64,000 bases of DNA from positions 10,707 through 74,706 of the forward strand of contig JADFMY010000001.1 in the NCBI GenBank assembly GCA_022563685.1. Reading direction: 5' to 3'. The stretch comes from Pseudomonadota bacterium (lineage in GTDB: Bacteria; Pseudomonadota; Gammaproteobacteria; GCA-001735895). Of this stretch, positions 1 through 64,000 are shown one piece after another (the stretch's first letter is position 1; each line of letters opens with the position of its first letter). The notes beneath the pieces were generated by a model. It worked only from the letters and a program-made list of their open reading frames with translations. It did not search any database and was not told where the DNA came from. A program made the position numbers and the translations under genes.

Positions 1-2
1 TA

Positions 3-953
3 ATCCTGACCCTGCTCTATTTTGTCGCCCCATCTGCAATAGTAACCGACCAGTGGGGAATCATATTAGCAATGGTTACATTTGCTTCATTTATCCTCTC
101 ATTTAGATACTCCAGGTTGTTTACCGAAGAAACCCGCTGGAAACTTGCCATCGAGACCTGGGCCATGATTATTTTCATTTCCTGGGTTGCCTTTAACACA
201 GGTGGTATTGATAGCCCGTTACTTATCTTGTTTCTCATTGTTATTATGGTCAGTGCTTTGACGCTGGGTAAGATCATAACCTTACTGGAGTTCATTTTAA
301 TTACCGTAGTTTATATTTATTTCGCCCAATCTACCTATACCGGGGATTCCTTTTCTTTGATAAATTTCAGTGATGTGATGATCTTATTTACCCCTATTAT
401 ACTGGTGGGATATGTGACCACACTGTTGGCAGCGGATATCCACCATGCGAATGAGGAATTGGCACTCTTGTCGGATACCGATGAATTGACAGGTGTCAAA
501 AACAGGAGAGCGTTTAATAAAGAATTTTCAATTGAAGCGAAGAGGGCTGTTCGCTACGAAAGACCATTTTCTATTATGATGCTGGATTCGGATAACCTTA
601 AGAAAATTAACGATCAATATGGCCATCCCGTTGGTGATAGTTTAATAATATCTCTCTCGCAAGTGATAAAGAGCAGCCTGCGAGAAACCGATATATTAGC
701 TCGATATGGTGGTGATGAATTTGTGGTTATGTTACCCGAAACAATTCATAGTAAGGCTTTTGAAATCGCAGAAAGAATCAGACAGTCTGTTGAAAATACG
801 TCATTCAGTGCTGATGGGAATCGCGTGTCATCAACACTCAGTATAGGTGTTGCCTGTTACCCGGAAGATTCAAATATTTCAGAAGAAGTATTAATAAAAG
901 CAGATAAGGCATTATATCAAAGTAAGCTCAAAGGTAAAAATTGTGTTTCCTGA
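3..953 (+). CDS. membrane-anchored diguanylate cyclase (GGDEF domain); start may lie upstream of the window
   Basis: ORF 72..953. The C-terminal half has GGDEF-family motifs (DELTGVKNRRAF, RYGGDEFVVMLPE, SIGVA). The N-terminal half is several hydrophobic helices. The frame stays open and hydrophobic back to nt 3, so ATG 72 may be internal. Confidence 0.85.
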   Translation: MLTLLYFVAPSAIVTDQWGIILAMVTFASFILSFRYSRLFTEETRWKLAIETWAMIIFISWVAFNTGGIDSPLLILFLIVIMVSALTLGKIITLLEFILITVVYIYFAQSTYTGDSFSLINFSDVMILFTPIILVGYVTTLLAADIHHANEELALLSDTDELTGVKNRRAFNKEFSIEAKRAVRYERPFSIMMLDSDNLKKINDQYGHPVGDSLIISLSQVIKSSLRETDILARYGGDEFVVMLPETIHSKAFEIAERIRQSVENTSFSADGNRVSSTLSIGVACYPEDSNISEEVLIKADKALYQSKLKGKNCVS

Positions 954-1038
954 TAATTATTAAATTACCTGGATACTCAAATCTTGCTAATATTAGGGAA
1001 CCTCTGAATAATTCATCCATGAATTCTCAGAGGACGAC

Positions 1039-1062
1039 AAATGAAAAATATGATTTTCATTT
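1039..1062. terminator. AT-rich hairpin between convergent genes (possible bidirectional terminator)
   Basis: aaatgaaaa / ttttcattt forms a 9-bp inverted repeat with a 6-nt loop, between the GGDEF gene (+) and the response regulator (-). The stem is all A/T, so it is weak. Confidence 0.25.
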
Positions 1063-1124
1063 GTCTCACAAAATCAATGCCTTAGCGGCACTGATGGTAG
1101 TTTCGTTCAATAGGCGGGGCAGCC

Positions 1125-2537
1125 TCAATTGACCAGCGCTTCATCTTCTTCGAATTCGATATCTTCGTGATCGGAGCCACTCGGGTCTATGAGCTTGTGC
1201 TGCTTGATAATGCGTCTCAATCGGGGGCGTGATATGCCCAGAATTTTGCAGGTTTCACCCTTGTGCCAGCCAGTCGAATTTAACACTCTCGATACATGGC
1301 ACTTTTCCATTTCGTCGAGACTGGTTTGTATCGGCATGGTCGAGTCAAATTCGGTCTGCGGGCAGGCACTAATGTATTCAGGGATTAGATCGAGGGTTAT
1401 GGTTTCAGCCGGTGACAGGGCCACTGCCTTGGTTAACACATTTTCCAGTTCACGAATATTCCCCGGCCAATGGTAGCTATGGAATGCACTGATTACTTCG
1501 ACGGATAAGTGGCTGATACTCTTGTGCATTTCCCGATTGATGCGACAGAGCAGGGTTTGCATCAAGTCCATCAAATCCTCCTTGCGATCGCGCAATGGTG
1601 GAATGCCTATGTTGACTACCTGCAACCTGTAGTACAAATCTTCCCTGAACAGACCTAGTTTAACTTTCTCCTGAAGGTCATTATTGGTCGCTGCTATTAT
1701 TCTCGCATTGGATTTAAAAACCGTGGAGCTACCGACCGGCGTGTATTCCTTTTCCTGGATCACACGGAGTATTTTGGCCTGTATAGCAGGTGACAGCTCA
1801 CCCACTTCGTCCAGAAACAGCGTGCCATTTTCCGCCATTGCGAACTTCCCATGATGCCTCTTAACGGCACCTGTAAAGGCGCCCTTTTCATGCCCGAACA
1901 ACTCTGATTCAAGCAGGGTTTCGATCAGGGCCGCGCAATTTACCGCTACGTAGGGGCCCTCGGAAATATGACTCGATTCGTGTATTGCGCGCGCTACCAG
2001 CTCCTTACCGGTGCCACTCTCGCCAGTGACCAGGACATTGATAGGCTTATCGGCTACCAGGCCGATGGTTTTATAAATTTCACGCATCGCCGGGCTATGG
2101 CCAGCCATTCTGAAGTGTTTGTTTTTATTCTGGTTAGCGTCATCTGTGCTGATCGGTACATTAGTGTGTTCTTCATCTGTACGGATAAGCGCTCGCTCAA
2201 CGGCCTGGTCCAGTTCGTTGATATCGACCGGTTTGTGGATATAGTCATCGGCGCCATTTTTCATCGCCTTGATGGTTGATTCCATATCATGATAAGCGGT
2301 AATCATGATAATCGGCACCTCAGGCACCACCTCGTGAAAATCGGTTAAACCTTCGAGACCTGATTTACTGGGCATTTTTAGATCGAGTAAAATCAGGTCT
2401 ATATCGTTGGATGCAGCCGCTAGCAGGCCATCATTGACGCTATGGGTGGTAATCACAGTATGCGACTGACTGCTGTAATGCAATTGCAGGGTTCTGCAAA
2501 TTGCAACATCGTCATCAACAATTAACAGGGTACTCAT
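1125..2537 (-). CDS. sigma-54-dependent response regulator (NtrC family bEBP)
   Basis: Receiver domain (LLIVDDD..., DLILLDLKMP). AAA+ core with Walker A GESGTGKE and the sigma-54 contact loop GAFTGA. C-terminal Fis-type HTH (ETCKILGISRPRLRRIIK). Confidence 0.9.
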   Translation of the reverse strand: MSTLLIVDDDVAICRTLQLHYSSQSHTVITTHSVNDGLLAAASNDIDLILLDLKMPSKSGLEGLTDFHEVVPEVPIIMITAYHDMESTIKAMKNGADDYIHKPVDINELDQAVERALIRTDEEHTNVPISTDDANQNKNKHFRMAGHSPAMREIYKTIGLVADKPINVLVTGESGTGKELVARAIHESSHISEGPYVAVNCAALIETLLESELFGHEKGAFTGAVKRHHGKFAMAENGTLFLDEVGELSPAIQAKILRVIQEKEYTPVGSSTVFKSNARIIAATNNDLQEKVKLGLFREDLYYRLQVVNIGIPPLRDRKEDLMDLMQTLLCRINREMHKSISHLSVEVISAFHSYHWPGNIRELENVLTKAVALSPAETITLDLIPEYISACPQTEFDSTMPIQTSLDEMEKCHVSRVLNSTGWHKGETCKILGISRPRLRRIIKQHKLIDPSGSDHEDIEFEEDEALVN

Positions 2538-2655
2538 TCTATACTTTGCCTCCCGTCTCCCGGCTTTTCACATCAGGCAATCCAGGCCATCATACTCTAC
2601 GTAAAACAGATAACTAGTGAGCTGGATCAATATTTCGCCTGGATCTGTATTCGAT

Positions 2656-5592
2656 TCACGAGACCAGGCCCAGTTTAACTATCGCTATACAACCACCATT
2701 TTCGCCCGCCTGTAACTGCAATTTACCCTGTTGCAATTCGACGAATCGCTTGGCGATAGCGAGTCCCAGTCCGGTACCTTTCGACCGACCGGTATAGAAA
2801 GGCTCGAATAATTCATCCACCGTATCTATATCTATACCGCAACCATTATCTTCGATGGCGATATTGATGGCAGAATTTTCATCACCCAGTTCCAGCCGCA
2901 CAGATATATTGATAATCGGCCTGACATCTTCGAGGGTTTCCACAGACTGTATTGCGTTTGCGAGTAAATTGGATATCACCTGGCGTAGTTTTCTGGAATC
3001 CGCATTGATCAAAGGCAGGCCCTTTTCGAACCAGGTATTGATGGTTGCACCGGATGCATTAATTTCCTTTTGAACAATACTGATGCTGTGCTCGATTAGA
3101 TTTTTTGTATCTATCCATTCCAGATTGACCGCATCCGGGCGTGAATAGCTCATCAGATCGGCGAGTATATCTTCCATATAATGTACTTGCTCAAGCGCTA
3201 TCTGATTAAGCTCGATGGCATTTTTCTGACTCAGTTTACTAGACTGCTTTTGAAAAATCTGTAATCCCATCTTGATCGACGAGAGCGGATTGCGCAGGTC
3301 GTGGGCAATCACATTTGCCATTTTCCCCACCGTATTAAAAGCCTGATTACGGCTTATTTCCTCGTTACGCTGCATTAACTCATTTTCGAGCTGGTGTCTT
3401 ATGGTCAGGTCTATGACCGCCGAAATATTCAATTCCCCCTCTAGACTGGGCGCCGAGCTAACGCCGATTTCAACTGGAAATACTTCTCCGGATTTTTTAT
3501 GAGCCAGAAAATCTCTCCCCTGCTCCGCACTTATGCCTGTACTTTCGATCGTGCTATCGGATTGCACCAACAATCTTTGTTGCGATACTTCGTCTGGAAT
3601 CACAAGGTGAATATCCTTGCCGACCAACTCACTCTCCTGGTAACCAAACATTTTCAGCAAGTGGTCGTTGACGAGCAGAATTTCACCGTCGCCGTTCGAC
3701 ATAACCATCGCCACGGGAGCCGAGTTGAAACAGTGCTTGAAGCGTTCTTCGAGCATTTTCTGCTCGGTGATATCTTCCTTTACCGCGAGGAAGTGGGTTA
3801 TTTCTCCTTCAGAATTTCGGATACCTGAAATAGACGCCGACTCCCAGTAAAGTTCGCCACTTTTCTTACGGTTGTGAAATATGCCGCGCCAGGTTTTTCC
3901 TTGCTTAACTTTACGCCATAAGTTGGAATATTCTTCATCACTGGTTTCACCGGATTTGAGGATGCGGGGGGTAAGACCTTTGACCTCTTCCAGACTGTAA
4001 CCCGTCAAGCTTTCGAATTTTGGATTAACATACTCAATCAGGCCCTCTTTGTCGGTAAGAACGACCGAGGCAGGACTTTGTTCCACTGCTTCGGATAAAT
4101 GTCGTACACGCATTTCATTCTCTCGATATTGGGTAATATCTTCACCGATAAATATCAACCCAACATCTTCTCCCTCGGAATTGGTCAGGAAGGTATCGTG
4201 CCAGCGGATTAGATACTCGCGTTTTAAACGATCCTGTAACCAGCTTTCATGCGTTGTTGTGTCTTTGCGCCGTTGGATAGCCTGTTCGAAAAATTCGCTG
4301 CAAGCATCTTTAAACTGGTTAGCAACGAGTGTTTCTATCCAGTGCTTACCCAGCAGTTGCGCCCTTTGCCAGCCCAGTAAATTGAGCAGGGCATTATTAC
4401 AGAAGGTAATATTGCCCTGCATATCCACGGCCAGGATATTAACCTCGATGGACTCAAATACTCTTCGGAAATATTGCTCGGACTCGATATCAATCTCTGC
4501 CATCTGATGACTGGCTCTAAAACGCGCAATGATATGCCCACCGATCAGGAATACTAAAAACACAATCAGGTAGAAGAGCCAGTTGCCGCGAAAAAAATCC
4601 TTTCCCAGTGTATTGAGTTCGGCGGGCGTAATATGGGCGACCAGGCTCCAGGGTCGATTGAAAAATTCGGGTCTGGCCTGAGACGTATCATAATCTTTAC
4701 TCAAACCGGTTATTTCAATGCCGGGAAAAACGGTGTTATAACTGAACAAACCGTTAGGACTACTAAACTGACCCGATTCAGAGGTAGATATCCGCTCCCA
4801 CTCGTTTTCATAGTCGGTGGCGAATGTATATTCATGGTCCAGCATAAAACCCCATTCCAAATCACGGTTAAAGTGGCTTAACCAGTAACCTTCGTGGTTC
4901 AACAACATAACGCGATTAGAAATATTTGAGGTTGCGGCACGGAAATTGTTAAGTAATCGATTACCCAGATAATTAAGAATCAGCACGCCGACCCTGATTC
5001 CGGAAGAATTAAATACTGGCGTTCCAAAACGTATCACCGGCTTTATTGGTATCTGAATCCTTCCGTGTTCGACATTGAGATCAAAAGGTGAAATATAGAT
5101 TTCATTTCTATCGAGTTCCAACGCCTCCCGAAAATAGTATCTTTGCGCCTTGTGCTGCAGGTAGGCTTCTTCGACGATAATGGATTTACCATCACGATTG
5201 TTAATGCGTATCACTTCCTGACCGTTTATATCGATCAGGCGAATTTGATCGTAGATTATTTTTTCACGGGAAAATAACGCCAGGTCTCGCGCCAGAATGG
5301 CAAGTGTCTGCGCATCAAGATGATCAAAGTACCCATGTAACTCAGCCTGCCTGGCGAGAAAACTAACATCGGACTGAATATTGGTAAGCTCGGTAACAAT
5401 CGCAGTTTTACCCAGTTCCAGATTGAGTAACTCCTGATCATTGCGCTTCGATGTTTCAGCCGAAATATAGCTGTTGTAATGAACTGCCAGGATCGCCAGC
5501 AATATGACAATCGATATCGACGTATACCACAAGGTCTGCTGAAGTATGCGTTGATTTTTACTGAGGTGATGAACAGGTGTATGGCTGAGCAT
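2656..5592 (-). CDS. sensor histidine kinase with a periplasmic Cache-like domain, multiple PAS domains, HisKA and HATPase_c
   Basis: 978 aa. Two TM segments flank a ~300-aa extracytoplasmic domain. These are followed by repeated PAS-like blocks, an H-box (AHDLRNPLSSI) and G-boxes (DNGCGI, GTGLGLAI). Confidence 0.9.
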   Translation of the reverse strand: MLSHTPVHHLSKNQRILQQTLWYTSISIVILLAILAVHYNSYISAETSKRNDQELLNLELGKTAIVTELTNIQSDVSFLARQAELHGYFDHLDAQTLAILARDLALFSREKIIYDQIRLIDINGQEVIRINNRDGKSIIVEEAYLQHKAQRYYFREALELDRNEIYISPFDLNVEHGRIQIPIKPVIRFGTPVFNSSGIRVGVLILNYLGNRLLNNFRAATSNISNRVMLLNHEGYWLSHFNRDLEWGFMLDHEYTFATDYENEWERISTSESGQFSSPNGLFSYNTVFPGIEITGLSKDYDTSQARPEFFNRPWSLVAHITPAELNTLGKDFFRGNWLFYLIVFLVFLIGGHIIARFRASHQMAEIDIESEQYFRRVFESIEVNILAVDMQGNITFCNNALLNLLGWQRAQLLGKHWIETLVANQFKDACSEFFEQAIQRRKDTTTHESWLQDRLKREYLIRWHDTFLTNSEGEDVGLIFIGEDITQYRENEMRVRHLSEAVEQSPASVVLTDKEGLIEYVNPKFESLTGYSLEEVKGLTPRILKSGETSDEEYSNLWRKVKQGKTWRGIFHNRKKSGELYWESASISGIRNSEGEITHFLAVKEDITEQKMLEERFKHCFNSAPVAMVMSNGDGEILLVNDHLLKMFGYQESELVGKDIHLVIPDEVSQQRLLVQSDSTIESTGISAEQGRDFLAHKKSGEVFPVEIGVSSAPSLEGELNISAVIDLTIRHQLENELMQRNEEISRNQAFNTVGKMANVIAHDLRNPLSSIKMGLQIFQKQSSKLSQKNAIELNQIALEQVHYMEDILADLMSYSRPDAVNLEWIDTKNLIEHSISIVQKEINASGATINTWFEKGLPLINADSRKLRQVISNLLANAIQSVETLEDVRPIINISVRLELGDENSAINIAIEDNGCGIDIDTVDELFEPFYTGRSKGTGLGLAIAKRFVELQQGKLQLQAGENGGCIAIVKLGLVS

Positions 5593-5601
5593 GGTGAGGG
5601 G

Positions 5602-5934
5602 TCAGCCACATTGAGTTAGCATCAAATAGCGTAGCCGTTGCAGATAATCCGCCCTGGTCTCGCCGGCCTGCTTTGGATGAAGAAACAGCAGTTTAGCCGC
5701 GATCATAGTTTGCCGTCGCGCTTCGTGATCTATGGTCGCAGATTGATCCATTAACATTTGCAGGTTTGTCAGTGCCCTTTCGGGGTTCTTGCAATAGCGC
5801 GGAAAACTGATGTTATGCGCATACCATTGCGACATCAAAGAGATCGACAACAATGCCAGCATTACCGGGATTATAATTTTCCATGGGTTAAATCGTGGTG
5901 ACGCCGATTCGGACTGACTGGAGGAATTATTCAT
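5602..5934 (-). CDS. hypothetical single-pass membrane protein
   Basis: 110-aa ORF with one TM helix (WKIIIPVMLALLSISLM). It has a 4-nt overlap with the upstream gene and lies 9 nt before the kinase gene. I recognise no family. Confidence 0.5.
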   Translation of the reverse strand: MNNSSSQSESASPRFNPWKIIIPVMLALLSISLMSQWYAHNISFPRYCKNPERALTNLQMLMDQSATIDHEARRQTMIAAKLLFLHPKQAGETRADYLQRLRYLMLTQCG

Positions 5935-7355
5935 ACCCGGTTCAGAACTTCATCAGCATTGGTCCAGACATAAGCAGGTCTGGATGTCGTCCCTTCAGTC
6001 ATCCTGGTACTTATCTGGTCGGCTACGGTTTTAGCCTGAATGATACGATCTCTAATCGAAATACCCTGCAGGTAGTTGGCGACAAAATGCAGGCCGTCAC
6101 AGCGGCCCTCGTACCGGTTAATCGCCTGGGTTAATCGATGGTAGTTACCGTGATAAAGCGGAAGCCCCTGATGATGCCGATTAATCCTGATCATCTCGGG
6201 CGAGCCCTTAAGTCCGCAAAGGTTTTGTAATGCACGCAGGGTTTGATCGACTAAAACACGGTCTGGATTTTTCAGTGCATCCGCCTGACAGGCGCCGCCG
6301 ATAAAGTTACTGGTGAGCAGTTTTCCTTCGGGTGCCCGATTCGCGATCAGGTTGCTTATCCATAAACTGCCCCGAATGGGTGTTTTTTCACGGCTTGGCA
6401 CCAGGAAACCGCTACCATCCAGTGGTTTGCTAAATGCGCCCCTGTCGAAACCGAGATGAATCTGGGCTATCGGGGCATATTCGATTTGATTCAACAGTGC
6501 GGATAATTTCGGATGGATCGGTTTCAACAATTTGCAGGCGATGTTAGCGGGTGTTGAAAATATGACGTGGCGGGTTTGGTATTGCAATTCAGTAGTGTTA
6601 TCACTAGCAGTCACCCGCCAACCAGATTTTAGCGGTTCGAGGGCGATTACCTGTTGCCCGGTATGAATCTCAGCAAGTGGGTTTTCAGCCAGGGTATCAA
6701 CCAGTGTTTTCATACCACCGGAAAAACTGAATGCTTCCTGTGGCAAGCCTCTTTTTCCAGGTAATAGTTTTTTGATTAACACGCCTGCGGTAATACTACC
6801 AAACTCGTTTTCCAAAGCGGTCAGGCGCGGCAAGGTGGAACGTGCGCAGGCTTTTTCAGGATCACAGGCGAGCACCGCAGAAACATAGGGATCGATCGCC
6901 AGGTCGAGTATCTCCTGCCCTAGCCTGCGTCGAATGAACGCGGCGACGCTCTCCCACTCTGATCGTCGGCAGCACCTGAAGGCCTCGGTGATCATTTGAA
7001 TCCGGGTTTTAAACGAAAACAAATCCGAGCACAGCATCTCCCTGATATTGACTGGCACCTCGGCTAATTCACTATTTTTAAGCACATAACGTTTGGCAAC
7101 CGGATTACGGTTTACCCGATGCTTCTGCAGGCCGGATTCGCTAATAAACCGACTCACGGCTGAGTCAAAGTTAAGAATCATCGAGGCGGCATGATCGGTC
7201 AAATATCCATCCTGATCGGTGCTGTCGATCAATCCTCCGCTACGCTTTGCCTGTTCGAGCAAGATAGAATGTATGCCATGTTGCGACAACCACCAGGCCG
7301 ATGACAAACCCGATATGCCAGCTCCGATAATCAATACACTGCTTTGTCGGGTCAT
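5931..7355 (-). CDS. HemY/CgoX-type FAD-dependent (copro/proto)porphyrinogen oxidase-like protein
   Basis: N-terminal dinucleotide fold VLIIGAGISGLSSAWWL...LLEQAKRSGG. It is collinear with Bacillus HemY to the C-terminus (GSGFLVP..., APEGK.LL, SPEMIRINRHHQGLPLYHGNY, GLHFVANYLQGISIRDRI). Confidence 0.8.
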   Translation of the reverse strand: MTRQSSVLIIGAGISGLSSAWWLSQHGIHSILLEQAKRSGGLIDSTDQDGYLTDHAASMILNFDSAVSRFISESGLQKHRVNRNPVAKRYVLKNSELAEVPVNIREMLCSDLFSFKTRIQMITEAFRCCRRSEWESVAAFIRRRLGQEILDLAIDPYVSAVLACDPEKACARSTLPRLTALENEFGSITAGVLIKKLLPGKRGLPQEAFSFSGGMKTLVDTLAENPLAEIHTGQQVIALEPLKSGWRVTASDNTTELQYQTRHVIFSTPANIACKLLKPIHPKLSALLNQIEYAPIAQIHLGFDRGAFSKPLDGSGFLVPSREKTPIRGSLWISNLIANRAPEGKLLTSNFIGGACQADALKNPDRVLVDQTLRALQNLCGLKGSPEMIRINRHHQGLPLYHGNYHRLTQAINRYEGRCDGLHFVANYLQGISIRDRIIQAKTVADQISTRMTEGTTSRPAYVWTNADEVLNRV

Positions 7356-8635
7356 GGTTCAAGCCCGCCTGATGGTGGGCGTTTCCAGGGCAGGTCGTCA
7401 CCAAAACGCCTGGCCGATAACTGTTGCATATGCTCGACAGTGATTAATTGTTCACCCAGATCAATTACATACGATTCGGTTCTTTTTTTAATCATCGCGC
7501 GCAAAAAGCCGGGGATGCGACCGAGTCTTTTATGCGCCTCGTCGGACCATACCAGGTCAGCACCGGCAAAATCGGTAACAGGCTGGATTACGTCTTTACC
7601 TTGCGGCAGATAATCGCAGGATGCGTCTTCATCCATGATATGCCCTCCCGCTGCCAGTGGTCTCGCACGGCAGCCGCCGCAGAGTTTTCGAAATTCGCAA
7701 TAACCGCATTTACCGGTCAATTGTGGGTTGCGTAAGGATAGAAAATCGGGCGCGGTAGTCCAGATTGAGTGAAAATCCTGTTGGCGAATATTACCGACAC
7801 TTTGCTCAATATACGGACAGGCAGTCACCTCTCCTTCGGGCGTTACACGGCAATAATGGCTGCCGGCGATACAGCCATCACCTTCCATACCACTGATCCG
7901 ATTCAGCGCCGAATCAGGAGCCATCTGCCAGGCTATGCGCTTGAAATAGGGAGCGCAGCGGGGCCGAATAATCAAATCATCGTATTGTTGCTGCAACTGA
8001 ATTATTTTTTTTATGCTCGCTTCATAATGATGCGCAGAGATGTCGCCGACCGATTCTGCGCGTCCGGTACATATAATAAAAAAGAAATTGACCACCCTGG
8101 CCCCGGACAGCCTGGCAAACAAAACGATATCCTTGATCTCGTGATAATTGTTATCGGTAATGGAAAAATGTATTTGGAAATCGAGCCCATGCTTCCGGCA
8201 ATGCTCGATACCTGTCATAGTTTTATGCCAGCTACCGGGCTTACCTCTAAAGGCATCATGACGCGACGCATCCAGCGAATCGACGCTAATGCCTATGCCC
8301 ATTGCCCCGGCATTTTTCAGTGACACGACGCGTCGTTCGGTCAGCAAGGCGCCATTGCTACCGATCACCAACATCAGGCCCAATTGCTTGCCATGGCTGC
8401 AAATCGCTTCCAGATCCTTCCTGATGAGGGGTTCCCCGCCGGTTAGTACCACCATGGTTTGATCGTGATGCAGCGCTATCTGGTCGAGCAGACCTTTCAC
8501 TTCGTCGGTGGTTAATTCGTTGGGTGACGGTGTTGTTAAGTCATCGGCGTCGAGATAACAGTGCGCACAGGCCAGATTACACCTGCGGGTTAGATTAATC
8601 GCGATAATCTGGAGTTGATCTGAATCCGCAACCAT
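7352..8635 (-). CDS. radical SAM/SPASM enzyme of the AhbC/AhbD/NirJ type with a C-terminal PCP_red-like domain
   Basis: CxxxCxxC motif CNLACAHC. FFFIICTGRA block as in haem-modifying radical SAM enzymes. Cys-rich SPASM region (CPYIEQ..., CGYCEFRKLCGGCRARP). The tail VWSDEAHKRLGRIPGFLRAMIKKRTESYV resembles the BchB/ChlB C-terminal domain. Confidence 0.8.
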   Translation of the reverse strand: MVADSDQLQIIAINLTRRCNLACAHCYLDADDLTTPSPNELTTDEVKGLLDQIALHHDQTMVVLTGGEPLIRKDLEAICSHGKQLGLMLVIGSNGALLTERRVVSLKNAGAMGIGISVDSLDASRHDAFRGKPGSWHKTMTGIEHCRKHGLDFQIHFSITDNNYHEIKDIVLFARLSGARVVNFFFIICTGRAESVGDISAHHYEASIKKIIQLQQQYDDLIIRPRCAPYFKRIAWQMAPDSALNRISGMEGDGCIAGSHYCRVTPEGEVTACPYIEQSVGNIRQQDFHSIWTTAPDFLSLRNPQLTGKCGYCEFRKLCGGCRARPLAAGGHIMDEDASCDYLPQGKDVIQPVTDFAGADLVWSDEAHKRLGRIPGFLRAMIKKRTESYVIDLGEQLITVEHMQQLSARRFGDDLPWKRPPSGGLEP

Positions 8636-8643
8636 AGCGTGGT

Positions 8644-10812
8644 TCAGCTAGTATTTCTGGGGTCGTCTGGGTCGAGATGAAACTGTCCGTTTTGCATCCA
8701 TTTATCTTTAACCTGGTCAACAGTATGCGCTGTAATTTCCTGCTGCTTATGTTGCCTGGCCCAGGTTTCAATTTCCTGAATCAGCATGCCGCGAATCATC
8801 TTCGGCGCCCTGGCTATTTTATCCCTGGCAGCCGCTTGCCAGTTGAGCGATTCCTGCACTTTGTCCGAACCCTTTCGAAAGACTGTCATGATGTTTTTAA
8901 CAAACTCTACGTCGATAGACTGTAAGCCCGTTTTTCGGGCTATGGTTTCCATGGCATTAATGCCCATGTCCCGGCAGTAACCCTCGGGAATATTATCCAG
9001 CAGTTTTTTGGAACCCGGCTCCCATACCATTGCTGTATCCTCACCCACATCTGCTGTATCCTCACCCGCATCATCAGCCAGAGCCCTACCGGCAAACGGA
9101 CATTTACTCGCTTTAGGCGCGGGTTTTTCTCCACTCCTGACCTGCTCTTCCATTTCAAGGCGGGCAATTTCGAGTCCCTTTTCTACCACTTCCAGCGAGA
9201 TATTATGAGTGTTGGTTTTGATTGCATAATTTTCGATATTCTTTTTCGCCGTATCGCGCATAAATCCCTCTGGAGCCCGCATTAACCTCGCGATAGCTGC
9301 AGCCTCCCAGTGTAATTCCTGAACCTCGGTGGTTTCATCGCCGGATTCTCTGGTTTGCGTAAAGGGCTGTATATGCTGCACCTCAACTTGCCAGGTTTTA
9401 TCGGCGCGCGCCTTTTTTTCCGCGCGGCCCTTGAGATTCTCTCGCAGCGAGGGGTCGTTTACCGATTGCAATAGAACCTCCGCTGCGTCGCTCCAGACCA
9501 TAACTTGAGAGGTCACGGATTTTTTCAGTTCTCCACGATCGGCCGCATCTACGATTTCCTGCAGCGCATTTTCAGCATTACCCGGCATCAGTTCCGCGGT
9601 TGCCGCCTCGACGATACTTTCAGTGATTACCGTGTGACCCTTTTCATGGGCGTATCGTAAAATTGCCATCCTGGCCATCGGGCGCACAAAATCGGGCACC
9701 CTGAGCATGCGTTTTTCTGCTTCAACCGACCAGGAAGTGGTCGTTGCAGCGATACGATCGATACGCGGCTGGTGCTCCTGCATACTCAGCAAAATCGCAC
9801 AATTGACATTACGCAGCAAGTTTTCGGCGTTGCCGCCGATGTCGAGCTCAGGGTCGGCGTGGACACCCATTTTGCCAATGACCAGTAACGAGGGGTTTAT
9901 TTCGGCGACATATTTTTCAATCGCATCGTAGGCTTTACCATCCAGCAATCGGGTTTCAATTTCTACATCATAGTCCTGTGCTATCGATTGAGCGACATCC
10001 AGATGTCCCTGATATATCTTTGCGAGCCCCGAATCGATGATATCTTCATGCAGCTTTTCCTGCTCTTTGAACTTGAACACTTTTTCGGCCTCTTCGGATA
10101 GCACCTCGGCTATGCGGTTAAACGCCACATAGTGGTAATAAGGGTCAAACGTGGCGATGACTTTTATCTCGACCTGCCACTGTTTCGCCAGTGAAAATGC
10201 CGTGAGCAAAGCGCCGTATGACTTGCTCGAACCATCCAGCGCAACGACAATGGGGCCTTCACTGAGCTTACGCTGCGGCTGCTTGATAACCAGCGTATCG
10301 ATATTGCTGCGGCGTACAGTCCTGCCGCAAACGGTGCCGATACGACTACCCTCGATGGCGCCAACCCCAATCGATCCCATCACCAGCAAATCGTAAGTAC
10401 CGTTATTGGCCTCACCCACCAGGGCGCGGTAATTTTTGCCCTCAAGCGATGACCGGTGGAAATCTAATTCCTGCTGCTGACATAGCCTGTCGATCTGATC
10501 CAGATACGATTCGGTAATAATCGACAGGCCGCGCGTGATTAATTCGTTGTGTACCTCGCGCTGATGTTCGAGTTCCTGCTCTACCCGGTATTGCTCGGGT
10601 AAACCACCTTCCATCTGCCGAAAACGTAAATCGTGCATCTTCGCCGCATAGGCATGGGTACCCGTGATTTTGCTACCCCAGTATTGAGCCAACCTGACGG
10701 CTTCTTCGACTGCCTGGTTGGAGTGATCGGAAGAATCGACTGCCACCAGTATTGACTGGTATTGCGTTAACGGATCAAGTGACTTCTTCGGTTGTTGAGC
10801 GATTGCAGTCAT
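8644..10812 (-). CDS. multidomain protein: two universal stress protein (USP) domains followed by five PCP_red-like repeats
   Basis: ORF 8644..10947, trimmed to the ATG at 10812 (MTAIAQQPKK). USP blocks are ILVAVDSSDHS...LLVMGSIGVG and IVVALDGSSKS...LLVIGKMGVH. Five repeats of W-x2-x-A-x3-L-x2-P-x-(F/M)-(V/M/C)R...E..A follow. Confidence 0.75.
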   Translation of the reverse strand: MTAIAQQPKKSLDPLTQYQSILVAVDSSDHSNQAVEEAVRLAQYWGSKITGTHAYAAKMHDLRFRQMEGGLPEQYRVEQELEHQREVHNELITRGLSIITESYLDQIDRLCQQQELDFHRSSLEGKNYRALVGEANNGTYDLLVMGSIGVGAIEGSRIGTVCGRTVRRSNIDTLVIKQPQRKLSEGPIVVALDGSSKSYGALLTAFSLAKQWQVEIKVIATFDPYYHYVAFNRIAEVLSEEAEKVFKFKEQEKLHEDIIDSGLAKIYQGHLDVAQSIAQDYDVEIETRLLDGKAYDAIEKYVAEINPSLLVIGKMGVHADPELDIGGNAENLLRNVNCAILLSMQEHQPRIDRIAATTTSWSVEAEKRMLRVPDFVRPMARMAILRYAHEKGHTVITESIVEAATAELMPGNAENALQEIVDAADRGELKKSVTSQVMVWSDAAEVLLQSVNDPSLRENLKGRAEKKARADKTWQVEVQHIQPFTQTRESGDETTEVQELHWEAAAIARLMRAPEGFMRDTAKKNIENYAIKTNTHNISLEVVEKGLEIARLEMEEQVRSGEKPAPKASKCPFAGRALADDAGEDTADVGEDTAMVWEPGSKKLLDNIPEGYCRDMGINAMETIARKTGLQSIDVEFVKNIMTVFRKGSDKVQESLNWQAAARDKIARAPKMIRGMLIQEIETWARQHKQQEITAHTVDQVKDKWMQNGQFHLDPDDPRNTS
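9031..9072. repeat. in-frame 21-bp tandem duplication (2 units, 1 mismatch) inside the USP/PCP_red gene
   Basis: tgctgtatcctcacccacatc / tgctgtatcctcacccgcatc. These encode DAGEDTA / DVGEDTA in an acidic linker between repeats 3 and 4. Confidence 0.85.
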
Positions 10813-10838
10813 GATTAATGGTTGCCCCCTTTTAAAGA

Positions 10839-10970
10839 TTACTGGCCGAAAAATAACCAGTAAGAAAATAAGTAAAGCACGACAAGAATATTGATCGCAG
10901 CACCGGCAAGTACAAAATAATCGAACCCGGTAAGCTGCTGGAACCAATGTTGTTGCGGGTTCTGTTTCAT
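10839..10970 (-). CDS. small hydrophobic peptide (43 aa, one TM helix)
   Basis: MKQNPQQHWFQQLTGFDYFVLAGAAINILVVLYLFSYWLFFGQ. It fills the gap between two operon genes on the same strand. I recognise no family. Confidence 0.35.
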   Translation of the reverse strand: MKQNPQQHWFQQLTGFDYFVLAGAAINILVVLYLFSYWLFFGQ

Positions 10971-10992
10971 CAATTCGCTAACCGCCCGGTTG

Positions 10993-11757
10993 TTATTTTT
11001 TAAAGCTGAAATCAACGGTTTGTGTCGCACCGGCAGATACCGTGGCTTTGCCCTTCTGGGTACCGAGCGTACCATGAAAAGCCATCACTTTGTAACTGCC
11101 CGCGGGAATATTGTCGATGCTGTAAGTGCCATCTTCGGCGACCTGTGCGTAATAGGGATTCTTTGCAACGAAAATAAATCCGTGCATAAATTCATGCGCG
11201 TCGCATTCGATCTTCATTGCTACGCCACGCTTGAGTTTGACTTTTTTATTTATCGTACCTTTATCGGGCTGGCTAATATTCATCACCGTCTTTTTAGCCT
11301 TACCGATAATTTCGTAGGTATGTATGTTATGCAACACCGGGTCTTCGTTGACAATGGCGACATTGTTATCGTTATGCATTATTTGCGTGAAAGGCTGAAA
11401 TTTGCAGCCCTGTTGCAAGATTGTCGCATCCCTTTGCGAATCGTCGAAAGCCTTGCCCTGTTTGACTTTATCGAGGTAGACCACCACATCGGTGAGGCGA
11501 CCGCTATTGACCCTGACATAATCGATCGATCGATTACCCGATCCACAGACATCGTTGTCTTTGGCGATTTTAAAAACCACAGGTGCCGGAACCTGCCCCG
11601 GATAAAACACCTTGCCACTGATGCTACCACCGTCGACAACGTCGATGACTTTATATTTGGCGGCCATAGCATTCTGGCTACCAGTAATGGCCAGAATCAG
11701 GCCGCTAACAATAAAAAAATTTCTTACCACAGGAATTCCCCTTCTAGTTTCATTCAA
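10993..11757 (-). CDS. secreted cupredoxin-like protein with a C-terminal carboxypeptidase-regulatory-like beta-sandwich
   Basis: Signal peptide (FFIVSGLILAITGSQNAMA). C..H..M-type patch CDAHEFMHG. C-terminal AEDGTYSIDNIPAGSYKV...TVDFSF is typical of CarboxypepD_reg folds. ATGA overlap with the HEAT gene. Confidence 0.6.
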   Translation of the reverse strand: MNETRRGIPVVRNFFIVSGLILAITGSQNAMAAKYKVIDVVDGGSISGKVFYPGQVPAPVVFKIAKDNDVCGSGNRSIDYVRVNSGRLTDVVVYLDKVKQGKAFDDSQRDATILQQGCKFQPFTQIMHNDNNVAIVNEDPVLHNIHTYEIIGKAKKTVMNISQPDKGTINKKVKLKRGVAMKIECDAHEFMHGFIFVAKNPYYAQVAEDGTYSIDNIPAGSYKVMAFHGTLGTQKGKATVSAGATQTVDFSFKK

Positions 11758-14180
11758 TGTCTGGATGCGGATTGATCGGCTGTGAAGCGGTACATCTCTT
11801 CCAGCATTTCAATCACAAATCGTCGCTCATAACTGCTAGTCAAATCTTTTAATAGCTGAATCAGTTTTTCGGTAGCCTGAACCGGTGCGATGTCTTTCAG
11901 GATCAGTGCCATATCACGGGTTCTACCGCCCTGATTACTAACCGCAGATTTGATTATTTGTTCTATGGCCCTGTCGATCAGCTGCTGTTGCTGGTTTATT
12001 TCATCGTGCAATAGACAGCGTTTAATATTTTTTACCGCACTGTAGCGTACACCGCTCTCACTATCTTCGAGGCAATCGATTAAGCTTATGAACCACTCGC
12101 TGAGCGACGGTGGTAACTCTGGAACATGCGCATTTTTCAGCAACTCGTCGCCATCGAGCATCAAGTCTGTAATCGATTGAATAGCCTGGATCTTCAATGC
12201 CGCCCGACTATGATCGAGTGCGGTGATTAGAATCGGTATCGCAGCGCGATTGCGTATCGCTGCCAGCGCTTTCATACAGGCGAGTTTTAAATCCCATTGT
12301 TCGTTGTGGAATTGAGTCACCAGCCCTCCAAAGGCATACTCTATGCCCGGAGTTTTTGGGTTTGCGATTGCAATCTGTGCTATCGATTCAGCCGCGCAAG
12401 TGCGTAATTTGCAATCCTCGGCGTTTAACGCCGATAGCAGACTGTTGATGATGCGCGTGGATTTCTCTTCGCTTAAATGCCCCGGTAAACCGGACAGTAT
12501 TCTGGCTGCCAGACGTCGTACATCGCTTGCTACGGAGACATCTTCTTTTTGATCGAATAACCATTCGCTGCGTACAATATTATCCTGTACCAAATCACGG
12601 TATTCATCGAGCGATGGGTCGGGATCCTGATCTATTGCCGGTTCGTTATTCATCTGTTTGAGAGATTCTTCTACCTGCTGATTATCCTGCAGGATCGATT
12701 CCAGCGTCGACATTGCTTCGACAGCCTGATCATCGCTGGATTCCTGTTCCTCCGGGGTTATTTTCGCCTCTGGTTCAAGCCTGCCCGGATTTGCGCTATC
12801 GACGATTGAAGCGACTTCAATTTCCAGTACAACCCGGCCATTGAGTGTCTGGTTTACAATATCTATAGGCGTGGAGTGCGTATCTTGATCCAGGTTAACT
12901 TCGTCCAGGTTTTTCTCCAGGGACATTAAGGCCTGCAAGGTAGTGAGCCTGATGCTGCTATCATTATGGTTGATCAGGCTTGTCATAATCCGCGAAACCT
13001 TGACATTCCAGCGGCATAACTGTGCCAGAATGTCAATACAACTGGTTATAATCTGACTGGATAATTTAGGTCGCAGTATTAACTGTATGAGTTGAGCCTG
13101 GGCCTGTTCGGGGTTAGATAACTTGAGCAGCAAGGGGATTGCCGCCAGAATCACCTTTTCATTCTTATCATTCAAGGCCGACAGAATTTGGTCGCTTAGC
13201 TGATCCTGGTCGAGTTTGGTAGCGGTCGATTGCAGAGATTGCAGATAGGCCGCTCTGACATCGGCATCGGGGTCTTTCAATAGTCGTTGGCTGACGGCTA
13301 TAGGTGTGCTTTTTTCGCCCGCTATTTCCGATTTAACCATGAGGCTCAGATCGTTATATGCCAGAATGGCCGCCTGCCGCACTTTTTCTGAACGATCTTT
13401 CTTGAGTAGTTCTATCGCGCGCAGATATTGGCCTGCTTTTCGATCAACCAGTGCCTGCAGGGCGTTAAGGCGCACTTCTTCTGAACTATCGGTGAATGCA
13501 GAAGCAAGCGCCTTGAGTGATTCTGACGAATTCGAAAACGATAACTCGTGAGCCGCCCGCCGACGTGTCTGGGCTGAGGCCGACTTAAGCTGATCGATAA
13601 CAATTTGTTCACCCTCGCCACCAATACTGACCAGGGATTTTAAAATATCGTGTTCGATATCGAGCACGTCATCGCTACTCAGTAGCTGTTGTAATACTGG
13701 AGTCGCCTGCTCTGCCTTCATCTGGCCCAATGAAATAACAGCCTGACGCTGCATATCCCACCAGTCATCCCAGTCTTCGTTACTGTCGATGATCATATCT
13801 TCTGGATGGTGTTCGGCTAATTGCAGCAATACAGGAATACTTGCAGGGCTTTTGATTTCGCCCAGGGCTTTCACGATAGCGGTCTTTAATTCACCATCTG
13901 GGTCATGTTCCAGCGATTCCAGCAATTGCGGAACAACATGAAGCGCATTCAGCTTTCCAAGTGCTTCTGCGGCATCGATGCAGACATCGATGTCTTCATC
14001 CCTGAGTCTTAATACCAGGTCATCGATCGCCTCTACCGCTCCAATCGAGCCCAGTGCCCGGCTGGCATTACATTTATCCACTTCGTCTCCAGCATCGAGC
14101 AAGTCACGCAAACGATGTATGACCATAGCCTTACACTGGCTGGATGGATCGCTGGTTTGATTGTTATCTGCTACTTGCAC
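11754..14180 (-). CDS. HEAT-repeat (PBS-lyase-like) protein, 808 aa
   Basis: Repeated ~30-aa units such as ASRALGSIGAVEAIDDLVLRLRDEDIDVCIDAAEALGKL and ELKTAIVKALGEIKSPASIPVLLQL run along the whole protein. The start is GTG 14180 and is uncertain. Confidence 0.75.
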   Translation of the reverse strand: MQVADNNQTSDPSSQCKAMVIHRLRDLLDAGDEVDKCNASRALGSIGAVEAIDDLVLRLRDEDIDVCIDAAEALGKLNALHVVPQLLESLEHDPDGELKTAIVKALGEIKSPASIPVLLQLAEHHPEDMIIDSNEDWDDWWDMQRQAVISLGQMKAEQATPVLQQLLSSDDVLDIEHDILKSLVSIGGEGEQIVIDQLKSASAQTRRRAAHELSFSNSSESLKALASAFTDSSEEVRLNALQALVDRKAGQYLRAIELLKKDRSEKVRQAAILAYNDLSLMVKSEIAGEKSTPIAVSQRLLKDPDADVRAAYLQSLQSTATKLDQDQLSDQILSALNDKNEKVILAAIPLLLKLSNPEQAQAQLIQLILRPKLSSQIITSCIDILAQLCRWNVKVSRIMTSLINHNDSSIRLTTLQALMSLEKNLDEVNLDQDTHSTPIDIVNQTLNGRVVLEIEVASIVDSANPGRLEPEAKITPEEQESSDDQAVEAMSTLESILQDNQQVEESLKQMNNEPAIDQDPDPSLDEYRDLVQDNIVRSEWLFDQKEDVSVASDVRRLAARILSGLPGHLSEEKSTRIINSLLSALNAEDCKLRTCAAESIAQIAIANPKTPGIEYAFGGLVTQFHNEQWDLKLACMKALAAIRNRAAIPILITALDHSRAALKIQAIQSITDLMLDGDELLKNAHVPELPPSLSEWFISLIDCLEDSESGVRYSAVKNIKRCLLHDEINQQQQLIDRAIEQIIKSAVSNQGGRTRDMALILKDIAPVQATEKLIQLLKDLTSSYERRFVIEMLEEMYRFTADQSASRH

Positions 14181-14216
14181 TCCAGGTAAACCTCTGGCTT
14201 GTTTAGCCTAACCTAA

Positions 14217-14231
14217 GCACAAACGATGCCA
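14217..14231 (-). promoter_or_regulatory. candidate sigma-54 (-24/-12) promoter for the minus-strand operon
   Basis: The reverse complement reads TGGCATCGTTTGTGCT. GG-N10-GC spacing is correct and the -12 region is imperfect. It lies ~40 nt upstream of the HEAT gene start. Confidence 0.35.
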
Positions 14232-14320
14232 AGGCTGGATAGTATCAATTTAAGTTATTGAAAAATATATACTATCTCATTTTTCATGGATTAATTTCTG
14301 ATGGGATTGGAGACATTAGT

Positions 14321-14430
14321 TGAACGAATCGTTTCATCATCTAAAACTGTCAACCAGGGCTGAACAATTTGTTCAAATCGACCATAGCATGAATTGATCA
14401 ATTGCGCCCTGATTATTGAACGCTTCGTTA
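14321..14430. promoter_or_regulatory. three related dyad-like sites, TGAAC-N4-(C/T)GTT: candidate activator binding sites
   Basis: TGAACGAATCGTTTCA (14321), TGAACAATTTGTTCA (14361, the best dyad) and TGAACGCTTCGTTA (14417). All lie in the divergent intergenic region between two candidate sigma-54 promoters. Confidence 0.3.
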
Positions 14431-14563
14431 CTCTGGATGCTTTAATAGTCACCTGTTATGATTCTTGCCAGGGCAAGGTAAAAACAGAAACCCGAATATA
14501 AACCGCTGATTTATAGGCAAAACTTCGAGTATTTCGATTCACCCGACAGGTTTGTGAATCTAC

Positions 14564-14579
14564 TGGCAGGATATTTGCA
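14564..14579 (+). promoter_or_regulatory. sigma-54 (-24/-12) promoter of the CydA-like/cytochrome c operon
   Basis: TGGCAG-gatat-TTGCA against the consensus TGGCAC-N5-TTGCA. It lies 39 nt upstream of the first micro-ORF ATG. Confidence 0.65.
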
Positions 14580-14617
14580 GAAGACCTGCAAATTTATAGT
14601 GAAGGCGGGATGTGGTC

Positions 14618-14767
14618 ATGAGTGGACAAAACGACGAGCTCGATAACGGACCGGACGATGATTCGGTCACCTGGGGCCCGATATTGTTTTACGGCACCCT
14701 CATCGCCGGGTTGGTATTTTTCTGGTGGATGGTGATCTACTCGCATGGCGTATCACCCACACACTAA
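14618..14767 (+). CDS. micro-ORF, 49-aa single-TM peptide (not in the ORF track)
   Basis: ATG preceded by gaaggcggga. MSGQNDELDNGPDDDSVTWGPILFYGTLIAGLVFFWWMVIYSHGVSPTH has an acidic head and one TM helix. It lies directly behind the sigma-54 promoter. Confidence 0.4.
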   Translation: MSGQNDELDNGPDDDSVTWGPILFYGTLIAGLVFFWWMVIYSHGVSPTH

Positions 14768-14798
14768 GCACATTTCGAAATGCTGGTAACCACCGTAT

Positions 14799-14927
14799 AT
14801 GAATAAAACGCTCACTCACTGGCTGCTGGCAGCGGTCATAGTCATCGGTCTGTTTTACGGTTTGAACCACATCGTCATGTCTATGCAAGGGTTACCGCTC
14901 AATCTGAATTTAACTCCGATACAGTAA
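14799..14927 (+). CDS. micro-ORF, 42-aa single-TM peptide (not in the ORF track)
   Basis: MNKTLTHWLLAAVIVIGLFYGLNHIVMSMQGLPLNLNLTPIQ. Its stop abuts the CydA-like ORF. Confidence 0.4.
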   Translation: MNKTLTHWLLAAVIVIGLFYGLNHIVMSMQGLPLNLNLTPIQ

Positions 14928-14982
14928 TGTGTGTCCTGAACTGGTGGATAAAGATGCACTCTGGTCTGGTGGAAATTTAACA

Positions 14983-16839
14983 ATGAGCAGAAATCCAGAC
15001 AATATCCGTAACAAATACCTGTATTTAGCCCTGTTATTGTTGTTATTTCTATCGGCGACAGCTCTCATATCACTGGCCATATCAGGCAAAGTTTACGCAA
15101 CTATAGAGACAGGTTCCACTGCAGCAGAATCTGTTGCATTGTCGGCAGAAAATGCCAGCAGCCGAATACCCTTCCCGGCGCCGAATTTAAAACGCGAAGA
15201 CTACCCGCGTATGGGTATTAGCAGCCGTTCAATTGTCTGGGTCATTGCGCAGATGCATCTGTTTTTTGCTGCGTTTGTACTCGCGGTACCAATCTTCGTT
15301 CTGGTAATCGAGTGGATTGGTGTCAGGACCGGTGACGAGCGTTACGACGATATGGCGCATGAGTGTATGAAAATCAGCATGACCGCCTACTCGATAACCG
15401 CGCTATTCGGTGGCACACTGGTATTCGCACTGTTTCTGCTGTACCCGCAATTCATGGCTTACATGATGCATGTGTTTGATTCGCAGGTACTGGTATACGC
15501 ATTTCTGTTCTTTGCCGAAAGCGCCTTCCTCTATCTCTATTACTACAGTTGGTATGCCTGTCGATACGGCAATAAAAAATGGGTTCATCTGACCCTGGGC
15601 CTGATGCTGAACATTACAGGTACCACCTTGCTACTCCTCGCCAATGCCTGGGTCACTTTTATGATGGCACCGTCGGGGGTCGATGATGCGGGCGTGGTCA
15701 CCGGCAGTATCTGGGAAATTATGCGCGGCCCGTTGTGGAACCCGATAAATTTACACCGTTTTATTGCCAATATTGCATTTGGTGGGGCGGTTATCGGCGC
15801 CTATGCGGCTTACAAGTTTCTTTCATCCACCGACCCACGCGCCAGAGCGCATTACGACTGGATGGGTTACACCGCCAACTTTATCGCCATCCTCGCATTT
15901 TTACCCTTACCGTTTGCCGGCTACTGGCTGATGGCCGAGATCTACGCCTACTCCCAGCAAATGGGAATTACCGCGATGGGCGGAATACTGGCCTGGTTGT
16001 TTATCATACAGGCGGTATTGATCGGTACTATTTTGCTGGCGGGTAATTATTATCTCTGGTCGGGTATGTCGCGTACCCTGGGATCTGAGCGTTATACCTG
16101 GATGATCAAATATATCGCCATCGTACTGGTGACCTGCTTCCTGGTCTGGGTGACGCCGCATACGCTGATTTTGAGCGCGTCCGAAATGAGGCAACTGGGC
16201 GGCAGCCGTCATTACATTCTGGGGCCGCTCGGTATCATGCCGGCGAAAAATATCGCGGTTAACCTGATGTTGATCTTCACCTTTCTGTCGTTCCAGATAT
16301 ACCGTCGTGCCGATAAGGAAGTCACCGTTAGCTGGGCCGGTTTCGGCAACACGTTGATGGTTTGCATCTATGTCGTCGCGATAGTTAACATCGTATTTGC
16401 CGGTGTGTATTACGGTTATTTCACCAATACCGTATACAAGGTCGGTTCCAGCGTCATGCAGGTAGTATCGACGCTGGTGGTTATCGGTGCTGGAATCACG
16501 ATAGATTCCCTGATGTTCAAGGGTGCTAAAAAACTACCCTCCGAATGGGGCAAGGTATCCAACCGCGCTCAATACGCGCTTTTCGCATTACCGATCACCT
16601 TTACCTGGTTGATGGCCCTGATGGGTTACGTGCGCTCGTCGGTCAGAACCAACTGGCATGTGTACACGGTGATGAAAGACAACTCCCCCGATAATTTCAT
16701 TCCCACCATCGGTTATGCCGGCAACATGATGACCCTCGTCACCGTGCTATTCCTGTTGTTTGTACTGTTTATATTCTGGATTGCCTCTTTGAGCGACAAA
16801 AAGCAACCAAAGCCAGCCTTTCTGGCCGGTGGTGATTAA
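14983..16839 (+). CDS. cytochrome bd subunit I (CydA)-like membrane protein, no CydB partner
   Basis: Matches E. coli CydA blocks: AQMHLFFAAFVLAVPIF ~ TAMYHFLFVPLTLG (His19 region), FFAESAFLYLYYYSW ~ FFLESTFVGLFFFGW (Glu99), LLLLANAWVTFMM ~ LWILVANGWMQNP, and NPINLHRFIANIAFGG ~ NPVAQVKFVHTVASGY. The ATG at 14983 with ggtgga upstream is preferred to the GTG at 14929. Confidence 0.75.
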   Translation: MSRNPDNIRNKYLYLALLLLLFLSATALISLAISGKVYATIETGSTAAESVALSAENASSRIPFPAPNLKREDYPRMGISSRSIVWVIAQMHLFFAAFVLAVPIFVLVIEWIGVRTGDERYDDMAHECMKISMTAYSITALFGGTLVFALFLLYPQFMAYMMHVFDSQVLVYAFLFFAESAFLYLYYYSWYACRYGNKKWVHLTLGLMLNITGTTLLLLANAWVTFMMAPSGVDDAGVVTGSIWEIMRGPLWNPINLHRFIANIAFGGAVIGAYAAYKFLSSTDPRARAHYDWMGYTANFIAILAFLPLPFAGYWLMAEIYAYSQQMGITAMGGILAWLFIIQAVLIGTILLAGNYYLWSGMSRTLGSERYTWMIKYIAIVLVTCFLVWVTPHTLILSASEMRQLGGSRHYILGPLGIMPAKNIAVNLMLIFTFLSFQIYRRADKEVTVSWAGFGNTLMVCIYVVAIVNIVFAGVYYGYFTNTVYKVGSSVMQVVSTLVVIGAGITIDSLMFKGAKKLPSEWGKVSNRAQYALFALPITFTWLMALMGYVRSSVRTNWHVYTVMKDNSPDNFIPTIGYAGNMMTLVTVLFLLFVLFIFWIASLSDKKQPKPAFLAGGD

Positions 16840-17714
16840 TGCTATCAACCAGCGGGAAAATGAACCATCGGCAACGCGGCTCTATCCTGCTTAAAATCAT
16901 ATTGTTCAGTATTTCACTGACGCTGGTGTTTACCCTGTTCGCTAATCTTTTACCCCAGGTAGAGGGCGAGGCGCCGGTAGAACAGCAAATCGACCCTGGC
17001 GCCCTGACTGCGGACAGCTTCGTCGCACTCGGCGAAAGCACTTTTACCGGTAAAGGATCCTGCACCCTGTGTCATAACAACATGGGCCGCGCACCCGATA
17101 TCCTGCAACTGAATATGGTCGATATCTCGGCGCAAAGACTACAAGATGATCGATATCAGGGAGATGCAAACTCGGTTGAAGACTACCTGCGCGAGTCGAT
17201 GCTATCGCCGGGTGCGTACGTGGTTAAAGGCTATGGCAAAAAAGGGACTAAGGATACCGAGTCGCCGATGCCTGAAGTCGACAAGGCGCCTATCCTGCTC
17301 AACAACATCGAAATTGATGCCGTGATCGCATTTATGCAGGCGAAAGACGGCCACGAAGTCACGGTCGCATTACCCGAAGCTTTGCCAGTACCGGGCGAAG
17401 AAATCAAGGCACAGGCCGCACCGGTTACAGCGGTGTCAGCCCCGGCAGAAAACGCCGAAGTAGCTTTGGGTAAGTATATCTGTACCGCCTGCCATAGCCT
17501 GGCGGGCAGCGTATCTCCAGTCGGTCCTGATCTCAATACGGTGGGTGACCGGTTAAATCGAGACCAGATCAGTCAAAGTATCATCGACCCGAATGCAGTC
17601 ATTGCCGAGGGTTTCTTTGCCGGCGTAATGCCAGCCGATTTCGCCGGCAAAATGACAGTCAGCGAACTTGCGATGATCGTCGACTTCCTGGCGAATCAAA
17701 AGGCAAATCAATAG
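16839..17714 (+). CDS. membrane-anchored dihaem cytochrome c
   Basis: N-terminal TM helix and two CxxCH motifs (CTLCH, CTACH). The start overlaps the previous stop (TAATG). Confidence 0.8.
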   Translation: MLSTSGKMNHRQRGSILLKIILFSISLTLVFTLFANLLPQVEGEAPVEQQIDPGALTADSFVALGESTFTGKGSCTLCHNNMGRAPDILQLNMVDISAQRLQDDRYQGDANSVEDYLRESMLSPGAYVVKGYGKKGTKDTESPMPEVDKAPILLNNIEIDAVIAFMQAKDGHEVTVALPEALPVPGEEIKAQAAPVTAVSAPAENAEVALGKYICTACHSLAGSVSPVGPDLNTVGDRLNRDQISQSIIDPNAVIAEGFFAGVMPADFAGKMTVSELAMIVDFLANQKANQ

Positions 17715-17716
17715 AG

Positions 17717-20128
17717 ATGCGTATTTCGGCATTTTACCAGGCGGTACTGGTCATCGTAGTTGCTTATCTCATCTTCGATAACGCCTTCCCACCGCTATTA
17801 CCGAAGACGTTGATGATTCAGTACATGATCATTACGGTTGTCGGCGTACTGCTATATTTCTCGTTCGACGACGACCGTTGGGCGGAGTTTTTAGCACCGA
17901 TAAGGTCGGTACTGAGAGACGATGATAAAGGCTTATTGCGCGGATTCTTCCTGCTGGCAATCCCGGGACTGATCGGATGGGTGACTTATGAAGCCATTAA
18001 GCCTACATTAGATTCGCCGATTGAATTACGCCAGGTGCACCCTGCCCCACCGTCAAGCTTCAGGGTATTTAACCAGACTTACAACCTCAGCAAACTGGAA
18101 AACCCGGTACGCGACGAGATCGCCAGTCAATACCAGGAAGATCCTGACGCCGCGATGCAAACCTATACCGACGCAGTCGAAGCTGGCCGCGATGTGTATT
18201 ATCAAAATTGTTTCTACTGTCATGGTGACCTGCTCGATGGACAGGGGCCTTTTGCCGATGGTTTTACCAATCCCCTGCCGATCAATTTCCAGGACGTGGG
18301 TACCATTGCGCAGTTAGAAGAGACTTTTTTATTCTGGCGCATCACCACCGGCGGTCCAGGTTTACCCAGGGAAGGAACGCCGTGGAATTCAGCGATGCCG
18401 GTGTGGCATGAATTTCTCGAAGAGGAAGATGTGTGGAACGTCATCACATTTTTGTACGACTATGTGGGTCAGGTGCCGCGTATCTGGGACCGGGATAAAT
18501 CAAAAATAGCCACTGCCATTAAAGAAGCGCGGGTCAAACAACGTTCGACGATGATGGGGGGCGATCTTTATCAATATCGTTGCGCCGCCTGCCATGGCGT
18601 GGAAGGTCTGGGCGACGGGGTTGCCCCCGAGCGTCTGTATCCCAGGCCACGCGACTTCAGTTTGGGCCTGTTCAAATACAAAACTACGCCGGGCGCTTTG
18701 CCCCCCAGCGATGAAGACCTGTTCAATACCATCAAACACGGTTTGACCGGAACAGGGATGCCCGGCTGGGGCAGAGTGATGCGCGATGACCAGATCGAAA
18801 GCCTGATCCCGGTGCTTAAGGGATTTGACATGACAGCAACCTGGTCTCCGGAAGATGCAGAGGATGAAAACTTCGACGACGAAGGTCGTTACACAAAAAC
18901 TGACTTTATCTCGATTACTGAAACTGAACCGGTTGATGGAATGATCGACTATAGCCCTGATTCCATAGCCAGGGGCAGGGAGGTTTTTAACAAGGCCTGT
19001 AACAAATGCCACGGAGATAGTGGTAGAGGCAATATCACCTCGGGCAAGAAACTCGACGACGACTGGGGTTATCGTATCTGGCCTCGCGATCTGACCAAAG
19101 CCTGGACTTATCGAGTATCTGAGGTAATCGACACGGATACCACCCATGCCAGAACGCAAACCATTCAGAGAATTTACCAGCGCCTGTCGATCGGCATTAC
19201 CGGCACACCGATGCCCGCACACCGCGCAGTTGAGGAAGGCAACAAGGATCCGATCGAGCTTGAGGATCGTTGGCACGTCGCCAATTACGTCTATTCCCTG
19301 CGCGAACAGGCAAATTCATTACCTGGCGAAAGCGACGTCCTGTCGGCAATCAAGTTGGAACAATTGCCTGGGGATGTAAATTCCGAACTGTGGAATCAGG
19401 CGACCCCGGCCACCTTCAGGCTGGTACCGAACATCATCAAAGGCGAGCGCCTTTTCACCCCGTTGTCGGATGCCGTAACGGTACGCGCAGTGTATACCCG
19501 GGATGAGATTTCCTTTCTGCTGGAACTGAATGACCGTACCGACAGTCGTCCCGGTGAAGAAGAGTCCGAAGGCATACAGGATGAAGAGCTGACCCTGCAC
19601 CCGGATGCACTGGCACTACAGTTTCCCAAACAGGATGCGTTCGAAACATCCCCAGTAGTCGTGAAACCCCTGTACCGCCATGGAGATAAAAACCATGCAA
19701 CCACGATCTGGTACTGGAATGCCGGTAGCGTCGAGCCGCCGATTCCGGCCAGCGCAGCGTTAATAGACGCCAATGGACCCGATCAAAAACTGAGGTTTCG
19801 CGAGGCTGGAGATTTGAAAGCCATCGGGGTATGGAACCAGGGCCAATGGAAAGTCATGTTCACACGTCCAAGAAAAGTTCATGATGAGGGTGACCTCAGC
19901 TTCGACGAGGGACGCTTCATCCCGATCTCTTTTGCCAACTGGGACGGCAGCAATGGCGAAGCTGGCTCGAAACATACCCTGACCACCTGGTACTGGCTGA
20001 TATTGCCACCGCAAACAAATTTGACTTATGTCTTAGGTATTCCGCTACTGATGATTATACTGTCTATCATGGCTGGTTTGATAGCGGTGCGATCCCAGCG
20101 AAAACTGTCGAAATCGCGTCATGAGTAA
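17717..20128 (+). CDS. fusion protein: N-terminal TM helices, three cytochrome c domains, an EB_dh/DOMON-like haem-b domain and a C-terminal TM anchor
   Basis: CFYCH, CAACH and CNKCH motifs. The C-terminal ~250 aa (TTIWYWNAGS, GQWKVMFTRPR, SFANWDGSNGEAGSKHTLTTWYWLIL) resemble gamma subunits of type II DMSO-reductase enzymes (EbdC/NxrC-like). The final helix is IPLLMIILSIMAGLIAV. Confidence 0.7.
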   Translation: MRISAFYQAVLVIVVAYLIFDNAFPPLLPKTLMIQYMIITVVGVLLYFSFDDDRWAEFLAPIRSVLRDDDKGLLRGFFLLAIPGLIGWVTYEAIKPTLDSPIELRQVHPAPPSSFRVFNQTYNLSKLENPVRDEIASQYQEDPDAAMQTYTDAVEAGRDVYYQNCFYCHGDLLDGQGPFADGFTNPLPINFQDVGTIAQLEETFLFWRITTGGPGLPREGTPWNSAMPVWHEFLEEEDVWNVITFLYDYVGQVPRIWDRDKSKIATAIKEARVKQRSTMMGGDLYQYRCAACHGVEGLGDGVAPERLYPRPRDFSLGLFKYKTTPGALPPSDEDLFNTIKHGLTGTGMPGWGRVMRDDQIESLIPVLKGFDMTATWSPEDAEDENFDDEGRYTKTDFISITETEPVDGMIDYSPDSIARGREVFNKACNKCHGDSGRGNITSGKKLDDDWGYRIWPRDLTKAWTYRVSEVIDTDTTHARTQTIQRIYQRLSIGITGTPMPAHRAVEEGNKDPIELEDRWHVANYVYSLREQANSLPGESDVLSAIKLEQLPGDVNSELWNQATPATFRLVPNIIKGERLFTPLSDAVTVRAVYTRDEISFLLELNDRTDSRPGEEESEGIQDEELTLHPDALALQFPKQDAFETSPVVVKPLYRHGDKNHATTIWYWNAGSVEPPIPASAALIDANGPDQKLRFREAGDLKAIGVWNQGQWKVMFTRPRKVHDEGDLSFDEGRFIPISFANWDGSNGEAGSKHTLTTWYWLILPPQTNLTYVLGIPLLMIILSIMAGLIAVRSQRKLSKSRHE

Positions 20129-20169
20129 GCGAATTGTATTCCCGGTGTAACTATTGAGCGAGGTTAGAA

Positions 20170-20319
20170 ATGACGAATCACAAGGGTATGGCAGAATTTC
20201 TGCCTTTGAATAGGGCGGTATTAACGGTTTCCGACAGTCGTGCTCGAGCCGAGGCTCCAGTCATGCGGTATCGGAAAAAGTTACCTGTTAAGGGGGCCAG
20301 TCATGAGTTGCTGTGACCA
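20170..20319 (+). pseudogene. moaB: moaB/mog-like N-terminal remnant
   Basis: The 49-codon ORF MTNHKGMAEFLPLNRAVLTVSDSRARAE... resembles the E. coli MoaB N-terminus (TEFIPTRIAILTVSNRRGEE). It then loses similarity and runs out of frame into the moeA start. Confidence 0.4.
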
Positions 20320-21583
20320 GGCAGACTTGATGCCGTACGACCAGGCAATCGCCGAATTGCTGTCAGTAGCGAAACCTATTACAGAATCAGAAATAGTACC
20401 GGTGGCAGGTGCTCTTGGACGCGTGCTGGCTGAAGATGCGGTCTCCAGCCTCGATGTGCCACCAGCGGATAACAGTGCTATGGATGGTTATGCGCTGCGA
20501 TATTCAGACCTCACCAACGCGGGCTTGACCACACAAGGTCGAGTCGTGTTACCGATCAGTCAGCGAATCGCCGCTGGCGTAGTGCCCGAAGCGCTAAACC
20601 CCGGTACTGTTGCCAGAATTTTTACCGGCAGCGAAATCCCCGAGGGGGCAGACACCGTCATCATGCAGGAGCAGTGCCGGGCATTAAACGGTACCGATGG
20701 TGAAGGGAAAGAAAACGGTCAGACGGTTGAACTGCCTGTCGACATAAACCCAGGTGATAACATTCGCCTTAAAGGTCTGGATATCACCGCGGGTTCGGTT
20801 ATATTAAATCGTGGCCACAAATTGCTACCGCAGGATCTGGGTTTGCTGGCTTCCATAGGCCTCGCCGAAGTTAAGGTATATCGACGCTTAAAAGTGGCGA
20901 TCCTCTCGACCGGTGATGAAATCGTCGAACCTGGGCAGGCTTGCCCGGCAGGCCATATTTATAATTCCAACCGTTACACGCTAGCCGGACTAATCGATGC
21001 GATGGGCATGGAGCGAGTGGATATGGGTATAGTACCCGACGATCCTGAAGCAACCGAAGCAGTATTACGACAGGCCGCGGAACTGGCCGACTGTATCATT
21101 ACCACCGGCGGCGTATCGGTGGGGGAAGAAGACCACGTCAAGGCCTGTGTCGAGAAATTGGGTGAATTGCAATTATGGCGCCTGGCAATTAAACCAGGAA
21201 AACCGCTCGCTTTTGGCCAGGTGCTGGATAAACCTTTTTTTGGATTACCCGGAAACCCGGCGGCGGTTTTTGTTACCTTTGCAATGGTAGCTCGACCTTA
21301 TTTATTGAGATTCCAGGGTTGCGAAAATGGCCTCCTGCCCATGACCCTCACGGTTCAGGCAAACTTTAGCCGCAACAGGCCAGGCAAACGCCAGGAATAT
21401 CTGCGCGCGCGTCTGGATATTTCCGAGCGAGGAGTCATGAGCGCCAGCTTACATACCAATCAAAGCAGTGGCGCACTTTCGGCAGCCAGTTGGAGTAACG
21501 GTTTTGCGGTCCTGCCGATTGACCAGCTAATCGAAAACGGCGACAGCGTGAAATTTATTCCCTATAGTGAATTGTTTGCCTAG
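20303..21583 (+). CDS. moeA: molybdopterin molybdenumtransferase MoeA
   Basis: ALGRVLAEDAVSSLDVPPADNSAMDGYALR, ITTGGVSVGEEDHV and KPGKPLAFG are canonical MoeA blocks. The ATG at 20303 with aaggggg upstream is preferred to the track start at 20240. Confidence 0.9.
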   Translation: MSCCDQADLMPYDQAIAELLSVAKPITESEIVPVAGALGRVLAEDAVSSLDVPPADNSAMDGYALRYSDLTNAGLTTQGRVVLPISQRIAAGVVPEALNPGTVARIFTGSEIPEGADTVIMQEQCRALNGTDGEGKENGQTVELPVDINPGDNIRLKGLDITAGSVILNRGHKLLPQDLGLLASIGLAEVKVYRRLKVAILSTGDEIVEPGQACPAGHIYNSNRYTLAGLIDAMGMERVDMGIVPDDPEATEAVLRQAAELADCIITTGGVSVGEEDHVKACVEKLGELQLWRLAIKPGKPLAFGQVLDKPFFGLPGNPAAVFVTFAMVARPYLLRFQGCENGLLPMTLTVQANFSRNRPGKRQEYLRARLDISERGVMSASLHTNQSSGALSAASWSNGFAVLPIDQLIENGDSVKFIPYSELFA

Positions 21584-21607
21584 ATCAGAGGCTCCCTAAA
21601 TAACGAT

Positions 21608-22840
21608 ATGCTCAAGTTGACAGTCCCTGACGAGGCCAACCGTACGGTGCCCCTGTTTCGTTTGGCGTTTCGCCCTTTCTTCCTCGGCGGCGTCTTATTT
21701 TCACTACTGGCACTGAGCCTGTGGGCGGTTTTCTGGATTACGGGATTGGACTGGGTTCCTTATGGTGGCTGGATCTGGTGGCACGCCCACGAAATGCTGT
21801 ATGGATTTGTGGTCGCCATTATTGTCGGTTTCCTGTTAACGGCGGTGCAAAACTGGACCGGGCAGGAGAGTATTACCGGCTGGCCACTGGCGGGCCTGTT
21901 TACACTCTGGTTGTTGCCTCGTGGCTTACTGCTTTACCCGATTGCACCCGTCGAATCGCTGCTTCCCTGGTTGGATCTGGCATTCCTGCCTGTCGTCGCC
22001 TGGGTAATGGGCAGAATTCTTTGGCGCGCTCGACAATTTGTCAATCTTGTTTTTGTGCCGATATTGCTATTGCTGACTATTGCTAATGCTCAAATGCACT
22101 GGGCGGTGGTACAGGGTGATGCCGTGTTATTCAGGGATGCCGCTGAAAGTACCATTTTTATAATTGTGCTTGTAACGGTAGTGATGGGTGGCCGTGTGAT
22201 TCCGTTTTTCACAGCCAGTAGTACGGTCACACCCAGCGTGTTGCCCAACCCGGTGATCGAACTGCTGTCTTTGGGATCGGTCGCGCTGCTGGCTTTGTTG
22301 CATTTATTCAGTCTGATCCAGCATCTATCTTCGCTATTAGTAGCAGGCATATTTTTGGTGGCGGGATTGGGTCATTTGCTACGCTTTTTACGCTGGCGTC
22401 CATGGATTACCTACAAAGAACCCTTGCTTTGGTCGCTACACCTCGCCTATCTGTTTATTGCGCTAGGTTTTATTCTGTGTGCATTGCGTTATGCAGGTTT
22501 AAGCCTGGATGTGTTGAGTAGATTTACAGCTTTGTACCCCACCATTTTGCACAGTTTTACGCTCGGGGGCATGGGTTTGTTGATTCTGGCGATGATGTCC
22601 CGGGTTTCGCTGGGTCACACGGGTCGCCCCCTGGTGGTGAGTCCCTGGGTTAGTTTCAGTTTTCTATGTATTATTGCGGCCTATGTCAGTCGTGTCTGGC
22701 TGCCGTTACTATCGCCCGCCACCAGTCATTACTCAAGCTACCTGCTCAGCATTATTTTTTGGTTGTCTGGTTACGGAATATTCATATTTGTCTACCTGCC
22801 TGTCCTCAGCAAACCACGTGTAGATGGTCAACCGGGTTAA
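21608..22840 (+). CDS. nnrS: NnrS family haem/copper membrane protein
   Basis: FRLAFRPFFLGG...WHAHEMLYGF signature and ~12 TM helices. Confidence 0.85.
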   Translation: MLKLTVPDEANRTVPLFRLAFRPFFLGGVLFSLLALSLWAVFWITGLDWVPYGGWIWWHAHEMLYGFVVAIIVGFLLTAVQNWTGQESITGWPLAGLFTLWLLPRGLLLYPIAPVESLLPWLDLAFLPVVAWVMGRILWRARQFVNLVFVPILLLLTIANAQMHWAVVQGDAVLFRDAAESTIFIIVLVTVVMGGRVIPFFTASSTVTPSVLPNPVIELLSLGSVALLALLHLFSLIQHLSSLLVAGIFLVAGLGHLLRFLRWRPWITYKEPLLWSLHLAYLFIALGFILCALRYAGLSLDVLSRFTALYPTILHSFTLGGMGLLILAMMSRVSLGHTGRPLVVSPWVSFSFLCIIAAYVSRVWLPLLSPATSHYSSYLLSIIFWLSGYGIFIFVYLPVLSKPRVDGQPG

Positions 22841-22920
22841 TGACTGATGATAGCGAAAGCCAGGGAATCTCTGACTAAATCTGGGCGAATCATATTTTCA
22901 TCGTTGCTCGCTCATAAGTG

Positions 22921-23316
22921 CTATTCAATGGGATAACCATCTGCCTGCCACTGCCGCATGTGACCCTCAAGCTCACGAAGATGCTTGAACCCGGCCTGCG
23001 ACAGGAGTGATTGTGCAAAACTTGAGCGAGGCCCTACCCAACAATAAACCACAATCTCCCTGTCCTGGTGTGACATCAACTCAGAGAGTCTGTAGCGAAG
23101 TTTCCTATGGGGTATGTTGACCGCACCGGGAATATGTCCGCTCGCGAACTCTTCGGGCGTGCGGACATCGAGAATCAGGGGAGCCTCACCAATATTGATG
23201 CGATCAAGCAACTCCGACGGAGTAATGGCGTTGCCTGCCTGCACCAGGGTAGATGCAAGAGTCAAAGCTACAAGTGCAGTGATGATTAAACTGAATTTCC
23301 AAACATAGAGTCGCAT
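22921..23316 (-). CDS. periplasmic rhodanese-domain sulfurtransferase
   Basis: Signal peptide. LILDVRTPEEFASGHIPGAVNIP, and the active-site loop CWVGPRS. Confidence 0.85.
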   Translation of the reverse strand: MRLYVWKFSLIITALVALTLASTLVQAGNAITPSELLDRINIGEAPLILDVRTPEEFASGHIPGAVNIPHRKLRYRLSELMSHQDREIVVYCWVGPRSSFAQSLLSQAGFKHLRELEGHMRQWQADGYPIE

Positions 23317-23830
23317 CTGAATACCTCGCTGTTGGTTATTAACTCAAGACGCTTAACAGTAAATTTAAGAGGCCGGTGGCCTTTTAATAATTATTAGCGA
23401 GCGGCAATTGAATTCTTTTAGCGGAAAAAATAAAATGCGTAACTCATTGATGGCCAGGATTTATGTTCCATGCGTTTTACTAAATTCCATTAGCGTGACG
23501 GATGGCCCTCTATTTTCCAGAATTTCGATAAAAAGCTGACACGGTAGTGGCTCACCGCTGAGGCATGGACTCGTACTGTGAATTATAAACAATCTCCCTT
23601 TCTCCTTTCCCTCTCAAGCTATATGAAGGTTCGCCGTTATAATCTGAGTATTCCATTATTTACCCGAAAAAGCGACTAGCATCAGAAAACACGCAGGTAC
23701 AACCTCAGGCACCAGGGTCCCAGGCAACCATTAAACCTGAGCTGATATTTCAATGCCAATATGACTTATGTTAATGTTCGATTCACTCGATTCAGTAACA
23801 TTGTTGATGAACGAAAACCAGGAGTGAGAT

Positions 23831-24022
23831 ATGAACATTCTGACAGGGGTAATAATAGGCGCTCTGTTATTGACCGTTGCTGTACTTGGCACTGGAATCT
23901 GGTCAATGATTCGTGGGGGGGAGTTCGATAAGAAGCATTCAACCGAGTTGATGTTTGCCCGGGTTGGTATGCAGGCGGTTACATTATTGCTTCTACTTTT
24001 AGCTATTTACCTGGCAAATTGA
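23831..24022 (+). CDS. twin-transmembrane-helix small protein (HIG1-like)
   Basis: 63 aa with two TM helices joined by GGEFDKKHSTELMFARVGMQ, which resembles the HIG1 R-x-R-x3-Q loop. ggag RBS. Confidence 0.6.
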   Translation: MNILTGVIIGALLLTVAVLGTGIWSMIRGGEFDKKHSTELMFARVGMQAVTLLLLLLAIYLAN

Positions 24023-24267
24023 TAGCGATTAAATAAAGCACCGGGGTTCTATAGGGCTAACCGATACTCCATTTATTTGCCCCCGATTCGCTCGCATCGA
24101 GCGCTAACAAGCAACGGCCTGGCAGTCTTCATTGAATGAATCGATCAATTCATCGTTTAAAACTCATACGAATTGAAAGATTTATACACCCGAAACCTCC
24201 ATATTGAGCACCCGGTTTTTCTCATAAGCAATTGATCCAATAGACAAATATAGGATCATGGAAAACT

Positions 24268-24283
24268 TGGCTTAATAAATGCA
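24268..24283 (+). promoter_or_regulatory. weak candidate sigma-54 promoter upstream of the peroxidase/Rieske/Mo cluster
   Basis: TGGCTTAATAAATGCA has correct GG-N10-GC spacing but is otherwise AT-rich. It lies 69 nt upstream of ATG 24352. Confidence 0.25.
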
Positions 24284-24351
24284 GTACCCAATAAGTAATT
24301 AAACAGTCCCCTCTGAAACACAGAGGTTGCTAACTATTGGAGGTAAGCATT

Positions 24352-25479
24352 ATGAGTCCAAAGCTGACCAGGCGTGGCCGACTGATGATAGCAGTATCCG
24401 GGTTGAGTCTTGCATTCGCAGTGTCGACTGGCGCAGTGTCGACGGACCTGGCTGCGGAAATCGGACCGCTTCCCGAGCTAAAAACAGACTTGCTGAAAGC
24501 CGAGCTGGGAAAGAGGCTTTTTTTCGATAAACGAATCTCTGGCGATGCGGGTATTGCCTGCGCGAGCTGCCATCAGCCGGAGCACGGATTCAGTCACCCC
24601 GATGCATTGTCGCCTGGTTATCCGGGTAATAAGCATTTTCGCAATTCACCTACCCTGATCAACGTCGCACACAAAAAAGTATGGAATCACGACGGCCGTC
24701 TTGGCACCAACCTGAACGATGTGACGCGCGGCATGCTCACCGAATCCTACATCATGAACATGGATATGCGCATCATGCAGGAACGCCTGAAGCAAGATCC
24801 TGTTTATGTGCGTATGTTCAAGGAAGCAGGTTATGGTGAACCTTCCAACGGTAGTGTGCGTAAAGCCATTCCTGAATACCTGAAGACACTTACTTCGCGT
24901 GGTGCGCCATTTGACAAGGCTAAGATGTCGCGTTCGGCTAAACGCGGCATGAAGCTGTTTACCGGCAAAGCCGGGTGCATCAGCTGCCATAGCGGCGCCA
25001 ACTTCACCGATGGGCAGGCGCATAACACCGGAGTCCCGGAAAACTGGGACGTATTTCTCGACCCGGCGCGTCACCAGGCGTTCCTCGCCTACGGCCTGTT
25101 TATGGGGGTTGAAAATCTCTTCAGCCTGAAGCGCGACCCGGGCGCCCATGTACAGTCGCATAAGGCAGACGGTTCCGATATGGGCAAGTTCATGACGCCG
25201 ACATTACGCGAGCTCGCCTACACCGCTCCCTACATGCATAACGGCATGATCAAAACACTGGATGAAGTGGTGGAGTTCTACAATCAGGGCGGTGGTCGGG
25301 ATTCGAACAAGAGTGCGTTGATGAAACCGCTGAAGCTGAGCCAGGCCGAAAAGAAAGATCTGGTTGAATTTCTGCAAGCGTTATCTGGCGAAACTCTAAG
25401 CGGCAAGGAGTTTGTGTGGGATCAGCCCTACCCGGCTGAATACGAAGCTATCGCCGACTGGCGCAACGTTCGAAACTAG
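24352..25479 (+). CDS. dihaem cytochrome c peroxidase (CCP/MauG family), IdrP-like by context
   Basis: Signal peptide. CASCHQPEHGF and CISCHSG haem motifs. C-terminal TPTLRELAYTAPYMHNG block. The ATG at 24352 behind ggagg is preferred to the TTG at 24337. Confidence 0.85.
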   Translation: MSPKLTRRGRLMIAVSGLSLAFAVSTGAVSTDLAAEIGPLPELKTDLLKAELGKRLFFDKRISGDAGIACASCHQPEHGFSHPDALSPGYPGNKHFRNSPTLINVAHKKVWNHDGRLGTNLNDVTRGMLTESYIMNMDMRIMQERLKQDPVYVRMFKEAGYGEPSNGSVRKAIPEYLKTLTSRGAPFDKAKMSRSAKRGMKLFTGKAGCISCHSGANFTDGQAHNTGVPENWDVFLDPARHQAFLAYGLFMGVENLFSLKRDPGAHVQSHKADGSDMGKFMTPTLRELAYTAPYMHNGMIKTLDEVVEFYNQGGGRDSNKSALMKPLKLSQAEKKDLVEFLQALSGETLSGKEFVWDQPYPAEYEAIADWRNVRN

Positions 25480-25494
25480 GTTTGGGAGTAGCTA

Positions 25495-26691
25495 ATGAAT
25501 ATATCGATTCAAAAAACGACTGTTGCTGGTATCGCGCTCGCCGTCTCGATGGCCTACGGGTCTGCTTACGCCGAATTGACCGTCGTTTCTACCGGAACAG
25601 GCGAGGTTAATCCGCCTTTGGCGCCGCTACCGAAAATGCCGGTTCCACCGGATAACAAGATTACACCGGAAAAGGTCGAATTGGGCAAGTTCCTGTTCTT
25701 CGACCCTCGCCTCGGTGGCGATGCCTCCATTTCATGCGCGAGTTGTCACGACCCGGGTCAGGGTTGGGCCTGGACTGAAGATTTTTCGCGTGGCTATCCG
25801 GGCACCGTGCACTGGCGTAATAGTCAGACCATCATCAATTCACAGTTTCTGCAGAAACAGTTCTGGGCTGGCTCGGCTTCATCGGGCGAAAAACAGGCTC
25901 GATCGGCAGCAAGGGGTGGTGTCGCCGGTAATGGCGAAGCCGATTTGATGGAAGCGCGCCTGGCCCTGATACCCGAGTATAAAAAACGCTTCAACGAAGT
26001 ATTCGGTGATGAATGGCCATTGATCAAGAATGCCTGGCGCGCTATCGCCACGTTCGAGAGAACCTTAATCGCCGATAACACCCCGCTGGATGCCTATCTC
26101 GGGGGCGATAAATCGGCTTTGAGCGATGCGCAATTGCGCGGTAAAAAACTGTTTGAAGCCAAGGCAAACTGCATCGAGTGCCATAATGGCCCGCTTGCTA
26201 CCGACGAACGTTATTACAACATCGGGGTTCCCACTGCAGCGCGTTGGGACGATGATGGCATGGCGCAAATTACTTTCCGCTTTGAACAGTATGCCAAGGG
26301 TACAACCGAGGAAATGTACCGCACTATCAAGGACGATGCCGGTTTTTACTACCGCAGTAAAAACAAGTGGGATAAGGGTAAGTTCCGTACACCGCCGCTC
26401 AGATACATCTCCTATACCCCACCGTATATGCATAACGGCGCTTTCTACACGCTCGAAGAAGTGGTCGATTTCTACAATCGCGGCGGAATCGACGAAGAAG
26501 GCAATAGCACTTCGTTCCCTGAAACCAAGAGCGCTTTGATTAAACCATTAAATCTGAGTGATGCAGAAAAAGAAGATCTGCTGGCTTTCCTGGAGGCGTT
26601 CTCGGGTGATGAAATCGAAATCGAAAAACCTGAATTGCCTGATTATGCACCTTTGTTTACCAGGGCCGAATTATTGGAGGCTATAAAATGA
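25495..26691 (+). CDS. second dihaem cytochrome c peroxidase (CCP/MauG family), IdrP-like by context
   Basis: Signal peptide. CASCHDPGQGW and CIECHNG motifs. TPPLRYISYTPPYMHNG. Confidence 0.85.
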   Translation: MNISIQKTTVAGIALAVSMAYGSAYAELTVVSTGTGEVNPPLAPLPKMPVPPDNKITPEKVELGKFLFFDPRLGGDASISCASCHDPGQGWAWTEDFSRGYPGTVHWRNSQTIINSQFLQKQFWAGSASSGEKQARSAARGGVAGNGEADLMEARLALIPEYKKRFNEVFGDEWPLIKNAWRAIATFERTLIADNTPLDAYLGGDKSALSDAQLRGKKLFEAKANCIECHNGPLATDERYYNIGVPTAARWDDDGMAQITFRFEQYAKGTTEEMYRTIKDDAGFYYRSKNKWDKGKFRTPPLRYISYTPPYMHNGAFYTLEEVVDFYNRGGIDEEGNSTSFPETKSALIKPLNLSDAEKEDLLAFLEAFSGDEIEIEKPELPDYAPLFTRAELLEAIK

Positions 26692-27269
26692 GCACAGAAT
26701 TGAAAGTGGGAAAAGAGAAATCGGCGGCGCATGGCAAGTGCATGATGACCCGACGCGGCTTCCTCATGACCAGTGGTGCCGCAACCGCGATGGGTACGGT
26801 GGGTATATCGCTATTCCCGGGTACGGTTAACGCATTCTCATCGACTGCTCAGGTGGTTGGTTATCCACGTAAGAAAATCGCCAGCCTGAGGCAGTTGAAG
26901 GATAACCAGCCGTTTGATTTTAGCTACCCGGATGAGGTTGGAAACAACCAGTGCATGCTGGTCAAGATGGGCGGTGCCCAGGCCGGTGGTGGTGTTGGTA
27001 AAAAGAAAGACATAGTTGCTTTCAGTTACCTCTGCACGCACCAGGGTGGTCCGCTGCAGGGCAGCTATAAAGTAGTGGGCGACCAACGTGTACTGGGGCA
27101 GTGCCCATTTCACCTGTCAACCTTTGACCTGCGCCGACACGGCATCATCGTCTCCGGTCAGGCTTATGAAAGCCTGCCGCAGATTTTGCTGGAGATCGAT
27201 GGCGACGACGTCTACGCCGTGGGTATGTTAGGGCTGGTTTTCGGCCGCAATACAAATTTGAAATCCTAG
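26688..27269 (+). CDS. Tat-exported Rieske [2Fe-2S] small subunit of the AioB/IdrB type
   Basis: Twin-arginine motif TRRGFLMTSGAA. Rieske ligands CTH (CTHQGGPL) and CPFH (CPFHLSTFD). ATGA overlap with the preceding gene. Confidence 0.85.
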   Translation: MSTELKVGKEKSAAHGKCMMTRRGFLMTSGAATAMGTVGISLFPGTVNAFSSTAQVVGYPRKKIASLRQLKDNQPFDFSYPDEVGNNQCMLVKMGGAQAGGGVGKKKDIVAFSYLCTHQGGPLQGSYKVVGDQRVLGQCPFHLSTFDLRRHGIIVSGQAYESLPQILLEIDGDDVYAVGMLGLVFGRNTNLKS

Positions 27270-27281
27270 GAGACACAACAC

Positions 27282-29978
27282 ATGTCTACTAATTATTATC
27301 TACCCGAAGACAGCGCACCCCTGCCACCTAAGCATGCGGAAGTGCTGACAACAGCCTGCGACTACTGCATCGTCGCCTGTGGCTATAAAGTCTATCGCTG
27401 GCGACTCGGTAGCGGCAATGGTGGTACCAAAGCATCGGAAAATGCATTTGGCATCGATTTTCCATCGGCTCCCCTGCAGGATTGGGTCGCGCCCGCGCAA
27501 CACAATGTGGTGATGCACAATGGTGTGCCTCATAACATCGTCATCACCCCCGACAAGGACACCACGGTGGTTAATACCCTGGGCGATTCCAGCATGCGGG
27601 GTGGCCTGATCGCGCAAAAGTGTTACAACCCGAAGACCCCGACTCGTGATCGGCTAACCACACCGCTGGTGCGATTATTCGGTACCTTGCAGCCGGTGAC
27701 CTGGGAGTTTGCACTCGATATTGCCGCCGAGGTCGCCAAACACGTCATTAAAAACCATGGCGCCAATGCTTATTCGGTGAAAACCTACTCATATCAGTAT
27801 GTCGAAAATACCTATGCGATAACCAAGTATGCGCGTCGTCATATCAATACCGCAGCTTTTACCTTCCACGATACGCCTTCGGATGTCACCTCTACTCCGG
27901 GATTTCGTGACGCCGGATTCGATAACTTCGGCCCCAGTTATGATGACTGGGGATCGGCCGAAACCCTGATGATCTGCGGCACCGACCCATACGAAACTAA
28001 AACTATCCTGTTCACCCGGTTCATCATGCCCGCGATTCAGGGCGGTCAAAAAGTCATTATGCTCAATCCACGCGAGACCGCAGGCGTGGCTTATGTGAAA
28101 AAAATGGGTGGCTTGCACATTCAGCTTTATCCAGGTACCGATCTACTGGTGGTTGGCGCTATTGCGCGGGTGATTATGGAAAATGGTTGGGAAGATAAGG
28201 ACTGGATCAAGAAATGGGTCAACAGCAAGTGGGAATCAAGCTCTGGTTTTGGCCAGGGTACGCGTAATACACCCTGGCAATGGCGTACGACCTGGGGCAA
28301 GTTCCAGACCGATGGTTTTGAAGACTACAAGAAGTGGGTGATGGCTCAGAAAGAATACGAGCCCGCCTATGCAGCAAAGAAAGCCGGTATCCCGGTCGAA
28401 CAAATTTACCGGGCGGCTGAAATGATGGCCAGGCCTGTCGGCGGCAAGCGGCCGAAGACTTCGATCGGCATCGAAAAAGGGTTCTACTGGTCCAACAATA
28501 CCGGCAATACCGAGGCAATCGCTTCACTGGCAACCATCTGCGGCGCCGGTGGGCGGCCTGGACAGGTAATTGGCCGTTTTGGTGGTCACCAGCGTGGCGG
28601 CACTAGCGGTGGGAAATACCCCCGTAACAAGTCACCCGAAAAAGTACCTGGCCGCCGCAGACGCGCACTGGATACCGATCGCTGGTTAGTCAGTGGTCAT
28701 ACTCGTTTCGCGCACGTCATCGGCACTACATGGATTCAATCCATGTGCGGTTCACAGAGTCTGGAAAAGGCATTTCATGAACTGGTGACAGCCAACCCGC
28801 ATCAGGTACGTGATTTCGACAAACAGGGCATCATCGACACCTTGAAAAAACGCGCCGATTCCGGTGGCATGGTGGTGATCAATCAGGATATTTACCTACG
28901 CGATCCGATCGGCGCCAAGTTTGCCGATATCGTATTCCCGGCTGCTACCTGGGGCGAAGAAGACTTTGTGCGGGCCAACGGCGAACGCCGGTTGCGCCTG
29001 TTTCAAAAATTCTACGATCCACCGGGTAATTCAAAACCAGACTGGTGGATTATTGCGCAACTGGCCAAACGCATGGGATTCGACGGGTTCGACTGGAAAA
29101 ACTCCAACGAAGTTTGCGAAGAATCTTCCCGTTTCAGCCGTGGCAACCGTAAGGCCTACCACATGGTCAAGGTTGCAGCGCATAAGGAAGGCAAGACCCT
29201 GCACGAAAAACTCAGGGAATTAGGTACCGATGGGATTCAGGGTCCGACCTTTTATAACTATGAAACCGGTGAGTTAATAGGCACCAAACGCCTGCACGAC
29301 ACGACCCTGACCGAAGCCGATCTGATCAAGATGGGCCTCGCTGACGGGGCTCAGGCTGGCAACCTGGTGAACAAGAAACTGACCCACTTTAACAGCCAGA
29401 CCGGCAAGGTGAATATCAACAAGCACCCCTGGAGCCTGTTCTCCGATTTCTGGGAGTGGTTATCACCCAAAGGTGACGAGCTGTGGTATTCCACTGGTCG
29501 TATCAACGAGATCTGGCAATCCGGTTTCGACGATGTCGAAAGGCGTCCTTATTGTACGCAACGCTGGCCCGAGAACTGGGTGGAAATTCATCCCGACGAT
29601 GCCGCTAAACGTGGTATCGAGTCCGGTGACCAGGTCATGCTCTATTCCGACCGGGTTGCGAGACACAAGGATACCATTCTGGGTGTCAAGGGAGATGACT
29701 TCCAGTTCTCCAGTTTACTTAAAAATGGTCATATCGAACTGAGCAAGGCAGCGGTAACCGCGGTTGCTATAGTTACGCCAGCGATTAAGCAGGGCATGAT
29801 GTACGCGAATATGATCGATATGCGCCAGCCATCAAACGCTCTCCAACCCGCAGTGGTAGACTGGATCAGTGGTAACTACAACTACAAAATGGGCGTAGCC
29901 AGAGTCAAGAAACTGGGCGAATCCAAGTATAAGAAGGAATTCCGTAGCTTTTCCTTCGCACCACGGAATATCGTTTAA
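27282..29978 (+). CDS. AioA/IdrA-clade molybdopterin oxidoreductase large subunit (arsenite oxidase-like; iodate reductase-like by context)
   Basis: 898 aa. The N-terminal [3Fe-4S] motif CDYCIVACGYKVY (C-x2-C-x3-C) resembles AioA CHFCIVGCGYHVY. There is no Tat signal of its own, so it would hitch-hike on the Rieske subunit as AioA does. It follows the Rieske gene as in aioBA. Confidence 0.85.
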   Translation: MSTNYYLPEDSAPLPPKHAEVLTTACDYCIVACGYKVYRWRLGSGNGGTKASENAFGIDFPSAPLQDWVAPAQHNVVMHNGVPHNIVITPDKDTTVVNTLGDSSMRGGLIAQKCYNPKTPTRDRLTTPLVRLFGTLQPVTWEFALDIAAEVAKHVIKNHGANAYSVKTYSYQYVENTYAITKYARRHINTAAFTFHDTPSDVTSTPGFRDAGFDNFGPSYDDWGSAETLMICGTDPYETKTILFTRFIMPAIQGGQKVIMLNPRETAGVAYVKKMGGLHIQLYPGTDLLVVGAIARVIMENGWEDKDWIKKWVNSKWESSSGFGQGTRNTPWQWRTTWGKFQTDGFEDYKKWVMAQKEYEPAYAAKKAGIPVEQIYRAAEMMARPVGGKRPKTSIGIEKGFYWSNNTGNTEAIASLATICGAGGRPGQVIGRFGGHQRGGTSGGKYPRNKSPEKVPGRRRRALDTDRWLVSGHTRFAHVIGTTWIQSMCGSQSLEKAFHELVTANPHQVRDFDKQGIIDTLKKRADSGGMVVINQDIYLRDPIGAKFADIVFPAATWGEEDFVRANGERRLRLFQKFYDPPGNSKPDWWIIAQLAKRMGFDGFDWKNSNEVCEESSRFSRGNRKAYHMVKVAAHKEGKTLHEKLRELGTDGIQGPTFYNYETGELIGTKRLHDTTLTEADLIKMGLADGAQAGNLVNKKLTHFNSQTGKVNINKHPWSLFSDFWEWLSPKGDELWYSTGRINEIWQSGFDDVERRPYCTQRWPENWVEIHPDDAAKRGIESGDQVMLYSDRVARHKDTILGVKGDDFQFSSLLKNGHIELSKAAVTAVAIVTPAIKQGMMYANMIDMRQPSNALQPAVVDWISGNYNYKMGVARVKKLGESKYKKEFRSFSFAPRNIV

Positions 29979-30007
29979 ACCGAAGGCCAAAAAGGATGGC
30001 CTGTTAA

Positions 30008-30049
30008 AAGAGTGTGATGGGACTCTCCCCCTCGTTCCGTCACACTCTT
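30008..30049 (+). terminator. hairpin downstream of the Mo subunit gene (possible terminator)
   Basis: aagagtgtga ... tcacactctt forms a 10-bp stem with a 22-nt loop, followed by a short T run. A smaller hairpin (aggcca/tggcct) lies at 29984-30002. Confidence 0.35.
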
Positions 30050-30075
30050 TAAGCCTGGTCAATTTTAAATTGCCG

Positions 30076-30097
30076 TTGACAAGGTCAACCTTGTCAA
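30076..30097. promoter_or_regulatory. perfect 10-2-10 palindrome upstream of modA (candidate operator)
   Basis: TTGACAAGGT-CA-ACCTTGTCAA lies 89 nt upstream of the modA start. A TAGAAT -10-like hexamer sits at 30119-30124. Confidence 0.35.
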
Positions 30098-30185
30098 TAC
30101 AAGTCGCAGAAATTCGCGTAGAATGACCGGGTCGATTTTGGATTCGAATTAACATGAATTCAATGATTATCCCTACTCTATAAAG

Positions 30186-30959
30186 ATGATTTGCAGACTG
30201 ATAACGATCTTTGTGTTAGCCACTGCATGGATATGCCCTGTCCAGGCAATGTCTTCGGCCTCCCCCCTGGTAGCAACGGCATCAGGAATGCAATTTGCTA
30301 TCAGGGAAATTGCGCTTAAGTTTTATGAAGACACAGGTATTAAAGTCCGAATCACCCTTGGTTCTTCGGGAAACCTGTATCGACAGATCAAAAATAATGC
30401 ACCGTTTGATTTGTTTATATCCGCAGATAACTCACTCACAAAGAAACTTGAATCGGAGAAACTTACCCTGAACGACAGCGTAGTCATCGCTAAAGGCCGG
30501 TTGGTAGTATTCGCACCCAACGGTTCGCCATTAATCCCCGATGAACATCTTGGCGGGTTGAAAATCGCACTCTCTGAAGGCCAGATAACAAGATTTGCGA
30601 TTGCCAGTCCAAAGCATGCTCCCTATGGCCAAAGAGCAAAAGAGGCACTTCAATCGGCACAGCTATGGGAAGCGGTTAAGGATAAATTGGTGATTGGCGA
30701 GAATGTCTCTCAGGCGGCGCAATTCGTTGTTTCGGGTGCGGCACAAGGGGGTATAATTGCGCAATCCCTTGTTGTCGTGGATGAAATTTCACATCGGGGT
30801 CAGTATGCCCTACTACCCGAGTCCTGGCACCAACCTATACTTCATAGTATGGTGCTCCTAAAAAATGCAGACGAGGCCGCTTTAAAGTTATTCGAATATA
30901 TTAGGTCAATTAAAGGGCAGGATATACTATCACTCCATGGGTTTAACCCTTCTTACTAA
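30186..30959 (+). CDS. modA: molybdate ABC transporter substrate-binding protein
   Basis: Signal peptide. LGSSGNLYRQIKNNAPFDLFISAD matches the ModA block (SG.L..QI..GAP.D.F.SAD). Confidence 0.9.
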   Translation: MICRLITIFVLATAWICPVQAMSSASPLVATASGMQFAIREIALKFYEDTGIKVRITLGSSGNLYRQIKNNAPFDLFISADNSLTKKLESEKLTLNDSVVIAKGRLVVFAPNGSPLIPDEHLGGLKIALSEGQITRFAIASPKHAPYGQRAKEALQSAQLWEAVKDKLVIGENVSQAAQFVVSGAAQGGIIAQSLVVVDEISHRGQYALLPESWHQPILHSMVLLKNADEAALKLFEYIRSIKGQDILSLHGFNPSY

Positions 30960-30975
30960 TTTACCAGGCAAATAG

Positions 30976-31647
30976 ATGGATTGGGGAGCATTCAGGCTTT
31001 CACTACAGTTGGCCTTTTTCACCGTAATATTGTTACTACCGATCGCCGTCCTGATGGCTCGATGGCTGGTAACGCTTCCCCCAGCACCTAAGAGCATTAT
31101 TGAGTCATTACTGACCTTACCTCTCATCCTGCCCCCAACGGTACTGGGGTTTTTTCTTCTTATAACACTGAGCGACTCTTCTTCGATTGGACGAATATGG
31201 CGTTCTATCTTCGACGAATCTCTTGTCTTTACATTTGAAGGTTTGTTAGTCGCATCCATTATTGTCAATATCCCATTTGCTGTTCAACCGGCGCTCAGGG
31301 CATTTGAGGCGATAGGCAGTGATATGCGTGAGGCTGCAGAAACATGCGGTATGAGTTCGTGGCGATCATTCAGGCGCATTGAATTCCCCCTCGCCTGGCC
31401 AGGAATTCTCACCGGAGGGGTGCTCACATTCGCCCATACACTAGGCGAGTTTGGAGTTGTTTTAATGGTAGGGGGAAATATTCCTGGTGAAACACGCACT
31501 GTTGCAATTGCAATTTATGACCAGGTTCAGAGTTTTGATAATGCTTCGGCAGCAACCATGTCAGCCATCTTACTCGCGATATCACTCCTCGCAATCAGCA
31601 TCACCTTTCTATTAACGCGAAAAGCCCTCAGCAGGAACAGGTTGTAA
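30976..31647 (+). CDS. modB: molybdate ABC transporter permease
   Basis: FPLAWPGILTGGVLTFAHTLGEFGVVLMVGGNIPGETRT is the canonical ModB EAA-loop region. Confidence 0.9.
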   Translation: MDWGAFRLSLQLAFFTVILLLPIAVLMARWLVTLPPAPKSIIESLLTLPLILPPTVLGFFLLITLSDSSSIGRIWRSIFDESLVFTFEGLLVASIIVNIPFAVQPALRAFEAIGSDMREAAETCGMSSWRSFRRIEFPLAWPGILTGGVLTFAHTLGEFGVVLMVGGNIPGETRTVAIAIYDQVQSFDNASAATMSAILLAISLLAISITFLLTRKALSRNRL

Positions 31648-31648
31648 A

Positions 31649-32770
31649 TTGTCAGACCCAAATAGTTTAGAAGTCACGATACGACAAACCGACCCGGTTT
31701 TCCTGGATGTCCAATTTAAGGTCAGGGGATCCGAACTACTCGCCCTTGTTGGGCCTTCCGGGGGCGGTAAATCGACAATTTTAAGAACTATCGCAGGGTT
31801 CCAAAAGCCGATTTCCGGGAAGATAACTATCGGTGACAAGGTGTGGTTCAATAGTCAACGGAAAGTATCCGTGGCACCTCGACATCGTCGATTAGGTATG
31901 GTTTTTCAATCCTATGCTCTGTTTCCCCACTTGACAGCCATCGAAAATGTGATGGAATCGATTTCAAACCAACGGGCTACCAACAAAATTAATATGGCCA
32001 ATGAGTACCTGGCCCGAGTCAATCTCAAAGGTCTCGGTGACCGGCGCCCGGATCAGCTATCGGGAGGGCAACGGCAACGTGTCGCGGTCGCTAGAGCCCT
32101 TGCCAGGGAACCTGATGTGCTTTTGATGGACGAGCCCTTTTCTGCAGTTGATCGTGTCACCCGGACCCGGTTGCAACGGGAACTGATCGAACTACGATCA
32201 CATTTATCTATTCCAATAATCTTCGTTACGCATGACATGGAAGAGGCTGCTCGCCTGGCTGATCGGGTTGCCGTGCTCCATGAAGGGAGGATTTTACAAA
32301 CAGATTCGTATGAAACCCTGTCTAAGCGTCCTGTCAATACTACCGTGGCAAAGCTGGTTGGTATTCGAAATATATTTAACGGCAAAGTTTCGAAAATCAC
32401 CGATAACGAAGGAAGACTTCGTTTGCAATGGGGAAACTTTGTGCTGGATACTCCTTATCGAACGGGTTTTAGTGCGAACCAGTCGGTCACCTGGTGTATT
32501 CCATCAGATGGAATCGTGGTCCACCGGAGGAACAGACCTTCGCGAGGGGAGCACGAAAATCCGGTCTCCGGCATTGTTAGCGAACTGTTCCAATTTGGCC
32601 AGACAACCGAACTCATCATCGATGTCAGTGACCCAGACGCGCATCCACTACACTGTTCGATACCAACCCATGTAGCAAAGCGCAATGATATAAGCATTGG
32701 TGTAAATATTGGTGTCTCCCTCAAAGCTGATATGATTCATATCATGGCTGCTGAAAACGCGTGTTCCTGA
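31649..32770 (+). CDS. modC: molybdate ABC transporter ATP-binding protein with a C-terminal TOBE/Mop domain
   Basis: Walker A GPSGGGKST, signature LSGGQRQRV, Walker B LLMDEP. TTG start 2 nt after the modB stop. Confidence 0.9.
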   Translation: MSDPNSLEVTIRQTDPVFLDVQFKVRGSELLALVGPSGGGKSTILRTIAGFQKPISGKITIGDKVWFNSQRKVSVAPRHRRLGMVFQSYALFPHLTAIENVMESISNQRATNKINMANEYLARVNLKGLGDRRPDQLSGGQRQRVAVARALAREPDVLLMDEPFSAVDRVTRTRLQRELIELRSHLSIPIIFVTHDMEEAARLADRVAVLHEGRILQTDSYETLSKRPVNTTVAKLVGIRNIFNGKVSKITDNEGRLRLQWGNFVLDTPYRTGFSANQSVTWCIPSDGIVVHRRNRPSRGEHENPVSGIVSELFQFGQTTELIIDVSDPDAHPLHCSIPTHVAKRNDISIGVNIGVSLKADMIHIMAAENACS

Positions 32771-32843
32771 TTGCCCCGGAAAGGGCATCAAACTCCCGAG
32801 TGAAAATAATTTCTCCTCGCAAACCGTATTTAATCGTTTAGCT

Positions 32844-35219
32844 TCAAGTAGTCAGTGCAGAAAAAACCATAGGCAACCTTTCTGGCAATCGTTCGACATT
32901 CTCAACAATCGAATAGTTGTTTTCTCCAAATATGCGTGCTACATATCGATCAGCGTCTGGATCTAGCGTGAGGCAATAGGTATAAACCCCTTGCATGGCC
33001 AATTCCTCAACCGCTTTTTGGGCATCGTGTCGAAGATATTGCGGATCGCGTTCATCAATATCGGCTGGTTCGCCATCGGTCACTAACAACACGAGGCGTT
33101 TAGTGGCATTTTGTTCCTTTAAATGGAAACCTGCGTGCCGCAGAGCTGCTCCCATGCGCGTTGATAATCCGCCATTCATGCCGGCCAGTCGAGATTTGGC
33201 TTCATCATCGTATCTCTGGTTAAAGTCTTTAAACCGATAATATTGCACATCATGCCGGCCATTCGATGCAAAGCCATGCACCGCAAAAGTATCACCAATG
33301 GCATCGATTGCCCAGGACAATAATCCAGTTGCCTCACGTGTCAAACTGAGGATGCTGGGCGCCTCGGCATAACCTTCGTCTCCTTCGGTTATATCACCAA
33401 TTTTTTCGTTGGTTGATTCCGATAAATCCATTAGAACCAGGATAGCGAGATCTCGATTGTGGCGAGTGATACGTATATTGATTCGCGGGTCAGGCATAAC
33501 ACCGCGACGAATATCGATCATGGCGCGAACTGCCGCATTCAAATCCAGCTCCTCACCTTCTTCATATCCTCGGCGTCGCACTATACCCTGTGGCTGCAGG
33601 GCATCGATCAGGTGTTTAATTCGAGCCGCAATCGGTTTATGCCGGGTTAGTATTTCATCCATCACATCGGGATTACCTTTAGGCTGGCGGTGCTCGATCA
33701 CCGTGGCCCAATCGGGCCGTGCTAATTGCACCCGATAATCCCATTCATCGTAATGATAGGGTTGCGAGACAGGTTCCTTACCCTCGAGCTCATTGATGGT
33801 GCACCCCTCCTGGTCAAGCCAAAATGGCGTCGATAGTGTCCAGATTTCCTGCGCATCATCGCCGGCCAGCTCACAATCAAGGGTATTGACCATTTCCATT
33901 AGACCAACGCTACGCCGCAACTGTTGCTGACTATCTGGTTGATAATCAAGGCCCTCCTGGACAAACATGTTTTCGGAAAAAGCCCAGCAATAACGATTGT
34001 CATCGCGGTACGGGATCGGCATATTTTCCAGTATTCGAACCGATGGAATCGCTGCGTATTCAACAATACGGTTATAAAACTCGATACCAAATTGCCATGA
34101 AATACGATTATCGTGAGGATTCTGGGCAAGCCTGGTTCTAAAATCGGCGGCAAATTGATGGATAAATTCAATCTCAGCATTGTATTTTTCATCCAGAAGT
34201 GAATAGGCCAGGTTAACCATTAAATCCATGGATTCATGTAGCTCGGTGTCTTCATTTGAAGATTTATATGCGATGAAAAAACGAATCCAGAGCTTTTTCA
34301 ATCCCGGAAAGTCCTGTATCGCGAGATACTCAACGCGCGCATCTTCGAATAGTCCAATAAATAGCATTTGCGCCTGGGATAATTGTTCCGCACTCATAGA
34401 CTGTTTGGTATAGACCATGTGCGCTGCACAGTGAGCCGCCGATGCACGATATATCTCAAGTCCCTGAATGTCATGAAACGAATCAAATGCGTCCGGAAGA
34501 TATATCTGAAAACTTTCAATATAAGGACGCAAGCCTTCTCTATTCTCATAATCACCCGACGTAGGCCGCATAAAGAAGGACCGACCCCAGAGGGCGCGTA
34601 AATAGAAATTCAGCTTTCTTTGATTATTGATAAACAAGGTTCCGCGCCGCTCTTTTTGCAATACGGAGCGTGAAGACTCTGTATTCAGCGCAAAGTAAGC
34701 CATTTGATTGTCGAGGTCACGCGCGTGTGCCTGCGCGCCCCATAAGGCCCAACGCCTTAAGCCACCCAAAGTCAGCTTACTGAGCAATTCATCGAGATTT
34801 TCCATCATCGGCCGCAAGCCGCGCGGAGCTTTTCCCGCAAGATTGTGAAGCAATTTGAGATAGCCGCGGACGACTTCTGCATCGCCAAGCCGACGAGCAG
34901 CTAAAGACATTTCAGACAGTATCAGGATAATGACGCTACCCGAGGTGTGCGACGACAACTTCATCATCGCATGAACAATATCTGGCACTATATCTTCGCC
35001 AATTTCTCTGGCGACGCCTGGCATCTCCTGGACATAGGTGAGCACCAAATCCCTGTTATTGCCCAGCGAGTAGATCGCACGCATGCCCTCTAAATAATTT
35101 TTTAACCCCTGTGGTGACATCACGCGAGCTGCCTCGCGATATGAAGATTCTAGCGTTTGACGATCTGTGGTATCGTCTTCATCAAGGAAATTGAGGTATT
35201 CTGAAAAATTGATCGGCAT
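32844..35219 (-). CDS. cbbO: RuBisCO activase adaptor CbbO (von Willebrand factor A domain)
   Basis: ~790 aa with a C-terminal VWA/MIDAS block (LVLMDLSESTNE...LVLLVTDGEPADID). It follows cbbQ. The ATG at 35219 (MPINFSEY) is preferred because the track start overlaps cbbQ. Confidence 0.85.
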   Translation of the reverse strand: MPINFSEYLNFLDEDDTTDRQTLESSYREAARVMSPQGLKNYLEGMRAIYSLGNNRDLVLTYVQEMPGVAREIGEDIVPDIVHAMMKLSSHTSGSVIILILSEMSLAARRLGDAEVVRGYLKLLHNLAGKAPRGLRPMMENLDELLSKLTLGGLRRWALWGAQAHARDLDNQMAYFALNTESSRSVLQKERRGTLFINNQRKLNFYLRALWGRSFFMRPTSGDYENREGLRPYIESFQIYLPDAFDSFHDIQGLEIYRASAAHCAAHMVYTKQSMSAEQLSQAQMLFIGLFEDARVEYLAIQDFPGLKKLWIRFFIAYKSSNEDTELHESMDLMVNLAYSLLDEKYNAEIEFIHQFAADFRTRLAQNPHDNRISWQFGIEFYNRIVEYAAIPSVRILENMPIPYRDDNRYCWAFSENMFVQEGLDYQPDSQQQLRRSVGLMEMVNTLDCELAGDDAQEIWTLSTPFWLDQEGCTINELEGKEPVSQPYHYDEWDYRVQLARPDWATVIEHRQPKGNPDVMDEILTRHKPIAARIKHLIDALQPQGIVRRRGYEEGEELDLNAAVRAMIDIRRGVMPDPRINIRITRHNRDLAILVLMDLSESTNEKIGDITEGDEGYAEAPSILSLTREATGLLSWAIDAIGDTFAVHGFASNGRHDVQYYRFKDFNQRYDDEAKSRLAGMNGGLSTRMGAALRHAGFHLKEQNATKRLVLLVTDGEPADIDERDPQYLRHDAQKAVEELAMQGVYTYCLTLDPDADRYVARIFGENNYSIVENVERLPERLPMVFSALTT

Positions 35220-35241
35220 GGCGGTACCAGCGATTGACTCA

Positions 35242-36048
35242 CTAGAAAAAGGTATTAACCGCAGCATCGAGGGTATCGCGCATATCCGGATCATCCGTTA
35301 GAGGCGTCACCAGTGCCATTTTGCAGGCCTGTTCAGGATTGATCCCTTTCGAAATCAGTTGCGCAGCATAAATTAGCAGGCGGGTTGACATGCCTTCATC
35401 TAGACCATGCCCTTTTAAGTTTCGCGACCGATGAGCAACCTGCACCAGTTTTTCGGCGATGTCATTTTCCACACCACCTTCGTGTTTGACAATTTCAATT
35501 TCGGTTTCAGTTCCAGGGTAGTTAAAATCGATACCACCAAAACGTTGCTTGGTCGATTGCTTGAGATCTTTCATCAAAGACTGATAACCGGGGTTATACG
35601 AAATCACTAATTGAAAATTTTCATGAGCCTTCACCAGTTCGCCTTTTTTCTCTAAAGGCAGTTCGCGACGATGATCGGTTAAAGGATGAATCACAACGGT
35701 AGTATCCTGACGTGCTTCGACCACTTCATCGAGATAACATATCGCACCAATGCGTGCTGCTACTGTTAGTGGCCCGTCCTGCCACTTTGTGCCATTGATG
35801 TCGAGCAGAAAACGGCCAACTAAATCGGATGCTGTCATGTCTTCATTACAGGCGATCGTGATCAATGGTCTATGTAGCCTCCATGCCATGTATTCGACGA
35901 ATCGAGTTTTGCCGCACCCAGTCGGTCCTTTAAGCATGACCGGCATTCGCACATCGTAAGCCGCTGTATATAATTTCACCTCGCTATCAATAGCAAGATA
36001 ATAAGGTTCGTTTTCGATGAGATATTGATCGCTATCGATTTCACTCAT
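35242..36048 (-). CDS. cbbQ: MoxR-type AAA+ ATPase CbbQ (RuBisCO activase)
   Basis: Walker [18 protein letters not shown], 268 aa, sitting between cbbS and cbbO. Confidence 0.9.
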
Positions 36049-36153
36049 ATGAAAATCCTTTCATTAGCACTGTTTGGTAGATCGACTTCGAGGAAAAAAT
36101 GATGCTTTTGTTCCTGCAATAGAAACAAAAGCATCCAATCACACAGAGGAGAT

Positions 36154-36510
36154 TTAAACTGCTTTTCCACGATATATGACCATTTCTGCTCCCTTTGATT
36201 GAGAGAAATTGTCAAATCCGACCAGGCGAACATGATTTTTGGGGTGGGCCTGATGACAGGCATCGACTTCAGCCAATATTAAATCGACGTCGGTTTCACC
36301 AAACATCGGCAATTTCCACATATACCAGTAGGAACCGAAAGCATTTTCCGGCTCGGTGTGTTCGACGGCCGGATTCCAGCCCTGCTTCACAATATACTCT
36401 ACCTGCTGGCGAGTTTGATCTGCATTCATTGCAGGTAAATAGGAGAAGGTCTCAAATTTCCGACTCGCAACATCGGACAAACTTGACGCATAATCTCGTA
36501 CTTCGCTCAT
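36154..36510 (-). CDS. cbbS: RuBisCO small subunit
   Basis: [26 protein letters not shown]...[12 protein letters not shown]. Trimmed to the ATG at 36510 because the track start overlaps cbbL. Confidence 0.9.
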
Positions 36511-36553
36511 GATTAATTCCTCAACAAATCTCAAAACTTCATCTAGTGGCAGC

Positions 36554-37978
36554 TTATTTGTGGGCAACGTCGAGCTTGTCTACAGTATCAAACTCGAATT
36601 TGATTTCTTTCCAGGTTTCCATCGCAATCGCGAGTTCGGGGCTTGATTTAGCCGCGCTAGTGAGAATATCCTTCCCTTCTTTTTCAAGTTCACGACCCTG
36701 ATTACGCGCTTCTACACAGGCCTCAACCGCAACACGGTTAGCACAAGCTCCGGCAGCATTGCCCCAGGGGTGACCGAGTGTTCCACCACCGAACTGTAAG
36801 ACCGAATCGTCCCCAAAAATATTGACCAGTGCCGGCATGTGCCAGACATGGATACCACCCGATGCAACCACAAACACACCTGGCATTGAACCCCAATCCT
36901 GATCGAAGAAAATTCCACGTGAACGGTCTTCTTTGATGTAAGATTCACGCAGCAGATCGATCCAGCCCAAAGTCGCGTCTCTATCGCCTTCTAATTTACC
37001 CACCACCGTGCCGGTATGGAGATGATCGCCGCCAGACAGTCTGAGAATTTTGGCTAAAACACGAAAGTGAATACCATGGTGCGGATTTCTATCCATAACC
37101 GCATGCATTGCACGGTGAATATGCAGCAGCATACCGTTGGCCTGGCACCATTGAGCCAGGCCTGTATTGGCGCATAACCCCCCGGTTAAATAGTCATGCA
37201 TAATAATTGGGGCACCTATTTCTTTAGCATATTCAGCGCGTTTCATCATTTCGTCTGGTGTCGGCGCTGTAACGTTCAGGTAATGACCTTTGCGTTCACC
37301 CGTTTCTGCTTCTGCCTTGTGAATCGCTTCCATGACGAAATCGAAACGATGACGCCAGCGCATGAATGGCTGGGAGTTGACATTTTCATCGTCTTTGGTG
37401 AAATCCAGCCCACCGCGTAAACCTTCATAACAGGCGCGGCCATAGTTTTTTGCTGACAGGCCCAGTTTAGGTTTGATGGTACAACCCAATAGCGGCCGTC
37501 CATATTTATTCAGGATGTCACGCTCAACCTGGATACCCTGTGGTGGTCCATTGCAGGTCATGACGTAAGCGATTGGAAAACGGATATCTTCAAGGCGTAA
37601 TGCTCGTAACGCCTTAAATCCGAATACATTGCCAACCAGTGATGTGAAAACGTTAACGACTGAGCCCTCTTCAAACAAATCAATGGGATAAGCAATGAAA
37701 GCATAGAAGCAGGTATCGTCGCCCGGCACATCTTCAATCGCGTAGGCGCGCCCCTTGTAATAATCCAGGTCGGTCAACAGATCTGTCCAGACTGTTGTCC
37801 AGGTGCCCGTAGACGATTCAGCAGCAACCGCGGCAGCGACTTCTTCTCGTGGAATGCCGGCCTGAGGCGTTATTTTGAAACAGGCTAAAATATCAGTTGC
37901 CTTTGGCGTGTAATCTGGCTCCCAATAGGTTTCACGATAATCTTTAACACCTGCGGTATAGGTTTTTCTCGAGTTCAT
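36554..37978 (-). CDS. cbbL: RuBisCO large subunit, form IA
   Basis: 474 aa with [38 protein letters not shown] and [11 protein letters not shown]. Confidence 0.95.
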
Positions 37979-37996
37979 CTTTATATCTCCAAATTG

Positions 37997-39079
37997 TCAG
38001 GCCGCACTCTGGTTGGTCGTTGGCTTCGGGTCGAGCGCACCGCTGGCATAGCACCTTGCCATCTCGGCAACGCTGATCGGTGTGATTTTTGAAGCCTTTC
38101 CCGCGCTTTCAAACTGTTCGAAGCGATCACGACAAAGTTTCTGCATGGCATCCCGTGCCGGCGCCAGGAATTTACGCGGGTCAAACTGTAATTTATCCTG
38201 TTGCGCAATTTTTCTGAACTCGCCGGTCATCGCCAGTCGACAATCGGTATCGATATTAACTTTGCGAACTCCGTGTTTGATTCCGCGCACAATCTCCTCA
38301 ACTGGTACTCCATAGGTTTGTGGCATTTCGCCACCAAACTCATTGAAAATATCCTGCAGCTCCTGTGGTACCGACGACGAGCCATGCATAACAAGATGTA
38401 CTTCAGGGAGTTTTGCATTGATTTTCCGCACTACATCCATCGCGAGAATATCGCCATCGGGTTTACGGCTAAACTTATATGCTCCATGCGACGTGCCCAT
38501 TGCAATTGCGAGCGCATCAACCTTTGTTTTGGTCACAAAATCGACCGCTTGATCCGGGTCGGTGAGTAATTGATCCATGCTTAAACTGCCTTCAAATCCA
38601 TGCCCGTCTTCTTTTTCGCCTTCGCCGGTTTCAAGCGAACCGAGACATCCAAGTTCGCCTTCGACCGAAACACCGATATCGTGTGCAATGCGTGTAACTT
38701 CGGAAGTAATATCGAGGTTGTATTCATAACTTGCAGGGGTTTTGGCGTCAGCTTCGAGCGATCCATCCATCATTACTGAGGTAAAGCTTGCCTGCATGGC
38801 AGAAACGCAGGTCGCCCGGTTATTTCCATGATCCTGGTGCAGGCAAATTGGAATTTGTGGATACATTTCTTCCGCGGCTTCGACCATTTTGCGGATCATG
38901 ATATCGCCCGCATAACCTCGCGCGCCGCGACTGGCTTGTAAAATGACAGGCGCATCCACAGCTTTAGCCGCTTCCATGATCGCCAGTACCTGTTCCATAT
39001 TGTTAATATTAAAAGCCGGTACTCCGTATCCGTATTCGGCTGCATTGTCGAGCAATTGCCGTAGTGTAATTCGTGCCAT
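37997..39079 (-). CDS. cbbA: class II fructose/sedoheptulose-bisphosphate aldolase, Calvin-cycle subtype
   Basis: [50 protein letters not shown] at 39079. Confidence 0.9.
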
Positions 39080-39212
39080 TTTTATAGTCCTCCTATACTC
39101 CAAAGCCAACAAGCAAATCCATCGCGTTCACCATTTCATGTGGTTCTTGTTTCTCTATTTGATTTGATTCCATTGGGGTATTCACGGTGAACTCCGATAT
39201 AAATAATTCTCT

Positions 39213-40088
39213 CTAACCAGCACGTCGCTTACGTTCTACCAACTGCATAACTAATGGGGTAAAAACCAGTTGCATCGCCAGATCAAACTTGCCGCCGGGA
39301 ATCACAATGGTATTAGGTCGCGACATAAAACTGTTGTGAATCATGCTTAGCAAATAGGGAAAATCGATTCCCTTTGGATCGGCGAAACGTATTACTACCA
39401 TCGATTCATCGGCTGTCGGAATCCACCGGGCTATAAACGGATTTGACGTATCTACAATCGGTACGCGCTGAAAATTGACATCGGTATTGGTAAATTGAGG
39501 ACAGATATACCTGATATAATCAGGCATTCGTCGAAGTATGGTGTCGGTTACTGCCTCCGGCGAGTAACCACGCACCAACTTGTCTCGGTGAATTTTTTGA
39601 ATCCATTCAAGATTTGTTACTGGAACCACACCAACCTTCAGATCTGCATACTGGGCTACGTTTGCCTGCTCAGTGTTTATTGCACCGTGCAATCCTTCGT
39701 AAAACAATAAATCGGTACCTTCCGGAAAATCTTCCCAATCGGTGAAGTTCCCAGGTTCAACTCCGTATATTTTTGCTTCATCCTCATCATGGGCATAATG
39801 CCGTGTTCTACCGGTACCCGTCTCGCCATACTGTTTAAATACACCCTCAAGTTCTGAAAATAGATTTGCCTCCGGACCGAAATGACTGAAATTTCTATCC
39901 CCTGTTTTTTCGGCACTATCCATGGCATTTTTCATTTGCTTTCGGTTATAACGATGAAAGGCGTCACCTTCGATATAACAGGCGTACACATTTTCACGCA
40001 TATAAATATGTTCAAAGGTATCTTTGACTGTCGATGTGCCCGCGCCTGACGAACCTGTTATTGAGATGACTGGATGCTTCCTGGACAT
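39213..40088 (-). CDS. prk: phosphoribulokinase
   Basis: MSRKHPVISITGSSGAGTSTV P-loop, 291 aa, in the cbb cluster. Confidence 0.9.
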   Translation of the reverse strand: MSRKHPVISITGSSGAGTSTVKDTFEHIYMRENVYACYIEGDAFHRYNRKQMKNAMDSAEKTGDRNFSHFGPEANLFSELEGVFKQYGETGTGRTRHYAHDEDEAKIYGVEPGNFTDWEDFPEGTDLLFYEGLHGAINTEQANVAQYADLKVGVVPVTNLEWIQKIHRDKLVRGYSPEAVTDTILRRMPDYIRYICPQFTNTDVNFQRVPIVDTSNPFIARWIPTADESMVVIRFADPKGIDFPYLLSMIHNSFMSRPNTIVIPGGKFDLAMQLVFTPLVMQLVERKRRAG

Positions 40089-40095
40089 ACTACTT

Positions 40096-41127
40096 CTAGC
40101 GCCTTAGCAAACTAGGATTTTGAAAAAGAGGAAACCGGGTGTTGGCGGTAAAGTCACCAGAGATATAATCCATAACCTCGGCAACCTTATCTCGCGAACC
40201 AAATATCAATGGAATTCGCTCATGAAGCGAGGTCACCTCAATATCCAGGATTATTTGATTCCCGTCCGAAGCCGCCCCACCCGCTTGCTCAACTATAAAA
40301 GCAAGGGGTAACGCATCGTAAAGCAATCGAAACCTGCCTTTCTCAAACCCTGTCCTGGAGTCGCCTGGATAAAGAAAAACGCCACCCCAAACAAGAATAC
40401 GGTATGCCTCCGCCACCAGGGACGCGTTCCAACGCATTCTGTAGTTCACGCCCAGAGGTCCATCTTCTCCAGATATGCAATCGTCAATAAAATATCTAAT
40501 CGAACTATCCCAGAACCGATAATTCAAAGTGTTTATTGCAAGCTCTCTTTGAGCAGTAGGGATCCTGATATTTTCACTGACCAGCAAGAATTCGGAACCA
40601 ACATGCTCAAGAGTGAAAGTGTGTGTACCCTTACCACAGGTAAGAACCAGTGAGGTTTGAGGGCCATAAACCAGGAATCCTGCAGCTACCTGTCGTTCAC
40701 CAATACTCCCTTCGAAAACCCGGCCTGAATCAAATCTAAGTATCGAAAATATAGTCCCTATTGACATATTAGATTCAATATTTGTTGAGCTATCGAGCGG
40801 GTTAATCGCAACCGCGAGTGTGCCTTTAGGATTTAGTGGAACAGCCTCTGATTTTTCTGCGGATGCCAGGTAAGCAACGGGCGCATTGTATAATGCTTCC
40901 TCAAACACATTGTTAGCCACGATATTTAAAGGCTTTTGAGTATCGCCATCTGGGTTTTGCGCCCCAGCGGCTTCATCATACCTGGCCAAACTATGGCGAG
41001 AAATTAATTTAGACAAATTAATCCCTGCTTCCGCAATACTCGTTATGGTAGAACACAGGTCTCTGCTTGAGGTGTCATCGCCCACCCGCGACAGTAAAAA
41101 TTGATTAAGAGTACTTCTGGCACTCAT
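40096..41127 (-). CDS. cbbF: class 1 fructose-1,6-/sedoheptulose-1,7-bisphosphatase
   Basis: NPLDSSTNIESN (metal site DPLDGSSN-like), GPQTSLVLT, GVFLYPGD, LLYDALPLAFIVEQAGG. ATG at 41127. Confidence 0.85.
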   Translation of the reverse strand: MSARSTLNQFLLSRVGDDTSSRDLCSTITSIAEAGINLSKLISRHSLARYDEAAGAQNPDGDTQKPLNIVANNVFEEALYNAPVAYLASAEKSEAVPLNPKGTLAVAINPLDSSTNIESNMSIGTIFSILRFDSGRVFEGSIGERQVAAGFLVYGPQTSLVLTCGKGTHTFTLEHVGSEFLLVSENIRIPTAQRELAINTLNYRFWDSSIRYFIDDCISGEDGPLGVNYRMRWNASLVAEAYRILVWGGVFLYPGDSRTGFEKGRFRLLYDALPLAFIVEQAGGAASDGNQIILDIEVTSLHERIPLIFGSRDKVAEVMDYISGDFTANTRFPLFQNPSLLRR

Positions 41128-41185
41128 GCAAACCTCCCCCACTCGGCCTTTATCGATGTAACGAAATACTGTCACACTTGATTTT

Positions 41186-41198
41186 TAAGTAAAGTTAA
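41186..41198. promoter_or_regulatory. TNA-N7-TNA LysR/CbbR-type box in the cbbR-cbbF divergent region
   Basis: TAAGTAAAGTTAA. The context is AT-rich, so a chance match is quite possible. Confidence 0.2.
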
Positions 41199-41213
41199 AA
41201 TATCTTAAGACGA

Positions 41214-42146
41214 ATGAAAGAAAAACTTTACCCCTGGGCAAGGCAATTAACACTCAAGCAACTGCGTGGATTTCATGCCGTTGTTGGGGCTGGCAGTATT
41301 TCAGGCGCAGCCAGGAAGCTGCATTTGACCCCACCCGCTGTATCGCTGCAAATCCGAGGTCTCGAAAATGCGACAGGAATTCCTCTACTCGAACGTAGCG
41401 AAATCGGTTTGGTTCCCACGCTTGGGGGAGCAGCCCTGTACACACTTGCCGTTAACATGCACTCTGTACTTTATGAGTTCGCCGAAACATTGGACGAACT
41501 GAAAGGCGTGGATCACGGTATTGTCTCTGTCGGCGTGGTGAGCACGGCACGCTATTTCGCACCAACAGTACTCGCTGAATTCAATAAGCTTTACCCCGAG
41601 GTTAAATTGCAATTATCGGTAGGCAACCGTGAAATCATTGTGAATAAACTGGGGAATCTCGAACTGGACATTGCCATTACCGGGCTCCCTCCTGATAATT
41701 TTGAGGTTGAAAGCGAGTACATCGGTAAACACCCTCAAATAATCATCGCACCACCCGATCATGAGTATTCGACAAGCACTCAAATCTCACTCGTAAGCTT
41801 AAAAGATCAAACTTTTCTGCTACGCGAACCTGGTTCGGGAACACGCTCGGTTGCAGACAAGTTGTTTAAAAACGCCAGATTCATGCCTGCATCTGGAATT
41901 GAATTCGGTAGCAACGAAACGATTAAACAGGCTGTTATGGCCGGTATGGGCATTGCGTTAATCTCTGCCCATACGGTTGCAGCCGAATTAAAAGATAAGC
42001 GACTAGTCGCACTTGATGTTAAAGGTCTGCCCATCAACCGGAAATGGTTTGTCGTTAAAAACCAGAAAAAACGTTTTTTGCCATCGGCACAAGCGCTGTG
42101 GAATTTTATTGCTCGCAGTGGTAAACGTTATTTACCAAAGCCATGA
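41214..42146 (+). CDS. cbbR: LysR-family transcriptional regulator CbbR
   Basis: N-terminal HTH (LTLKQLRGFHAVVGAGSISGAARKLHLTPPAVSLQIRGLE). Divergent from the cbb operon. Confidence 0.85.
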   Translation: MKEKLYPWARQLTLKQLRGFHAVVGAGSISGAARKLHLTPPAVSLQIRGLENATGIPLLERSEIGLVPTLGGAALYTLAVNMHSVLYEFAETLDELKGVDHGIVSVGVVSTARYFAPTVLAEFNKLYPEVKLQLSVGNREIIVNKLGNLELDIAITGLPPDNFEVESEYIGKHPQIIIAPPDHEYSTSTQISLVSLKDQTFLLREPGSGTRSVADKLFKNARFMPASGIEFGSNETIKQAVMAGMGIALISAHTVAAELKDKRLVALDVKGLPINRKWFVVKNQKKRFLPSAQALWNFIARSGKRYLPKP

Positions 42147-42158
42147 TTTTCATAGGAG

Positions 42159-42258
42159 TGTTAGCGAACTGTTCCAATTTAGCCAGGCAACTGAACTCAC
42201 CATCGATGTCAATGACCCAAACGCGCATCTGCAACACTGCGAAAGACGCGTGTTCCTA
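42159..42258 (+). pseudogene. modC: decayed second copy of the modC 3' end
   Basis: 42159-42243 aligns with 32575-32660 at roughly 85-90% identity by eye. The tail 42244-42258 aligns with 32755-32770 (gaaa[a/g]acgcgtgttcct). About 95 bp is missing in between, which breaks the frame. Confidence 0.75.
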
Positions 42259-42837
42259 GTCGCTTCTCCAGATCGAGAGCAGGTCATGCCCATTCTTACG
42301 TGGATAAGCGTGCGTGGTGCCTGAATGAGTTCCCATCACTACAAAGCCAACGAGATGCTCCTCAGGTTTTAATCGAAACGCCTGCCGCATCGTATTCGAT
42401 CGAACACGACGACCACTGACAATCTTTCCTTTATAACCAAACGATTCTAAAGCCAGTAGAACGTTTTGCAGCGATGCGCCTACTGAAATCCATTGCTCGT
42501 GTGGTGGAACCGCGATATTGAGTTCAGATATGTAAGCGATGATTGCGACCAACATGGCGCCGTTCATTGCTTTTAGCCGAATTTCTTCGAGGTAATCACT
42601 CGCTAAACCCTTATTTTCAACTCTAGCGGCTGACTCAAATACGGTTGCCATGGATTCACGCTCATCCTTTGGAATAAGAACAAATCGAACTGGCGCCATC
42701 CGCCCATGATCTGGCGCCGCTCCGGCAGTGCCAATAATTTCAATGAGTTCATCCCAACTGGGTGCTGGCTCCTTCAGATGTTTGGGTGAAACAGACCGAC
42801 GCGTGAGAATTGATTTGATGATTCTATTAATAGTCAA
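42256..42837 (-). CDS. nitroreductase family protein
   Basis: ILTRRSVSPKHL...APDHGRMAPVRFVLI and a C-terminal GF.VMG-type block. Confidence 0.8.
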   Translation of the reverse strand: MTINRIIKSILTRRSVSPKHLKEPAPSWDELIEIIGTAGAAPDHGRMAPVRFVLIPKDERESMATVFESAARVENKGLASDYLEEIRLKAMNGAMLVAIIAYISELNIAVPPHEQWISVGASLQNVLLALESFGYKGKIVSGRRVRSNTMRQAFRLKPEEHLVGFVVMGTHSGTTHAYPRKNGHDLLSIWRSD

Positions 42838-42977
42838 AATATAATCATTAGGCGTTGTAATTGGGCTCTTTGCTGCAGGGCAAGATACCCTACATCTAAA
42901 AATTTAAAAACCCAACGCTCATAGAATTTATTCGAAAATTGAATAATCGACCGAGGAGCCGGTATTCATGACCAAGA

Positions 42978-42993
42978 AACCAGGCGCCTGGTT
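42978..42993 (-). terminator. GC-rich palindrome downstream of the TorD-like gene (possible terminator)
   Basis: AACCAGGCGCCTGGTT is a perfect 16-nt palindrome. On the minus strand it is followed by TTTCTTGG. Confidence 0.3.
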
Positions 42994-43086
42994 GGACGCC
43001 TGAAATGAGGAGAAAAAAACGACCCTTAACGATCAACCAGTTTGTGGTTCTTCATTGGCATCGAGTTAACTGTTAACCCGGTAGGC

Positions 43087-43752
43087 TCACCGTTCAAACT
43101 CCATATAATTCCTGGTCAATTCAGCCATAGACCGGTAAAAGGGTAGGTCAGCCTGCTCCATGACCACATCACAGAATTGGGGTAGCCAGCATAATAGATG
43201 CTTGTCAAGAAACATGCGTTGTATAGACGAGCTATACTCTGCGCTTTTTCGATCCTGTTGAGTCCACTTTTCAGCTTCCCATGCTGTCAGCTTCTGCATA
43301 AATTCAAGCTCAACGCTGATGTGATCCGGAATCCCGGTGAACTCAGGTTGATAGTCAAGACCTGCTGTTTCGATAAAGTTTTTCACTTCAACGGTCGTTC
43401 TTCCCCATAGGCTACTCGTATCACCATCCATTTCGGCAAAGATAGACTCATGGGCCGATATATGATGGCCAGGACCGATAAACAGTCGAGTAAACTCCAG
43501 TCCCAGGGCTTCCGCCGTCGCAGTTTCAGGGCTGCTATAAAATGCTTCTCCCAGCTCCACACCCATGTCTGAGAAGATCCCCGACAAGCGGGGACCCCTC
43601 AGTTCCTTGATGAGAGCTTCGGTGGGCTCTTCCCGGAAAACAGTGGCCAATAACCCATAAATGTTACTTCTTAGTTGGGCGTTGTCGGCCGCTTTTTTCC
43701 AGTCGGTTTCCACTTCAGATCTCCCGTTAGCTTTCATTTTAGGCTTTGGCAA
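43087..43752 (-). CDS. TorD/DmsD-family redox enzyme maturation chaperone
   Basis: RSNIYGLLATVFREEPTEALIKEL ... EFTRLFIGPG ... HESIF pattern. Overlaps the stop of the Mo subunit gene. Confidence 0.8.
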   Translation of the reverse strand: MPKPKMKANGRSEVETDWKKAADNAQLRSNIYGLLATVFREEPTEALIKELRGPRLSGIFSDMGVELGEAFYSSPETATAEALGLEFTRLFIGPGHHISAHESIFAEMDGDTSSLWGRTTVEVKNFIETAGLDYQPEFTGIPDHISVELEFMQKLTAWEAEKWTQQDRKSAEYSSSIQRMFLDKHLLCWLPQFCDVVMEQADLPFYRSMAELTRNYMEFER

Positions 43753-46261
43753 CTCTTACCACCGTATCCATCCATCGTTGCCCACCACTGATCGGATCCG
43801 AACTGTTCGGAATGATCGAGTTGGGATGGGTGCCATATTTATCCCACCACTTGTTTTTAGCATCCGGGTCCGTTGAGGCGCCCCCGGCAATGGGAGAACT
43901 CTTACCCGATCCGTAGATACCAGAATACTGGCGCCCAAAGTGGTGCGAGATGGCGATGATGCCAGGGATGATGCCTTCGGTTACATGAGCGGTGGTGGTT
44001 ATCGAACCGAGAGCGCTCGATACCTTGATGCGATCACCATCCTTGATGTTACGCGCGGCAGCGGTCTTGCTGTTGATCCATGCCGGGTTATCGTGCTTGA
44101 TCTCGGACAGCCACTTGCAGTGGGCTGTACGCGAATGCGTATGTACCGCAACCTTGTAGGTAGTCAGGTGTAACTCATCCTTAGCCATCTTCTGATGCTC
44201 GGGTATCGGCGTGTAGGTCGGTAGTGCCGGGAATCCCTTGGACGCGAAGTTGTCGGAGTAAAAGTCGAGCAATCCGGACTTGAGGAACGAAGTGTTCGGC
44301 GGATAAGCCTTACGCGCCGTTCCGTTGATATCCTGGGCGACATAGGCATTCTTGGCGCCATCGACTCCCAGATAACCCTTGCTCCTGGCATCAGCCTTGC
44401 TGACTCCGGCCTTCTTGTAGTTCCAGTAGACGCCGGTTTCTTTATCGAGGATAACGCCGTCGCCGGAAACATCCGCTTTGGCCTCGTAGAAGCCGAAGTT
44501 AGGTTTGGCATTCTTATCGTGCCAGACCCCATATTTCTTCATGTACTCGAAGCCACCTGCTTCCTTGACACCAGGCGTCATATTGCATGACTGGCGGACA
44601 TAGTCTTCCTTGGTCTTATAGGCCAGTTTAAATCCGAGGCGCTTTGCCAGACCGTAAAAGATTTCACCCTGATCCCTGGATTCACCCAGTGGTTTGATCA
44701 AGGGTTGCCGGATGGTGTACTCGCCGACGCCGGTTGGCGACACCATATCATCGGTATCCCAGCGTTCCAGGTAGGTAACATCAGGCAGGATGAGGTCTGC
44801 ATATTGTGATGTTTCATCATAGACAATATTAGATGAAACGGAGAATGGAATGAGTTTCTCATCTTTTAAAATAGCTTCCGCTTCCTTGTTGTTGCCATTG
44901 ATAAAGGCCATGTTGTTACAGCTCGACCAGTAGACCTTGGGTCGACCATTTCGGCCGTCCTTGATCATTGGCAGATTTTGCTGGCTTACCTGATGTGTAG
45001 GAAACGCGGCTTCACCGGGGAAACCGTGGGTGATGTCGAGACCTTTTTGTATCTTGGCTTTCGGAGAATGGGGCGCTTTCCAGCCGGCACCGACACCCAT
45101 GACCCGACCGCCCTTTCTATCAAGGTTGTTAGTGATGGCCGACAACAACATCGCCGCACGTTCCTGGTCCGCGCCGTGATAGTGCATGACGGTGCCACGA
45201 TAGGTAATCAGGCAGGCCGATTTTGCCCTGGCGTAACCACGTGCGATCATCCTGATCTTATCGGCTGGAACATCGCTTTCTTTTTCGGCAAACTCGGGCG
45301 TGTACATGGCCACATGTTTCTTGATGGCAGCGATTTTCTCATCGTCCGAGGCGTGATAACTTGGCGTCACACGCATATATTTGAGGTGATCTTTGCGGAA
45401 CAGCCCTTCATTCATGATAACGTTAATCATGGACAACATCACCAGACCGTCCTTGCCCACCTTAATCGGAACCCACTCGGTTGACTTCGCGGCGGTGTTG
45501 GAAAGGCGCACGTCGAAGGTATAAAGTGGAACGCCACGATCCACCATTGCCCGGATTAGACGCTGCGATGTGGGGATGTGATTGGTGTGGGTTTCGAACT
45601 GATTTGAGCCGAAATTAACCACGTAATCGGTATTATCGTAGTCCCAGTTATCGTACATCCCACCCCATAAACTTTCCTGCCCGACCCATTTTGGTCCCTC
45701 ACATACCGATGTGTGCGTACCGATCGTTTTGGAGCCAAAGGCGTCCATAAAATCGTGCATAATCGAGGACTGGCTACCCTTGTGCCGTCCGTACTGGTAC
45801 ATAAACAACTCGGGTGTTCCAGCGTCACGTAGCGGCTTGAGTTTGGATGCCAGGAGGTCCAGGGCATCGTCCCAGGAAATTCTCTTCCATTTATGTTCCC
45901 CGCGCTTGCCGACGCGCTGCATCGGGTACAGCAGACGATCCGGGAAGTAAACCTGGTTTACACCGGCCTGCCCCTTGGCGCAGAACTTACCGAGGGTACG
46001 GATAGATTTCGGGTGCCCCTCCAGTTTTACCAGGCGTCCGTCTTCGACAAAGCCTATCATCGAGTCACGAGTTACGCACTGCCAACAGGTAGAGGGTATA
46101 GCCTTACGTTCCTTCTTCGTGATCGGAGAAAAATCGCGACCACCCTCCTGCATTTTTATTGACCCAGCCAGTGCGTTCTGATTAACACCCACCCCAGCGA
46201 CTATAGCAGTGCCGCTAGCTGCGGCAAGTTTTACAAAATTACGACGATTCATTTTTTTCAT
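43739..46261 (-). CDS. Tat-exported molybdopterin oxidoreductase catalytic subunit of the Psr/Phs/Arr-like branch, substrate unknown
   Basis: Tat signal NRRNFVKLAAASG. The FS0 region CWQCVTRD...GKFCAKGQAG resembles Thermus PsrA CEMCFWRCG...GRLCARGNAG. A probable Cys Mo ligand lies in GTHTSVCEGPKW. 840 aa. Confidence 0.8.
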   Translation of the reverse strand: MKKMNRRNFVKLAAASGTAIVAGVGVNQNALAGSIKMQEGGRDFSPITKKERKAIPSTCWQCVTRDSMIGFVEDGRLVKLEGHPKSIRTLGKFCAKGQAGVNQVYFPDRLLYPMQRVGKRGEHKWKRISWDDALDLLASKLKPLRDAGTPELFMYQYGRHKGSQSSIMHDFMDAFGSKTIGTHTSVCEGPKWVGQESLWGGMYDNWDYDNTDYVVNFGSNQFETHTNHIPTSQRLIRAMVDRGVPLYTFDVRLSNTAAKSTEWVPIKVGKDGLVMLSMINVIMNEGLFRKDHLKYMRVTPSYHASDDEKIAAIKKHVAMYTPEFAEKESDVPADKIRMIARGYARAKSACLITYRGTVMHYHGADQERAAMLLSAITNNLDRKGGRVMGVGAGWKAPHSPKAKIQKGLDITHGFPGEAAFPTHQVSQQNLPMIKDGRNGRPKVYWSSCNNMAFINGNNKEAEAILKDEKLIPFSVSSNIVYDETSQYADLILPDVTYLERWDTDDMVSPTGVGEYTIRQPLIKPLGESRDQGEIFYGLAKRLGFKLAYKTKEDYVRQSCNMTPGVKEAGGFEYMKKYGVWHDKNAKPNFGFYEAKADVSGDGVILDKETGVYWNYKKAGVSKADARSKGYLGVDGAKNAYVAQDINGTARKAYPPNTSFLKSGLLDFYSDNFASKGFPALPTYTPIPEHQKMAKDELHLTTYKVAVHTHSRTAHCKWLSEIKHDNPAWINSKTAAARNIKDGDRIKVSSALGSITTTAHVTEGIIPGIIAISHHFGRQYSGIYGSGKSSPIAGGASTDPDAKNKWWDKYGTHPNSIIPNSSDPISGGQRWMDTVVRVAKA

Positions 46262-46293
46262 GTCAATTCCTCTCTTTTACATGCTGTCAGGGT

Positions 46294-47154
46294 TTATATG
46301 ATTTGATCCACAAAGTGGTCAAGTTTGCCCTTCTTCCGCTTCGTATAGAGGGTCTTCAGTAAATTATCCGGATCGATATAGAACACATGCGGGTTGGTAT
46401 CCTCTTCTGGAAGTAGCACATTGGTACTTGCGGTACCCGTGGTCAGATTGTGTTCTTTAACAAGCTTCGAGACTTCACTGTTCGGGTCGTTTAGATCTCC
46501 GAAAATTCGGGCTCGCCCCTGGCAGGTATTGACACAGGATGGCTCAACACCGTTGTCGATACGATGAACGCACATATCGCATTTATCTACCGCCTGTTCG
46601 GCCGGATCAGCCCCCGCTTTAACAAAGGGATCGAACGAACGCACACCATAGGGGCAGGCATCTATACATTTTCCACAGCCGATACACAGGTCTTTGTCGA
46701 TCAGGATCAAGCCGTCCGGTCGTTTGAAGGTAGCACCGCCACGGTAACGTATGGTCTTACCATCGGCAGTTTTATACTTGAGACGTGCTCCCGGGAATTC
46801 AGGGCACTCTTTAACACAGGGAGGAATACCATCCTCTTTGTTGCCTTCGCAGTGATTACACATCAAGGGCAAAAACACCTTCTTGGTGTTCGGGAAAGTC
46901 CCCATAGTTACCTCTTGAATAACCGCCCTGAATCGGCCAAGAGACACGTTGTTTTCGGATTTACAGGCCACAGTACAGGCTCTGCAACCGATACATCGCC
47001 TGAGGTCCATCACCATCGCCCAGCGAGGTGCTTTCGCTTGCGCCGCCTGAAGATTCGCTCCGGGTGTCGCCAGTGCTGCCGTGCCTACGGCCGCTGTTCC
47101 GACGCCTCCCAAAAATTTACGCCGACTGATTTGTGGTTTTTTCTGGTCACTCAT
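46294..47154 (-). CDS. Tat-exported four-cluster [4Fe-4S] ferredoxin subunit
   Basis: Tat signal SRRKFLGGVG. Cys groups are CIGCRACTVAC, CNHCEG...CVKECP, CIGCGKCIDACP and CDMC...CVNTC. Confidence 0.85.
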   Translation of the reverse strand: MSDQKKPQISRRKFLGGVGTAAVGTAALATPGANLQAAQAKAPRWAMVMDLRRCIGCRACTVACKSENNVSLGRFRAVIQEVTMGTFPNTKKVFLPLMCNHCEGNKEDGIPPCVKECPEFPGARLKYKTADGKTIRYRGGATFKRPDGLILIDKDLCIGCGKCIDACPYGVRSFDPFVKAGADPAEQAVDKCDMCVHRIDNGVEPSCVNTCQGRARIFGDLNDPNSEVSKLVKEHNLTTGTASTNVLLPEEDTNPHVFYIDPDNLLKTLYTKRKKGKLDHFVDQII

Positions 47155-47216
47155 TTTTTTCTCTCCTGTTCATCTTCTTTAACCTTTACAGTTGTTGATT
47201 GGTTAGATCTGTCTCT

Positions 47217-48731
47217 TTAGTCAGTTATTCTTGCTGCTTCGAGCAGGTCGATAGTGTCTTCGAACTTGCCGAATGCCCCATCGAGAATAGTGATCGCATA
47301 CTTCTTGTTATGTACGCCATTACCCACTCGCACAATATCGAGTAGCTCAACGCCCTCTGCGATCATCGCATCTGCCTGGCTTAGTTGCTCCTCATTCAGG
47401 CTGTTCTTTAATTCAACCAGGAGCTCACGCACTTCTGCCTCGACTTCTTCTGCGTCTGAAACCTCATCCTCAAGCGTTTTTTTCCACTTACTGAGCATTT
47501 TTATGTGCTGCTCTGTATGGCATGCAGCACAGGTATCACCCGATGCGGTGCGCACATCATGCCCCCTGCTCACAGTCTTTTTGAGATGACAACCCATGCA
47601 GTTGGTGTTGACTTCATACATCAGGTGGGGGGCACCTGAGATTTCTTCATTAACTGGAATACCTGCGAGCAACAGTTTCTGGTATTTATGCTGATCGACA
47701 TGGCAGAGCTGGCAATCTTCGCGCACAAAATCGAGATGATCGGTTCGGTTCCGGTGTTCGATTACACTATGACAATCAAAGCAGTCAGCCTTGTCAGGCA
47801 CATGCTTGTCATGCATGAGATCTCGGTCACCTGCGGTTGCCAGAAGCGTCTGGCTCCGGTTATGGCATGTCAGGCATCCGTTAGAGACAACATTTCCGGT
47901 ATCAACCTCCCCGCCACCTTTCACCACTTCAAAGTGGCAGCCCTCACAGGCAACCCCTGCTTCCTGCATCGTCTGATGCGTAATTGGGTCCTTGGTTAAG
48001 CGCTCATCGCCTGCCTTAAACTGGCTTTGTAACGACTCGGTTGGAATCGTGTGGCAGACATCACAACGGGATAACCCCTGGTTGAAATCTATAGTGGGTC
48101 TTTCGGCAAAGGTGATTTTCCTAATATCTCCATCGTTCATTACTGCCTTGTCAAGCGTAGGTTTTTGCAGCTTTAAATGACACAGGAAACAGATGTCTTC
48201 AGGCACCTCGAAATGTTTGTCTTCGGTGACCTTGAAATGACAGGTATCACAGGTAATTTGGTATCCGTCCAGGGCTTTATCGCCAAAGTGGACCTCGTGT
48301 TTGAAGCGCACCTTTTCTGTGAACTGTATCTCCATCGGCGCCAGCTTGTCGCGGTTGTGGCAGCCGGATCGCAGGCAGGAGCCGTCCTTTATGACCGGTC
48401 GAATGGGTAGTGGTGCTTCCGGGTCATAAAGGTAGGCAGCCAGGTGGCGTAGCCCTTCGTATTTGGCTTTGAGTGAATACTTCTCACCCGGCAGAAAGTG
48501 GCAGTCTATACAGTCAGCCTGCATTCCATCCGGATTATTGTTTTTGTGGTGAAAATCGGACTTCCAGGCATCGTACTGTTCTGTCATAGTGTGACAGCTG
48601 CCACCGCAAAAAGAGGACTGCGCAGTGTAATACTCTACACCCCCCCAGCTTGCTAGCAGAAACAGAACGGCCCCCACGAAAAAGAAAGCGGCCAGCCGCC
48701 AGGTAATGATAATATTTAGTTCCTCTCCCAA
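47217..48731 (-). CDS. membrane-anchored multihaem cytochrome c (10 CxxCH plus one CX3CH and one CX4CH)
   Basis: N-terminal TM helix, then CGGSCH (CX3CH), CIDCH, CLRSGCH (CX4CH), CDTCH, CFLCH, CDVCH, CEGCH, CLTCH, CFDCH, CQLCH, CMGCH and CAACH. TTG start. Confidence 0.8.
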   Translation of the reverse strand: MGEELNIIITWRLAAFFFVGAVLFLLASWGGVEYYTAQSSFCGGSCHTMTEQYDAWKSDFHHKNNNPDGMQADCIDCHFLPGEKYSLKAKYEGLRHLAAYLYDPEAPLPIRPVIKDGSCLRSGCHNRDKLAPMEIQFTEKVRFKHEVHFGDKALDGYQITCDTCHFKVTEDKHFEVPEDICFLCHLKLQKPTLDKAVMNDGDIRKITFAERPTIDFNQGLSRCDVCHTIPTESLQSQFKAGDERLTKDPITHQTMQEAGVACEGCHFEVVKGGGEVDTGNVVSNGCLTCHNRSQTLLATAGDRDLMHDKHVPDKADCFDCHSVIEHRNRTDHLDFVREDCQLCHVDQHKYQKLLLAGIPVNEEISGAPHLMYEVNTNCMGCHLKKTVSRGHDVRTASGDTCAACHTEQHIKMLSKWKKTLEDEVSDAEEVEAEVRELLVELKNSLNEEQLSQADAMIAEGVELLDIVRVGNGVHNKKYAITILDGAFGKFEDTIDLLEAARITD

Positions 48732-48830
48732 AATTAATTGCCTTGCTTACTCCTAATTCCGATTAACGGGATTAGTCAAATTATTATTTGCAATAAAGCC
48801 ACAAACGTCGCAAAGTCGCGATAAATACAA

Positions 48831-48847
48831 AGCAAAGGTCATGCCAC
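48831..48847 (-). promoter_or_regulatory. sigma-54 (-24/-12) promoter of the multihaem/FeS/Mo operon
   Basis: The reverse complement reads GTGGCATGACCTTTGCT, i.e. TGGCAT-N5-TTGCT. It lies ~100 nt upstream of the start at 48731. Confidence 0.6.
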
Positions 48848-48908
48848 ACTCATATATACTTGAAATAACAAAGGATAAAAACGACACGGTGATAGAAATT
48901 TCGAATTT

Positions 48909-48924
48909 GTTACCCGGCGGTAAC
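48909..48924. promoter_or_regulatory. GTTACC-N4-GGTAAC palindrome, candidate bEBP upstream activating site 1
   Basis: GTTACCcggcGGTAAC, centred ~85 bp upstream of the -12 element. Confidence 0.4.
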
Positions 48925-48999
48925 CTGTATTAAAAACTCGTAACTTTTCTGATTAGTACCCTAAATTCATGCAGTTAGGGTGTTAAGGGCGTAAAATTG

Positions 49000-49015
49000 G
49001 TTACCGATGGGTAAC
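49000..49015. promoter_or_regulatory. GTTACC-N4-GGTAAC palindrome, candidate upstream activating site 2
   Basis: GTTACCgatgGGTAAC has the same half-sites. It is 91 bp centre-to-centre from site 1 and 33 bp from the IS110 transposase stop. Confidence 0.35.
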
Positions 49016-49047
49016 AACACGCCCTGAGGTGGACAGCAACCCAGTAT

Positions 49048-50310
49048 TCAAGTTTTCACCGCAAACTTCAGTAATGGAGAGCCTCGGTCTTTAAGCGCCT
49101 GAAGATACTTTGATTCATCGTAAGGTTTACGATCTTTCCAGCATCTAAAAATGATTCTGATCCACTTGAATGCGAGTGAGCGGATAATCGTATTGTGTGG
49201 TTTTCCTTTTTGCATTTGTTGTTCGTAATAAGCCCTGGCCCAGAAGGAGTATCGAACGGTTTGCCCCGCCCATTCAACAAAGGTTTGTCGCAAGAATGTT
49301 GGACAACTGTATCGCCAGTGAGTCCAGCTCTTTTGGCCGCTTTGCTCGATCACGGGAGCGACACCACTGTATTTCTGTAGCTCGGCAGCGGCTTGATAAC
49401 GCTCACGATCGCTACCAAAAGCGACCAGTAGTCGCGGTGCGAACTGGGGTCCTGCGCCAGGCAGAGAATCGAACAGGGATCGATCTCGCATCGGTTTATA
49501 TAGACGACTGATTTCAGCATCGAGTCGTTTAATACCATCGAGCAAGTGCTTGAGTTGCGGCATGAGGACTTCGATGAGGATACGATTAGGCTTAATGATA
49601 CCCTCATCATCGGTCAGAGTGATCGCCGATTTAATCGCGTCGATACGGAGCTGATTGACCTGGAGATAGCGTGCGTTATGGGCATTGAAGAACGCCATCA
49701 AGGTTTTCTTTCGCGCCCGTTTGACTAGTACCAGTGATGGCCATTTAATGATGAAGTCACAAAAAACGTGCGTGTCTTTTTCGTTAAACCAATCAAGTAC
49801 TTGTGGATAGTAGTTCTTCAAAGTCGCGGTAATACAGTTGGTCAGATCGACGCGATCCTGTACCAGTTTACGCCGATATTCCAGTAGTTGTGCCAATGCA
49901 CGAACATCCGCTGACTCGGGCTGGATGGGTTTGAGCTTATCCATGTGTTTTTCCAGTATCTCGGTTTGCAGGTAAGCATCGCCGGGATCATCCTTTGCGC
50001 CACTTAAGGAGAAGGCTTTGCGATACCTCGCCACGGTTGCAGGATTAATCGGAAAGATGATGAGGTTGTTATATCGACTCAAGGCATAGATCAACGGCCC
50101 TTTTTTTAGTTCACACGCCACAGCAACGACCTGGCCTGGATAACGATTCTCCAATGCCGTGGCCCAGGCGTGCAGATCAGCTGGTTGACTGGAGATCACT
50201 GACCATTGGTAGTCTTTGGTTCCGATAGCTAATTCACAGATATCGTGTTTCTTATCTGCCCAGTCAATCCCGACAATGGCAGCAAAGTCATCGATAGAAA
50301 AATCTTTCAT
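49048..50310 (-). CDS. IS110-family DEDD transposase/recombinase
   Basis: N-terminal IVGIDWADKKHDICE...DDPGDAYL (DEDD_Tnp_IS110). C-terminal LDSLPGAGPQFAPRLLVAFG...YSGVAPVIEQSGQKS (Transposase_20). Confidence 0.9.
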   Translation of the reverse strand: MKDFSIDDFAAIVGIDWADKKHDICELAIGTKDYQWSVISSQPADLHAWATALENRYPGQVVAVACELKKGPLIYALSRYNNLIIFPINPATVARYRKAFSLSGAKDDPGDAYLQTEILEKHMDKLKPIQPESADVRALAQLLEYRRKLVQDRVDLTNCITATLKNYYPQVLDWFNEKDTHVFCDFIIKWPSLVLVKRARKKTLMAFFNAHNARYLQVNQLRIDAIKSAITLTDDEGIIKPNRILIEVLMPQLKHLLDGIKRLDAEISRLYKPMRDRSLFDSLPGAGPQFAPRLLVAFGSDRERYQAAAELQKYSGVAPVIEQSGQKSWTHWRYSCPTFLRQTFVEWAGQTVRYSFWARAYYEQQMQKGKPHNTIIRSLAFKWIRIIFRCWKDRKPYDESKYLQALKDRGSPLLKFAVKT

Positions 50311-50500
50311 CTGAGTGCTCCTGGCGTTACAGTTTGTATTGGAATGTGCTTGAACTCGTTTCTCGCAGGTCTTATAGAAAGTCGGTATGACGACAATCCC
50401 TGAGTATGCGTTTTGAAACGGTTCACTTCTGCTGACTCGAACGTCTTGTTAAAAACATTTGGGATGTCTTTGCGCTCAAATATTCGTAGTCAGCAGAAGC
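50311..50500 (-). ncRNA. candidate IS110 bridge/seek-RNA region (structured 5' non-coding end)
   Basis: A long-range stem: cttctgctgact(c)gaa at 50426-50441 pairs with ttcg(t)agtcagcagaag at 50483-50499. That is 12 perfect bp plus 4 bp after a 1-nt bulge, with a ~41-nt loop, immediately upstream of the transposase start. Confidence 0.25.
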
Positions 50501-50685
50501 ATGTTCCACCGAAACAGCAATAAAGGAAAATGATCAATTGATGGAACGGTCCAACTATAAGCGGTCAAATGGGGAAAATATTAAGTGCGAAGAACACTTC
50601 ACTTTTCCCCAGAAAGGAGTTAAAAATGATCTTGTCGGGCATAGCCAGGCAGTATCCCTGTGAAGTACATTAATGAGGAACAACA

Positions 50686-51552
50686 GTGCGATTGATTTGT
50701 CTTTTCTTGATATTCTGGATTACTCCAGGTTTTGCGGTCAGCGCAGAGCCGCCTATCCGCTTTGGCTTAACCGCGGTGATACTGACTGACAACATCAGGT
50801 TTCTCGATAAATGGAGTCAATACCTGGAAGTTAAAATGGGTCGCAAGGTCGAATTTGTGCTCAGAAGGTCCTATCAAGAGGTAATGGATCTATTGGTCTC
50901 GGGCGCCATCGATTTTGCGTGGATCTGCGGTTATCCCTACGTGCAAACAAGAAAACCGGAATCTCTTAAGCTCATGACAGTGCCTGTTTACCGCGGGGCG
51001 CCACTTTACTTCTCTTATATCATTGTCCCTCATAATAGCCCCTACAAACGATTTAGCGATCTGAAAGGAAAGATTTTTGCCTTCTCTGATCCTGACTCGA
51101 ATTCCGGCTTCCTCTATCCACAATCCTTGTTGGCGAAGCAGGGTGCTAAACCCGAGACCTTTTTCCGTCAAACATTTTTCACCTTCAATCATGCGGAGAC
51201 GGTACAGGCTGTTTCCGAGCAGGTTGCAGATGGCGGCGCGGTAGACTCATATATATGGGAATCCCTCGCCGCTATCAAACCGGAGGTCACCGAAAAGACT
51301 CGGATAATAAAAAAATCTCCCAGTTTTGGCTTCCCGCCTATTGTTTCAGGTTTAAGGGTAGACGCTGACACGGTCAAGTTGATGAAAAGTACACTCGAGA
51401 ATATGAACCAGGATGAAAACGGCAAAGCACTCCTTGCAAAACTCAAGCTGGATGGCTTTGGTGATTATCCGGATTCGCTATTCGACGGAATCCGCGCTAA
51501 CTTAAAAGCTATCCAAAGGATTACGCCGGATGTACTCGCTGTTACCAATTGA
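50686..51552 (+). CDS. periplasmic PhnD-like (phosphonate/oxyanion) binding protein, AioX/ArxX-like by context
   Basis: Signal peptide. PIRFGLTAV...YQEVMDLLVSGAIDFAW...FSDPDSNSGFLYP is the PhnD-family pattern. Followed directly by a histidine kinase and a sigma-54 response regulator. GTG start. Confidence 0.75.
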   Translation: MRLICLFLIFWITPGFAVSAEPPIRFGLTAVILTDNIRFLDKWSQYLEVKMGRKVEFVLRRSYQEVMDLLVSGAIDFAWICGYPYVQTRKPESLKLMTVPVYRGAPLYFSYIIVPHNSPYKRFSDLKGKIFAFSDPDSNSGFLYPQSLLAKQGAKPETFFRQTFFTFNHAETVQAVSEQVADGGAVDSYIWESLAAIKPEVTEKTRIIKKSPSFGFPPIVSGLRVDADTVKLMKSTLENMNQDENGKALLAKLKLDGFGDYPDSLFDGIRANLKAIQRITPDVLAVTN

Positions 51553-51569
51553 CTAATTGCAGAGTAAAA

Positions 51570-53045
51570 ATGCCGATACTTAGCCCAAGATCCTGGCCAG
51601 TGGCGATAAAGCTATCGCTCACAATCACGGTCTTTGTGGCTTCGGTTGGATTCATGATCGGTGCGGTGATGGTGGTACAGGACTCGACCCGCTTTCACGA
51701 TGCATTGGGTGAAAAGGCTCTTCTATTGTCTGAATCCGTTGCCATCACCGCCCCCAGGGCAATGCTGCGCAAGGATTACTGGTCTCTCTATCAAAGCCTG
51801 AAGAATATAGCCGCCAGAAGAACAGGAACAGGCGGATCTCATGAAATCATCACGGCGATGATACTTGATGCGGAGGGTCTCATTCAGGCGCACCTTCAAC
51901 CCGCTGGAAATCCATTAGGTCTTATTTTTTCACCCACAGGCAAGCTTGAACAAGAACTCTTAAGGCTCGCCATGAGCGCAAGAAAGCCCATCGTGTTAAG
52001 CAGGGGTGGTTTTTCGGAAACAGGCTTCGTGGAGGGTGTTGTCCCACTCTTCTCCGATCAAAAGTATATGGGTGTGGCCCGAGTCCGGTTATCGGTAGTC
52101 CTATTATATCAAAAGGCTAAAAACTCGGCGCTCATCGTTCTTCTCCTGGTATTCTTTTTCGTCATTATCGGTAGTGCTCTGGGCACCATCGTTTCCAGGC
52201 GTATAGTCAAACCTCTCACAGCAATCACCCAGGGACTGGAAGCGGTCGGTCGAGGTGAAATGACCGATTTTGCTCCGGTACCAGTAGGGGACAGGGATGA
52301 AATCGGTCGTCTCAGCTTCACCTTCAATCAGATTATGTCGGAATTGGCGGAAAAAAAGATGCTTGAAGAGGAAATCGCGATGAGCGAAAAACTGGTTGCT
52401 CTCGGTCGCATCACGGCAGGTGTTGCGCACGAGGTTAACAACCCCCTTGCCGGGCTTCTGAACTGCATCGACACCTTGCAAAAGCATCCTAACGATCAAA
52501 AGCTGATTGATCGTTACTTACCGGTTATCGATCAAGGTCTGCACAGAATCAAGGACATCGTTCATGCCCTGCTTGTTGGGCTTAAGATTGAAGAGAGCGA
52601 TGAAAACGTAAGTATCGAACACATCGATAAACTACAGGATCTCATAACGGCGGAAATTGGGGACAGGGATATAGAAGTCATCTGGAACAACCGTGCTGAT
52701 AAAGGTCTGAATATCCCCGGCAAACTTGAACAGATCGTGTTTAATCTTCTGAAAAATGCGCTGGAGATACTTCCTGATAGCGGCAGGATTATTTTCAACA
52801 TGTATCAAAAAGGGGAATTCCTGGTCATCGAAGTCAGCGATAGCGGTCCTGGGATTCCCTCGAGTATCAGAAATCAACTGTTCGACCCTTTTTTCACCAC
52901 CAAACCCAATGGTACCGGATTAGGACTCTGGGTGGTGTATCGCCTGGTCCAGAGTATGCGGGGAATCATTGAAATAGAGAGCGAGAAGGATCAAGGCTCC
53001 ACGTTCCACGTTTCTGTACCAGTGATAAGAGCAAAGGTGGCCTGA
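51570..53045 (+). CDS. sensor histidine kinase (2 TM, HAMP, HisKA, HATPase_c), AioS-like by context
   Basis: H-box AHEVNNPLAGL, DSGPGIP, GTGLGLWV. ATG at 51570 (track TTG at 51549). Confidence 0.85.
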   Translation: MPILSPRSWPVAIKLSLTITVFVASVGFMIGAVMVVQDSTRFHDALGEKALLLSESVAITAPRAMLRKDYWSLYQSLKNIAARRTGTGGSHEIITAMILDAEGLIQAHLQPAGNPLGLIFSPTGKLEQELLRLAMSARKPIVLSRGGFSETGFVEGVVPLFSDQKYMGVARVRLSVVLLYQKAKNSALIVLLLVFFFVIIGSALGTIVSRRIVKPLTAITQGLEAVGRGEMTDFAPVPVGDRDEIGRLSFTFNQIMSELAEKKMLEEEIAMSEKLVALGRITAGVAHEVNNPLAGLLNCIDTLQKHPNDQKLIDRYLPVIDQGLHRIKDIVHALLVGLKIEESDENVSIEHIDKLQDLITAEIGDRDIEVIWNNRADKGLNIPGKLEQIVFNLLKNALEILPDSGRIIFNMYQKGEFLVIEVSDSGPGIPSSIRNQLFDPFFTTKPNGTGLGLWVVYRLVQSMRGIIEIESEKDQGSTFHVSVPVIRAKVA

Positions 53046-54445
53046 TGCAGGACAAGATGCAGCAAGGGTTAGATGATGACGATTTCAGTGACTACTGTGT
53101 GCTCCTTGTTGAAGATGATGAAATCATGCGTATGTCACTCGAAGACAGGCTGCACCTCGAGGGGATCACCGTGCGAGCCGTGTGTGACACGGCCAGTGCC
53201 AAAAAGGAGCTTAAAAAAGGAGATATCGACCTTGTGGTTAGCGATATTCGCCTGCCGGATGGCACAGGTATTGAACTGTTTTCCGATATTTCAAACTACT
53301 TCCCCGGCATCCCGGTGATCCTCATGACAGCCTACGGTGATGTATCAGATGCGGTTAAGCTGGTTAAAGCCGGCGCTCTCGATTATCTGACCAAACCTTT
53401 TGATATCAGCGACTTCATTAAGAAAGTGGAACAACATCTATCCCGTATTGCCGATACTCATCTGACATTGGGCACGGGCGATGACAACCGATTCAAACCA
53501 GGTAGCGGGCGCCTCGGTAAGAGTTCTGCAATGCGTAAGCTTGAGCGGCTGGTGGCTCGTCTTGGCAAGAGTGACAGTTCGGTATTAATCACTGGTGAAT
53601 CCGGCGTTGGTAAAGAAGTAGTCGCGATACTGCTCCACAACAACAGTCTCCGCGCCAACAAACCTATGATCAAGGTCAACTGTGCTGCCCTGTCACCGAG
53701 CTTGATTGAGAGTGAGCTCTTTGGTCACGAAAAAGGTGCTTTCACTGGTGCAATACAGCAACGCATAGGAAGATTTGAACAGGCCCAGGGGGGGACTATC
53801 TTTCTGGATGAAATCGCCGAAGTATCACCCGATATACAGGTCAAACTGCTTCGTGTGCTACAGGAGCGTGAGATCGAACGTGTCGGTGGCGTGGAGCCGA
53901 TCGCTCTCGATGTCAGGGTTATCGCCGCGACCCAGGTGAATCTCGAAGAGTCTATCGAGAAGCATGAATTTCGATCGGATCTCTATTGGCGGCTCAATGT
54001 AATTCATGTGGATATTCCGCCCTTGCGCAAGCGCCCGGAAGACATTATCTATCTTGCCAGATTGTTTGTAAGTGAACTGGCGACCAAAACCGGAAGTAAT
54101 ATTAAAGGGCTGTCAAAACAAGCCGAGTTACAGCTTCAATCCATGTCATTTCCTGGAAACGTCCGCGAACTGAAGAATATTATTGAAAGAGCAGTCGCCT
54201 TGTGTGATGCCCCCTGGATCGGCTCCAGTGATCTGCTCGCCCAGAATGACCTGTTGACCCATGACAGTAACCATCCCGATATTAATACCACGACACTGAA
54301 GCAAACGATTGAGGAAGCAGAGCGTCAGGCTATTATCAGCGCATTAGCCGAAAATTGTGGGAAAATAGCCCTGGTAGCGAATCATCTCGGTATCTCTCGT
54401 AAAAATCTTTGGGAGAAGATGAAGCGTTACGGAATCGAGAAGTAA
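53045..54445 (+). CDS. sigma-54-dependent response regulator (NtrC family), AioR-like by context
   Basis: Receiver (LLVEDDE, DLVVSDIRLPDG), GESGVGKE, GAFTGA, and a C-terminal HTH (KIALVANHLGISRKNLWEKMK). ATGA-type overlap with the kinase gene. Confidence 0.9.
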   Translation: MQDKMQQGLDDDDFSDYCVLLVEDDEIMRMSLEDRLHLEGITVRAVCDTASAKKELKKGDIDLVVSDIRLPDGTGIELFSDISNYFPGIPVILMTAYGDVSDAVKLVKAGALDYLTKPFDISDFIKKVEQHLSRIADTHLTLGTGDDNRFKPGSGRLGKSSAMRKLERLVARLGKSDSSVLITGESGVGKEVVAILLHNNSLRANKPMIKVNCAALSPSLIESELFGHEKGAFTGAIQQRIGRFEQAQGGTIFLDEIAEVSPDIQVKLLRVLQEREIERVGGVEPIALDVRVIAATQVNLEESIEKHEFRSDLYWRLNVIHVDIPPLRKRPEDIIYLARLFVSELATKTGSNIKGLSKQAELQLQSMSFPGNVRELKNIIERAVALCDAPWIGSSDLLAQNDLLTHDSNHPDINTTTLKQTIEEAERQAIISALAENCGKIALVANHLGISRKNLWEKMKRYGIEK

Positions 54446-54453
54446 GACTTGTA

Positions 54454-55629
54454 ATGACCCGGCTCACTAGCGAACAGATACTGGGTCGCCTGATTGGATT
54501 CGAGACGACGAGTACCACCTCCAATCTCGAGCTGATCGATTTTATGCGCAATTATCTCGACGATTTTTCGGTCGTGTCCCAACTCGTTCATAGTGACGAT
54601 CAGACCTGCGCCAACCTGTATGCGACTATCGGCCCTGACGATATCGGTGGTGTCATGTTATCCGGGCACACCGACGTGGTACCAACCGCCGGACAGAACT
54701 GGAATAGCGATCCCTATCAAATGAAATCCGATGATCGGGCATTTTTCGGACGCGGCGCCTGCGATATGAAAGGGTTTATCGCCAGTGCGCTCGCTGGTGT
54801 GCCGCAAATGGTGGCCCAGTCTTTGATGACGCCCATACACCTGGCCTTTTCCTACGACGAAGAAATCGGCTGCGTCGGGGTTAAGAAGCTGATCAACGCG
54901 ATGAGGGATTTTGAAGTAAAACCGCGAATCGGCCTCATTGGTGAACCCACCGATATGAAAATGGTGCCTGGCCACAAGGGCAAGGCTGCCTTTCGGGTCG
55001 ATGTGACAGGTTCCTCCTGTCATTCGGCTTACATTTCCAGCGGAGTCAACGCGGTCGAATACGCGGCCGAGCTGATTTCGTTCATCCGTAACATGAACCA
55101 CGAAGTCCAGCAACGCCAGCAGCTCGACGATGGCTACTCGGTTCCACATTCCACCTTCCATGTCGGCAATATCAGTGGTGGCACGGCGCTTAACATAGTG
55201 CCCAAACAGTGTCAGTTTGAATTTGAGGTACGAAACCTGCCGCAGGATCGACTCGATGACCTGGTGCACGAAATACAACGCTACTCGATGGATAAATTGT
55301 TGCCGGACATGCAAGCCCGATTCGAACAAAGCGACATCCAGTTTACCCTTATCTCGCACTACCCTGGCCTGCTCACCGAACTCGATTCGACCGTGATCGA
55401 ATACACGCGATCGATCAACCCGGTAAATGAAATCGGCGACAAGGTCAGCTTTGGTACCGAAGCCGGATTATTCGATCAGCAGCTCGGCATCAATAGTGTG
55501 GTCTGCGGTCCGGGCAGTATCGACCAGGCCCACAAACCGGATGAATTTGTCACTCGCGAACAGATGCAATACTGTGACCGTCTGATAACTAATTTGATCG
55601 ATCGATGCAAGACAGTATTCCCAAACTGA
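54454..55629 (+). CDS. argE: acetylornithine deacetylase (M20 peptidase)
   Basis: LSGHTDVVP...W.SDPY, GRGACDMKG, YDEEIGC, GEPT. ATG at 54454 is preferred because the track start overlaps the regulator gene. Confidence 0.8.
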   Translation: MTRLTSEQILGRLIGFETTSTTSNLELIDFMRNYLDDFSVVSQLVHSDDQTCANLYATIGPDDIGGVMLSGHTDVVPTAGQNWNSDPYQMKSDDRAFFGRGACDMKGFIASALAGVPQMVAQSLMTPIHLAFSYDEEIGCVGVKKLINAMRDFEVKPRIGLIGEPTDMKMVPGHKGKAAFRVDVTGSSCHSAYISSGVNAVEYAAELISFIRNMNHEVQQRQQLDDGYSVPHSTFHVGNISGGTALNIVPKQCQFEFEVRNLPQDRLDDLVHEIQRYSMDKLLPDMQARFEQSDIQFTLISHYPGLLTELDSTVIEYTRSINPVNEIGDKVSFGTEAGLFDQQLGINSVVCGPGSIDQAHKPDEFVTREQMQYCDRLITNLIDRCKTVFPN

Positions 55630-56069
55630 CCCTCGGCTGGCGCGAGTGGGTGGCTTTACCCGATCTGGGGTTGCCCGCGATCAAGGCGAAAGTAGACTCT
55701 GGCGCAAAAACCTCGGTTTTACACGCGTATCACACCGAGCAATATCAAGTTGATGGTGTCGATATAGTGATGTTTCTGATCCACCCGATACAGAAAAATT
55801 ACGACTTTCACGTCGAATGTCACGCGCCGATCATCGATCATCGCGAAGTCAGCGATTCGGGTGGTCATAAGGAAATGCGCTTCATAATCGAGAGCAATAT
55901 CCTCATTGGCAATGCCAGTTGGCCGATTGAATTAAGCCTGACAAATCGTGATACTATGCGATTTCGAATGCTGCTCGGGCGCCGTGCGATGGAAAACAGG
56001 GTCATCATCGAACCTGCTGTATCTTATCTGAATGGCAAATTATATCCTCGCAAGCTATACCAACTCTAA
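55605..56069 (+). CDS. retropepsin-like ATP-dependent zinc protease family protein (RimK-associated)
   Basis: [32 protein letters not shown] ... MLLGRRAM. Lies upstream of rimK. Confidence 0.8.
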
Positions 56070-56083
56070 GCGGAGTCGCAGGC

Positions 56084-56989
56084 ATGAAATTAGCGTTGTT
56101 ATCGAGAAACCGAAAACTGTATTCTTCCCGGCGCATTATCGAAGCGGCGGAGGAAAGAGGTCACGAAATCCAGGTCATCGACGTATTGCGCGCCTATATG
56201 AATATTGCATCCCACAAACCCTCGGTACATTACAAGGGGCAGGTACTGGAAGACTTCGATGCGGTGATTCCACGCATCGGAGCCTCCGTGACCCATTACG
56301 GCACCGCGGTATTGCGTCAGTTCGAAATGATGGGTGTATCGCCGTTAAATGAATCGGTCGCGATAACGCGCTCACGCGACAAGTTACGATCGCTGCAGTT
56401 ATTATCGCGCAAGGGTATCGGTATGCCACTGACGGGCTACGCCAGCAAGCCGGACGATATCAAGGATGTGATCAAAATGGTCGGCGGTGCGCCACTGGTG
56501 GTCAAGCTGTTGCAGGGAACCCAGGGTATCGGTGTGGTACTGGCCGAAACCCAGAAAGCTGCCGAGAGTGTTATCGAAGGATTTATGGGTGTGAAAGCCG
56601 ATATCCTGATCCAGGAATTCATCAAGGAAGCCGGTGGTTCCGACATCCGCTGTTTCGTTATCGACGGTAAGGTTGTGGCGGCGATGAAACGCCAGGCGCA
56701 GAAAGGCGAGTTTCGTTCCAACCTTCATCGTGGGGGCACTTCGAGCCTGATCAAAATCACCCCGGAAGAACGCTCGACTGCTGTTCGCGCTGCCAGAATT
56801 ATTGGGCTAAACGTAGCCGGTGTCGACCTGTTGCGCTCTAACCACGGGCCGGTGGTGATCGAAGTGAATTCGAGCCCCGGGCTGGAAGGGATCGAAGCTG
56901 CGACGGGCAAGGACATTGCCGGGATGATGATCAGCTATATCGAGAAAAGCTGTAAACCGGGTAAAACCAAAACGCGCGGTAAAGGCTAA
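56084..56989 (+). CDS. rimK: ribosomal protein S6 L-glutamate ligase RimK (ATP-grasp)
   Basis: [28 protein letters not shown]..., [26 protein letters not shown]. Confidence 0.9.
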
Positions 56990-58054
56990 GTGTCTCATCG
57001 CCAGATACGAACTGAGATATCGATAGCCGGAATTAGTATCAAACCTGGTACGCGCCAGTCGATCGACATTCCACTCCCCAGTTACTACACCCGTAGTAGC
57101 GCGTGCATGCCCATCCACGTAGTTCATGGGCGTAATCCCGGCCCCTGTTTGCTGGTCTGCGCCGCGATACATGGAGATGAAATCAACGGGGTCGAAATCG
57201 TGCGCCGGATCCTGCTACACAAGTCGATCGACCGCATTAAAGGAACCCTGATCGCGATCCCGATCGTCAATGTCTTTGGGTTTGTCTCCAAGTCGCGCTA
57301 CCTGCCCGACCGCCGGGATTTGAACCGATCGTTTCCGGGCTCGGAAACCGGTTCGATGGCTGCTCGCCTCGCAAACGTGCTTATGTCCGAAGTGATACCG
57401 CATTGCACGCATGTCGTCGATTTGCATACCGGCGCCATCAATCGCGAAAACCTGCCGCAAATCCGGGCCAAGGTAATCGATGAACCCGAAACCGAAGCCA
57501 TGGCGCGCGCATTCGGTGTGCCGGTAATATTGAATTCGGAGTTGCTCGACGGTTCGTTTCGCATGGCCGCCCGGGCGCACGATATCCCGGTAATATTATA
57601 CGAAGCCGGCGAAGCCCTGCGCTTCGATGAAGTGGCTATTCGCGCCGGGGTAAAAGGCGTGCTCGGCGTGATGTCGCACCTGGGAATGCGCAGGAAAAGC
57701 CGCGCCCACAGCCATACAAACTGCCTGATCGCCAACACCAGCCATTGGGTGCGCGCACACCAGAGCGGTATCCTGCGCTCGTTAGTCGCAAACGGTGCAA
57801 AGGTAGAAATCGACGAAGTGCTCGCGTATATCAATGATCCGTTGGGTGAAAAAAGCGAACCTCTGTTAAGCCCAATCGCTGGAATTGTAATCGGAAAAAC
57901 CAATCTACCGCTGGTGTTTGAAGGCGAAGCGGTATTCCATATTGCGAAGTACGAAGAATTTACCGACGAGGTCTCTAGTCATATCGAAGCCTACCAGGAT
58001 GAACTCGACCCGCTGAGCGGCGATAGTGAAAGCGGAGAACCGCCGCTGGTGTAG
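56990..58054 (+). CDS. succinylglutamate desuccinylase/aspartoacylase family (M14-like) protein
   Basis: HGDEINGVEI, DLNRSFPG, VDLHTG. GTG start abutting the rimK stop. Confidence 0.8.
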   Translation: MSHRQIRTEISIAGISIKPGTRQSIDIPLPSYYTRSSACMPIHVVHGRNPGPCLLVCAAIHGDEINGVEIVRRILLHKSIDRIKGTLIAIPIVNVFGFVSKSRYLPDRRDLNRSFPGSETGSMAARLANVLMSEVIPHCTHVVDLHTGAINRENLPQIRAKVIDEPETEAMARAFGVPVILNSELLDGSFRMAARAHDIPVILYEAGEALRFDEVAIRAGVKGVLGVMSHLGMRRKSRAHSHTNCLIANTSHWVRAHQSGILRSLVANGAKVEIDEVLAYINDPLGEKSEPLLSPIAGIVIGKTNLPLVFEGEAVFHIAKYEEFTDEVSSHIEAYQDELDPLSGDSESGEPPLV

Positions 58055-58077
58055 AGATCCCCATGCAAGACCGTATT

Positions 58078-59370
58078 TCAGCCGCTTTCAGACGGCAGAG
58101 CCACCGGTATACGCTCTACAGCCTCTTCCTTGATAGGCCAATGCACCACGGCAGCAAAAATACCGAGCGCTACCCCTATCCACCAGACTACATCATAAGA
58201 GCCGGTCCGATCGTAAAGCACACCACCGAGCCACACACCCAGAAAAGAACCGAGCTGGTGCGAAAAGAATACAATCCCACCCAGCATGCCCAGATAACGC
58301 GTACCGAACATGACAGCCACGAGCCCATTGGTTGGCGCCACGGTAGACAACCAGAGGATACCGATCACCACCGAAAACACCACGATCGTAGTCGGCGTGG
58401 CCGGGGTTAATAAAAAGACCGTTATTGCGATGGTGCGGCCAATATAAATCAACGCGAGGAATTTCGGTTTGGAATAGTGCTGCCCGATGATACCGGAGGC
58501 AAGCGAGCCGATGATATTGAAAAACCCGATCAGGCTGATCGCAATCACCGCCCACCGCACCTCTAGTCCCAGGTCACTGATATAGGCGGGAAAATGCGCG
58601 GTAATAAAGGCGACCTGGAATCCGCAAACGAAAAATCCCGAGGTCAACAACCAATACCCCTTATGCGCAAACGCTTCTCTCAAAGCCTCGGCAAACGACT
58701 GCTCGAGTTCTGCGCTGGCAATTTTAGAACTGGCCGTATTACCGCGCAAGGCAATCGCGAGCACCGGTATGATCAACATGATCGAGCTGAGCACCAGCAG
58801 GCTATCTGACCAACCCAAAGAGTCGATCAAGCCTTTAGATATCGGGGCATATAAAAACATGCCTGCCGACCCCGCCGCGGTACCCAGACCAAATACAAAC
58901 GAACGTTTCTCAGCACTGACCAGGCGAGCCAGTGCGGCCAAAATGACGCCGAAGGAACAGGCGGCAACACCCAGTCCCACCAGGACTCCTCCACCAACAT
59001 ACAACCACAGGGGGGTAGCGGCGAATGCCATAGTCACCAGGCCAGAAATGTACAGCACAGCACCGACCGTGAGCACACGCCAGGTCCCATAACGGTCGGC
59101 AATGGCGCCAAAAAAAGGTTGCCCTAGACCCCAACACAGATTTTGCAGGGCCATCGCAAACGCGAATGTTGTCCTATCCCAACCCGTATCCTGTAACATC
59201 GGCAACTGGAAAAAACCCATCGCCGATCGCGGACCAAATGCGATCAACGAAATGATACAGGCGCAAGTTATGGCGACTACCGGGATACTGGGGATCGAAT
59301 TTCGTTTTTTGACTTCGGCGACAATCATAAAATAATCCTGCCATAAAACTCCGGCATCGGCTACAGTCAA
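58078..59370 (-). CDS. MFS transporter
   Basis: ~12 TM helices with MFS-type loops (GAIADRYGTWRV). An alternative start is the ATG at 59328. Confidence 0.8.
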   Translation of the reverse strand: MTVADAGVLWQDYFMIVAEVKKRNSIPSIPVVAITCACIISLIAFGPRSAMGFFQLPMLQDTGWDRTTFAFAMALQNLCWGLGQPFFGAIADRYGTWRVLTVGAVLYISGLVTMAFAATPLWLYVGGGVLVGLGVAACSFGVILAALARLVSAEKRSFVFGLGTAAGSAGMFLYAPISKGLIDSLGWSDSLLVLSSIMLIIPVLAIALRGNTASSKIASAELEQSFAEALREAFAHKGYWLLTSGFFVCGFQVAFITAHFPAYISDLGLEVRWAVIAISLIGFFNIIGSLASGIIGQHYSKPKFLALIYIGRTIAITVFLLTPATPTTIVVFSVVIGILWLSTVAPTNGLVAVMFGTRYLGMLGGIVFFSHQLGSFLGVWLGGVLYDRTGSYDVVWWIGVALGIFAAVVHWPIKEEAVERIPVALPSESG

Positions 59371-59424
59371 TTTCTTAAACCATTGATTATTCGACCTGAT
59401 GACTTTTAACTAAGCAATGAAATT

Positions 59425-59910
59425 ATGAAAATAAAAATACTCTCGACCGGCGGCACCTTTGACAAAATCTACTACGACGCAAAGAGCGATTTCCACATCG
59501 GTGACCCGATGGCGACTCCCATTCTTGAAGAAGCCAATGTCACTTTTGACTACGCGGTGGACTCGATTCTGCAAAAAGACAGTCTCGATATTAACGACGA
59601 AGATCGCGATCTTATCCGCCAAAAGGTACAAGGTGACGGCTGCGATAAAATCGTCGTAATCCATGGTACCGACACCTTGTTGAACACCGCGATGCACCTG
59701 CTCGATATTCGAGGTAAGACCATCGTCATCACCGGTGCGATGCAACCAGCCCGAATGCGCTACAGCGATGCTGCTTATAACCTGGGGGTCGCGACCAGTG
59801 CCGTTCAAGTATTAAAACCCGGGGTTTACGTGGCCATGAACGGACAGATATTCGACCCGAGAACCACCCGGAAAAACCTCGAACAAAGCCGCTTCGAATC
59901 AACCCTTTAA
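59425..59910 (+). CDS. asparaginase-domain protein (short)
   Basis: KILSTGGTFDK ... VVIHGTDTL ... IVITGAM resembles the N-terminal domain of L-asparaginases. Confidence 0.65.
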   Translation: MKIKILSTGGTFDKIYYDAKSDFHIGDPMATPILEEANVTFDYAVDSILQKDSLDINDEDRDLIRQKVQGDGCDKIVVIHGTDTLLNTAMHLLDIRGKTIVITGAMQPARMRYSDAAYNLGVATSAVQVLKPGVYVAMNGQIFDPRTTRKNLEQSRFESTL

Positions 59911-60063
59911 AAAATGGCTCTTCATCCGATGGTGCCACCATCAGGGGAAGAGGCATAAAAATAAATCTCCTCAAGGCCAATATCCCCGAGTCGTACTTGA
60001 CGCCTTAACGATTAACCATTACAACATCAGCTTGCTTCTTCGAATTAGCAGTAATCCCTTACT

Positions 60064-61317
60064 ATGACCATCCGCTCGATCACCAAAATTCTTTTGCCTA
60101 TCCTCGTTATTGCGATTGCGGTCGGCGTGTTTCAGCACTTGAAGGCCAGCAAACCAGAAAGGGAAAAGCCTGAGCTGAAGGAAAAGGTCTGGCAGGTCGA
60201 GGTCATACCGGCACTAGTGCAAAGCCTCAGACCGAGCCTGACACTTTATGGCCTGGTCGAATCACCTGAACTGCTGCAGGCTGCCGCTCCCGGTGCAGGC
60301 ATCATTAGCAAGGTGCTGGTACAAAATGGAACCCGGGTAAAAACCGGTCAGTTTCTGATAAAAATGGATCGACGTGATTTTGAGTATGAACTGGTACAGG
60401 CCCAATCCGACCTGCGGGATATTGATAACCAGATCAGCGAATTGCAGATACGTTACCGTTCCAACCAGCTGGCACTCGAAACCGAACGTGAGCTGTTGCA
60501 ACTGGCAGAGCAGGAAGTGCAGCGCATGCAAAAGCTGCAAAAGCAAAAACTCGGATCCGATTCGGCCCTGAATCAAGCGCGCAGCACGCTGGGTCGCGAA
60601 CGATTATCGGTAATATCTCGCGAGCTCGAAGTCGAGAGTTTTCCTGTACAAATGGGAAAACTGGAGGCCATGCGGGATCTCAACCGATCGAAGCTCAGGA
60701 ATGCCAATCTTATGATCGAGCGTAGCGAAGTGATCGCTCCTTTCGATGGCGTGATTAACGCCGTGGCGGTTTCGGTCGGCGACCGCGTGGACATGGGGCA
60801 GACTCTGGTATCTTTGTATCCGACCGACAGCCTCGAAGTTCGTGCCCACATACCAGCGCGTTATGTGGCTCAGGTTCAACAGGCGCTCGCCGACGGGGAA
60901 GCGCAGCGAGCTAGCCTGATGACCTCCGAAGGCAGTCTGTGGTTAACGCTAAGGCGCCTGGCTGGAGACGCGGCACCGTCCGGAGTCGACGCCTATTTCC
61001 ACGCTGGCGAGGCAAGTCAGGATCTTCGCCCTGGCGCCTTGCTGAAGCTCAATTTCACGCTAGCGAGGCAGGATGGTGTAATCGCGGTTCCTTATCAGGC
61101 CATCTATGGAAATTCCAGACTTTATCTACTCAGTGATAATCGCCTGCAAGGAATAGACGTGGAAACTGAGGGTCAATTTCGCAATAAAGCCGGCGATACC
61201 TTCATGCTGGTGCGAAGCGACCAGATCGATCAGGGCGATATTATCGTTGTCACTCACCTGCCCAACGCGGTCAGTGGTCTGAAGGTCAGGAGTTCAGGTG
61301 ATGCAGCATCGCAATGA
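60064..61317 (+). CDS. RND efflux periplasmic adaptor (membrane fusion protein)
   Basis: N-terminal TM helix, coiled-coil hairpin region, and a lipoyl-like block (VIAPFDGVINAV). Overlaps the RND pump gene. Confidence 0.85.
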   Translation: MTIRSITKILLPILVIAIAVGVFQHLKASKPEREKPELKEKVWQVEVIPALVQSLRPSLTLYGLVESPELLQAAAPGAGIISKVLVQNGTRVKTGQFLIKMDRRDFEYELVQAQSDLRDIDNQISELQIRYRSNQLALETERELLQLAEQEVQRMQKLQKQKLGSDSALNQARSTLGRERLSVISRELEVESFPVQMGKLEAMRDLNRSKLRNANLMIERSEVIAPFDGVINAVAVSVGDRVDMGQTLVSLYPTDSLEVRAHIPARYVAQVQQALADGEAQRASLMTSEGSLWLTLRRLAGDAAPSGVDAYFHAGEASQDLRPGALLKLNFTLARQDGVIAVPYQAIYGNSRLYLLSDNRLQGIDVETEGQFRNKAGDTFMLVRSDQIDQGDIIVVTHLPNAVSGLKVRSSGDAASQ

Positions 61318-64000
61318 TCTACTAGGCCTGCTTGCAAACCATCGTGTCGCGCCCAATTTACTCATGGTCATGATGCTATTGGCCGGCGCGATTGCACTAA
61401 AAAACCTCAACATACAGTTCTTTCCCAATTTCGAACTGGGTACGATCTCGGTCTCGACTATCTGGAGTGGTGCGAGCGCCGAGGATATCCAAACCGGCAT
61501 CACTGTCCCGCTGGAGCAACGCCTGCGTAACGTCGATGAACTCAAGGAAATGTCATCAACCTCTGCCCCGGGGGCATCCGGTATTACGCTCGAATTTCAC
61601 GAGGGCGCAAATATGATCCTTGCGCTGGACAATGTTAAAAAACAGGTCGATGATTTTACCAGTCTACCCGACGATGCCGAAAAGCCAAAAGTTACTCTGG
61701 CCGTGCGATACGAATCGGTCGCCAGATTACTCATCAGCGGCCCTGACAAGCTCGACGAGTTACGCAAGATCGCTCGCCAGTTCGAAAGCGAATTGCTTGC
61801 CCGGGGGATAGACAAGATAGAAATCCAGGGATTGCCTCAGGACACCATACAGATTTCAGTTTCGGCGGAGCAAATGCAACGACTGGGCCTCGGGCTGGAC
61901 GAGCTCGCACAACGTATCAATAACGCGAGCCAGGATTTACCCGCGGGCCTGATTGGTGAAAATGACGGAACCCGGGAAATTCGCAGCAAAAATCAACGCA
62001 GAACGCCGCTCGAGTTCGCGAGTTTAAGCGTGGTAAGCGAGCAGGATAAACGGATCAACCTGGGCGATATCGCGAATATCGAACGCCGGATTAAATCCGC
62101 ATCCCCATTTATTACGGTCGGAGATAAAACCGCCGTGGTCATGGTGTTACGTCGAAACGAAAACGGTGACTCGCTCGAATCGGCGCAAATACTTCGAGAG
62201 TGGCTCGACGAGACCAGGCCAACCCTGCCACCAACCATTCAGATACAACTATTCAACGATCGCTGGGAATTAATCAAGGACCGGATCCTGCTGTTGCTTA
62301 AAAATGGTGCGGGCGGACTGGTGCTGGTATTACTCATTCTTTATTTATTTCTGTCGACACGCGTGGCTTTCTGGGTCGCGGTCGGCATTCCCGTATCCTT
62401 TATGGCGACGCTCGCAGTGCTATATCTGGTGGGGGGAAGTATCAACATGATTAGCCTGTTCGCGTTGATCATGGCGCTGGGCATTATTGTCGACGATGCG
62501 ATCGTGGTGGGTGAAGATGCACAGGCGCACTACGACATGGGCGAAGACCCTTTGAAAGCGTCCGAAGGCGGTGCACGTCGAATGCTGCCACCGGTACTGG
62601 CCTCCTCGTTGACTACGATTGCGGCTTTTCTGCCGTTGATGTTCATCGGGGGGCACATAGGTAATATCATGCTGGCGATTCCGGTGGTCATCATATGCGT
62701 CATTATCGCCTCGTTAATCGAAAGTTTCCTGATTCTACCCGGTCATTTACGCCACGCCTTTGTTCACGCACACGGTAAACCGCCATCGCGCGTCAGAAAC
62801 TATCTCAACCAGGGGTTCGAAAGCTTTAGGGATCGCCTGTTTAGACCATTAGTCCGCATTGCGATCGAGTTTCGCTGGACCACGATCGCGTGCGCAATTG
62901 GTTTCCTGATTTTTGCCGCCGGCCTGGTTGTTGGCGGCAAAACCGGCTGGCAATTTTTCCCATCGCCGGAATCGACAACCGTATATGCTAACGTACGATT
63001 TGTGGCCGGAACTTCGGGAGAAATCGTCGACGAATTTTTGCTGCAACTCGAGTCAGAATTACACAACACGATGAAATCTTATGATGAAGAAGTCGTATCC
63101 ACTTACTATACGACTCATTCTTCTTCGTCGGGCCGGGGGCGCGCGGTTACCGGCGAACGCACAGGATCAATCTATGTCGAACTGGTCAGCTCGGAAAAAC
63201 GCAACACCAAAAACCGGGATTTTATCCAGAACTGGCGTGCACGTATCGAGCAGCCCGCGGGTATCGAGAGTTTCAAGATATCGTCTCGCCGCGTGGGTCC
63301 TTCGAGGCGCGACCTGAATATTCGCCTCACAGGCTCTTCCCCGCATTTACTCAAAAACGCTGCTCTGGATCTCGCCGAAGCGCTGAATAGTGTGCCGGGC
63401 ATTAGTGCTGTGGACGACGATCTACCCTACGGACGCGAGCAGTTAATTTACTCGTTAACACCCGCCGGAGAAGCACTGGGGCTGTCTATTAGCGATGTTG
63501 GCCGGCAGCTTCGCGCCGCCTACGATGGCATCGTATTACAGCGCTTTCAACAGGGAGCCGATGAAGTAGAAGTGCGTTTGCAACTACCCGAGCACGAGCA
63601 ACGCAGCTTAACCAGTCTTTTTCAACTACCAATCAAACTGCCGAACGGAGACTTCGTACCGCTCGAAAGCATCGTCAACTGGGATTCGAACCAGGGTTAT
63701 GAGGTGCTGCGCCGCTTTAATGGACGCCTGTCGGTCGACGTAACCGCCGATGTCAATCCTGCACTCAATAATACTGCCGAAATTGTAAAGGATCTGCAAA
63801 TATCCACCTTGCCGCAACTGTCGAGCCGTTATGGCATCCAGTACAGTATCGAGGGGCGCTCGGCGAGCCAGCGCGAAACCTTCGCCGAGATGAGAACGGG
63901 CGCGCTGATCGCATTGCTACTGATGTACCTGGTGCTGGCCTGGGTATTTTCCTCTTATGGCTGGCCCTTGCTGGTGCTGTTAAGTATTCCGTTGGGAATC
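61301..64000 (+). CDS. RND (AcrB/CzcA-type) efflux permease, 3'-truncated by window edge (not in the ORF track)
   Basis: My own translation from ATG 61301 is MQHRNDLLGLLANHRVAPNLLMVMMLLAGAIALKNLNIQFFPNFELG...SLFALIMALGIIVDDAIVVGE..., which is a typical RND N-terminus and TM4 region. The frame stays open for 900 codons to nt 64000. Confidence 0.85.
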   Translation, partial: MQHRNDLLGLLANHRVAPNLLMVMMLLAGAIALKNLNIQFFPNFELGTISVSTIWSGASAEDIQTGITVPLEQRLRNVDELKEMSSTSAPGASGITLEFHEGANMILALDNVKKQVDDFTSLPDDAEKPKVTLAVRYESVARLLISGPDKLDELRKIARQFESELLARGIDKIEIQGLPQDTIQISVSAEQMQRLGLGLDELAQRINNASQDLPAGLIGENDGTREIRSKNQRRTPLEFASLSVVSEQDKRINLGDIANIERRIKSASPFITVGDKTAVVMVLRRNENGDSLESAQILREWLDETRPTLPPTIQIQLFNDRWELIKDRILLLLKNGAGGLVLVLLILYLFLSTRVAFWVAVGIPVSFMATLAVLYLVGGSINMISLFALIMALGIIVDDAIVVGEDAQAHYDMGEDPLKASEGGARRMLPPVLASSLTTIAAFLPLMFIGGHIGNIMLAIPVVIICVIIASLIESFLILPGHLRHAFVHAHGKPPSRVRNYLNQGFESFRDRLFRPLVRIAIEFRWTTIACAIGFLIFAAGLVVGGKTGWQFFPSPESTTVYANVRFVAGTSGEIVDEFLLQLESELHNTMKSYDEEVVSTYYTTHSSSSGRGRAVTGERTGSIYVELVSSEKRNTKNRDFIQNWRARIEQPAGIESFKISSRRVGPSRRDLNIRLTGSSPHLLKNAALDLAEALNSVPGISAVDDDLPYGREQLIYSLTPAGEALGLSISDVGRQLRAAYDGIVLQRFQQGADEVEVRLQLPEHEQRSLTSLFQLPIKLPNGDFVPLESIVNWDSNQGYEVLRRFNGRLSVDVTADVNPALNNTAEIVKDLQISTLPQLSSRYGIQYSIEGRSASQRETFAEMRTGALIALLLMYLVLAWVFSSYGWPLLVLLSIPLGI

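Follow-up and report, generated by a model that had tools for sequence, protein, structure and literature searches.

Background

Haem in proteobacteria is normally made via protoporphyrin, and coproheme derived from siroheme is not known from them. The PCP_red domain is homologous to the C-terminal domain of BchB, which caps protochlorophyllide, and a Cys-Pro pair in a disordered linker is typical of haem regulatory motifs. A literature search for PF08369 returned nothing relevant on tetrapyrrole binding by PCP_red outside DPOR. HemW is a radical SAM (rSAM) haem chaperone that serves NarI. For organisms that use the coproporphyrin pathway but have no other Ahb genes, AhbD-like enzymes have been proposed (PMC13564367; PMC10114771), and the OR-N type of cytochrome bd-like oxidase has been described (bioRxiv 10.1101/2021.01.16.426971). 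No account of a module combining an AhbD-like rSAM enzyme, a HemY-type oxidase, PCP_red repeats and such an oxidase was found in the searchable literature.

Layout and conservation of the locus

The genes considered here lie in a 64,000-nucleotide stretch of gammaproteobacterial DNA (the window). All of the genes, motifs and Pfam domains listed in the initial annotation were recovered where it had placed them by ORF calling and Pfam searches, with CNLACAHC, FFFIICTGRA, CDAHEFMHG and GAFTGA each present in the translations. The minus-strand run reads HEAT, cupredoxin, 43-aa peptide, USP-PCP_red, rSAM, HemY-like, 110-aa protein, kinase and regulator, and shares an intergenic region with an oxidase operon on the plus strand:

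1125..2537, minus strand: sigma-54 response regulator with REC, AAA+ (GAFTGA) and Fis-type HTH domains (Pfam)
2656..5592, minus strand: sensor histidine kinase with a periplasmic Cache-like sensor, three PAS domains, HisKA and HATPase (Pfam, syntenic)
5602..5934, minus strand: protein of 110 aa with a single TM segment, a C-terminal Cys and a conserved PRYC motif, its gene overlapping the HemY gene by 4 nt
5931..7355, minus strand: 474-aa HemY-family FAD oxidase of the protoporphyrinogen/coproporphyrinogen oxidase type (TIGR00562, PDB 2ivd)
7352..8635, minus strand: 427-aa rSAM/SPASM protein of the AhbD/NirJ2 group with a C-terminal PCP_red domain (NCBIfam, Pfam, motifs)
8644..10812, minus strand: 722-aa cytoplasmic USP-USP-(PCP_red)x5 protein (Pfam, AF2)
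10839..10970, minus strand: 43-aa TM peptide, previously unannotated, directly upstream of the USP-PCP_red gene (translation)
10993..11757, minus strand: secreted type-1 cupredoxin, amicyanin-like and ending in an Ig-like domain, 245-254 aa (motifs, orthologues)
11754..14180, minus strand: 808-aa cytoplasmic all-HEAT repeat protein, first gene of the minus-strand operon (Pfam)
14217..14231, minus strand: candidate sigma-54 -24/-12 promoter of the HEAT-to-regulator operon, TGGCATCGTTTGTGC
14564..14578, plus strand: candidate sigma-54 -24/-12 promoter of the oxidase operon, TGGCAGGATATTTGC
14618..14767, plus strand: 49-aa TM peptide (WGPxLF...FFWWxxIYSxGV), previously unannotated, conserved in 41 loci
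14799..14927, plus strand: 42-aa TM peptide (FYGLxHxxMxMQGLPLN), previously unannotated, conserved in 40 loci
14983..16839, plus strand: subunit I (CydA-like; PF01654, 66.9 bits) of a cytochrome bd-like oxidase of the OR-N type, with about 13-14 TM segments
16839..17714, plus strand: membrane-anchored dihaem cytochrome c (two CxxCH, one TM, Pfam, syntenic)
17717..20128, plus strand: trihaem cytochrome c (three CxxCH) joined to an EB_dh (haem b) domain and anchored by a TM segment at the C-terminus

The 4-nt overlaps claimed at 7352/7355 and 5931/5934 were reproduced by independent gene calls, but that at 11754/11757 requires a TTG start, and gene callers place the start 23 nt downstream.

Gene order was compared across 80 genome loci from Gamma-, Beta-, Zeta- and Alphaproteobacteria, of which 50 were testable for the rSAM and HemY counts and 32 had full flanks for wider neighbours. 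The USP-PCP_red and rSAM genes occur together in all 50 testable loci, and the HemY-like gene is retained in 48. An operon encoding the OR-N-type CydA-like protein, cytochrome c and EB_dh lies within 10 kb in 28 of the 32 fully flanked loci, while no oxidase operon was found within that distance in the other four; its position varies between divergent, upstream co-directional and downstream. Since this order is repeated in 80 loci spread over several classes of proteobacteria, the arrangement is far beyond chance. The USP-PCP_red, rSAM, HemY-like and CydA-like genes thus do co-occur across genomes, and their suggested association with the divergently transcribed CydA-like/cytochrome c genes is strongly upheld by synteny across phyla and by conserved sigma-54 promoters on both sides. 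Neither ferrochelatase, whose absence had been remarked upon, nor any other hem gene recurs in the neighbourhoods compared. One MAG assembly contains two paralogous modules (L005 and L079), each with its own HemY-like gene, which argues against this being the single housekeeping protoporphyrinogen oxidase (PPO), provided that the binning is correct. None of the contrary observations named in the initial annotation was encountered among those looked for.

Conserved candidate sigma-54 promoters face in both directions from the common intergenic region. A TGGYAC-N5-xTGC element is found 30-180 bp upstream of the HEAT gene in about 31 of 33 loci, and its equivalent precedes the two small plus-strand ORFs in about 31 of 33. 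Gammaproteobacterial loci further include genes for a PAS kinase and a sigma-54 activator of their own. The regulator (Sigma54_activat 229.7 bits, Response_reg 84.1, HTH_8 35) is syntenic in 24 of the 32 fully flanked loci, and its start overlaps the kinase stop in locus L085; the kinase has NifL- and FixL-like PAS matches in NCBIfam.

Within the oxidase operon, the CydA-like protein, when aligned to Geobacillus CydA, has His109 and a Glu in the places of His19 and Glu99 of E. coli, and its identity is 75% within Gammaproteobacteria and 56-63% to Desulfobacterota. The gene for the EB_dh fusion (EB_dh 62.6 bits, DMSO_red_II_gam 68 bits) is syntenic. The 49-aa and 42-aa peptides, the former of which is called as a gene in L085, are probably small oxidase subunits.

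Proteins of the minus-strand operon

The significance of the PCP_red (PF08369) matches was confirmed, at 128.6 bits in the 722-aa protein and 49.9 bits in the rSAM protein. Four of the five repeats claimed for the former are matched by Pfam, alongside two Usp stretches (108.7 bits), and the fifth is evident from the PCP_red pattern in the AF2 model. More than 2800 homologues are found at about 58% identity. No TM segment is predicted, and the 43-aa TM peptide is conserved at the matching position in 39 loci (tblastn). The 'four independent tetrapyrrole signatures' originally counted were nevertheless an overcount, as PCP_red on two proteins is a single signal.

The proposed AhbD-like character of the rSAM protein (Radical_SAM 84.9, SPASM 32.1 bits) stands in part. 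Its best NCBIfam matches are NirJ2 (307.8 bits) and AhbD (281.8), as is also the case for its ten nearest representative neighbours, and its auxiliary-cluster motif, CX2CX5CX2CX17C, exactly matches that of AhbD (PMC10114771). Residues C19/C23/C26 and C310-x2-C-x5-C-x2-C-x17-C340 are invariant among orthologues, and relatives with three PCP_red domains are found. However, the equivalog cut-offs of both models are 500 bits, so the substrate may differ from those of AhbD and NirJ2; assignment as an AhbD equivalog, at 282 bits, was rejected.

The HemY-type identity of the adjacent oxidase is secure on the TIGR00562 model, passed over its full length at 238.4 bits against a cut-off of 97.85 (Pfam Amino_oxidase, 142.7 bits), but its supposed closeness to Bacillus HemY (E 1.5e-39) is not: the PPOs of Myxococcus (E 3e-60) and plants (7e-50) are nearer, and the PPO structure 2ivd matches residues 5-449 (E 3e-60). 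Orthologues preserve GGGISGL, the Arg of K-R-Y, FSFxxGM and LPxYHG. Since the protein is nearer to PPO than to Bacillus CgoX, an order of rSAM then HemY (a CgdH-like step, then PgoX) fits no less well than the coproheme one. The 110-aa protein gene follows HemY in 36-44 loci; its product has no family match in Pfam or NCBIfam.

The HEAT protein was overstated as a tetrapyrrole signature. Its HEAT_2 (152.7 bits) and HEAT_PBS (62.7) matches are to generic bacterial HEAT models, and the CpcE, CpcF and NblB models give about 60 bits where 220-330 would be required, making the bilin-lyase signal weak. The gene is present in 22 of 32 loci, with orthologues only about 31% identical, and is missing from the versions of the locus in Gallionella, Mariprofundus and Desulfobacterota. 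For its neighbour, a cupredoxin is supported by HNIH and ECDxH[DE]FMH motifs that are at least 90% conserved across 41 orthologues and by a signal-peptide-like N-terminus, although no copper-binding family in Pfam is matched; the CarboxypepD_reg likeness falls below the cut-off (27.4 against 32.3 bits), and the fn3_3 match is also weak. Its start codon is uncertain (TTG at 11757, or 11730).

The Desulfobacterota loci

The accessory and oxidase operons are inherited together in Desulfobacterota as well as across the classes of proteobacteria. In the Desulfobacterota sister clade, USP-PCP_red, rSAM-PCP_red and the oxidase are kept, with the first two adjoining the CydA-like/cytochrome c/EB_dh operon in five of seven sampled loci, and the cydA-like gene is preceded by a peptide of 31-37 aa whose ...NAQGLSF motif resembles that of the 42-aa peptide. 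HemY was not found at the sampled loci, and HEAT and cupredoxin are likewise absent. Hence the ancient core is the PCP_red pair plus the oxidase and, judged by gene content, HemY is a proteobacterial addition outside it.

Function of the module

The claim of a dedicated porphyrin or haem system is sustained in part, by two tetrapyrrole-family enzymes, PCP_red and oxidase synteny, but not by the HEAT signal, AhbD equivalence or HemY as a core component. On balance, sequence comparison tips slightly towards the minus-strand genes being an accessory module that makes, holds and hands over the haem of the OR-N-type bd-like/cytochrome c/EB_dh complex.

An ordinary conditional boost or bypass of late haem b synthesis would involve no special cofactor or delivery, the genes being switched on along with a very haem-rich complex only to satisfy its demand, with the rSAM protein an oxygen-independent coproporphyrinogen decarboxylase-like enzyme and HemY a protoporphyrinogen oxidase. 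This is consistent with the proximity of HemY to true PPOs, with its NCBI product name (protoporphyrinogen oxidase), with the translational coupling of the two genes at 7352/7355 and with an oxidase complex that would require at least five haem c and several haem b; AhbD and CgdH also share propionate-to-vinyl conversion, on different substrates (PMC10114771). It is nonetheless unlikely: the Desulfobacterota pair adjoins the oxidase without HemY, so the role of the pair is independent of the PPO step, and demand for haem leaves unexplained both the high conservation of a multi-PCP_red/USP protein across classes and the near-obligate tie to a single family of oxidases, kept through several gene arrangements.

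Less probable still is that the rSAM protein matures an oxidase subunit, a small TM peptide or USP-PCP_red itself, with PCP_red used for recognition or docking, like the RRE domains of RiPPs, and the HemY-like protein an amine-oxidase-type enzyme with a non-porphyrin substrate. Every lineage does have conserved small ORFs beside its rSAM or USP-PCP_red genes, and PCP_red on both partners suggests docking, but these small peptides are cysteine-free hydrophobic TM helices. The closest solved folds are the peptide- and protein-modifying SPASM enzymes PqqE, SuiB, SkfB and anSME, a match that is uninformative because the PDB holds no AhbD or NirJ structure. Tetrapyrrole rSAM models score two to three times higher than peptide-maturase models (at most 147 bits), the AhbD-specific cysteine motif is exact, and the HemY-like protein passes a PPO equivalog model in full.

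That USP-PCP_red is mainly a sensor or regulator, responding to haem through its Cys-Pro motif and to ATP through its USP domains and gating oxidase assembly or activity, with the rSAM protein a HemW-like chaperone and not a catalyst, could draw on HemW as precedent, on a G-x2-G-x9-G-T ATP-binding motif in the first USP domain and on an invariant C571-P-F, potentially haem-binding, in a predicted disordered linker (low pLDDT at 562-593 in AF2), but is highly improbable given that the short Desulfobacterota protein (about 390 aa) lacks the linker bearing this motif and the rSAM protein keeps every catalytic and auxiliary cluster cysteine.

As an accessory haem module, the locus might work as follows. 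The rSAM/SPASM protein would carry out an oxidative decarboxylation of the AhbD type on a substrate resembling iron-coproporphyrin, its PCP_red tail capping the bound tetrapyrrole as the BchB domain does. The ATP-binding USP-(PCP_red)n protein would serve at the membrane as a carrier or scaffold, perhaps anchored there by the adjacent 43-aa peptide, and hand the product to the apo-CydA-like protein. In proteobacteria, the added HemY-type oxidase would turn coproporphyrinogen III into coproporphyrin III, into which a housekeeping ferrochelatase would insert iron to supply the rSAM enzyme; Desulfobacterota would have no need of this step, hence their lack of the gene. The cluster itself contains no ferrochelatase, which counts against this scheme. 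The cupredoxin may be an electron carrier for the oxidase complex rather than a haem factor, and the HEAT protein a lineage-specific scaffold. The product could be normal haem b supplied by a private route, or else a haem, processed in part or in a different way, that only this oxidase uses. Hundreds of bacteria that oxidise sulfur or iron carry the gene set next to an unusual cytochrome bd-like oxidase, and it is probably a system for haem maturation or delivery dedicated to that oxidase, comparable to CtaAB or HemW.

Organisation and conservation of the module

The genes on the minus strand between 14180 and 1125 form a tight run, the products of which are listed below.

Genes of the minus-strand module, in order of transcription
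11754-14180, minus: HEAT protein, matching generic HEAT models
10993-11757, minus: secreted protein, 245-254 aa, with HNIH and ECDxH[DE]FMH motifs
10839-10970, minus: TM peptide, 43 aa, directly before the USP-PCP_red gene
8644-10812, minus: USP/PCP_red protein, 722 aa (Pfam Usp twice, PCP_red)
7352-8635, minus: radical SAM/SPASM protein (rSAM), 427 aa (Pfam Radical_SAM, SPASM, PCP_red)
5931-7355, minus: HemY-like oxidase, 474 aa (Pfam Amino_oxidase, TIGR00562)
5602-5934, minus: TM protein, 110 aa
2656-5592, minus: PAS histidine kinase
1125-2537, minus: sigma-54 response regulator with GAFTGA

The 4-nt overlaps described in the initial annotation between the rSAM and HemY-like genes, and between the latter and the 110-aa gene, are also seen where identical metagenome contigs have been annotated independently; that between the HEAT gene and its neighbour exists only if a TTG start is used. 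All of the domain content first proposed was recovered with Pfam (HEAT_2, HEAT_PBS, two Usp, PCP_red, Radical_SAM, SPASM and Amino_oxidase), CarboxypepD_reg only below threshold. In a Sedimenticola symbiont (locus L085), the kinase and regulator gene starts overlap the preceding stops, which implies that the genes from HEAT through to the regulator constitute one operon. Immediately 3' of the regulator, this locus encodes a P-type ATPase for copper and a copper chaperone of the HMA type (L085:18993-21865), perhaps in connection with supplying copper to the cupredoxin-like secreted protein.

A pattern scan using one genome per species detected the USP-PCP_red protein in at least 388 genome species. 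The 80 loci examined include those of Sedimenticola, Thiodiazotropha, tubeworm symbionts, Thiothrix, Parabeggiatoa, Thiolapillus, Gallionella, Mariprofundus and Parvularculaceae. Among the complete genomes with the module are CP129479.1, OZ244967.1, Sedimenticola hydrogenitrophicus SB48 and Ca. Thiodiazotropha endolucinida. The rSAM gene is present in all 50 loci with enough downstream sequence and the HemY-like gene in 48 of these 50, always after the rSAM gene in the loci compared. The CydA-like operon is found in 28 of the 32 loci with at least 9 kb on both sides, and the HEAT, cupredoxin and 110-aa genes and the kinase/regulator pair in 22-24 of 32. The link first proposed between the module and the CydA-like operon is borne out. 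The oxidase operon diverges from the module in Gammaproteobacteria; in Gallionella it lies upstream and runs in the same direction, and in Mariprofundus it lies downstream. The linkage between the two has thus been kept through rearrangements.

The Gallionella and Mariprofundus versions are without the kinase/regulator pair, and in place of the HEAT and cupredoxin proteins they encode a 585-aa protein resembling a YncE/NosZ propeller, together with one more cytochrome c (L016:6849-9649; L083). A divergent type of module, adjoining a divergent CydA-like/cytochrome c set (30-43% identity), is found at the loci L054 and L080.

The divergent oxidase operon and its candidate promoters

Genes of the plus-strand operon and candidate promoter elements
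14217-14231, minus: candidate sigma-54 -24/-12 element upstream of the HEAT gene
14564-14578, plus: candidate sigma-54 -24/-12 element upstream of the oxidase small ORFs
14618-14767, plus: TM peptide, 49 aa, conserved in about 40 loci
14799-14927, plus: TM peptide, 42 aa, conserved in about 40 loci
14983-16839, plus: CydA-like protein (PF01654, 66.9 bits)

The plus-strand operon fits the OR-N1/N2 'cytochrome bd-like' type of oxidase, as assigned by the features described for this type rather than by its authors' HMMs. These are a CydA homologue of about 14 TM segments in which the His19 and Glu99 equivalents are kept, no CydB, and operonic cytochromes c (Murali, Gennis and Hemp, bioRxiv 10.1101/2021.01.16.426971); that study mentions no accessory genes for radical SAM, HemY, PCP_red or HEAT proteins. 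The CydA-like protein of the window likewise has approximately 13-14 TM segments (a simple, rough scan counts 13 hydrophobic stretches), and equivalents of His19 and Glu99 are kept in the alignment to 5doq, of which the phmmer alignment spans the first four helices only. No CydB is present in the operon, in which the CydA-like gene is followed by those for two cytochromes c. The first is dihaem, with two CxxCH motifs; the second is trihaem, with three, and is joined to a haem b domain of the EB_dh type. The 49- and 42-aa peptides encoded before the cydA-like gene are likely to be CydX-like small subunits. About 40 loci also retain the 43-aa peptide of the module, at the same place and with a conserved sequence; gene calls on the identical contigs L001 and L002 omit all three of these small TM peptides.

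In about 31 of 33 loci, TGGYAC-N5-xTGC elements occupy conserved positions upstream of both the HEAT gene and the small ORFs of the oxidase operon. An argument for sigma-54 control from window-wide motif counts was discarded, the 71 matches against 63 ± 7 expected not being above chance, and only the positional conservation carries weight. Conserved -24/-12 elements therefore precede both operons, and the response regulator of the module is a GAFTGA activator. The OR-N oxidase and these genes of tetrapyrrole enzyme families are co-inherited and, on the promoter evidence, co-regulated.

A version in Desulfobacterota and Magnetococcales

Using the nearest outgroup rSAM (P0245) as a query identified a clade from Desulfobacterota ('Deltaproteobacteria') and Magnetococcales, from which seven loci were sampled. 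In four of these (L086, L088, L089 and L091), a USP-PCP_red gene (approximately 390 aa, with two USP and one PCP_red domains) overlaps by 4 nt an rSAM-PCP_red gene (approximately 403 aa), which is followed by that of a peptide of 51-66 aa with two TM segments. These genes converge on an operon encoding a CydA-like protein, two cytochromes c and a cytochrome c fused to EB_dh. The accessory genes of L092 are arranged in the same way, except that 117 nt separate the first two where the other loci have an overlap, the rSAM has 428 aa and the peptide 73 aa; the oxidase operon of this locus also has a cytochrome b gene. The pair in L090 adjoins a cytochrome b gene only, and the Magnetococcales contig L087 carries the pair alone. 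The CydA-like proteins of this clade are 56-63% identical to that of the window. No homologues of the HemY-like, HEAT, cupredoxin or 110-aa proteins are encoded within 9 kb of these loci. The retention of the pair and the oxidase without HemY implies that USP-PCP_red, rSAM-PCP_red and the OR-N oxidase represent an ancient cross-phylum core, with HemY and the other genes absent from this clade being proteobacterial additions.

At two of these loci, genes for a bc1-type cytochrome b and a TPR (CcmH/CycH-like) protein join or replace the oxidase operon (L092:11426-12673; L090:11195-12388). Small peptides of 31-37 aa and 51-73 aa in the Desulfobacterota loci are analogous to the TM peptides of the window.

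The radical SAM enzyme

The rSAM was placed by ranking the NCBIfam scores of the window protein and ten neighbours, instead of by a tree. NirJ2 (TIGR04055, 307.8 bits) and AhbD (TIGR04545, 281.8 bits) score highest, over the full model length, although both fall below their 500-bit equivalog cut-offs. The AhbC, NirJ and NirJ1 models score about 160 bits, and those of PqqE, mycofactocin and sactipeptide maturases no more than 147. AhbD/NirJ2 is again the top model for 10 of the 10 neighbours. The resemblance extends to the cluster cysteines: an N-terminal CX3CX2C cluster (C19/C23/C26) is invariant in 28 sequences, while C310/C313/C319/C322/C340, all five invariant in 28 homologues, reproduce exactly the C-terminal motif CX2CX5CX2CX17C reported for AhbD (PMC10114771). 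Some orthologues are labelled 'AdoMet-dependent heme synthase' by JGI.

What distinguishes this enzyme from AhbD and NirJ2, besides the far lower scores, is the presence of one to three C-terminal PCP_red domains and an obligate pairing with the USP-PCP_red gene and the OR-N oxidase operon in place of linkage to ahbABC. Neither ahbA/B/C nor a complete set of coproporphyrin pathway genes is found in the window or recurs near the rSAM gene in the 80 loci. A search of 1.84 billion representative proteins found that its nearest non-orthologous neighbours, at 37-47% identity, also have the PCP_red tail; the ten neighbours ranked above were taken from this search. In most relatives, the protein is approximately 675 aa in length with three such domains. 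Within the family, the clade of the window has 427 aa and one PCP_red domain, and the Thiodiazotropha, Sedimenticola and Gallionella forms have 670-695 aa and three (for instance L061:12286-14325 and L016:12132-14219).

The PCP_red, HEAT and secreted proteins

The 722-aa protein matches PCP_red (PF08369) with 128.6 bits and the rSAM with 49.9 bits, and there is a match to the solved isolated domain 2kru. The five copies initially counted in the 722-aa protein are apparent as five repeats of the pattern in its AF2 model, which has a pTM of 0.45 and was used for domain boundaries and disorder only, not packing. The USP-PCP_red family comprises more than 2800 proteins and is unusually highly conserved, with approximately 58% identity between Gamma- and Betaproteobacteria. 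Its members carry an ATP-type G-x2-G-x9-G-T motif, two invariant His/Tyr-rich blocks, HVYAAKLHD..RFRQMEGGLPEQ and FDPYYHYVAFNRIA, and an invariant C-P-F in a linker predicted to be disordered.

The significant PF08369 domains of both proteins, and the match to 2kru, are shared with the BchB/ChlB subunit of DPOR. The likeness ends there: the score against the BchB model TIGR01278 is 74 bits (cut-off 490) over only the last 56 or so model positions, and no nitrogenase-like core is detected. The domain is instead present in five copies, fused to USP or fused to a radical SAM enzyme, and the hosts of the module are non-photosynthetic chemolithoautotrophs.

A bilin-lyase signal had also been proposed for the HEAT protein, but this did not hold, as the CpcE/CpcF/NblB models score 39-62 bits against cut-offs of 200-330. 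An E/F-type bilin lyase was consequently rejected, every equivalog cut-off having been missed, and only generic HEAT repeats are left. With thresholds or core domains missing in each case, the sequence comparisons indicate that the module is not one of the AhbD/NirJ2, DPOR or bilin-lyase systems.

In the secreted protein, HNIH and ECDxH[DE]FMH are at least 90% conserved across 41 orthologues. They provide a His...Cys-x2-His-x2-Met ligand set, which we take to be that of amicyanin. No cupredoxin model in Pfam or NCBIfam matches the protein; from its motifs, it is read as a putative blue-copper electron carrier, not a haem factor.

The HemY-like oxidase

The HemY-like protein passes TIGR00562 with 238.4 bits (cut-off 97.85) over residues 5-452. 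Its end-to-end collinearity with Bacillus HemY was confirmed (1.5e-39), but Myxococcus PPO (2ivd, E 3e-60) and tobacco PPO (1sez, 7e-50) are nearer relatives, such that it looks more PgoX-like than CgoX-like. Its orthologues are only approximately 40% identical to one another, and the 59 compared keep the FAD GxGxxG motif, the arginine of a K-R-Y motif (presumably equivalent to tobacco Arg98) and other PPO blocks. The full-length collinearity, FAD motif and K-R-Y arginine are shared with the Myxococcus xanthus HemY/PgoX and plant enzymes, from which the HemY-like gene of the module differs in trailing an rSAM gene and in having been duplicated with its module in one MAG. This is the assembly CBDUSZ01, in which two paralogous USP-PCP_red/rSAM/HemY modules (L005 and L079) have 84% and 55% identity to the window. 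Two HemY-like copies in a single MAG, allowing that a binning error is possible, argue against a role as the sole housekeeping PPO.

Profile searches of the 64-kb window found no further hem genes besides those of the module, and clustering all ORFs of the 80 loci revealed no ferrochelatase or other hem gene recurring near it.

Genomic context

The window derives from the MAG of a chemolithoautotrophic gammaproteobacterium. MoeA and NnrS are encoded between the oxidase operon and an arsenite-oxidase-type set, in which Rieske AioB (118 against 96 bits) and molybdopterin AioA (391 against 359) pass the arsenite-oxidase equivalog cut-offs (26688-29978, plus strand). Two MauG/MbnH-like (MauG/CCP-like) dihaem peroxidase genes precede these (24337-26691, plus strand) and ModABC follow. 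A CCP homologue is also found 3' of the oxidase operon in L008 and L074, so that this enzyme may pass electrons on to the oxidase or the cupredoxin.

The genes at 32844-36048, considered as NorD/NorQ, are instead CbbO/CbbQ beside form I RuBisCO. The region 32844-42146 encodes CbbO/CbbQ, the large and small subunits of form I RuBisCO, FBP aldolase, phosphoribulokinase, FBPase and a divergent LysR (CbbR-like) regulator, which implies that the host is a Calvin-cycle autotroph. On the minus strand at 43087-48731 is a second molybdoenzyme set, all scores of which are under equivalog cut-offs: a catalytic subunit of the PhsA/DMSO-reductase family (840 aa), a 4Fe-4S subunit, a multihaem cytochrome of the NapC/NirT type (504 aa) and a chaperone resembling NarJ/TorD. 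After an IS110-family transposase (49048-50310, minus strand) come a periplasmic protein of the phosphonate-binding type and another pair, the second, of HAMP histidine kinase and sigma-54 response regulator (50686-54445, plus strand).

Possible functions of the module

The association with the oxidase suggests that the module probably makes or delivers the haem of this enzyme. The rSAM would act as an AhbD-type decarboxylase on a substrate of the iron-coproporphyrin type, which the PCP_red domains would cap and carry, with USP-PCP_red as an ATP-responsive carrier at the membrane. In Proteobacteria with the protoporphyrin pathway, the HemY-type oxidase would open a coproporphyrin branch, and a housekeeping ferrochelatase would insert the iron. 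The scheme is consistent with the Desulfobacterota loci lacking HemY: coproheme in that lineage is classically derived from siroheme, and a HemY restricted to the proteobacterial version points to coproheme as the branch point.

A comparable combination of a HemY-family oxidase and an AhbD-like rSAM, with no other Ahb genes, is the proposed CgoX/AhbD-like variant of the coproporphyrin route in anaerobic or facultative Gram-positives (PMC13564367, PMC10114771). The module differs from this in being proteobacterial, in having neither CpfC nor ChdC in its cluster, in its HemY being nearer to PgoX than to Bacillus CgoX, in its position within a sigma-54-controlled oxidase locus, and in the lack of HemY from the Desulfobacterota version. 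Factors that modify or deliver haem for one respiratory complex, as is proposed for the module, include the haem O/A synthases CtaA/CtaB, encoded beside cox genes, and HemW, a radical SAM haem chaperone that serves NarI; the module proteins are unrelated to these in sequence, belonging to other families and domain fusions.

A bolder and rather unlikely reading is that the rSAM-PCP_red/USP-PCP_red pair, joined by HemY in Proteobacteria, makes a new haem derivative that would be the active-site cofactor of OR-N oxidases, PCP_red then being a general tetrapyrrole-capping carrier outside chlorophyll biosynthesis. Such a haem could be partly decarboxylated, coproheme-derived or of the chlorin type. 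The main uncertainties of the haem-supply scheme as a whole are the apparently PgoX-like character of the HemY-like protein, the rSAM not being an AhbD equivalog, and the fact that a full-text search on PF08369 found no demonstration of tetrapyrrole binding by PCP_red outside DPOR. Rather unlikely, too, is that the module simply boosts plain haem b to serve demand. A protein-maturase system is improbable, and a RiPP maturase system was rejected because the neighbouring small ORFs are Cys-free TM helices and the maturase models score so low. Foldseek searches with the AF2 model of the rSAM (pLDDT 79) return only generic SPASM enzymes, as no AhbD or NirJ structure exists, and do not separate the hypotheses. 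A sensor or chaperone role is very improbable.

Public annotation of these genes is generic ('radical SAM protein', 'universal stress protein', 'protoporphyrinogen oxidase', 'cytochrome ubiquinol oxidase subunit I'), and no system-level account of the set was found in full-text literature searches. OR-N oxidases are common in microaerophilic iron and sulfur oxidisers, chemosynthetic symbionts and Nitrospirota, and a conserved module of tetrapyrrole-family enzymes provides a concrete handle on the question of their cofactors, electron donors and assembly. With it comes a first suggestion of what PCP_red domains may do outside protochlorophyllide reductase, and an instance in Proteobacteria of HemY being paired with an AhbD-like enzyme. 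Should a new haem prove to be the product, this would be relevant to the long-standing question of how the active-site haem of the bd family is synthesised; if the module is only a private supply line of haem b, it would still constitute a new kind of oxidase-specific assembly system.

Follow-up and report, generated by a model that had tools for sequence, protein, structure and literature searches.

Two adjacent minus-strand genes in a 64,000-nucleotide stretch of contig JADFMY010000001.1 (the window) raise the question of why an apparently non-phototrophic locus should encode six BchB/ChlB-type PCP_red modules. A first-pass annotation had picked out the pair and suggested a tetrapyrrole link. 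Both open reading frames are present as it described, and all six of its motif peptides lie where it placed them. The window ORFs of at least 150 aa that we scanned encode arsenite oxidase, Calvin-cycle genes, cytochromes and regulators, with no photosynthesis gene among them; the host is an arsenite-oxidizing, CO2-fixing, non-photosynthetic gammaproteobacterium.

8644..10812, minus strand: tandem-USP plus five-PCP_red gene, 722 aa, start ATG at 10812 (ORF list; Pfam Usp x2 + PCP_red)
7352..8635, minus strand: AhbD/NirJ2-like radical SAM/SPASM gene with C-terminal PCP_red, 427 aa (ORF list, Pfam, NCBIfam-type models)

Six PCP_red modules in two adjacent proteins

The Pfam search that the annotation had recommended returned two Usp domains (E 3.2e-31) and PF08369, the PCP_red family (E 3.5e-38, 129.8 bits; cutoff 32.5), in the USP protein, and Radical_SAM, SPASM and PF08369 (E 3.2e-13) in its neighbour. 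The individual modules are as follows.

9601..9732, minus strand: PCP_red repeat 1, aa 361-404 (52.4 bits, E 5.3e-14; aligns to 2KRU by sequence)
9370..9495, minus strand: PCP_red repeat 2, aa 440-481, divergent (18.7 bits, E 0.0018; hhalign 95% to repeat 4)
9178..9309, minus strand: PCP_red repeat 3, aa 502-545 (38.9 bits; hhalign 97-99% to repeats 1 and 4)
8896..9024, minus strand: PCP_red repeat 4, aa 597-639 (24.7 bits, E 2.5e-5; hhalign 98.8% to repeat 3)
8707..8841, minus strand: PCP_red repeat 5, aa 658-702 (35.9 bits; invariant residues)
7421..7549, minus strand: sixth PCP_red, radical SAM protein aa 363-405 (54.9 bits, E 8.8e-15; 2KRU match E 2.6e-6)

A narrower delimitation places repeats 1 to 5 at aa 361-397, 439-468, 501-530, 596-625 and 657-685, and the module of the radical SAM tail at aa 362-390. 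Repeat 1 is the copy most like BchB, and repeats 2 and 4 fell below the Pfam cutoff (32.5 bits) in single-repeat scans. Homology was assessed by profile–profile comparison (hhalign) of the repeat columns across 34 orthologues. Repeats 1, 3, 4 and 5 matched one another at 97-99% probability and repeat 2 matched repeat 4 at 95%, supporting the homology of all five repeats of the USP protein. In the homologue alignment an invariant Trp opens each repeat and a loop Pro is invariant in repeats 1, 3, 4 and 5, while each repeat position shows its own conserved signature; a conserved C-terminal tail (W705, F711, H712, D717-P-R) follows repeat 5. A model of the repeat region superposed on 2KRU, its top match, with an rmsd of 1.0 Å over 51 columns (TM 0.77, probability 1.0). 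The models are unreliable in their inter-domain geometry (pTM 0.39-0.49). Whole-protein Pfam, single-repeat scans and hhalign thus agree with the annotation: by sequence, and in the repeat region also by modelled fold, all six modules are genuine PCP_red domains.

The repeats share family, sequence and fold (strand-helix-loop(Pro)-helix-strand-helix) with the C-terminal PCP_red of BchB/ChlB (PF08369; NMR structure 2KRU) and with the stand-alone Nostoc protein Asr4154 (2L09); the signature W-x2-EA...P-x-F-(V/M)-R is likewise common to BchB/ChlB and the repeats. Unlike BchB/ChlB, the proteins here lack a nitrogenase-like catalytic domain, their hosts are non-phototrophs, and PCP_red follows a tandem USP in five copies and a radical SAM enzyme in a single copy.

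The annotation took as established that this motif closes over protochlorophyllide in DPOR. PF08369, however, covers BchB residues 475-520 of 525, whereas the DPOR helix that contacts protochlorophyllide in trans, with His413, is reported to end at residues 410-415 (PMC12022308), which makes the cap premise doubtful. The structural superposition that had been proposed gave a divided result: only the two isolated-domain NMR structures (2KRU and 2L09) matched the repeat model well, and among the DPOR chains from crystal and cryo-EM structures there was no good local match; the domain appears to be unmodelled in DPOR structures. Of the idea of five caps fused to nucleotide-binding USP domains, the five PCP_red modules and the USP motif and fold therefore stand, while the label 'caps' is an extrapolation. 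We know of no ligand binding by any PCP_red domain.

A tandem USP of predicted nucleotide-binding type

10282..10761, minus strand: USP domain 1, aa 18-177 (Pfam best stretch)
9784..10257, minus strand: USP domain 2, about aa 186-343 (second Pfam Usp stretch, model secondary structure, invariant residues; boundaries approximate)
9094..9102, minus strand: Cys571-Pro572-Phe573, in the disordered linker between repeats 3 and 4 (conservation)

The ATG start of the USP gene matches the N-termini of 33 homologues. In their alignment the nucleotide-binding motif of domain 1 (G146-xx-G149-x9-G159-T160) is invariant or nearly so, and domain 2 carries the invariant residues G313-xx-G316-x9-G326-G327-N328. 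The modelled fold of this half matched the ATP-bound tandem USP TTHA0350 and Rv2623 (Foldseek, E ~1e-13). By motif and modelled fold, the N-terminal half is a tandem USP of nucleotide-binding type. Like Thermus TTHA0350 (with ATP), Mycobacterium Rv2623 and E. coli UspE it has two USP domains, and its domain 1 shares the G-x2-G-x9-G-(S/T) motif of tandem-type USPs. Unlike them, each domain contains a long, highly conserved helical insertion (RFRQMEGGLPE... in domain 1, HYVAFNRI...), and the protein continues with ~370 residues of PCP_red repeats.

The linker between repeats 3 and 4 is marked by a conserved tripeptide, in which Pro572 is invariant in 59 gamma- and betaproteobacterial sequences and Cys571 and Phe573 are invariant in 34 sequences and at least 90% conserved in the 59. 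Distant homologues carry Cys4 rubredoxin-like modules between repeats, and the tripeptide aligns with the second Cys knuckle of such a module in Nitrospinota, SAR324 and Manganitrophus. The module has been lost in the window's clade, where one Cys is left, and wholly lost in Zetaproteobacteria, whose aligned homologues have no equivalent of the tripeptide.

The radical SAM partner and the HemY-type oxidase

8117..8599, minus strand: radical SAM core, aa 13-173, C19-x3-C23-x2-C26 (PF04055 E 9.3e-24; motif in translation)
7697..7873, minus strand: SPASM auxiliary Fe-S domain, aa 255-313 (PF13186 E 1.5e-7)
5931..7355, minus strand: HemY-type FAD porphyrinogen oxidase, 474 aa (TIGR00562 238.4 bits, cutoff 97.85)

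The radical SAM gene begins 8 nt past the USP stop codon, and its own stop and the HemY-like start share 4 nt, the latter two genes being translationally coupled in Proteobacteria; this overlap or near-abutment of codons across the three genes indicates a single transcript. The radical SAM protein aligned end to end with NirJ2 (307.8 bits) and AhbD (281.8 bits), neither score reaching the cutoff of 500. These were the best radical SAM models in all lineages (280-330 bits, full length; peptide maturases ~80-156 bits), and in every lineage tested the equivalog cutoffs were missed. The enzyme belongs to the AhbD/NirJ clade, whose characterized members, to our knowledge, all modify side chains of haem-type tetrapyrroles. 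It shares with AhbD (haem b synthase) and NirJ/NirJ2 the CX3CX2C core and SPASM domain, but differs in its scores of 282-308 bits, far below those cutoffs, in the PCP_red tail (one copy here, three in Sedimenticola and Gallionella) and in being always paired with a USP–PCP_red gene.

The HemY-like protein has the Myxococcus xanthus protoporphyrinogen oxidase 2IVD as its closest solved structure (207 bits). Like that enzyme and the Bacillus subtilis one (3I6D), representing HemY-type proto-/coproporphyrinogen oxidases, it passes TIGR00562 and has an FAD-binding N-terminus, and it aligns with the solved enzymes over its full length; unlike them, it comes from a dedicated gene cluster that has regulators of its own. 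The rest of the same gene string lies downstream.

5602..5934, minus strand: conserved 110-aa protein, one predicted TM helix (no family match)
2656..5592, minus strand: PAS sensor histidine kinase (Pfam; conserved in 39/84 loci compared)
1125..2537, minus strand: sigma-54-dependent response regulator (Pfam; conserved in 35/84 loci compared)

Of the 84 loci compared, 46 keep the gene for the 110-aa protein downstream of HemY. The kinase and regulator genes (1125..5592, minus strand) close the string; in Gallionella, Nitrospirota and SAR324 the cluster lacks this pair.

A divergent bd-like operon upstream

11754..14180, minus strand: HEAT/PBS-lyase-like repeat protein, 808 aa (Pfam, NCBIfam; CpcE and NblB ~60 bits, below cutoff)
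10993..11757, minus strand: CarboxypepD_reg-like protein, 254 aa, N-terminal hydrophobic segment (Pfam, NCBIfam)
14564..14579, plus strand: sigma-54-type -24/-12 element TGGCAGGATATTTGCA (1 mismatch to consensus)
14612..14767 and 14799..14927, plus strand: two small TM ORFs (TM scan), start of the divergent operon 14612..20128
14929..16839, plus strand: cytochrome bd subunit I-like protein, 636 aa, ~12-14 TM segments (Pfam, TM scan)
16839..17714, plus strand: dihaem cytochrome c (Pfam, CxxCH count)
17717..20128, plus strand: trihaem cytochrome c fused to an EB_dh haem b domain (Pfam, CxxCH count; TIGR03477 DMSO_red_II_gam 68 bits)

The HEAT protein resembles bilin-lyase repeats in sequence. 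The sigma-54-type element immediately precedes the small ORF that opens the bd-like operon; such elements are no more frequent across the window than expected by chance, and one is kept upstream of the bd-like gene in 4/4 closest relatives, where the background rate would be 0.009 per 900 nt. The bd subunit I-like protein aligns with helices 1-4 of Geobacillus CydA. The operon resembles the bd-like_3/alt_NxrC_2 cluster of Nitrospira, and in Nitrospira and Nitrospina a bd-like oxidase is accompanied by two cytochromes c and an alternative NxrC (PMC6606698). That cluster and the OR-N branch described within the cytochrome bd superfamily (bioRxiv 10.1101/2021.01.16.426971) share its make-up, namely a multi-TM CydA homologue lacking a CxxCH haem c motif, membrane-bound cytochromes c and an EB_dh (NxrC-like) haem b protein; unlike the Nitrospira/Nitrospina cluster, the operon here belongs to a gammaproteobacterial arsenite-oxidizing autotroph. 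These published accounts say nothing of neighbouring USP, radical SAM or HemY genes.

Conservation of the neighbourhood

Gene order was counted in 80 species-representative loci. The AhbD/NirJ2-like radical SAM gene lies directly downstream of the USP gene in 65/65 loci with room for it and is followed by the HemY-type oxidase in 57/59. Among the 47 with upstream room, 39 have the bd-like oxidase together with haem proteins of the c and EB_dh types, 32 the HEAT protein and 34 the CarboxypepD_reg-like protein; the bd-like operon is non-adjacent in 8/47 proteobacterial loci. Nitrospira, Ca. Manganitrophus and SAR324 also encode the USP/radical SAM–PCP_red pair. Its neighbours in SAR324 once more include bd-like, cytochrome c, EB_dh and HEAT genes; the loci examined in Nitrospira and Manganitrophus have no adjoining bd-like operon, and HemY is missing from the Nitrospirota and SAR324 loci examined. 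Manganitrophus and SAR324 encode separate PCP_red-only proteins, and this reshuffling of modules among partners, with the varying copy number in the radical SAM protein, speaks for proteins that act as a single unit.

The family, with 457 matching stretches among 185,579 species representatives, is confined to a few hundred chemolithotroph genomes. The hosts oxidize sulfur, iron, manganese or nitrite, and their taxa (Nitrospirota, Nitrospinota, SAR324, iron/sulfur oxidizers) overlap those reported to have bd-like oxidases. Our literature search found no paper on the USP–(PCP_red)n architecture or its gene cluster, in line with the annotation's impression; the cluster is common yet uncharacterized.

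A candidate tetrapyrrole-processing module

The cluster probably processes a haem-type cofactor for the enigmatic bd-like respiratory oxidase. The fuller account that we prefer, tentatively and at a little under an even chance, is that USP–(PCP_red)5 and radical SAM–PCP_red are two parts of one conserved module for tetrapyrrole (haem) processing and hand-off. The radical SAM enzyme would act on a haem precursor, decarboxylating it oxidatively as AhbD does or altering a side chain in a related reaction, and the HemY-like enzyme would oxidize the porphyrinogen stage. Flexibly tethered PCP_red modules may hold and pass hydrophobic tetrapyrrole intermediates, or dock proteins that hold them, under nucleotide-dependent control by the tandem USP, and the product would go to the neighbouring bd-like complex.

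Gene context is the main evidence for this module. The tetrapyrrole link drawn by the annotation is much strengthened by it too, through the AhbD/NirJ2-like enzyme with the same domain and the HemY-type oxidase. The module reading is favoured by domain identity, the invariant USP/radical SAM pairing, the AhbD/NirJ clade, HemY coupling and the bd-like neighbourhood, and further by the redistribution of PCP_red modules, the single predicted transcript, AhbD's known place in the coproporphyrin haem pathway (PMC7242693), the ATP-type motif and tandem-USP fold, the bilin-lyase-like HEAT neighbour and the host overlap. It is weakened by the lack of known PCP_red ligands, the distance of the DPOR domain from the substrate-contacting helix, radical SAM scores below 500, a cluster that contains no ferrochelatase, the loss of HemY in Nitrospirota/SAR324, a bd-like operon that is not always adjacent and weak model geometry.

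Other readings of the cluster

The modules could instead serve protein–protein docking or oligomerization. The USP protein would then be a scaffold or activator under nucleotide control, bringing in the radical SAM enzyme and PCP_red-only proteins by PCP_red–PCP_red contacts and, in some lineages, also delivering electrons via built-in rubredoxin-like modules. PCP_red is small, helical and flexibly tethered, apparently unmodelled in DPOR and outside its reported substrate-contacting helix. Its shuffling among partners, the Cys4 modules of distant homologues and the position-specific signatures, as expected of specific partner surfaces, also fit. We nevertheless consider docking unlikely, though worth keeping in view: the other named PCP_red carriers (BchB/ChlB, BchZ) are all tetrapyrrole enzymes, and the rubredoxin module has been lost in the window's clade and Zetaproteobacteria. 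It also overlaps with the tetrapyrrole module and does not exclude it.

Less probable still is that the radical SAM and HemY-like proteins simply serve the last steps of general haem synthesis, as an oxygen-independent HemN/AhbD-type decarboxylase plus a protoporphyrinogen oxidase or as a coproporphyrin branch, with USP as flux regulator and proximity to the bd-like genes reflecting haem demand only. AhbD, the known alternative final step of the coproporphyrin haem pathway, is able to finish it (PMC7242693). Some homologues bear the JGI name 'AdoMet-dependent heme synthase', the HemY-like protein passes the protoporphyrinogen oxidase model, nearest to the Myxococcus enzyme, and the pair is not beside a bd-like gene in the loci examined from Nitrospira and Manganitrophus. 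Against this, beta- and gammaproteobacteria normally use HemJ or HemG, not HemY; the radical SAM enzyme misses both equivalog cutoffs; the cluster brings a sensor kinase and sigma-54 regulator of its own, and a sigma-54-type promoter faces the bd-like operon in the window's clade; the family has a narrow chemolithotroph distribution; and one MAG has two paralogous copies (L005, L081).

That the USP–PCP_red protein is purely a sensor of free tetrapyrrole or of energy status, passing its signal to the co-encoded PAS kinase and sigma-54 regulator and neither carrying nor channelling anything, seems improbable to us. USP domains are typically regulatory nucleotide binders, the kinase/regulator pair is conserved in the gene string, and the Cys-Pro dipeptide conserved in the gamma/beta clade is like a haem-regulatory motif. 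But Zetaproteobacteria lack that dipeptide, which in other lineages lines up with a rubredoxin knuckle; the kinase/regulator pair is dispensed with in Gallionella, Nitrospirota and SAR324, whereas the radical SAM partner is always present; and five differentiated repeats exceed a sensor's needs.

A peptide or protein maturase using PCP_red to recognize a protein substrate, such as the small membrane ORFs or the 110-aa protein, is very improbable: most SPASM enzymes do act on peptides, small conserved ORFs lie within the cluster and peptide-maturase models also match, but the AhbD/NirJ2 models score ~2x higher with end-to-end alignment, a HemY-type oxidase is translationally coupled, and PCP_red is otherwise named in tetrapyrrole enzymes only.

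PCP_red repeats in the USP protein and its radical SAM neighbour

The protein that joins tandem universal stress protein (USP) domains to five PCP_red repeats (R1–R5; hereafter the USP protein) is followed by a radical SAM/SPASM protein that carries a sixth PCP_red module at its C terminus. The genes of the locus are:

8644-10812, minus strand: USP protein, 722 aa, ATG at 10812
7352-8635, minus strand: radical SAM protein, 427 aa, starting 8 nt past the USP stop codon
5931-7355: HemY-type FAD oxidase, TIGR00562 at 238.4 bits against a cutoff of 97.85
Downstream of the HemY-type gene: 110-aa protein with one TM helix; PAS histidine kinase; sigma-54 response regulator
Upstream of the USP gene, same strand: 808-aa HEAT/PBS-lyase-like protein; CarboxypepD_reg-like protein
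14612-20128, plus strand: divergent operon, which starts with two small ORFs of 51 and 42 aa, each with a single TM segment
Next in the divergent operon: cytochrome bd subunit I-like (CydA-like) protein, about 12-14 TM segments
End of the divergent operon: dihaem cytochrome c; trihaem cytochrome c with a fused EB_dh (NxrC-like) haem b domain

The ATG at 10812 is consistent with the N termini of 33 homologues. All six peptides that the first-pass annotation had read as BchB/ChlB-type PCP_red modules were found where it placed them, and Pfam returned two Usp domains and PF08369 (129.8 bits) for the USP protein and Radical_SAM, SPASM and PCP_red domains (PF08369 at 49.9 bits) for its neighbour. 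Scanned singly against the PF08369 gathering cutoff of 32.5 bits, R1 (52.4 bits), R3 (38.9 bits), R5 (35.9 bits) and the radical SAM tail (54.9 bits) scored above it, and R2 (18.7 bits) and R4 (24.7 bits) below. Profile–profile comparison of the repeat columns from 34 orthologues matched R1, R3, R4 and R5 to one another at 97-99% probability and R2 to R4 at 95%; the comparison links all five and supports R2 and R4 as homologous to the other repeats. The opening Trp is invariant in every repeat and the loop Pro in R1, R3, R4 and R5, and orthologues share a distinct signature at each repeat position. The six-module observation is confirmed, well beyond chance.

The expected likeness to the BchB domain was borne out when the C-terminal region (residues 353-722) was predicted separately (pLDDT 84): the top match of the model was 2KRU (Chlorobium BchB), with an rmsd of 1.0 Å over 51 columns, a TM score of 0.77, 39% identity and a probability of 1.0, and 2L09 (Nostoc Asr4154) was its second PDB match; these two structures are the sole solved PCP_red domains. 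The full-length AlphaFold model (pLDDT 74) gave USP-type proteins as all of its top 50 matches in the structure search, the PCP_red matches requiring the separate C-terminal model. Since the linkers are disordered in the model, residues 562-592 most of all, the predicted repeats most resemble beads on a string. Against the DPOR subunit B model TIGR01278 the USP protein scored 74.8 bits, below 490, over only positions 455-510 of 512, and the Pfam scan found no Oxidored_nitro domain in it. Judged on sequence, the USP protein is not a full-length nitrogenase-like DPOR subunit B.

One linker, in a stretch of pLDDT below 50, contains K-C571-P-F. Cys571, Pro and Phe are invariant in a 34-sequence alignment; Pro remains invariant with 59 sequences, among which conservation of Cys and Phe is at least 90%. 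Zetaproteobacteria are without Cys-Pro-Phe at this position, and in other phyla it aligns to the CPxC knuckle of rubredoxin; for both reasons its reading as a haem-regulatory motif was downgraded. Homologues from Nitrospinota, Nitrospirota and SAR324 (proteins P0247, P0253, P0256, P0258 and P0264; related loci L085-L088) have PCP_red repeats separated by one to three rubredoxin-like Cys4 modules (PF21349), and at that site the window protein keeps one Cys (C571-P-F) and Zetaproteobacteria none.

Position of PCP_red in DPOR

The first-pass annotation had taken it as established that the motif closes over bound protochlorophyllide in DPOR. By sequence, PF08369 corresponds to residues 475-520 of 525 in BchB, 480-519 of 530 in ChlB and 460-507 of 511 in another ChlB. 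The helix reported to contact protochlorophyllide in trans, with His413, ends at BchB 410-415 (PMC12022308), which places PF08369 outside it. A search of DPOR crystal and cryo-EM chains gave no convincing local structural match to the PCP_red model. On these two grounds the protochlorophyllide-closing claim is not supported by the sequences and structures compared. For neither 2KRU nor 2L09 is a ligand reported. The 2YNM ChlB chain in the structure library comprises 488 of 530 residues, consistent with the PCP_red domain not being modelled there.

The tandem USP half

The two Usp stretches (PF00582) were detected at E 3.2e-31, and Foldseek matched their fold to 3AB8, 3CIS and 5CB0 at E 1e-13 to 1e-11. 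This half of the protein is like the tandem USPs TTHA0350 (ATP-bound), Rv2623 and UspE, with a best E of about 1e-13. The predicted ATP-binding motif G-2x-G-9x-G-(S/T) is present: domain 1 has G-x2-G-x9-G-T, with G146, G149 and G159 invariant and T160 nearly so, and domain 2 has G313, G316, G326 and G327, Gly replacing Ser/Thr. Both domains also contain a long helical insertion each (aa 57-110 and 224-280; about 10483-10644 and 9973-10143) bearing the near-invariant motifs RFRQMEGGLPE, HYVAFNRI and EQEKLHE-IIDSGLAKIY. The insertions, kept across phyla and modelled at low confidence, may form a partner or ligand surface.

The radical SAM and HemY-type partners

The translated radical SAM gene contains C19-x3-C23-x2-C26 together with PF04055 and PF13186 (SPASM). 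It aligned end to end with NirJ2 (TIGR04055, 307.8 bits) and AhbD (TIGR04545, 281.8 bits), below the curated equivalog cutoffs of 500 bits each, and its Manganitrophus and SAR324 homologues scored 300-331 bits on the same models. The protein represents a subfamily related to AhbD/NirJ2 yet distinct from them. Characterised members of the AhbD/AhbC/NirJ clade all act on haem-type tetrapyrroles (PMC7242693). Peptide maturation by the radical SAM enzyme, one of the main rival readings, has to be weighed against NirJ2 and AhbD scores roughly twice that of the best peptide-maturase model.

The HemY-type protein has NAD_binding_8 and Amino_oxidase domains and an FAD-binding N terminus (IIGAGISG at aa 9-16); its closest solved relative is the Myxococcus PPO 2IVD (207 bits). 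The USP–PCP_red, radical SAM–PCP_red and HemY-type genes nearly abut or overlap.

The number of PCP_red copies in the radical SAM protein varies, from one in the window to three in Sedimenticola and Gallionella. Two length classes occur among 66 loci, about 420-450 aa with one PCP_red (21 loci) and about 670-700 aa with three (45 loci); example coordinates are 12376-14406 in L001 and 12201-14288 in L002. Manganitrophus (four copies) and SAR324 have separate PCP_red-only proteins (L085, 14205-15197; L087, 8995-9921). Manganitrophus and Nitrospira have, 3' of the radical SAM gene, a small CopD-like/DUF4149 membrane protein (L085, 15213-15674; L086, 13594-14121) at the place that HemY takes in Proteobacteria. 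It was considered as a HemJ-type oxidase replacing HemY and rejected, since it matches CopD and DUF4149 only, not HemJ.

Spread and conservation of the gene cluster

Every component domain is known already, and databases contain the architecture in abundance: USP–PCP_red proteins fall into over 2,800 clusters at the 90% identity level and 1,744 at 50%. Among the 90% clusters listed, nearly all match over their full length at about 55-60% identity and, where named at all, are called just 'universal stress protein'. A species-representative genome set yielded 457 matching stretches, the hosts being chemolithotrophs such as Sedimenticola, Thiodiazotropha, tubeworm symbionts, Thiothrix, Parabeggiatoa, Gallionellaceae and Zetaproteobacteria. 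In 80 species loci, the radical SAM gene lay 3' of the USP gene wherever there was room (65/65), HemY came next downstream in 57 of 59, and 39 of 47 had the bd-like gene upstream.

At 36-47% identity, remoter homologues are present in Nitrospinota, Nitrospira, Ca. Manganitrophus, SAR324, Binatia and Mariprofundaceae. Manganitrophus and Nitrospira repeat the order of USP gene, then radical SAM–PCP_red gene, and in SAR324 a bd-like/cytochrome c/EB_dh operon immediately precedes the pair and a HEAT gene follows it; HemY is absent from the Manganitrophus, Nitrospira and SAR324 versions of the cluster in the loci examined. One MAG, SRR21487745_binner13_Refined_35, holds two paralogous USP/radical SAM/HemY strings (L005 and L081; 84% and 55% identity to the window). 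Proteobacterial-type copies on a 2.5-kb contig binned as Bathyarchaeota and on a contig binned as Haliangium probably reflect mis-binning.

The divergent bd-like operon

The CydA-like protein matched PF01654 at E 1.6e-18, has 12 TM-like segments by hydropathy and, aligned to the first four helices of 5DOQ, keeps the equivalents of His19 and Glu99 (QMHLFF, FFAESAF). These features, together with the partner genes for cytochromes c and an NxrC-like haem b protein, assign the neighbour, at the level of sequence, to the non-quinol bd-like branch of the cytochrome bd superfamily. A cluster of bd-like oxidase, two cytochromes c and an alternative NxrC has been noted in Nitrospira, Nitrospina and anammox bacteria (PMC6606698), and the make-up of the window operon corresponds to it; the host of this Nitrospira-style operon is a gammaproteobacterial autotroph. 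No other protein of the region is as conserved as the CydA-like one, whose identity is 70-86% between gammaproteobacterial orders and about 56-59% in Gallionella-type loci. The small single-TM ORFs that precede the bd-like gene have counterparts among the called genes of Sedimenticola and Venteria. MoeA, NnrS and two di-haem cytochrome c peroxidase/MauG-like genes follow the operon (20240-26691), an arrangement not kept in most related loci.

The divergent intergenic region contains sigma-54-type -24/-12 elements at 14564-14579 (plus strand) and 14216-14231 (minus strand), each facing its own operon. The plus-strand element is kept in the four closest relatives (L005-L008), and its strict pattern was not found in more distant loci. 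Because a window-wide scan for sigma-54 promoters gave no more matches than chance, the weight of this element rests on its positional conservation in those four relatives.

A candidate tetrapyrrole-acting unit

Our strongest inference is that the USP–PCP_red array and the AhbD-like radical SAM–PCP_red enzyme work together as a single unit on a haem-type tetrapyrrole, because the characterised AhbD/AhbC/NirJ members all act on such substrates, the pair is coupled to a porphyrinogen oxidase in Proteobacteria, and PCP_red is otherwise known solely from (bacterio)chlorophyll enzymes. In such a unit the PCP_red modules would hold the tetrapyrrole or dock partner proteins, the USP half would exert nucleotide-gated control, and the radical SAM enzyme would perform a reaction on the haem-type tetrapyrrole. 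Together, the bd-like gene as usual neighbour, the cluster's own regulators and the conserved sigma-54-type element suggest that the product serves the bd-like, haem-rich complex.

Other main rivals to this reading are that the PCP_red array is purely a docking device or scaffold, that the locus serves ordinary housekeeping haem synthesis, and that its role is that of a sensor.

Returning to a tetrapyrrole-acting unit, there is a realistic chance that the module is a new cofactor-maturation pathway. A more far-reaching version, which we put forward tentatively and consider rather doubtful as a whole, is that USP–(PCP_red)n and radical SAM–PCP_red proteins, with HemY in Proteobacteria, constitute an unrecognised pathway for a distinct haem-type cofactor, made or inserted for the bd-like/alternative-NxrC complexes of Nitrospira, Nitrospina, Manganitrophus, SAR324 and those Proteobacteria that oxidise iron and sulfur, with PCP_red as a general tethered hand-off domain for tetrapyrroles. 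If true, the hand-off role would also explain PCP_red at the end of BchB/ChlB and BchZ.

Our literature search found no publication on the USP–PCP_red architecture, the invariant gene pair or the link to bd-like oxidases, and a preprint on the cytochrome bd superfamily, with its supplements, does not mention USP, radical SAM or HemY neighbours. In oxidisers of nitrite, manganese, iron and sulfur, bd-like oxidases are proposed to be key respiratory enzymes, and they are biochemically uncharacterised. The conserved partner module, which combines arrays of a chlorophyll-enzyme domain with a porphyrinogen oxidase and a haem-type radical SAM enzyme, indicates a concrete and testable route to their cofactor. 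It also provides a first functional handle on the PCP_red domain, and thousands of database entries labelled 'universal stress protein' alone are re-labelled.

Other genes in the window

The host looks like an arsenite-oxidising autotroph. The small and large subunits of arsenite oxidase (TIGR02693, 391 bits), a binding-protein-dependent ABC transporter (periplasmic binding protein, permease and ATPase) and an AioXSR-like trio (phosphonate-binding-like protein, kinase and sigma-54 regulator) lie at 26688-29978, 30186-32770 and 50686-54445. The Calvin-cycle cluster at 32844-42146 encodes a form I-like RuBisCO large subunit (NF003252, 797 bits), CbbQ, a VWA-containing CbbO-like protein, class II aldolase, phosphoribulokinase, FBPase and a divergent LysR regulator. 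A second molybdopterin enzyme, in the region 42256-50310, has PhsA, DmsA and ArrA as best matches, all below cutoff, and is accompanied by a 4Fe-4S subunit, a NapC/NirT-type multihaem cytochrome and a NarJ-like chaperone; an IS110-family transposase (49048-50310) adjoins these genes.

Follow-up and report, generated by a model that had tools for sequence, protein, structure and literature searches.

A gammaproteobacterial copy of the OR-N2 bd-like oxidase operon, without CydB and set in a larger cassette with cupredoxin and haem-related genes

Positions 14618-20128 of the window (the whole 64,000-nucleotide stretch of contig JADFMY010000001.1 that was analysed) form a single translationally coupled operon of five plus-strand open reading frames (14612/14618-14767, 14799-14927, 14929/14983-16839, 16839-17714 and 17717-20128). 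As the preliminary description of this DNA had reported, the genes after the cydA-like frame overlap or abut, with a 1-nt overlap at 16839 and then a 2-nt gap at 17714/17717. The five genes are:

14618-14767, plus strand: micro-protein 1, 49-51 aa, one transmembrane helix (tblastn homologues, alignment, hydropathy)
14799-14927, plus strand: micro-protein 2, 42 aa, one transmembrane helix (homologues, alignment)
14983-16839, plus strand: OR-N2-type bd-like CydA homologue, 618 aa, about 14 helices (PF01654, PDB, fold, residue signature)
16839-17714, plus strand: membrane-anchored dihaem cytochrome c, 291 aa (Pfam Cytochrom_C / Cytochrome_CBB3, motifs, N-terminal anchor)
17717-20128, plus strand: 803-aa protein with three N-terminal transmembrane helices, three cytochrome c domains, an EB_dh domain and a C-terminal transmembrane anchor

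Both micro-ORFs, mentioned earlier as peptides, are real genes, each with a homologue in 77 of 81 related loci (found by tblastn for the first) and a strong motif: WGP.LF..FFWW..IYSHGV, also written WGPKLF..FFWWLLIYSHGV, in micro-protein 1 (alignment of 74 distinct sequences), and FYGL[DN]H.IMSMQGLPLN.[DN]LTP, also FYGLDHxIMSMQGLPLNxDLTPAQ, in micro-protein 2 (77 distinct sequences). Micro-protein 1 had no match in Pfam or NCBIfam, and micro-protein 2 was found upstream of none of 68 distant OR-N2 genes.

The kinship of the third gene product with CydA, proposed from its motifs, was borne out by a match to PF01654 at 66.9 bits (cut-off 26.2, E 1.6e-18). A PDB sequence search returned CydA chains only, and the top 10 fold matches of its AF2 model (pLDDT 66, moderate) were all CydA. 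The ATG at 14983 fits the gene call and 618-aa homologues. The extra N-terminal transmembrane helix and loop noted earlier are present as a signal/anchor helix, counted among the 14 or so, at residues 10-38, whose end (VYA/T) resembles a signal peptide, followed by a loop of about 40 residues. No cydB lies in the operon, as had been stated: none of about 45 large ORFs scanned across the window matched the CydB profile (PF02322), and no second CydA-like gene occurs within 10 kb on either side in any of the 81 related loci.

The residue signature of the protein (H92, Y172, E179, Y186, Y188, H202, H258, M419/N423, S552 and W558) has the spacings of the OR-N2 reference (Murali et al.), and H92, H202, H258, M419, S552 and H559 are invariant in relatives at 41-54% identity. 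H92 corresponds to E. coli H19, H202 to H126 and H258 to the haem b558 His, while M419 is the M393-equivalent by spacing to the published table, not by direct alignment. The FFxES block is present as described, but its Glu (E179) is equivalent to Geobacillus E108 and E. coli E107, not to E99. The E99 position is instead an invariant Tyr (Y172), E445 is replaced by Ser, and the invariant H559 lies nearby. The suggested displacement of the His186-equivalent by one helical turn does not hold, as H258 of NLHRF aligns directly with the haem b558 His (HMMER, 9r2g_A) and corresponds to H269 in the OR-N2 reference. HMMER alignments to canonical CydA stop before the Q-loop region. Helix number (about 14), residue signature and the make-up of the operon all agree with the OR-N2 subfamily of the cytochrome bd superfamily (Murali et al. 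2021). On these grounds the protein is assigned by its sequence to that subfamily and is not of a new kind; the locus is a gammaproteobacterial copy of the already-named OR-N2 bd-like oxidase operon.

The next gene encodes the membrane-anchored dihaem cytochrome c recognised earlier, with CxxCH motifs at 75 and 215, an N-terminal anchor and conserved M144 and M264/M272. It is found in 81/81 gammaproteobacterial and 75/80 distant loci, and in four other proteins (P0121, P0123, P0135 and P0165) the CydA-like protein is fused to a cytochrome c. The architecture first read for the 803-aa protein agrees with hydropathy and with the Pfam matches, which are three stretches of PF13442 and an EB_dh domain at about 558-753 (PF09459, 62.6 bits against a cut-off of 33.3); TIGR03477 DMSO_red_II_gam scored 68 bits, under its cut-off. 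CxxCH motifs lie at 165, 289 and 428, with conserved M227, M348 and M499. The sixth ligands of the five c haems are probably the conserved Met residues, and such His/Met ligation suggests high potential. The partner cytochromes match CcoP/FixO models. The EB_dh domain, whose protein occurs in 77/81 close and 67/80 distant loci, aligns with EbdC (2ivf_C) and NxrC (7b04_C). H655 and H753 do not vary across 60 orthologues, the former at the EbdC Met108 column and the latter at or next to the Lys201 column; judged from this alignment, a His pair at or beside the EbdC ligand columns is new for the gammaproteobacterial clade.

The conserved unit extends far past 14618-20128, as part of a larger cassette with a cupredoxin, haem-related maturation genes and often an idr-type enzyme. 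Upstream lie a promoter and a divergent operon, followed by two regulatory genes:

14564-14579, plus strand: sigma-54-type promoter, TGGCAG-N5-TTGCA (GG-N10-GC), about 35-40 bp upstream of micro-ORF 1 (read from the sequence)
11754-14180, minus strand: HEAT-repeat protein, 808 aa, opening the divergent operon, with PBS-lyase/CpcE/NblB-like repeats
10993-11730, minus strand: secreted cupredoxin, 245 aa, with a C-terminal CarboxypepD_reg-like beta-sandwich (AF2, Foldseek, motif)
8644-10812, minus strand: Usp-PCP_red protein, 722 aa, two universal-stress and three BchB-C-terminal-like PCP_red domains (PF00582 x2, PF08369 x3)
7352-8635, minus strand: AhbD/NirJ-like radical SAM/SPASM protein (rSAM-PCP_red), 427 aa, C-terminal PCP_red (PF04055, PF13186, PF08369)
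5931-7355, minus strand: HemY-type protoporphyrinogen/coproporphyrinogen oxidase homologue, 474 aa (TIGR00562, PF01593)
5602-5934, minus strand: 110-aa protein with one helix, closing the divergent operon (gene call on the source contig)
2656-5592, minus strand: PAS/dCache sensor kinase (Pfam)
1125-2537, minus strand: sigma-54-dependent response regulator (Pfam)

The HEAT protein (PF13646 HEAT_2 at 152.7 bits, PF03130 HEAT_PBS, and CpcE/NblB models under cut-offs) is present in 62/81 loci, rare in distant clades (2/12), and accompanied by the cupredoxin in 53 of the 57 loci with at least 5 kb upstream. The cupredoxin carries the type-1 copper motif H..C-x2-H-x2-M with invariant H134/H137, C176, H179 and M182; each of the 50 best PDB structures that Foldseek returned for its AF2 model (pLDDT 89, pTM 0.83) has a cupredoxin fold (NirK domain, pseudoazurin, plastocyanin, amicyanin, CuA), and it occurs in 63/81 gammaproteobacterial and 9/12 well-flanked distant loci. 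The Usp-PCP_red protein, which starts at the conserved M46 in agreement with the gene call, is found in 58/81 loci and in 8/12 well-flanked distant loci; it lies directly 3' of a CydA-like/cytochrome c fusion in one locus (L088), and Usp and PCP_red are split genes within the operon in another (L092). The rSAM-PCP_red protein retains the CxxxCxxC and SPASM cysteines, has NirJ2 (308 bits) and haem b synthase AhbD (282 bits) as best NCBIfam models, both under 500-bit cut-offs, and is present in 51/81 and 8/12 distant loci. The HemY-type protein scored 238 bits against TIGR00562 proto_IX_ox (cut-off 98; 46/81 loci, 3/12 distant), and the 110-aa protein has homologues at the equal position in 17 other loci. 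The Usp/PCP_red, rSAM-PCP_red and cupredoxin genes travel with OR-N2 across lineages, accompanying the CydA-like gene in three types of arrangement and no fewer than four gene orders, and the HemY-type oxidase and HEAT protein join the cassette in the marine and gammaproteobacterial clade. The divergent HEAT/Usp-PCP_red/rSAM-PCP_red/HemY operon is not mentioned in the papers on the Nitrospira/Nitrospina/Kuenenia bd-like oxidase. The sigma-54 motif class recurs upstream of micro-ORF 1 in 20 of 74 related loci (background 0.036 per kb). The sensor kinase keeps its position in the nearest relatives only (9/81 loci), and it and the response regulator (1125-5592) are candidate regulators in the window's lineage, possibly tied to the sigma-54 promoter.

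Downstream of the operon, the window carries an idr-type block:

24337-25479, plus strand: idr-type peroxidase 1, dihaem cytochrome c (PF03150)
25495-26691, plus strand: idr-type peroxidase 2, dihaem cytochrome c (PF03150)
26688-27269, plus strand: TAT-signal Rieske subunit (PF00355; arsenite_ox_S above cut-off)
27282-29978, plus strand: AioA-like molybdopterin subunit (PF18465 and PF00384; arsenite_ox_L above cut-off)

In the literature, IdrA is told apart from AioA by its synteny with two peroxidases (PMC8692401). Of the 39 gammaproteobacterial loci with enough flank, 31 have such genes in the 10 kb downstream, often 0.3-1 kb away, and the other 8, including the closest relatives of the window with enough flank, lack them nearby; the module is a frequent neighbour of the OR-N2 operon, not a demonstrated subunit. 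The host is autotrophic, as had been supposed, encoding RuBisCO, CbbQ/O, PRK and FBPase at 32.8-42.1 kb of the window. The link to nnrS drawn in the preliminary description was not upheld, as the downstream MoeA-NnrS-rhodanese genes are found on this contig alone (1/81 loci). The five-gene layout is equal in 77-81 of 81 genomes and the CydA-like proteins of these gammaproteobacterial relatives share 70-88% identity, indicating strong purifying selection. The abundance of the OR-N2 family among sulfur-oxidising Gammaproteobacteria is new here; Sedimenticola, Aestuariirhabdus and Motiliproteus are carriers that can be cultured.

CydB-less bd-like CydA homologues beside NxrC-type EB_dh proteins and cytochromes c were described in Nitrospira, Nitrospina and anammox genomes (PMC3578206; bioRxiv 10.1101/2021.01.16.426971), in agreement with the background first given for this locus, and OR-N2 operons contain several cytochromes c and an ebdC homologue (Murali et al. 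2021, bioRxiv 10.1101/2021.01.16.426971). No OR-N enzyme has been purified so far.

The operon codes for the membrane portion of a cytochrome bd superfamily member of OR-N2 type. It is about an even call that this complex works as a bd-type terminal reductase that takes electrons from cytochrome c or the cupredoxin and passes them, most likely, to O2. Its catalytic subunit is the CydA homologue of about 14 helices, without CydB or a second CydA, partnered by the anchored dihaem cytochrome c, the four-helix-anchored trihaem-c/EB_dh (haem b) protein and the two one-helix micro-proteins. Overlapping or abutting start and stop codons, the wide co-presence of the partner genes and the CydA-like/cytochrome c fusions argue for a physical complex. 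Electrons from periplasmic high-potential carriers (the five c haems, the EB_dh haem b and the secreted cupredoxin) would enter at the b558-equivalent haem (H258/M419) and pass to a remodelled active-site haem pocket (H92, Tyr for E99, E179, H202, Ser for E445, H559), where an oxidant, most probably O2, would be reduced with protons from the cytoplasm, giving a cbb3-like oxidase function on a bd scaffold. The Usp-PCP_red, rSAM-PCP_red, HemY-type and HEAT proteins may supply, tailor or insert the haem of the complex, or regulate it, roles suggested by domain names and synteny, and transcription in the window's lineage would start from the sigma-54 promoter. Canonical bd oxidases are sulfide-tolerant, and a cytochrome-c-fed bd version would suit sulfur oxidisers at oxic-sulfidic interfaces.

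Between a quinol:cytochrome c module and an oxidase/reductase, both suggested earlier, the evidence leans to the latter, because the CcoP/FixO-like partner cytochromes carry conserved Met residues and, in other lineages, form fusions with the CydA-like protein, and because other lineages co-encode separate bc-type quinol-oxidising modules (Rieske/cytochrome b, alongside OR-N2 in L082 and L090). A terminal-reductase direction is favoured by the retained proton-channel residues E107 and H126 and by cultivated aerobic Nitrospirales such as N. lenta, whose sole encoded oxygen reductases are of OR-N types (PMC12342949). Counting against the main reading are the replacement of active-site E99 by Tyr and E445 by Ser, the absence of CydB, a contributor to the haem d/b595 surroundings, the absence within 10 kb, in all 81 loci, of the OR-N1 CydA thought to partner OR-N2 in Nitrospirales, and the occurrence of OR-N2 in strictly anaerobic anammox bacteria, where O2 reduction is unlikely (PMC3578206).

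A rather unlikely alternative is a quinone-linked module resembling alternative complex III, in which a new site on the bd-like subunit would serve for electron exchange with the quinone pool and the c haems, EB_dh haem and cupredoxin would wire it to the periplasmic idr-type molybdoenzyme and two peroxidases, running either from quinol to iodate or peroxide or from arsenite-type oxidation to quinone. The frequent idr neighbours speak for it, and the homologous module in nitrite oxidisers and anammox bacteria adjoins another periplasmic molybdoenzyme, NXR, where such a role was proposed (PMC3578206); moreover, EB_dh domains are electron-transfer subunits of periplasmic molybdoenzymes, and azurin-type cupredoxins partner arsenite oxidase (compare the NCBIfam name 'arsenate reductase (azurin)'). 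Against it, published analyses of OR-N found no quinol-binding features (PMC3578206; bioRxiv 10.1101/2021.01.16.426971), the alignments end ahead of the Q-loop, 8 of 39 loci lack idr nearby, and the surroundings of idr in known iodate reducers, modelled with bc1 and cytochrome c551, are poorly conserved. The separate Rieske/cytochrome b module in other lineages and the suggested high potential of the c haems also argue against it.

It is quite improbable that the remodelled pocket reduces or detoxifies a non-O2 oxidant such as NO, H2O2 or reactive iodine (HIO) from the idr-type enzyme. The altered active site, with its extra invariant H559, differs from that of O2-reducing bd enzymes, the proposed chemistry of the often adjoining idr set yields HIO, H2O2 or O2, and NnrS is encoded downstream on this contig. 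As side activities, canonical bd oxidases also act as peroxidases and catalases and handle NO. However, NnrS is a neighbour in 1/81 loci, soil, freshwater and marine lineages carry the cassette with no idr genes, and the sequence indicates no specific alternative substrate. An ordinary cydAB quinol oxidase with cydB missed, fused or lost by mis-assembly, or a decaying pseudo-operon, had only the PF01654 match in its favour and is refuted by the lack of any PF02322 protein in the operon or among the other ORFs scanned in the window, the lack of a second CydA within 10 kb in the 81 loci, the conserved layout and identity, and a fold match to CydB far weaker than that to CydA (E 0.04 versus 3e-7).

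The closest known system is OR-N2 (the NIDE0901-like bd-like oxidase of Nitrospira, Nitrospina and Kuenenia; Murali, Gennis & Hemp 2021), which shares the 14-helix CydA without Q-loop or quinol site, the signature (equivalents of H19, H126 and H186, Tyr replacing E99, a kept Glu at E107, Ser replacing E445, and a Trp close to the C-terminus), operons in which an ebdC/NxrC-like haem-b protein joins several cytochromes c, nearby cupredoxin genes and an adjoining periplasmic molybdoenzyme. The present copy differs in its sulfur-oxidising gammaproteobacterial host, in lacking an OR-N1 partner and NXR, in having an AioAB/Idr-type molybdoenzyme with two peroxidases, in the fusion of EB_dh to three c domains and four anchors with His at or next to the canonical ligand positions, and in two clade-specific micro-proteins.

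Canonical CydAB(X/S/H) (E. coli 6rko, Geobacillus 5doq) has homologous first four helices, the H19 ligand, the E107/H126 channel residues, the b558 His and small single-helix accessory peptides, although similarity of the micro-proteins to CydX is not detectable. It differs in having CydB, a Q-loop and a quinol site, five fewer helices, Glu at E99 and E445, and quinol as donor, where c-type cytochromes or cupredoxin would serve here.

The cbb3 oxidase (CcoNOQP) is a functional analogue only: its membrane catalytic subunit is likewise fed by anchored mono- and dihaem cytochromes c, which the partner cytochromes resemble at the level of CcoP/FixO models, with a small peptide, but it is a haem-copper enzyme of an unrelated superfamily; a CuB site is not expected here, and proton pumping is not implied. 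One variant OR-N2 operon (L090) carries Mrp-like antiporter subunits.

OR-C1 of Desulfovibrio and others is also a CydA homologue without quinol site and with haem c as electron entry, but OR-C has 8 helices, c haems fused to CydA, a second CydA (C1b) as partner and a retained E99, without an EB_dh partner. The neighbouring genes resemble the idrABP1P2 island of Pseudomonas sp. SCT and Denitromonas sp. IR-12 in gene content and synteny: both blocks combine two dihaem peroxidases with a Rieske subunit bearing a TAT signal and an AioA-like molybdopterin subunit that has a 3Fe-4S domain. Sedimenticola thiotaurini (L035), of the same supercluster, is listed among idr carriers (PMC8692401), and whereas the surroundings of published idr islands vary, here idr recurrently follows the OR-N2 operon.

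The operon at 14618-20128 is made up of the following genes:

14618-14767 (start at 14612 or 14618), + strand: micro-protein 1, 49-51 aa, one hydrophobic helix
14799-14927, + strand: micro-protein 2, 42 aa, one hydrophobic helix
14983-16839, + strand: CydA-like protein, 618 aa; a GTG upstream at 14929 would make it 636 aa
16839-17714, + strand: dihaem cytochrome c, 291 aa, with a cytochrome c Pfam match, CxxCH at 75 and 215 and one N-terminal anchor
17717-20128, + strand: trihaem-c/EB_dh protein, 803 aa, with EB_dh and three cytochrome c domains and CxxCH at 165, 289 and 428

The preliminary description of this stretch was accurate, as its ORFs, Pfam domains, CxxCH motifs, anchors and micro-ORF helices were all found. 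The CydA-like start at ATG 14983 is the gene call of the source contig and agrees with 618-aa homologues at 100% coverage. The last three ORFs overlap by one base or lie 2 nt apart, indicating translational coupling. The 803-aa protein is anchored by three helices at its N-terminus and one at its C-terminus, and the odd N-terminal count would allow its haem domains to face the periplasm. The claim that the CydA-like protein lacks a CydB was borne out, with no PF02322 match among the operon proteins or the ~45 large window ORFs scanned. No second CydA-like gene occurs within +/-10 kb in 81 related loci, and together with the weak CydB fold match of the CydA-like model these results rule out a hidden or fused CydB.

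Membership of the CydA-like protein in the bd superfamily passed the profile check, with a match to PF01654 (Cyt_bd_oxida_I) at 66.9 bits, above the gathering score of 26.2, spanning residues 99-620 of the 636-aa ORF and profile positions 2-412 of 418. The ten best PDB fold matches of its AF2 model (pLDDT 66, ~14 helices) were all CydA (E 3e-7 to 8e-5), with CydB far weaker. The superfamily has been divided into qOR, OR-C and OR-N (Murali, Gennis & Hemp, bioRxiv 10.1101/2021.01.16.426971), and the supplement to that work describes OR-N2 as having 14 helices, often without another cydA-like gene, in operons that typically carry several cytochromes c and an ebdC homologue. The OR-N2 reference residues H99, Y183, E190, Y197, Y199, H213, H269, M430/N434, S563 and W569 (bioRxiv 10.1101/2021.01.16.426971) correspond in the window protein to H92, Y172, E179, Y186, Y188, H202, H258, M419/N423, S552 and W558, with a constant offset of 11 from Y172 onward. 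These signature residues are invariant or nearly so in the 81 relatives, and H92, H202, H258, M419, S552 and an extra H559 are invariant in ten relatives of 41-54% identity. The helix count, one N-terminal helix plus ~13 more by hydropathy and AF2 secondary structure, agrees with the ~14 of OR-N2, and the operon has the expected cytochromes c and ebdC homologue and no other cydA-like gene. By signature residues, helix count and operon content, 14618-20128 adds a new member, from a gammaproteobacterium, to the known OR-N2 bd-like family.

OR-N2 is an established kind whose function has yet to be characterised. The passages of the Nitrospina genome paper that deal with it (PMC3578206) describe a 'conspicuous bd-like oxidase' of Nitrospina, Nitrospira and Kuenenia with 14 helices and with three helices where the Q-loop would be. 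Its neighbours are an alternative NxrC, cytochromes c of mono- and dihaem type and cupredoxins, and its function is termed enigmatic there. According to a 2025 survey of Nitrospirales, the affinity of OR-N oxidases for O2 is still unknown (PMC12342949).

The haem-ligand positions named in the preliminary description were recovered in part. H92 is the helix-1 His (His19 equivalent) in HMMER alignments to 5doq_A and 9r2g_A and is invariant in the 81 close and 10 distant relatives. The His of NLHRF, H258, had been thought to be displaced by one helical turn from His186, which is refuted by its direct HMMER alignment with the canonical b558 His of M. smegmatis CydA (9r2g_A); it is also invariant. 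The FFAES Glu had been read as Glu99. In the HMMER alignment to Geobacillus CydA (5doq_A), this residue, E179, aligns with E108 (E. coli E107), and it is Y172 that aligns with E101 (E. coli E99). Position 99 is therefore an invariant Tyr and the E445 position, matched through OR-N2 reference S563, is S552, so that the Glu99 and Glu445 pair of quinol-oxidising bd enzymes is absent. M419, the putative Met393 equivalent, corresponds to OR-N2 reference M430 by spacing only. The HMMER alignments to solved CydA stop at query residue 234 or 320, short of any Q-loop equivalent, and the AF2 model, at pLDDT 66, places further helices and no loop in this region. Published analyses report the quinol site (Q-loop; Lys252 and Glu257 in E. 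coli) as absent from OR-N (bioRxiv 10.1101/2021.01.16.426971; bd-like oxidase passage of PMC3578206).

The EB_dh domain recognised in the 803-aa protein was supported by its profile, PF09459 (62.6 bits, cut-off 33.3), and aligns to EbdC (2ivf_C) at E 4.6e-6; the match to full-length TIGR03477 reached 68 bits, under the cut-off of 170. The axial ligands of the EbdC haem b are taken here to be Met108 and Lys201. In alignments to 2ivf_C and to NxrC 7b04_C, the Met column is occupied by invariant H655 (RHGD vs RMGD in NxrC) and the Lys column by K752 (73% conserved, K/L/R) or invariant H753, with a one-residue register ambiguity. The 803-aa protein thus lacks the Met and Lys pair of EbdC/NxrC, and invariant H655 and H753 predict a bis-His haem b in the window's clade. 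Extension of this ligation to the whole family was rejected, as distant clades mostly have Met at the first EB_dh ligand position and L090, a distant OR-N2 locus, has Met and Lys. Type II DMSO-reductase alpha and beta subunits were absent from the operon, and the adjacent molybdoenzyme is AioAB-type.

Conservation extends far beyond 14618-20128. Searches of the window proteins by tblastn against the 81 loci, a close and mainly gammaproteobacterial set, recovered genes of the operon, of a divergent operon on the minus strand and of a downstream block:

Genes of the conserved cassette and number of loci with a tblastn match
Operon, + strand: micro-proteins 1 and 2, 77/81 loci each
Operon, + strand: CydA-like protein, 81/81 loci
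Operon, + strand: dihaem cytochrome c, 81/81 loci
Operon, + strand: trihaem-c/EB_dh protein, 77/81 loci
Divergent operon, 11754-14180, - strand: HEAT protein, 62/81 loci
Divergent operon, 10993-11730, - strand: 245-aa secreted protein (cupredoxin), 63/81 loci
Divergent operon, 8644-10812, - strand: Usp-PCP_red protein, 58/81 loci
Divergent operon, 7352-8635, - strand: radical SAM-PCP_red protein, 51/81 loci
Divergent operon, 5931-7355, - strand: HemY-type oxidase, 46/81 loci
Downstream: two dihaem peroxidases, 36/81 loci
Downstream: Rieske subunit and AioA-like subunit, 31/81 loci

With contig ends allowed for, the HEAT and 245-aa genes occur in 53 of the 57 loci that have at least 5 kb upstream. 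The divergent operon ends in a 110-aa one-helix ORF (5602-5934, - strand), which shares 4 nt with the HemY-type gene at its stop. Homologues of this ORF occupy the same place in 17 other loci, and it gave no family match.

More distant relatives keep much of this neighbourhood. In L088, a cytochrome c-fused CydA-like relative (51% identity) is followed after 30 bp by an 843-aa Usp-PCP_red gene, and L092 (46% identity) has the order EB_dh-cytochrome c, Usp, PCP_red, cytochrome c, CydA-like. From a metagenome scan that used distant relatives as seeds, 80 loci were obtained, of which 75 have the dihaem cytochrome c and 67 the EB_dh protein. The 12 well-flanked distant loci contain the dihaem cytochrome c (12), EB_dh (12), cupredoxin (9), Usp/PCP_red (8), radical SAM-PCP_red (8), HemY (3) and HEAT (2) genes in at least four gene orders, in all of which they run in the same direction as the CydA-like gene. 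That the neighbourhood is kept through rearrangement is good evidence for a functional link of the accessory genes to OR-N2. A cassette universal in the widest family was rejected on the relatives P0137 and P0145 (32-38% identity), in which the context of the CydA-like gene is stand-alone or too short. The idea that the micro-proteins are universal subunits was likewise rejected; the regions upstream of 68 distant OR-N2 genes did not yield their motifs, making them clade-specific or too diverged. No mention of the accessory genes was found in the main text of Murali et al. (bioRxiv 10.1101/2021.01.16.426971) and, cupredoxins apart, in the bd-like, cupredoxin and EB_dh passages of PMC3578206; a literature search for PF08369/PCP_red in an OR-N2 context returned nothing relevant.

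The 245-aa product of 10993-11730 is a predicted blue-copper electron carrier (type-1 cupredoxin). It carries a Sec-type signal peptide, and the Foldseek PDB top 50 for its AF2 model (pLDDT 89, pTM 0.83) were all cupredoxin folds; a sequence search against the PDB gave no match, so the identification is by fold search alone. H134/H137, C176, H179 and M182 are invariant in 39 sequences and form an amicyanin-like H...C-x2-H-x2-M set, and the cupredoxin domain is followed by a CarboxypepD_reg-like sandwich.

Other genes of the divergent operon belong to families that, for three of the proteins, point to tetrapyrrole chemistry. The 474-aa HemY-type protein scored 238 bits against the NCBIfam protoporphyrinogen oxidase model (cut-off 98). 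The radical SAM/SPASM protein, which has a C-terminal PCP_red domain, is nearest to NirJ2 and the haem b synthase AhbD, under their cut-offs, the 722-aa protein has two Usp and three PCP_red domains, and the repeats of the HEAT protein resemble the bilin-lyase type. PCP_red, the C-terminal domain of BchB, caps the protochlorophyllide pocket in DPOR structures. It is possible, though rather unlikely, that the Usp-PCP_red and AhbD/NirJ-like radical SAM proteins found across phyla, joined in marine clades by the HemY-type and bilin-lyase-like HEAT proteins, constitute a pathway of tetrapyrrole tailoring and insertion, and that the active-site haem of OR-N2 would be purpose-made and not an ordinary haem b or d. 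Through such a pathway, the acquisition of the special haem of a bd-type oxidase would for the first time become accessible to genetics.

For the complex itself, the favoured reading, at about even odds, is that cytochrome c or cupredoxin feeds a terminal reductase, in the simplest case one of O2. It is favoured by several lines of evidence. Fusions of the CydA-like protein to c-type cytochrome domains occur in several lineages (P0121, P0123, P0135 and P0165). The partner cytochromes match CcoP/FixO-type models, each with a conserved Met ~60-70 residues past CxxCH, from which the haems are read as high-potential His/Met. A Rieske/cytochrome b module lies next to OR-N2 in the distant loci L082 and L090, suggesting that quinol oxidation is separately supplied there. 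The E107 and H126 channel residues are retained in the CydA-like protein, and some cultivated aerobic Nitrospirales have no oxygen reductase besides OR-N types (PMC12342949). Against this reading stand the altered active site, the missing CydB, the lack of an OR-N1 partner and the presence of the family in anammox bacteria, and the lack of biochemistry for any OR-N enzyme would also count against it. The function of the window's OR-N2 complex is putative.

The same two distant loci differ in layout. L090 (GCA_900491425.1, UOGE01000106.1, 10001-21563; 42% identity) is an OR-N2 operon in which a CydA-like/cytochrome c fusion is followed by two Proton_antipo_M (Mrp/Nuo antiporter-like) genes, an EB_dh-cytochrome c protein, a dihaem cytochrome c and a cytochrome b, and it may be a proton-pumping variant of the complex. 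L082 (JGI 3300046788, 3953-12229; 44% identity) has a Nitrospirota-like arrangement, unlike the gammaproteobacterial context, in the order OR-N1-like CydA, cytochrome c, Rieske, cytochrome b, a 334-aa unknown protein, OR-N2-like CydA and cytochromes c.

Downstream of the operon, at 24337-29978, AioA-like and Rieske subunits lie in synteny with two dihaem peroxidases. Both subunits pass the NCBIfam arsenite oxidase small and large subunit models, and the nearest solved structures are AioA. The AioA-like subunit (27282-29978) keeps the equivalents of A. faecalis AioA His195, Arg419 and His423, with Glu203 replaced by Ser, and these substrate-site residues did not discriminate Idr from Aio. IdrA is told from AioA by synteny with two peroxidases (Reyes-Umana et al. 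2021, PMC8692401), and by this measure 24337-29978 classes as an idr-type block; the same study names Sedimenticola thiotaurini as an idr carrier and finds the genes around idr poorly conserved. The peroxidase/Rieske/Mo block is present in 31 of the 39 loci with at least 6 kb downstream, at 271 bp to 6.3 kb from the operon and often less than 1.1 kb. This tight and frequent adjacency is the main support for a rival reading of the OR-N2 complex as an electron module serving a periplasmic molybdoenzyme, although 8 of the 39 loci are without idr and idr-free cassettes occur in other lineages.

The preliminary description had also placed the operon in an autotroph and linked it to the nearby nnrS, and its interpretation was supported in part. 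MoeA, NnrS, rhodanese (- strand) and a twin-helix HIG-type small protein at 20240-24022, between the OR-N2 operon and the idr-type genes, are found on this contig alone (1/81 loci), so the region looks like a lineage-specific insertion and NnrS was rejected as a functional partner. The autotrophic host was confirmed by a Calvin-cycle block at 32844-42146, which encodes a CbbO-like VWA protein, CbbQ, RuBisCO large chain, class II FBP aldolase, phosphoribulokinase, FBPase and a divergent LysR regulator; a RuBisCO small-subunit gene was not seen beside the large chain in this block.

Further molybdenum-related genes lie in the window. ModABC (30186-32770) follows the Mo subunit of the idr-type block. 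A second molybdoenzyme cluster, 23 kb from the operon and on the other strand, occupies 43087-48731 (- strand), 49048-50310 (- strand) and 50686-54445 (+ strand). It includes a NarJ-like chaperone, an 840-aa Mo-pterin subunit with an Fe4S4 domain, whose best NCBIfam matches are PhsA/ArrA-like and all under cut-off, a 4Fe-4S subunit and a 504-aa NapC/NrfH-type multihaem cytochrome, and continues with an IS110 transposase, a phosphonate-binding-like protein, a HAMP kinase and a sigma-54 regulator, a layout as in AioXSR/ArxXSR. The cluster may encode an Arx/Arr/Psr-family enzyme.

A near-consensus sigma-54 promoter (TGGCAG-N5-TTGCA) precedes the operon at 14564-14579, and 20 of 74 loci have this motif class ahead of the first micro-ORF, where ~1 would be expected by chance. 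A sigma-54 response regulator and a PAS/dCache kinase, encoded at the far end of the divergent operon in the nearest relatives only, suggest that the regulator acts on this promoter. A scan for sigma-70 promoters and terminators did no better than on shuffled sequence, and Rfam gave no match in 10-25 kb of the window.

The window derives from a metagenome contig (ENA ERZ27267440), and the module is widespread. The protein database holds thousands of CydA-like relatives, the best 120 of which are all 73-97% identical, and a library clustered at 50% identity contains 179 representatives that match at E <= 1e-30. The gene is carried by at least 246 GTDB species genomes. Gammaproteobacteria make up most of the 80 that were retrieved, and include Sedimenticola, Ca. 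Thiodiazotropha, Parabeggiatoa/Halobeggiatoa/Thiomargarita/Venteria, Thiolapillus, Sulfuricaulis, Motiliproteus and Aestuariirhabdus. The named strain Aestuariirhabdus sp. LZHN29 (L073; RefSeq, NZ_JBNIEU010000004.1) has a CydA-like protein 73% identical to that of the window and idr-type genes just 271 bp downstream of the cassette. HEAT protein and micro-protein 2 homologues were not detected at this locus, which is a natural reduced version of the cassette in a host that is probably easy to grow.

Since 2010 the OR-N bd-like oxidases have posed an unsolved problem. Many Nitrospira are presumed to use one as their terminal oxidase, and in Nitrospina and anammox bacteria their presence in the NXR cluster has no explanation; none has been purified, and these hosts are slow-growing and genetically hard to manipulate. 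The present results show the same module to be highly conserved in sulfur-oxidising and heterotrophic marine Gammaproteobacteria, and the LZHN29 isolate and the cultured genera Sedimenticola and Motiliproteus make biochemical and genetic tests realistic. New here are the His/His EB_dh variant, the idr-type pairing, the occurrence of the module in culturable hosts and a parts list of cupredoxin, two micro-proteins, Usp-PCP_red, AhbD/NirJ-like radical SAM protein, HemY-type oxidase and HEAT protein. The cupredoxin, Usp-PCP_red and radical SAM genes give a fuller parts list for reconstitution and raise a specific cofactor question, and the frequent idr-type pairing suggests a role in iodine or arsenic cycling at low-oxygen, sulfidic interfaces. 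Whereas Nitrospirales have OR-N1 and OR-N2 together, the window has OR-N2 alone, without a second CydA, and the adjacency of OR-N2 and idr-type genes in sulfur oxidisers parallels that of NXR and the bd-like oxidase in nitrite oxidisers.
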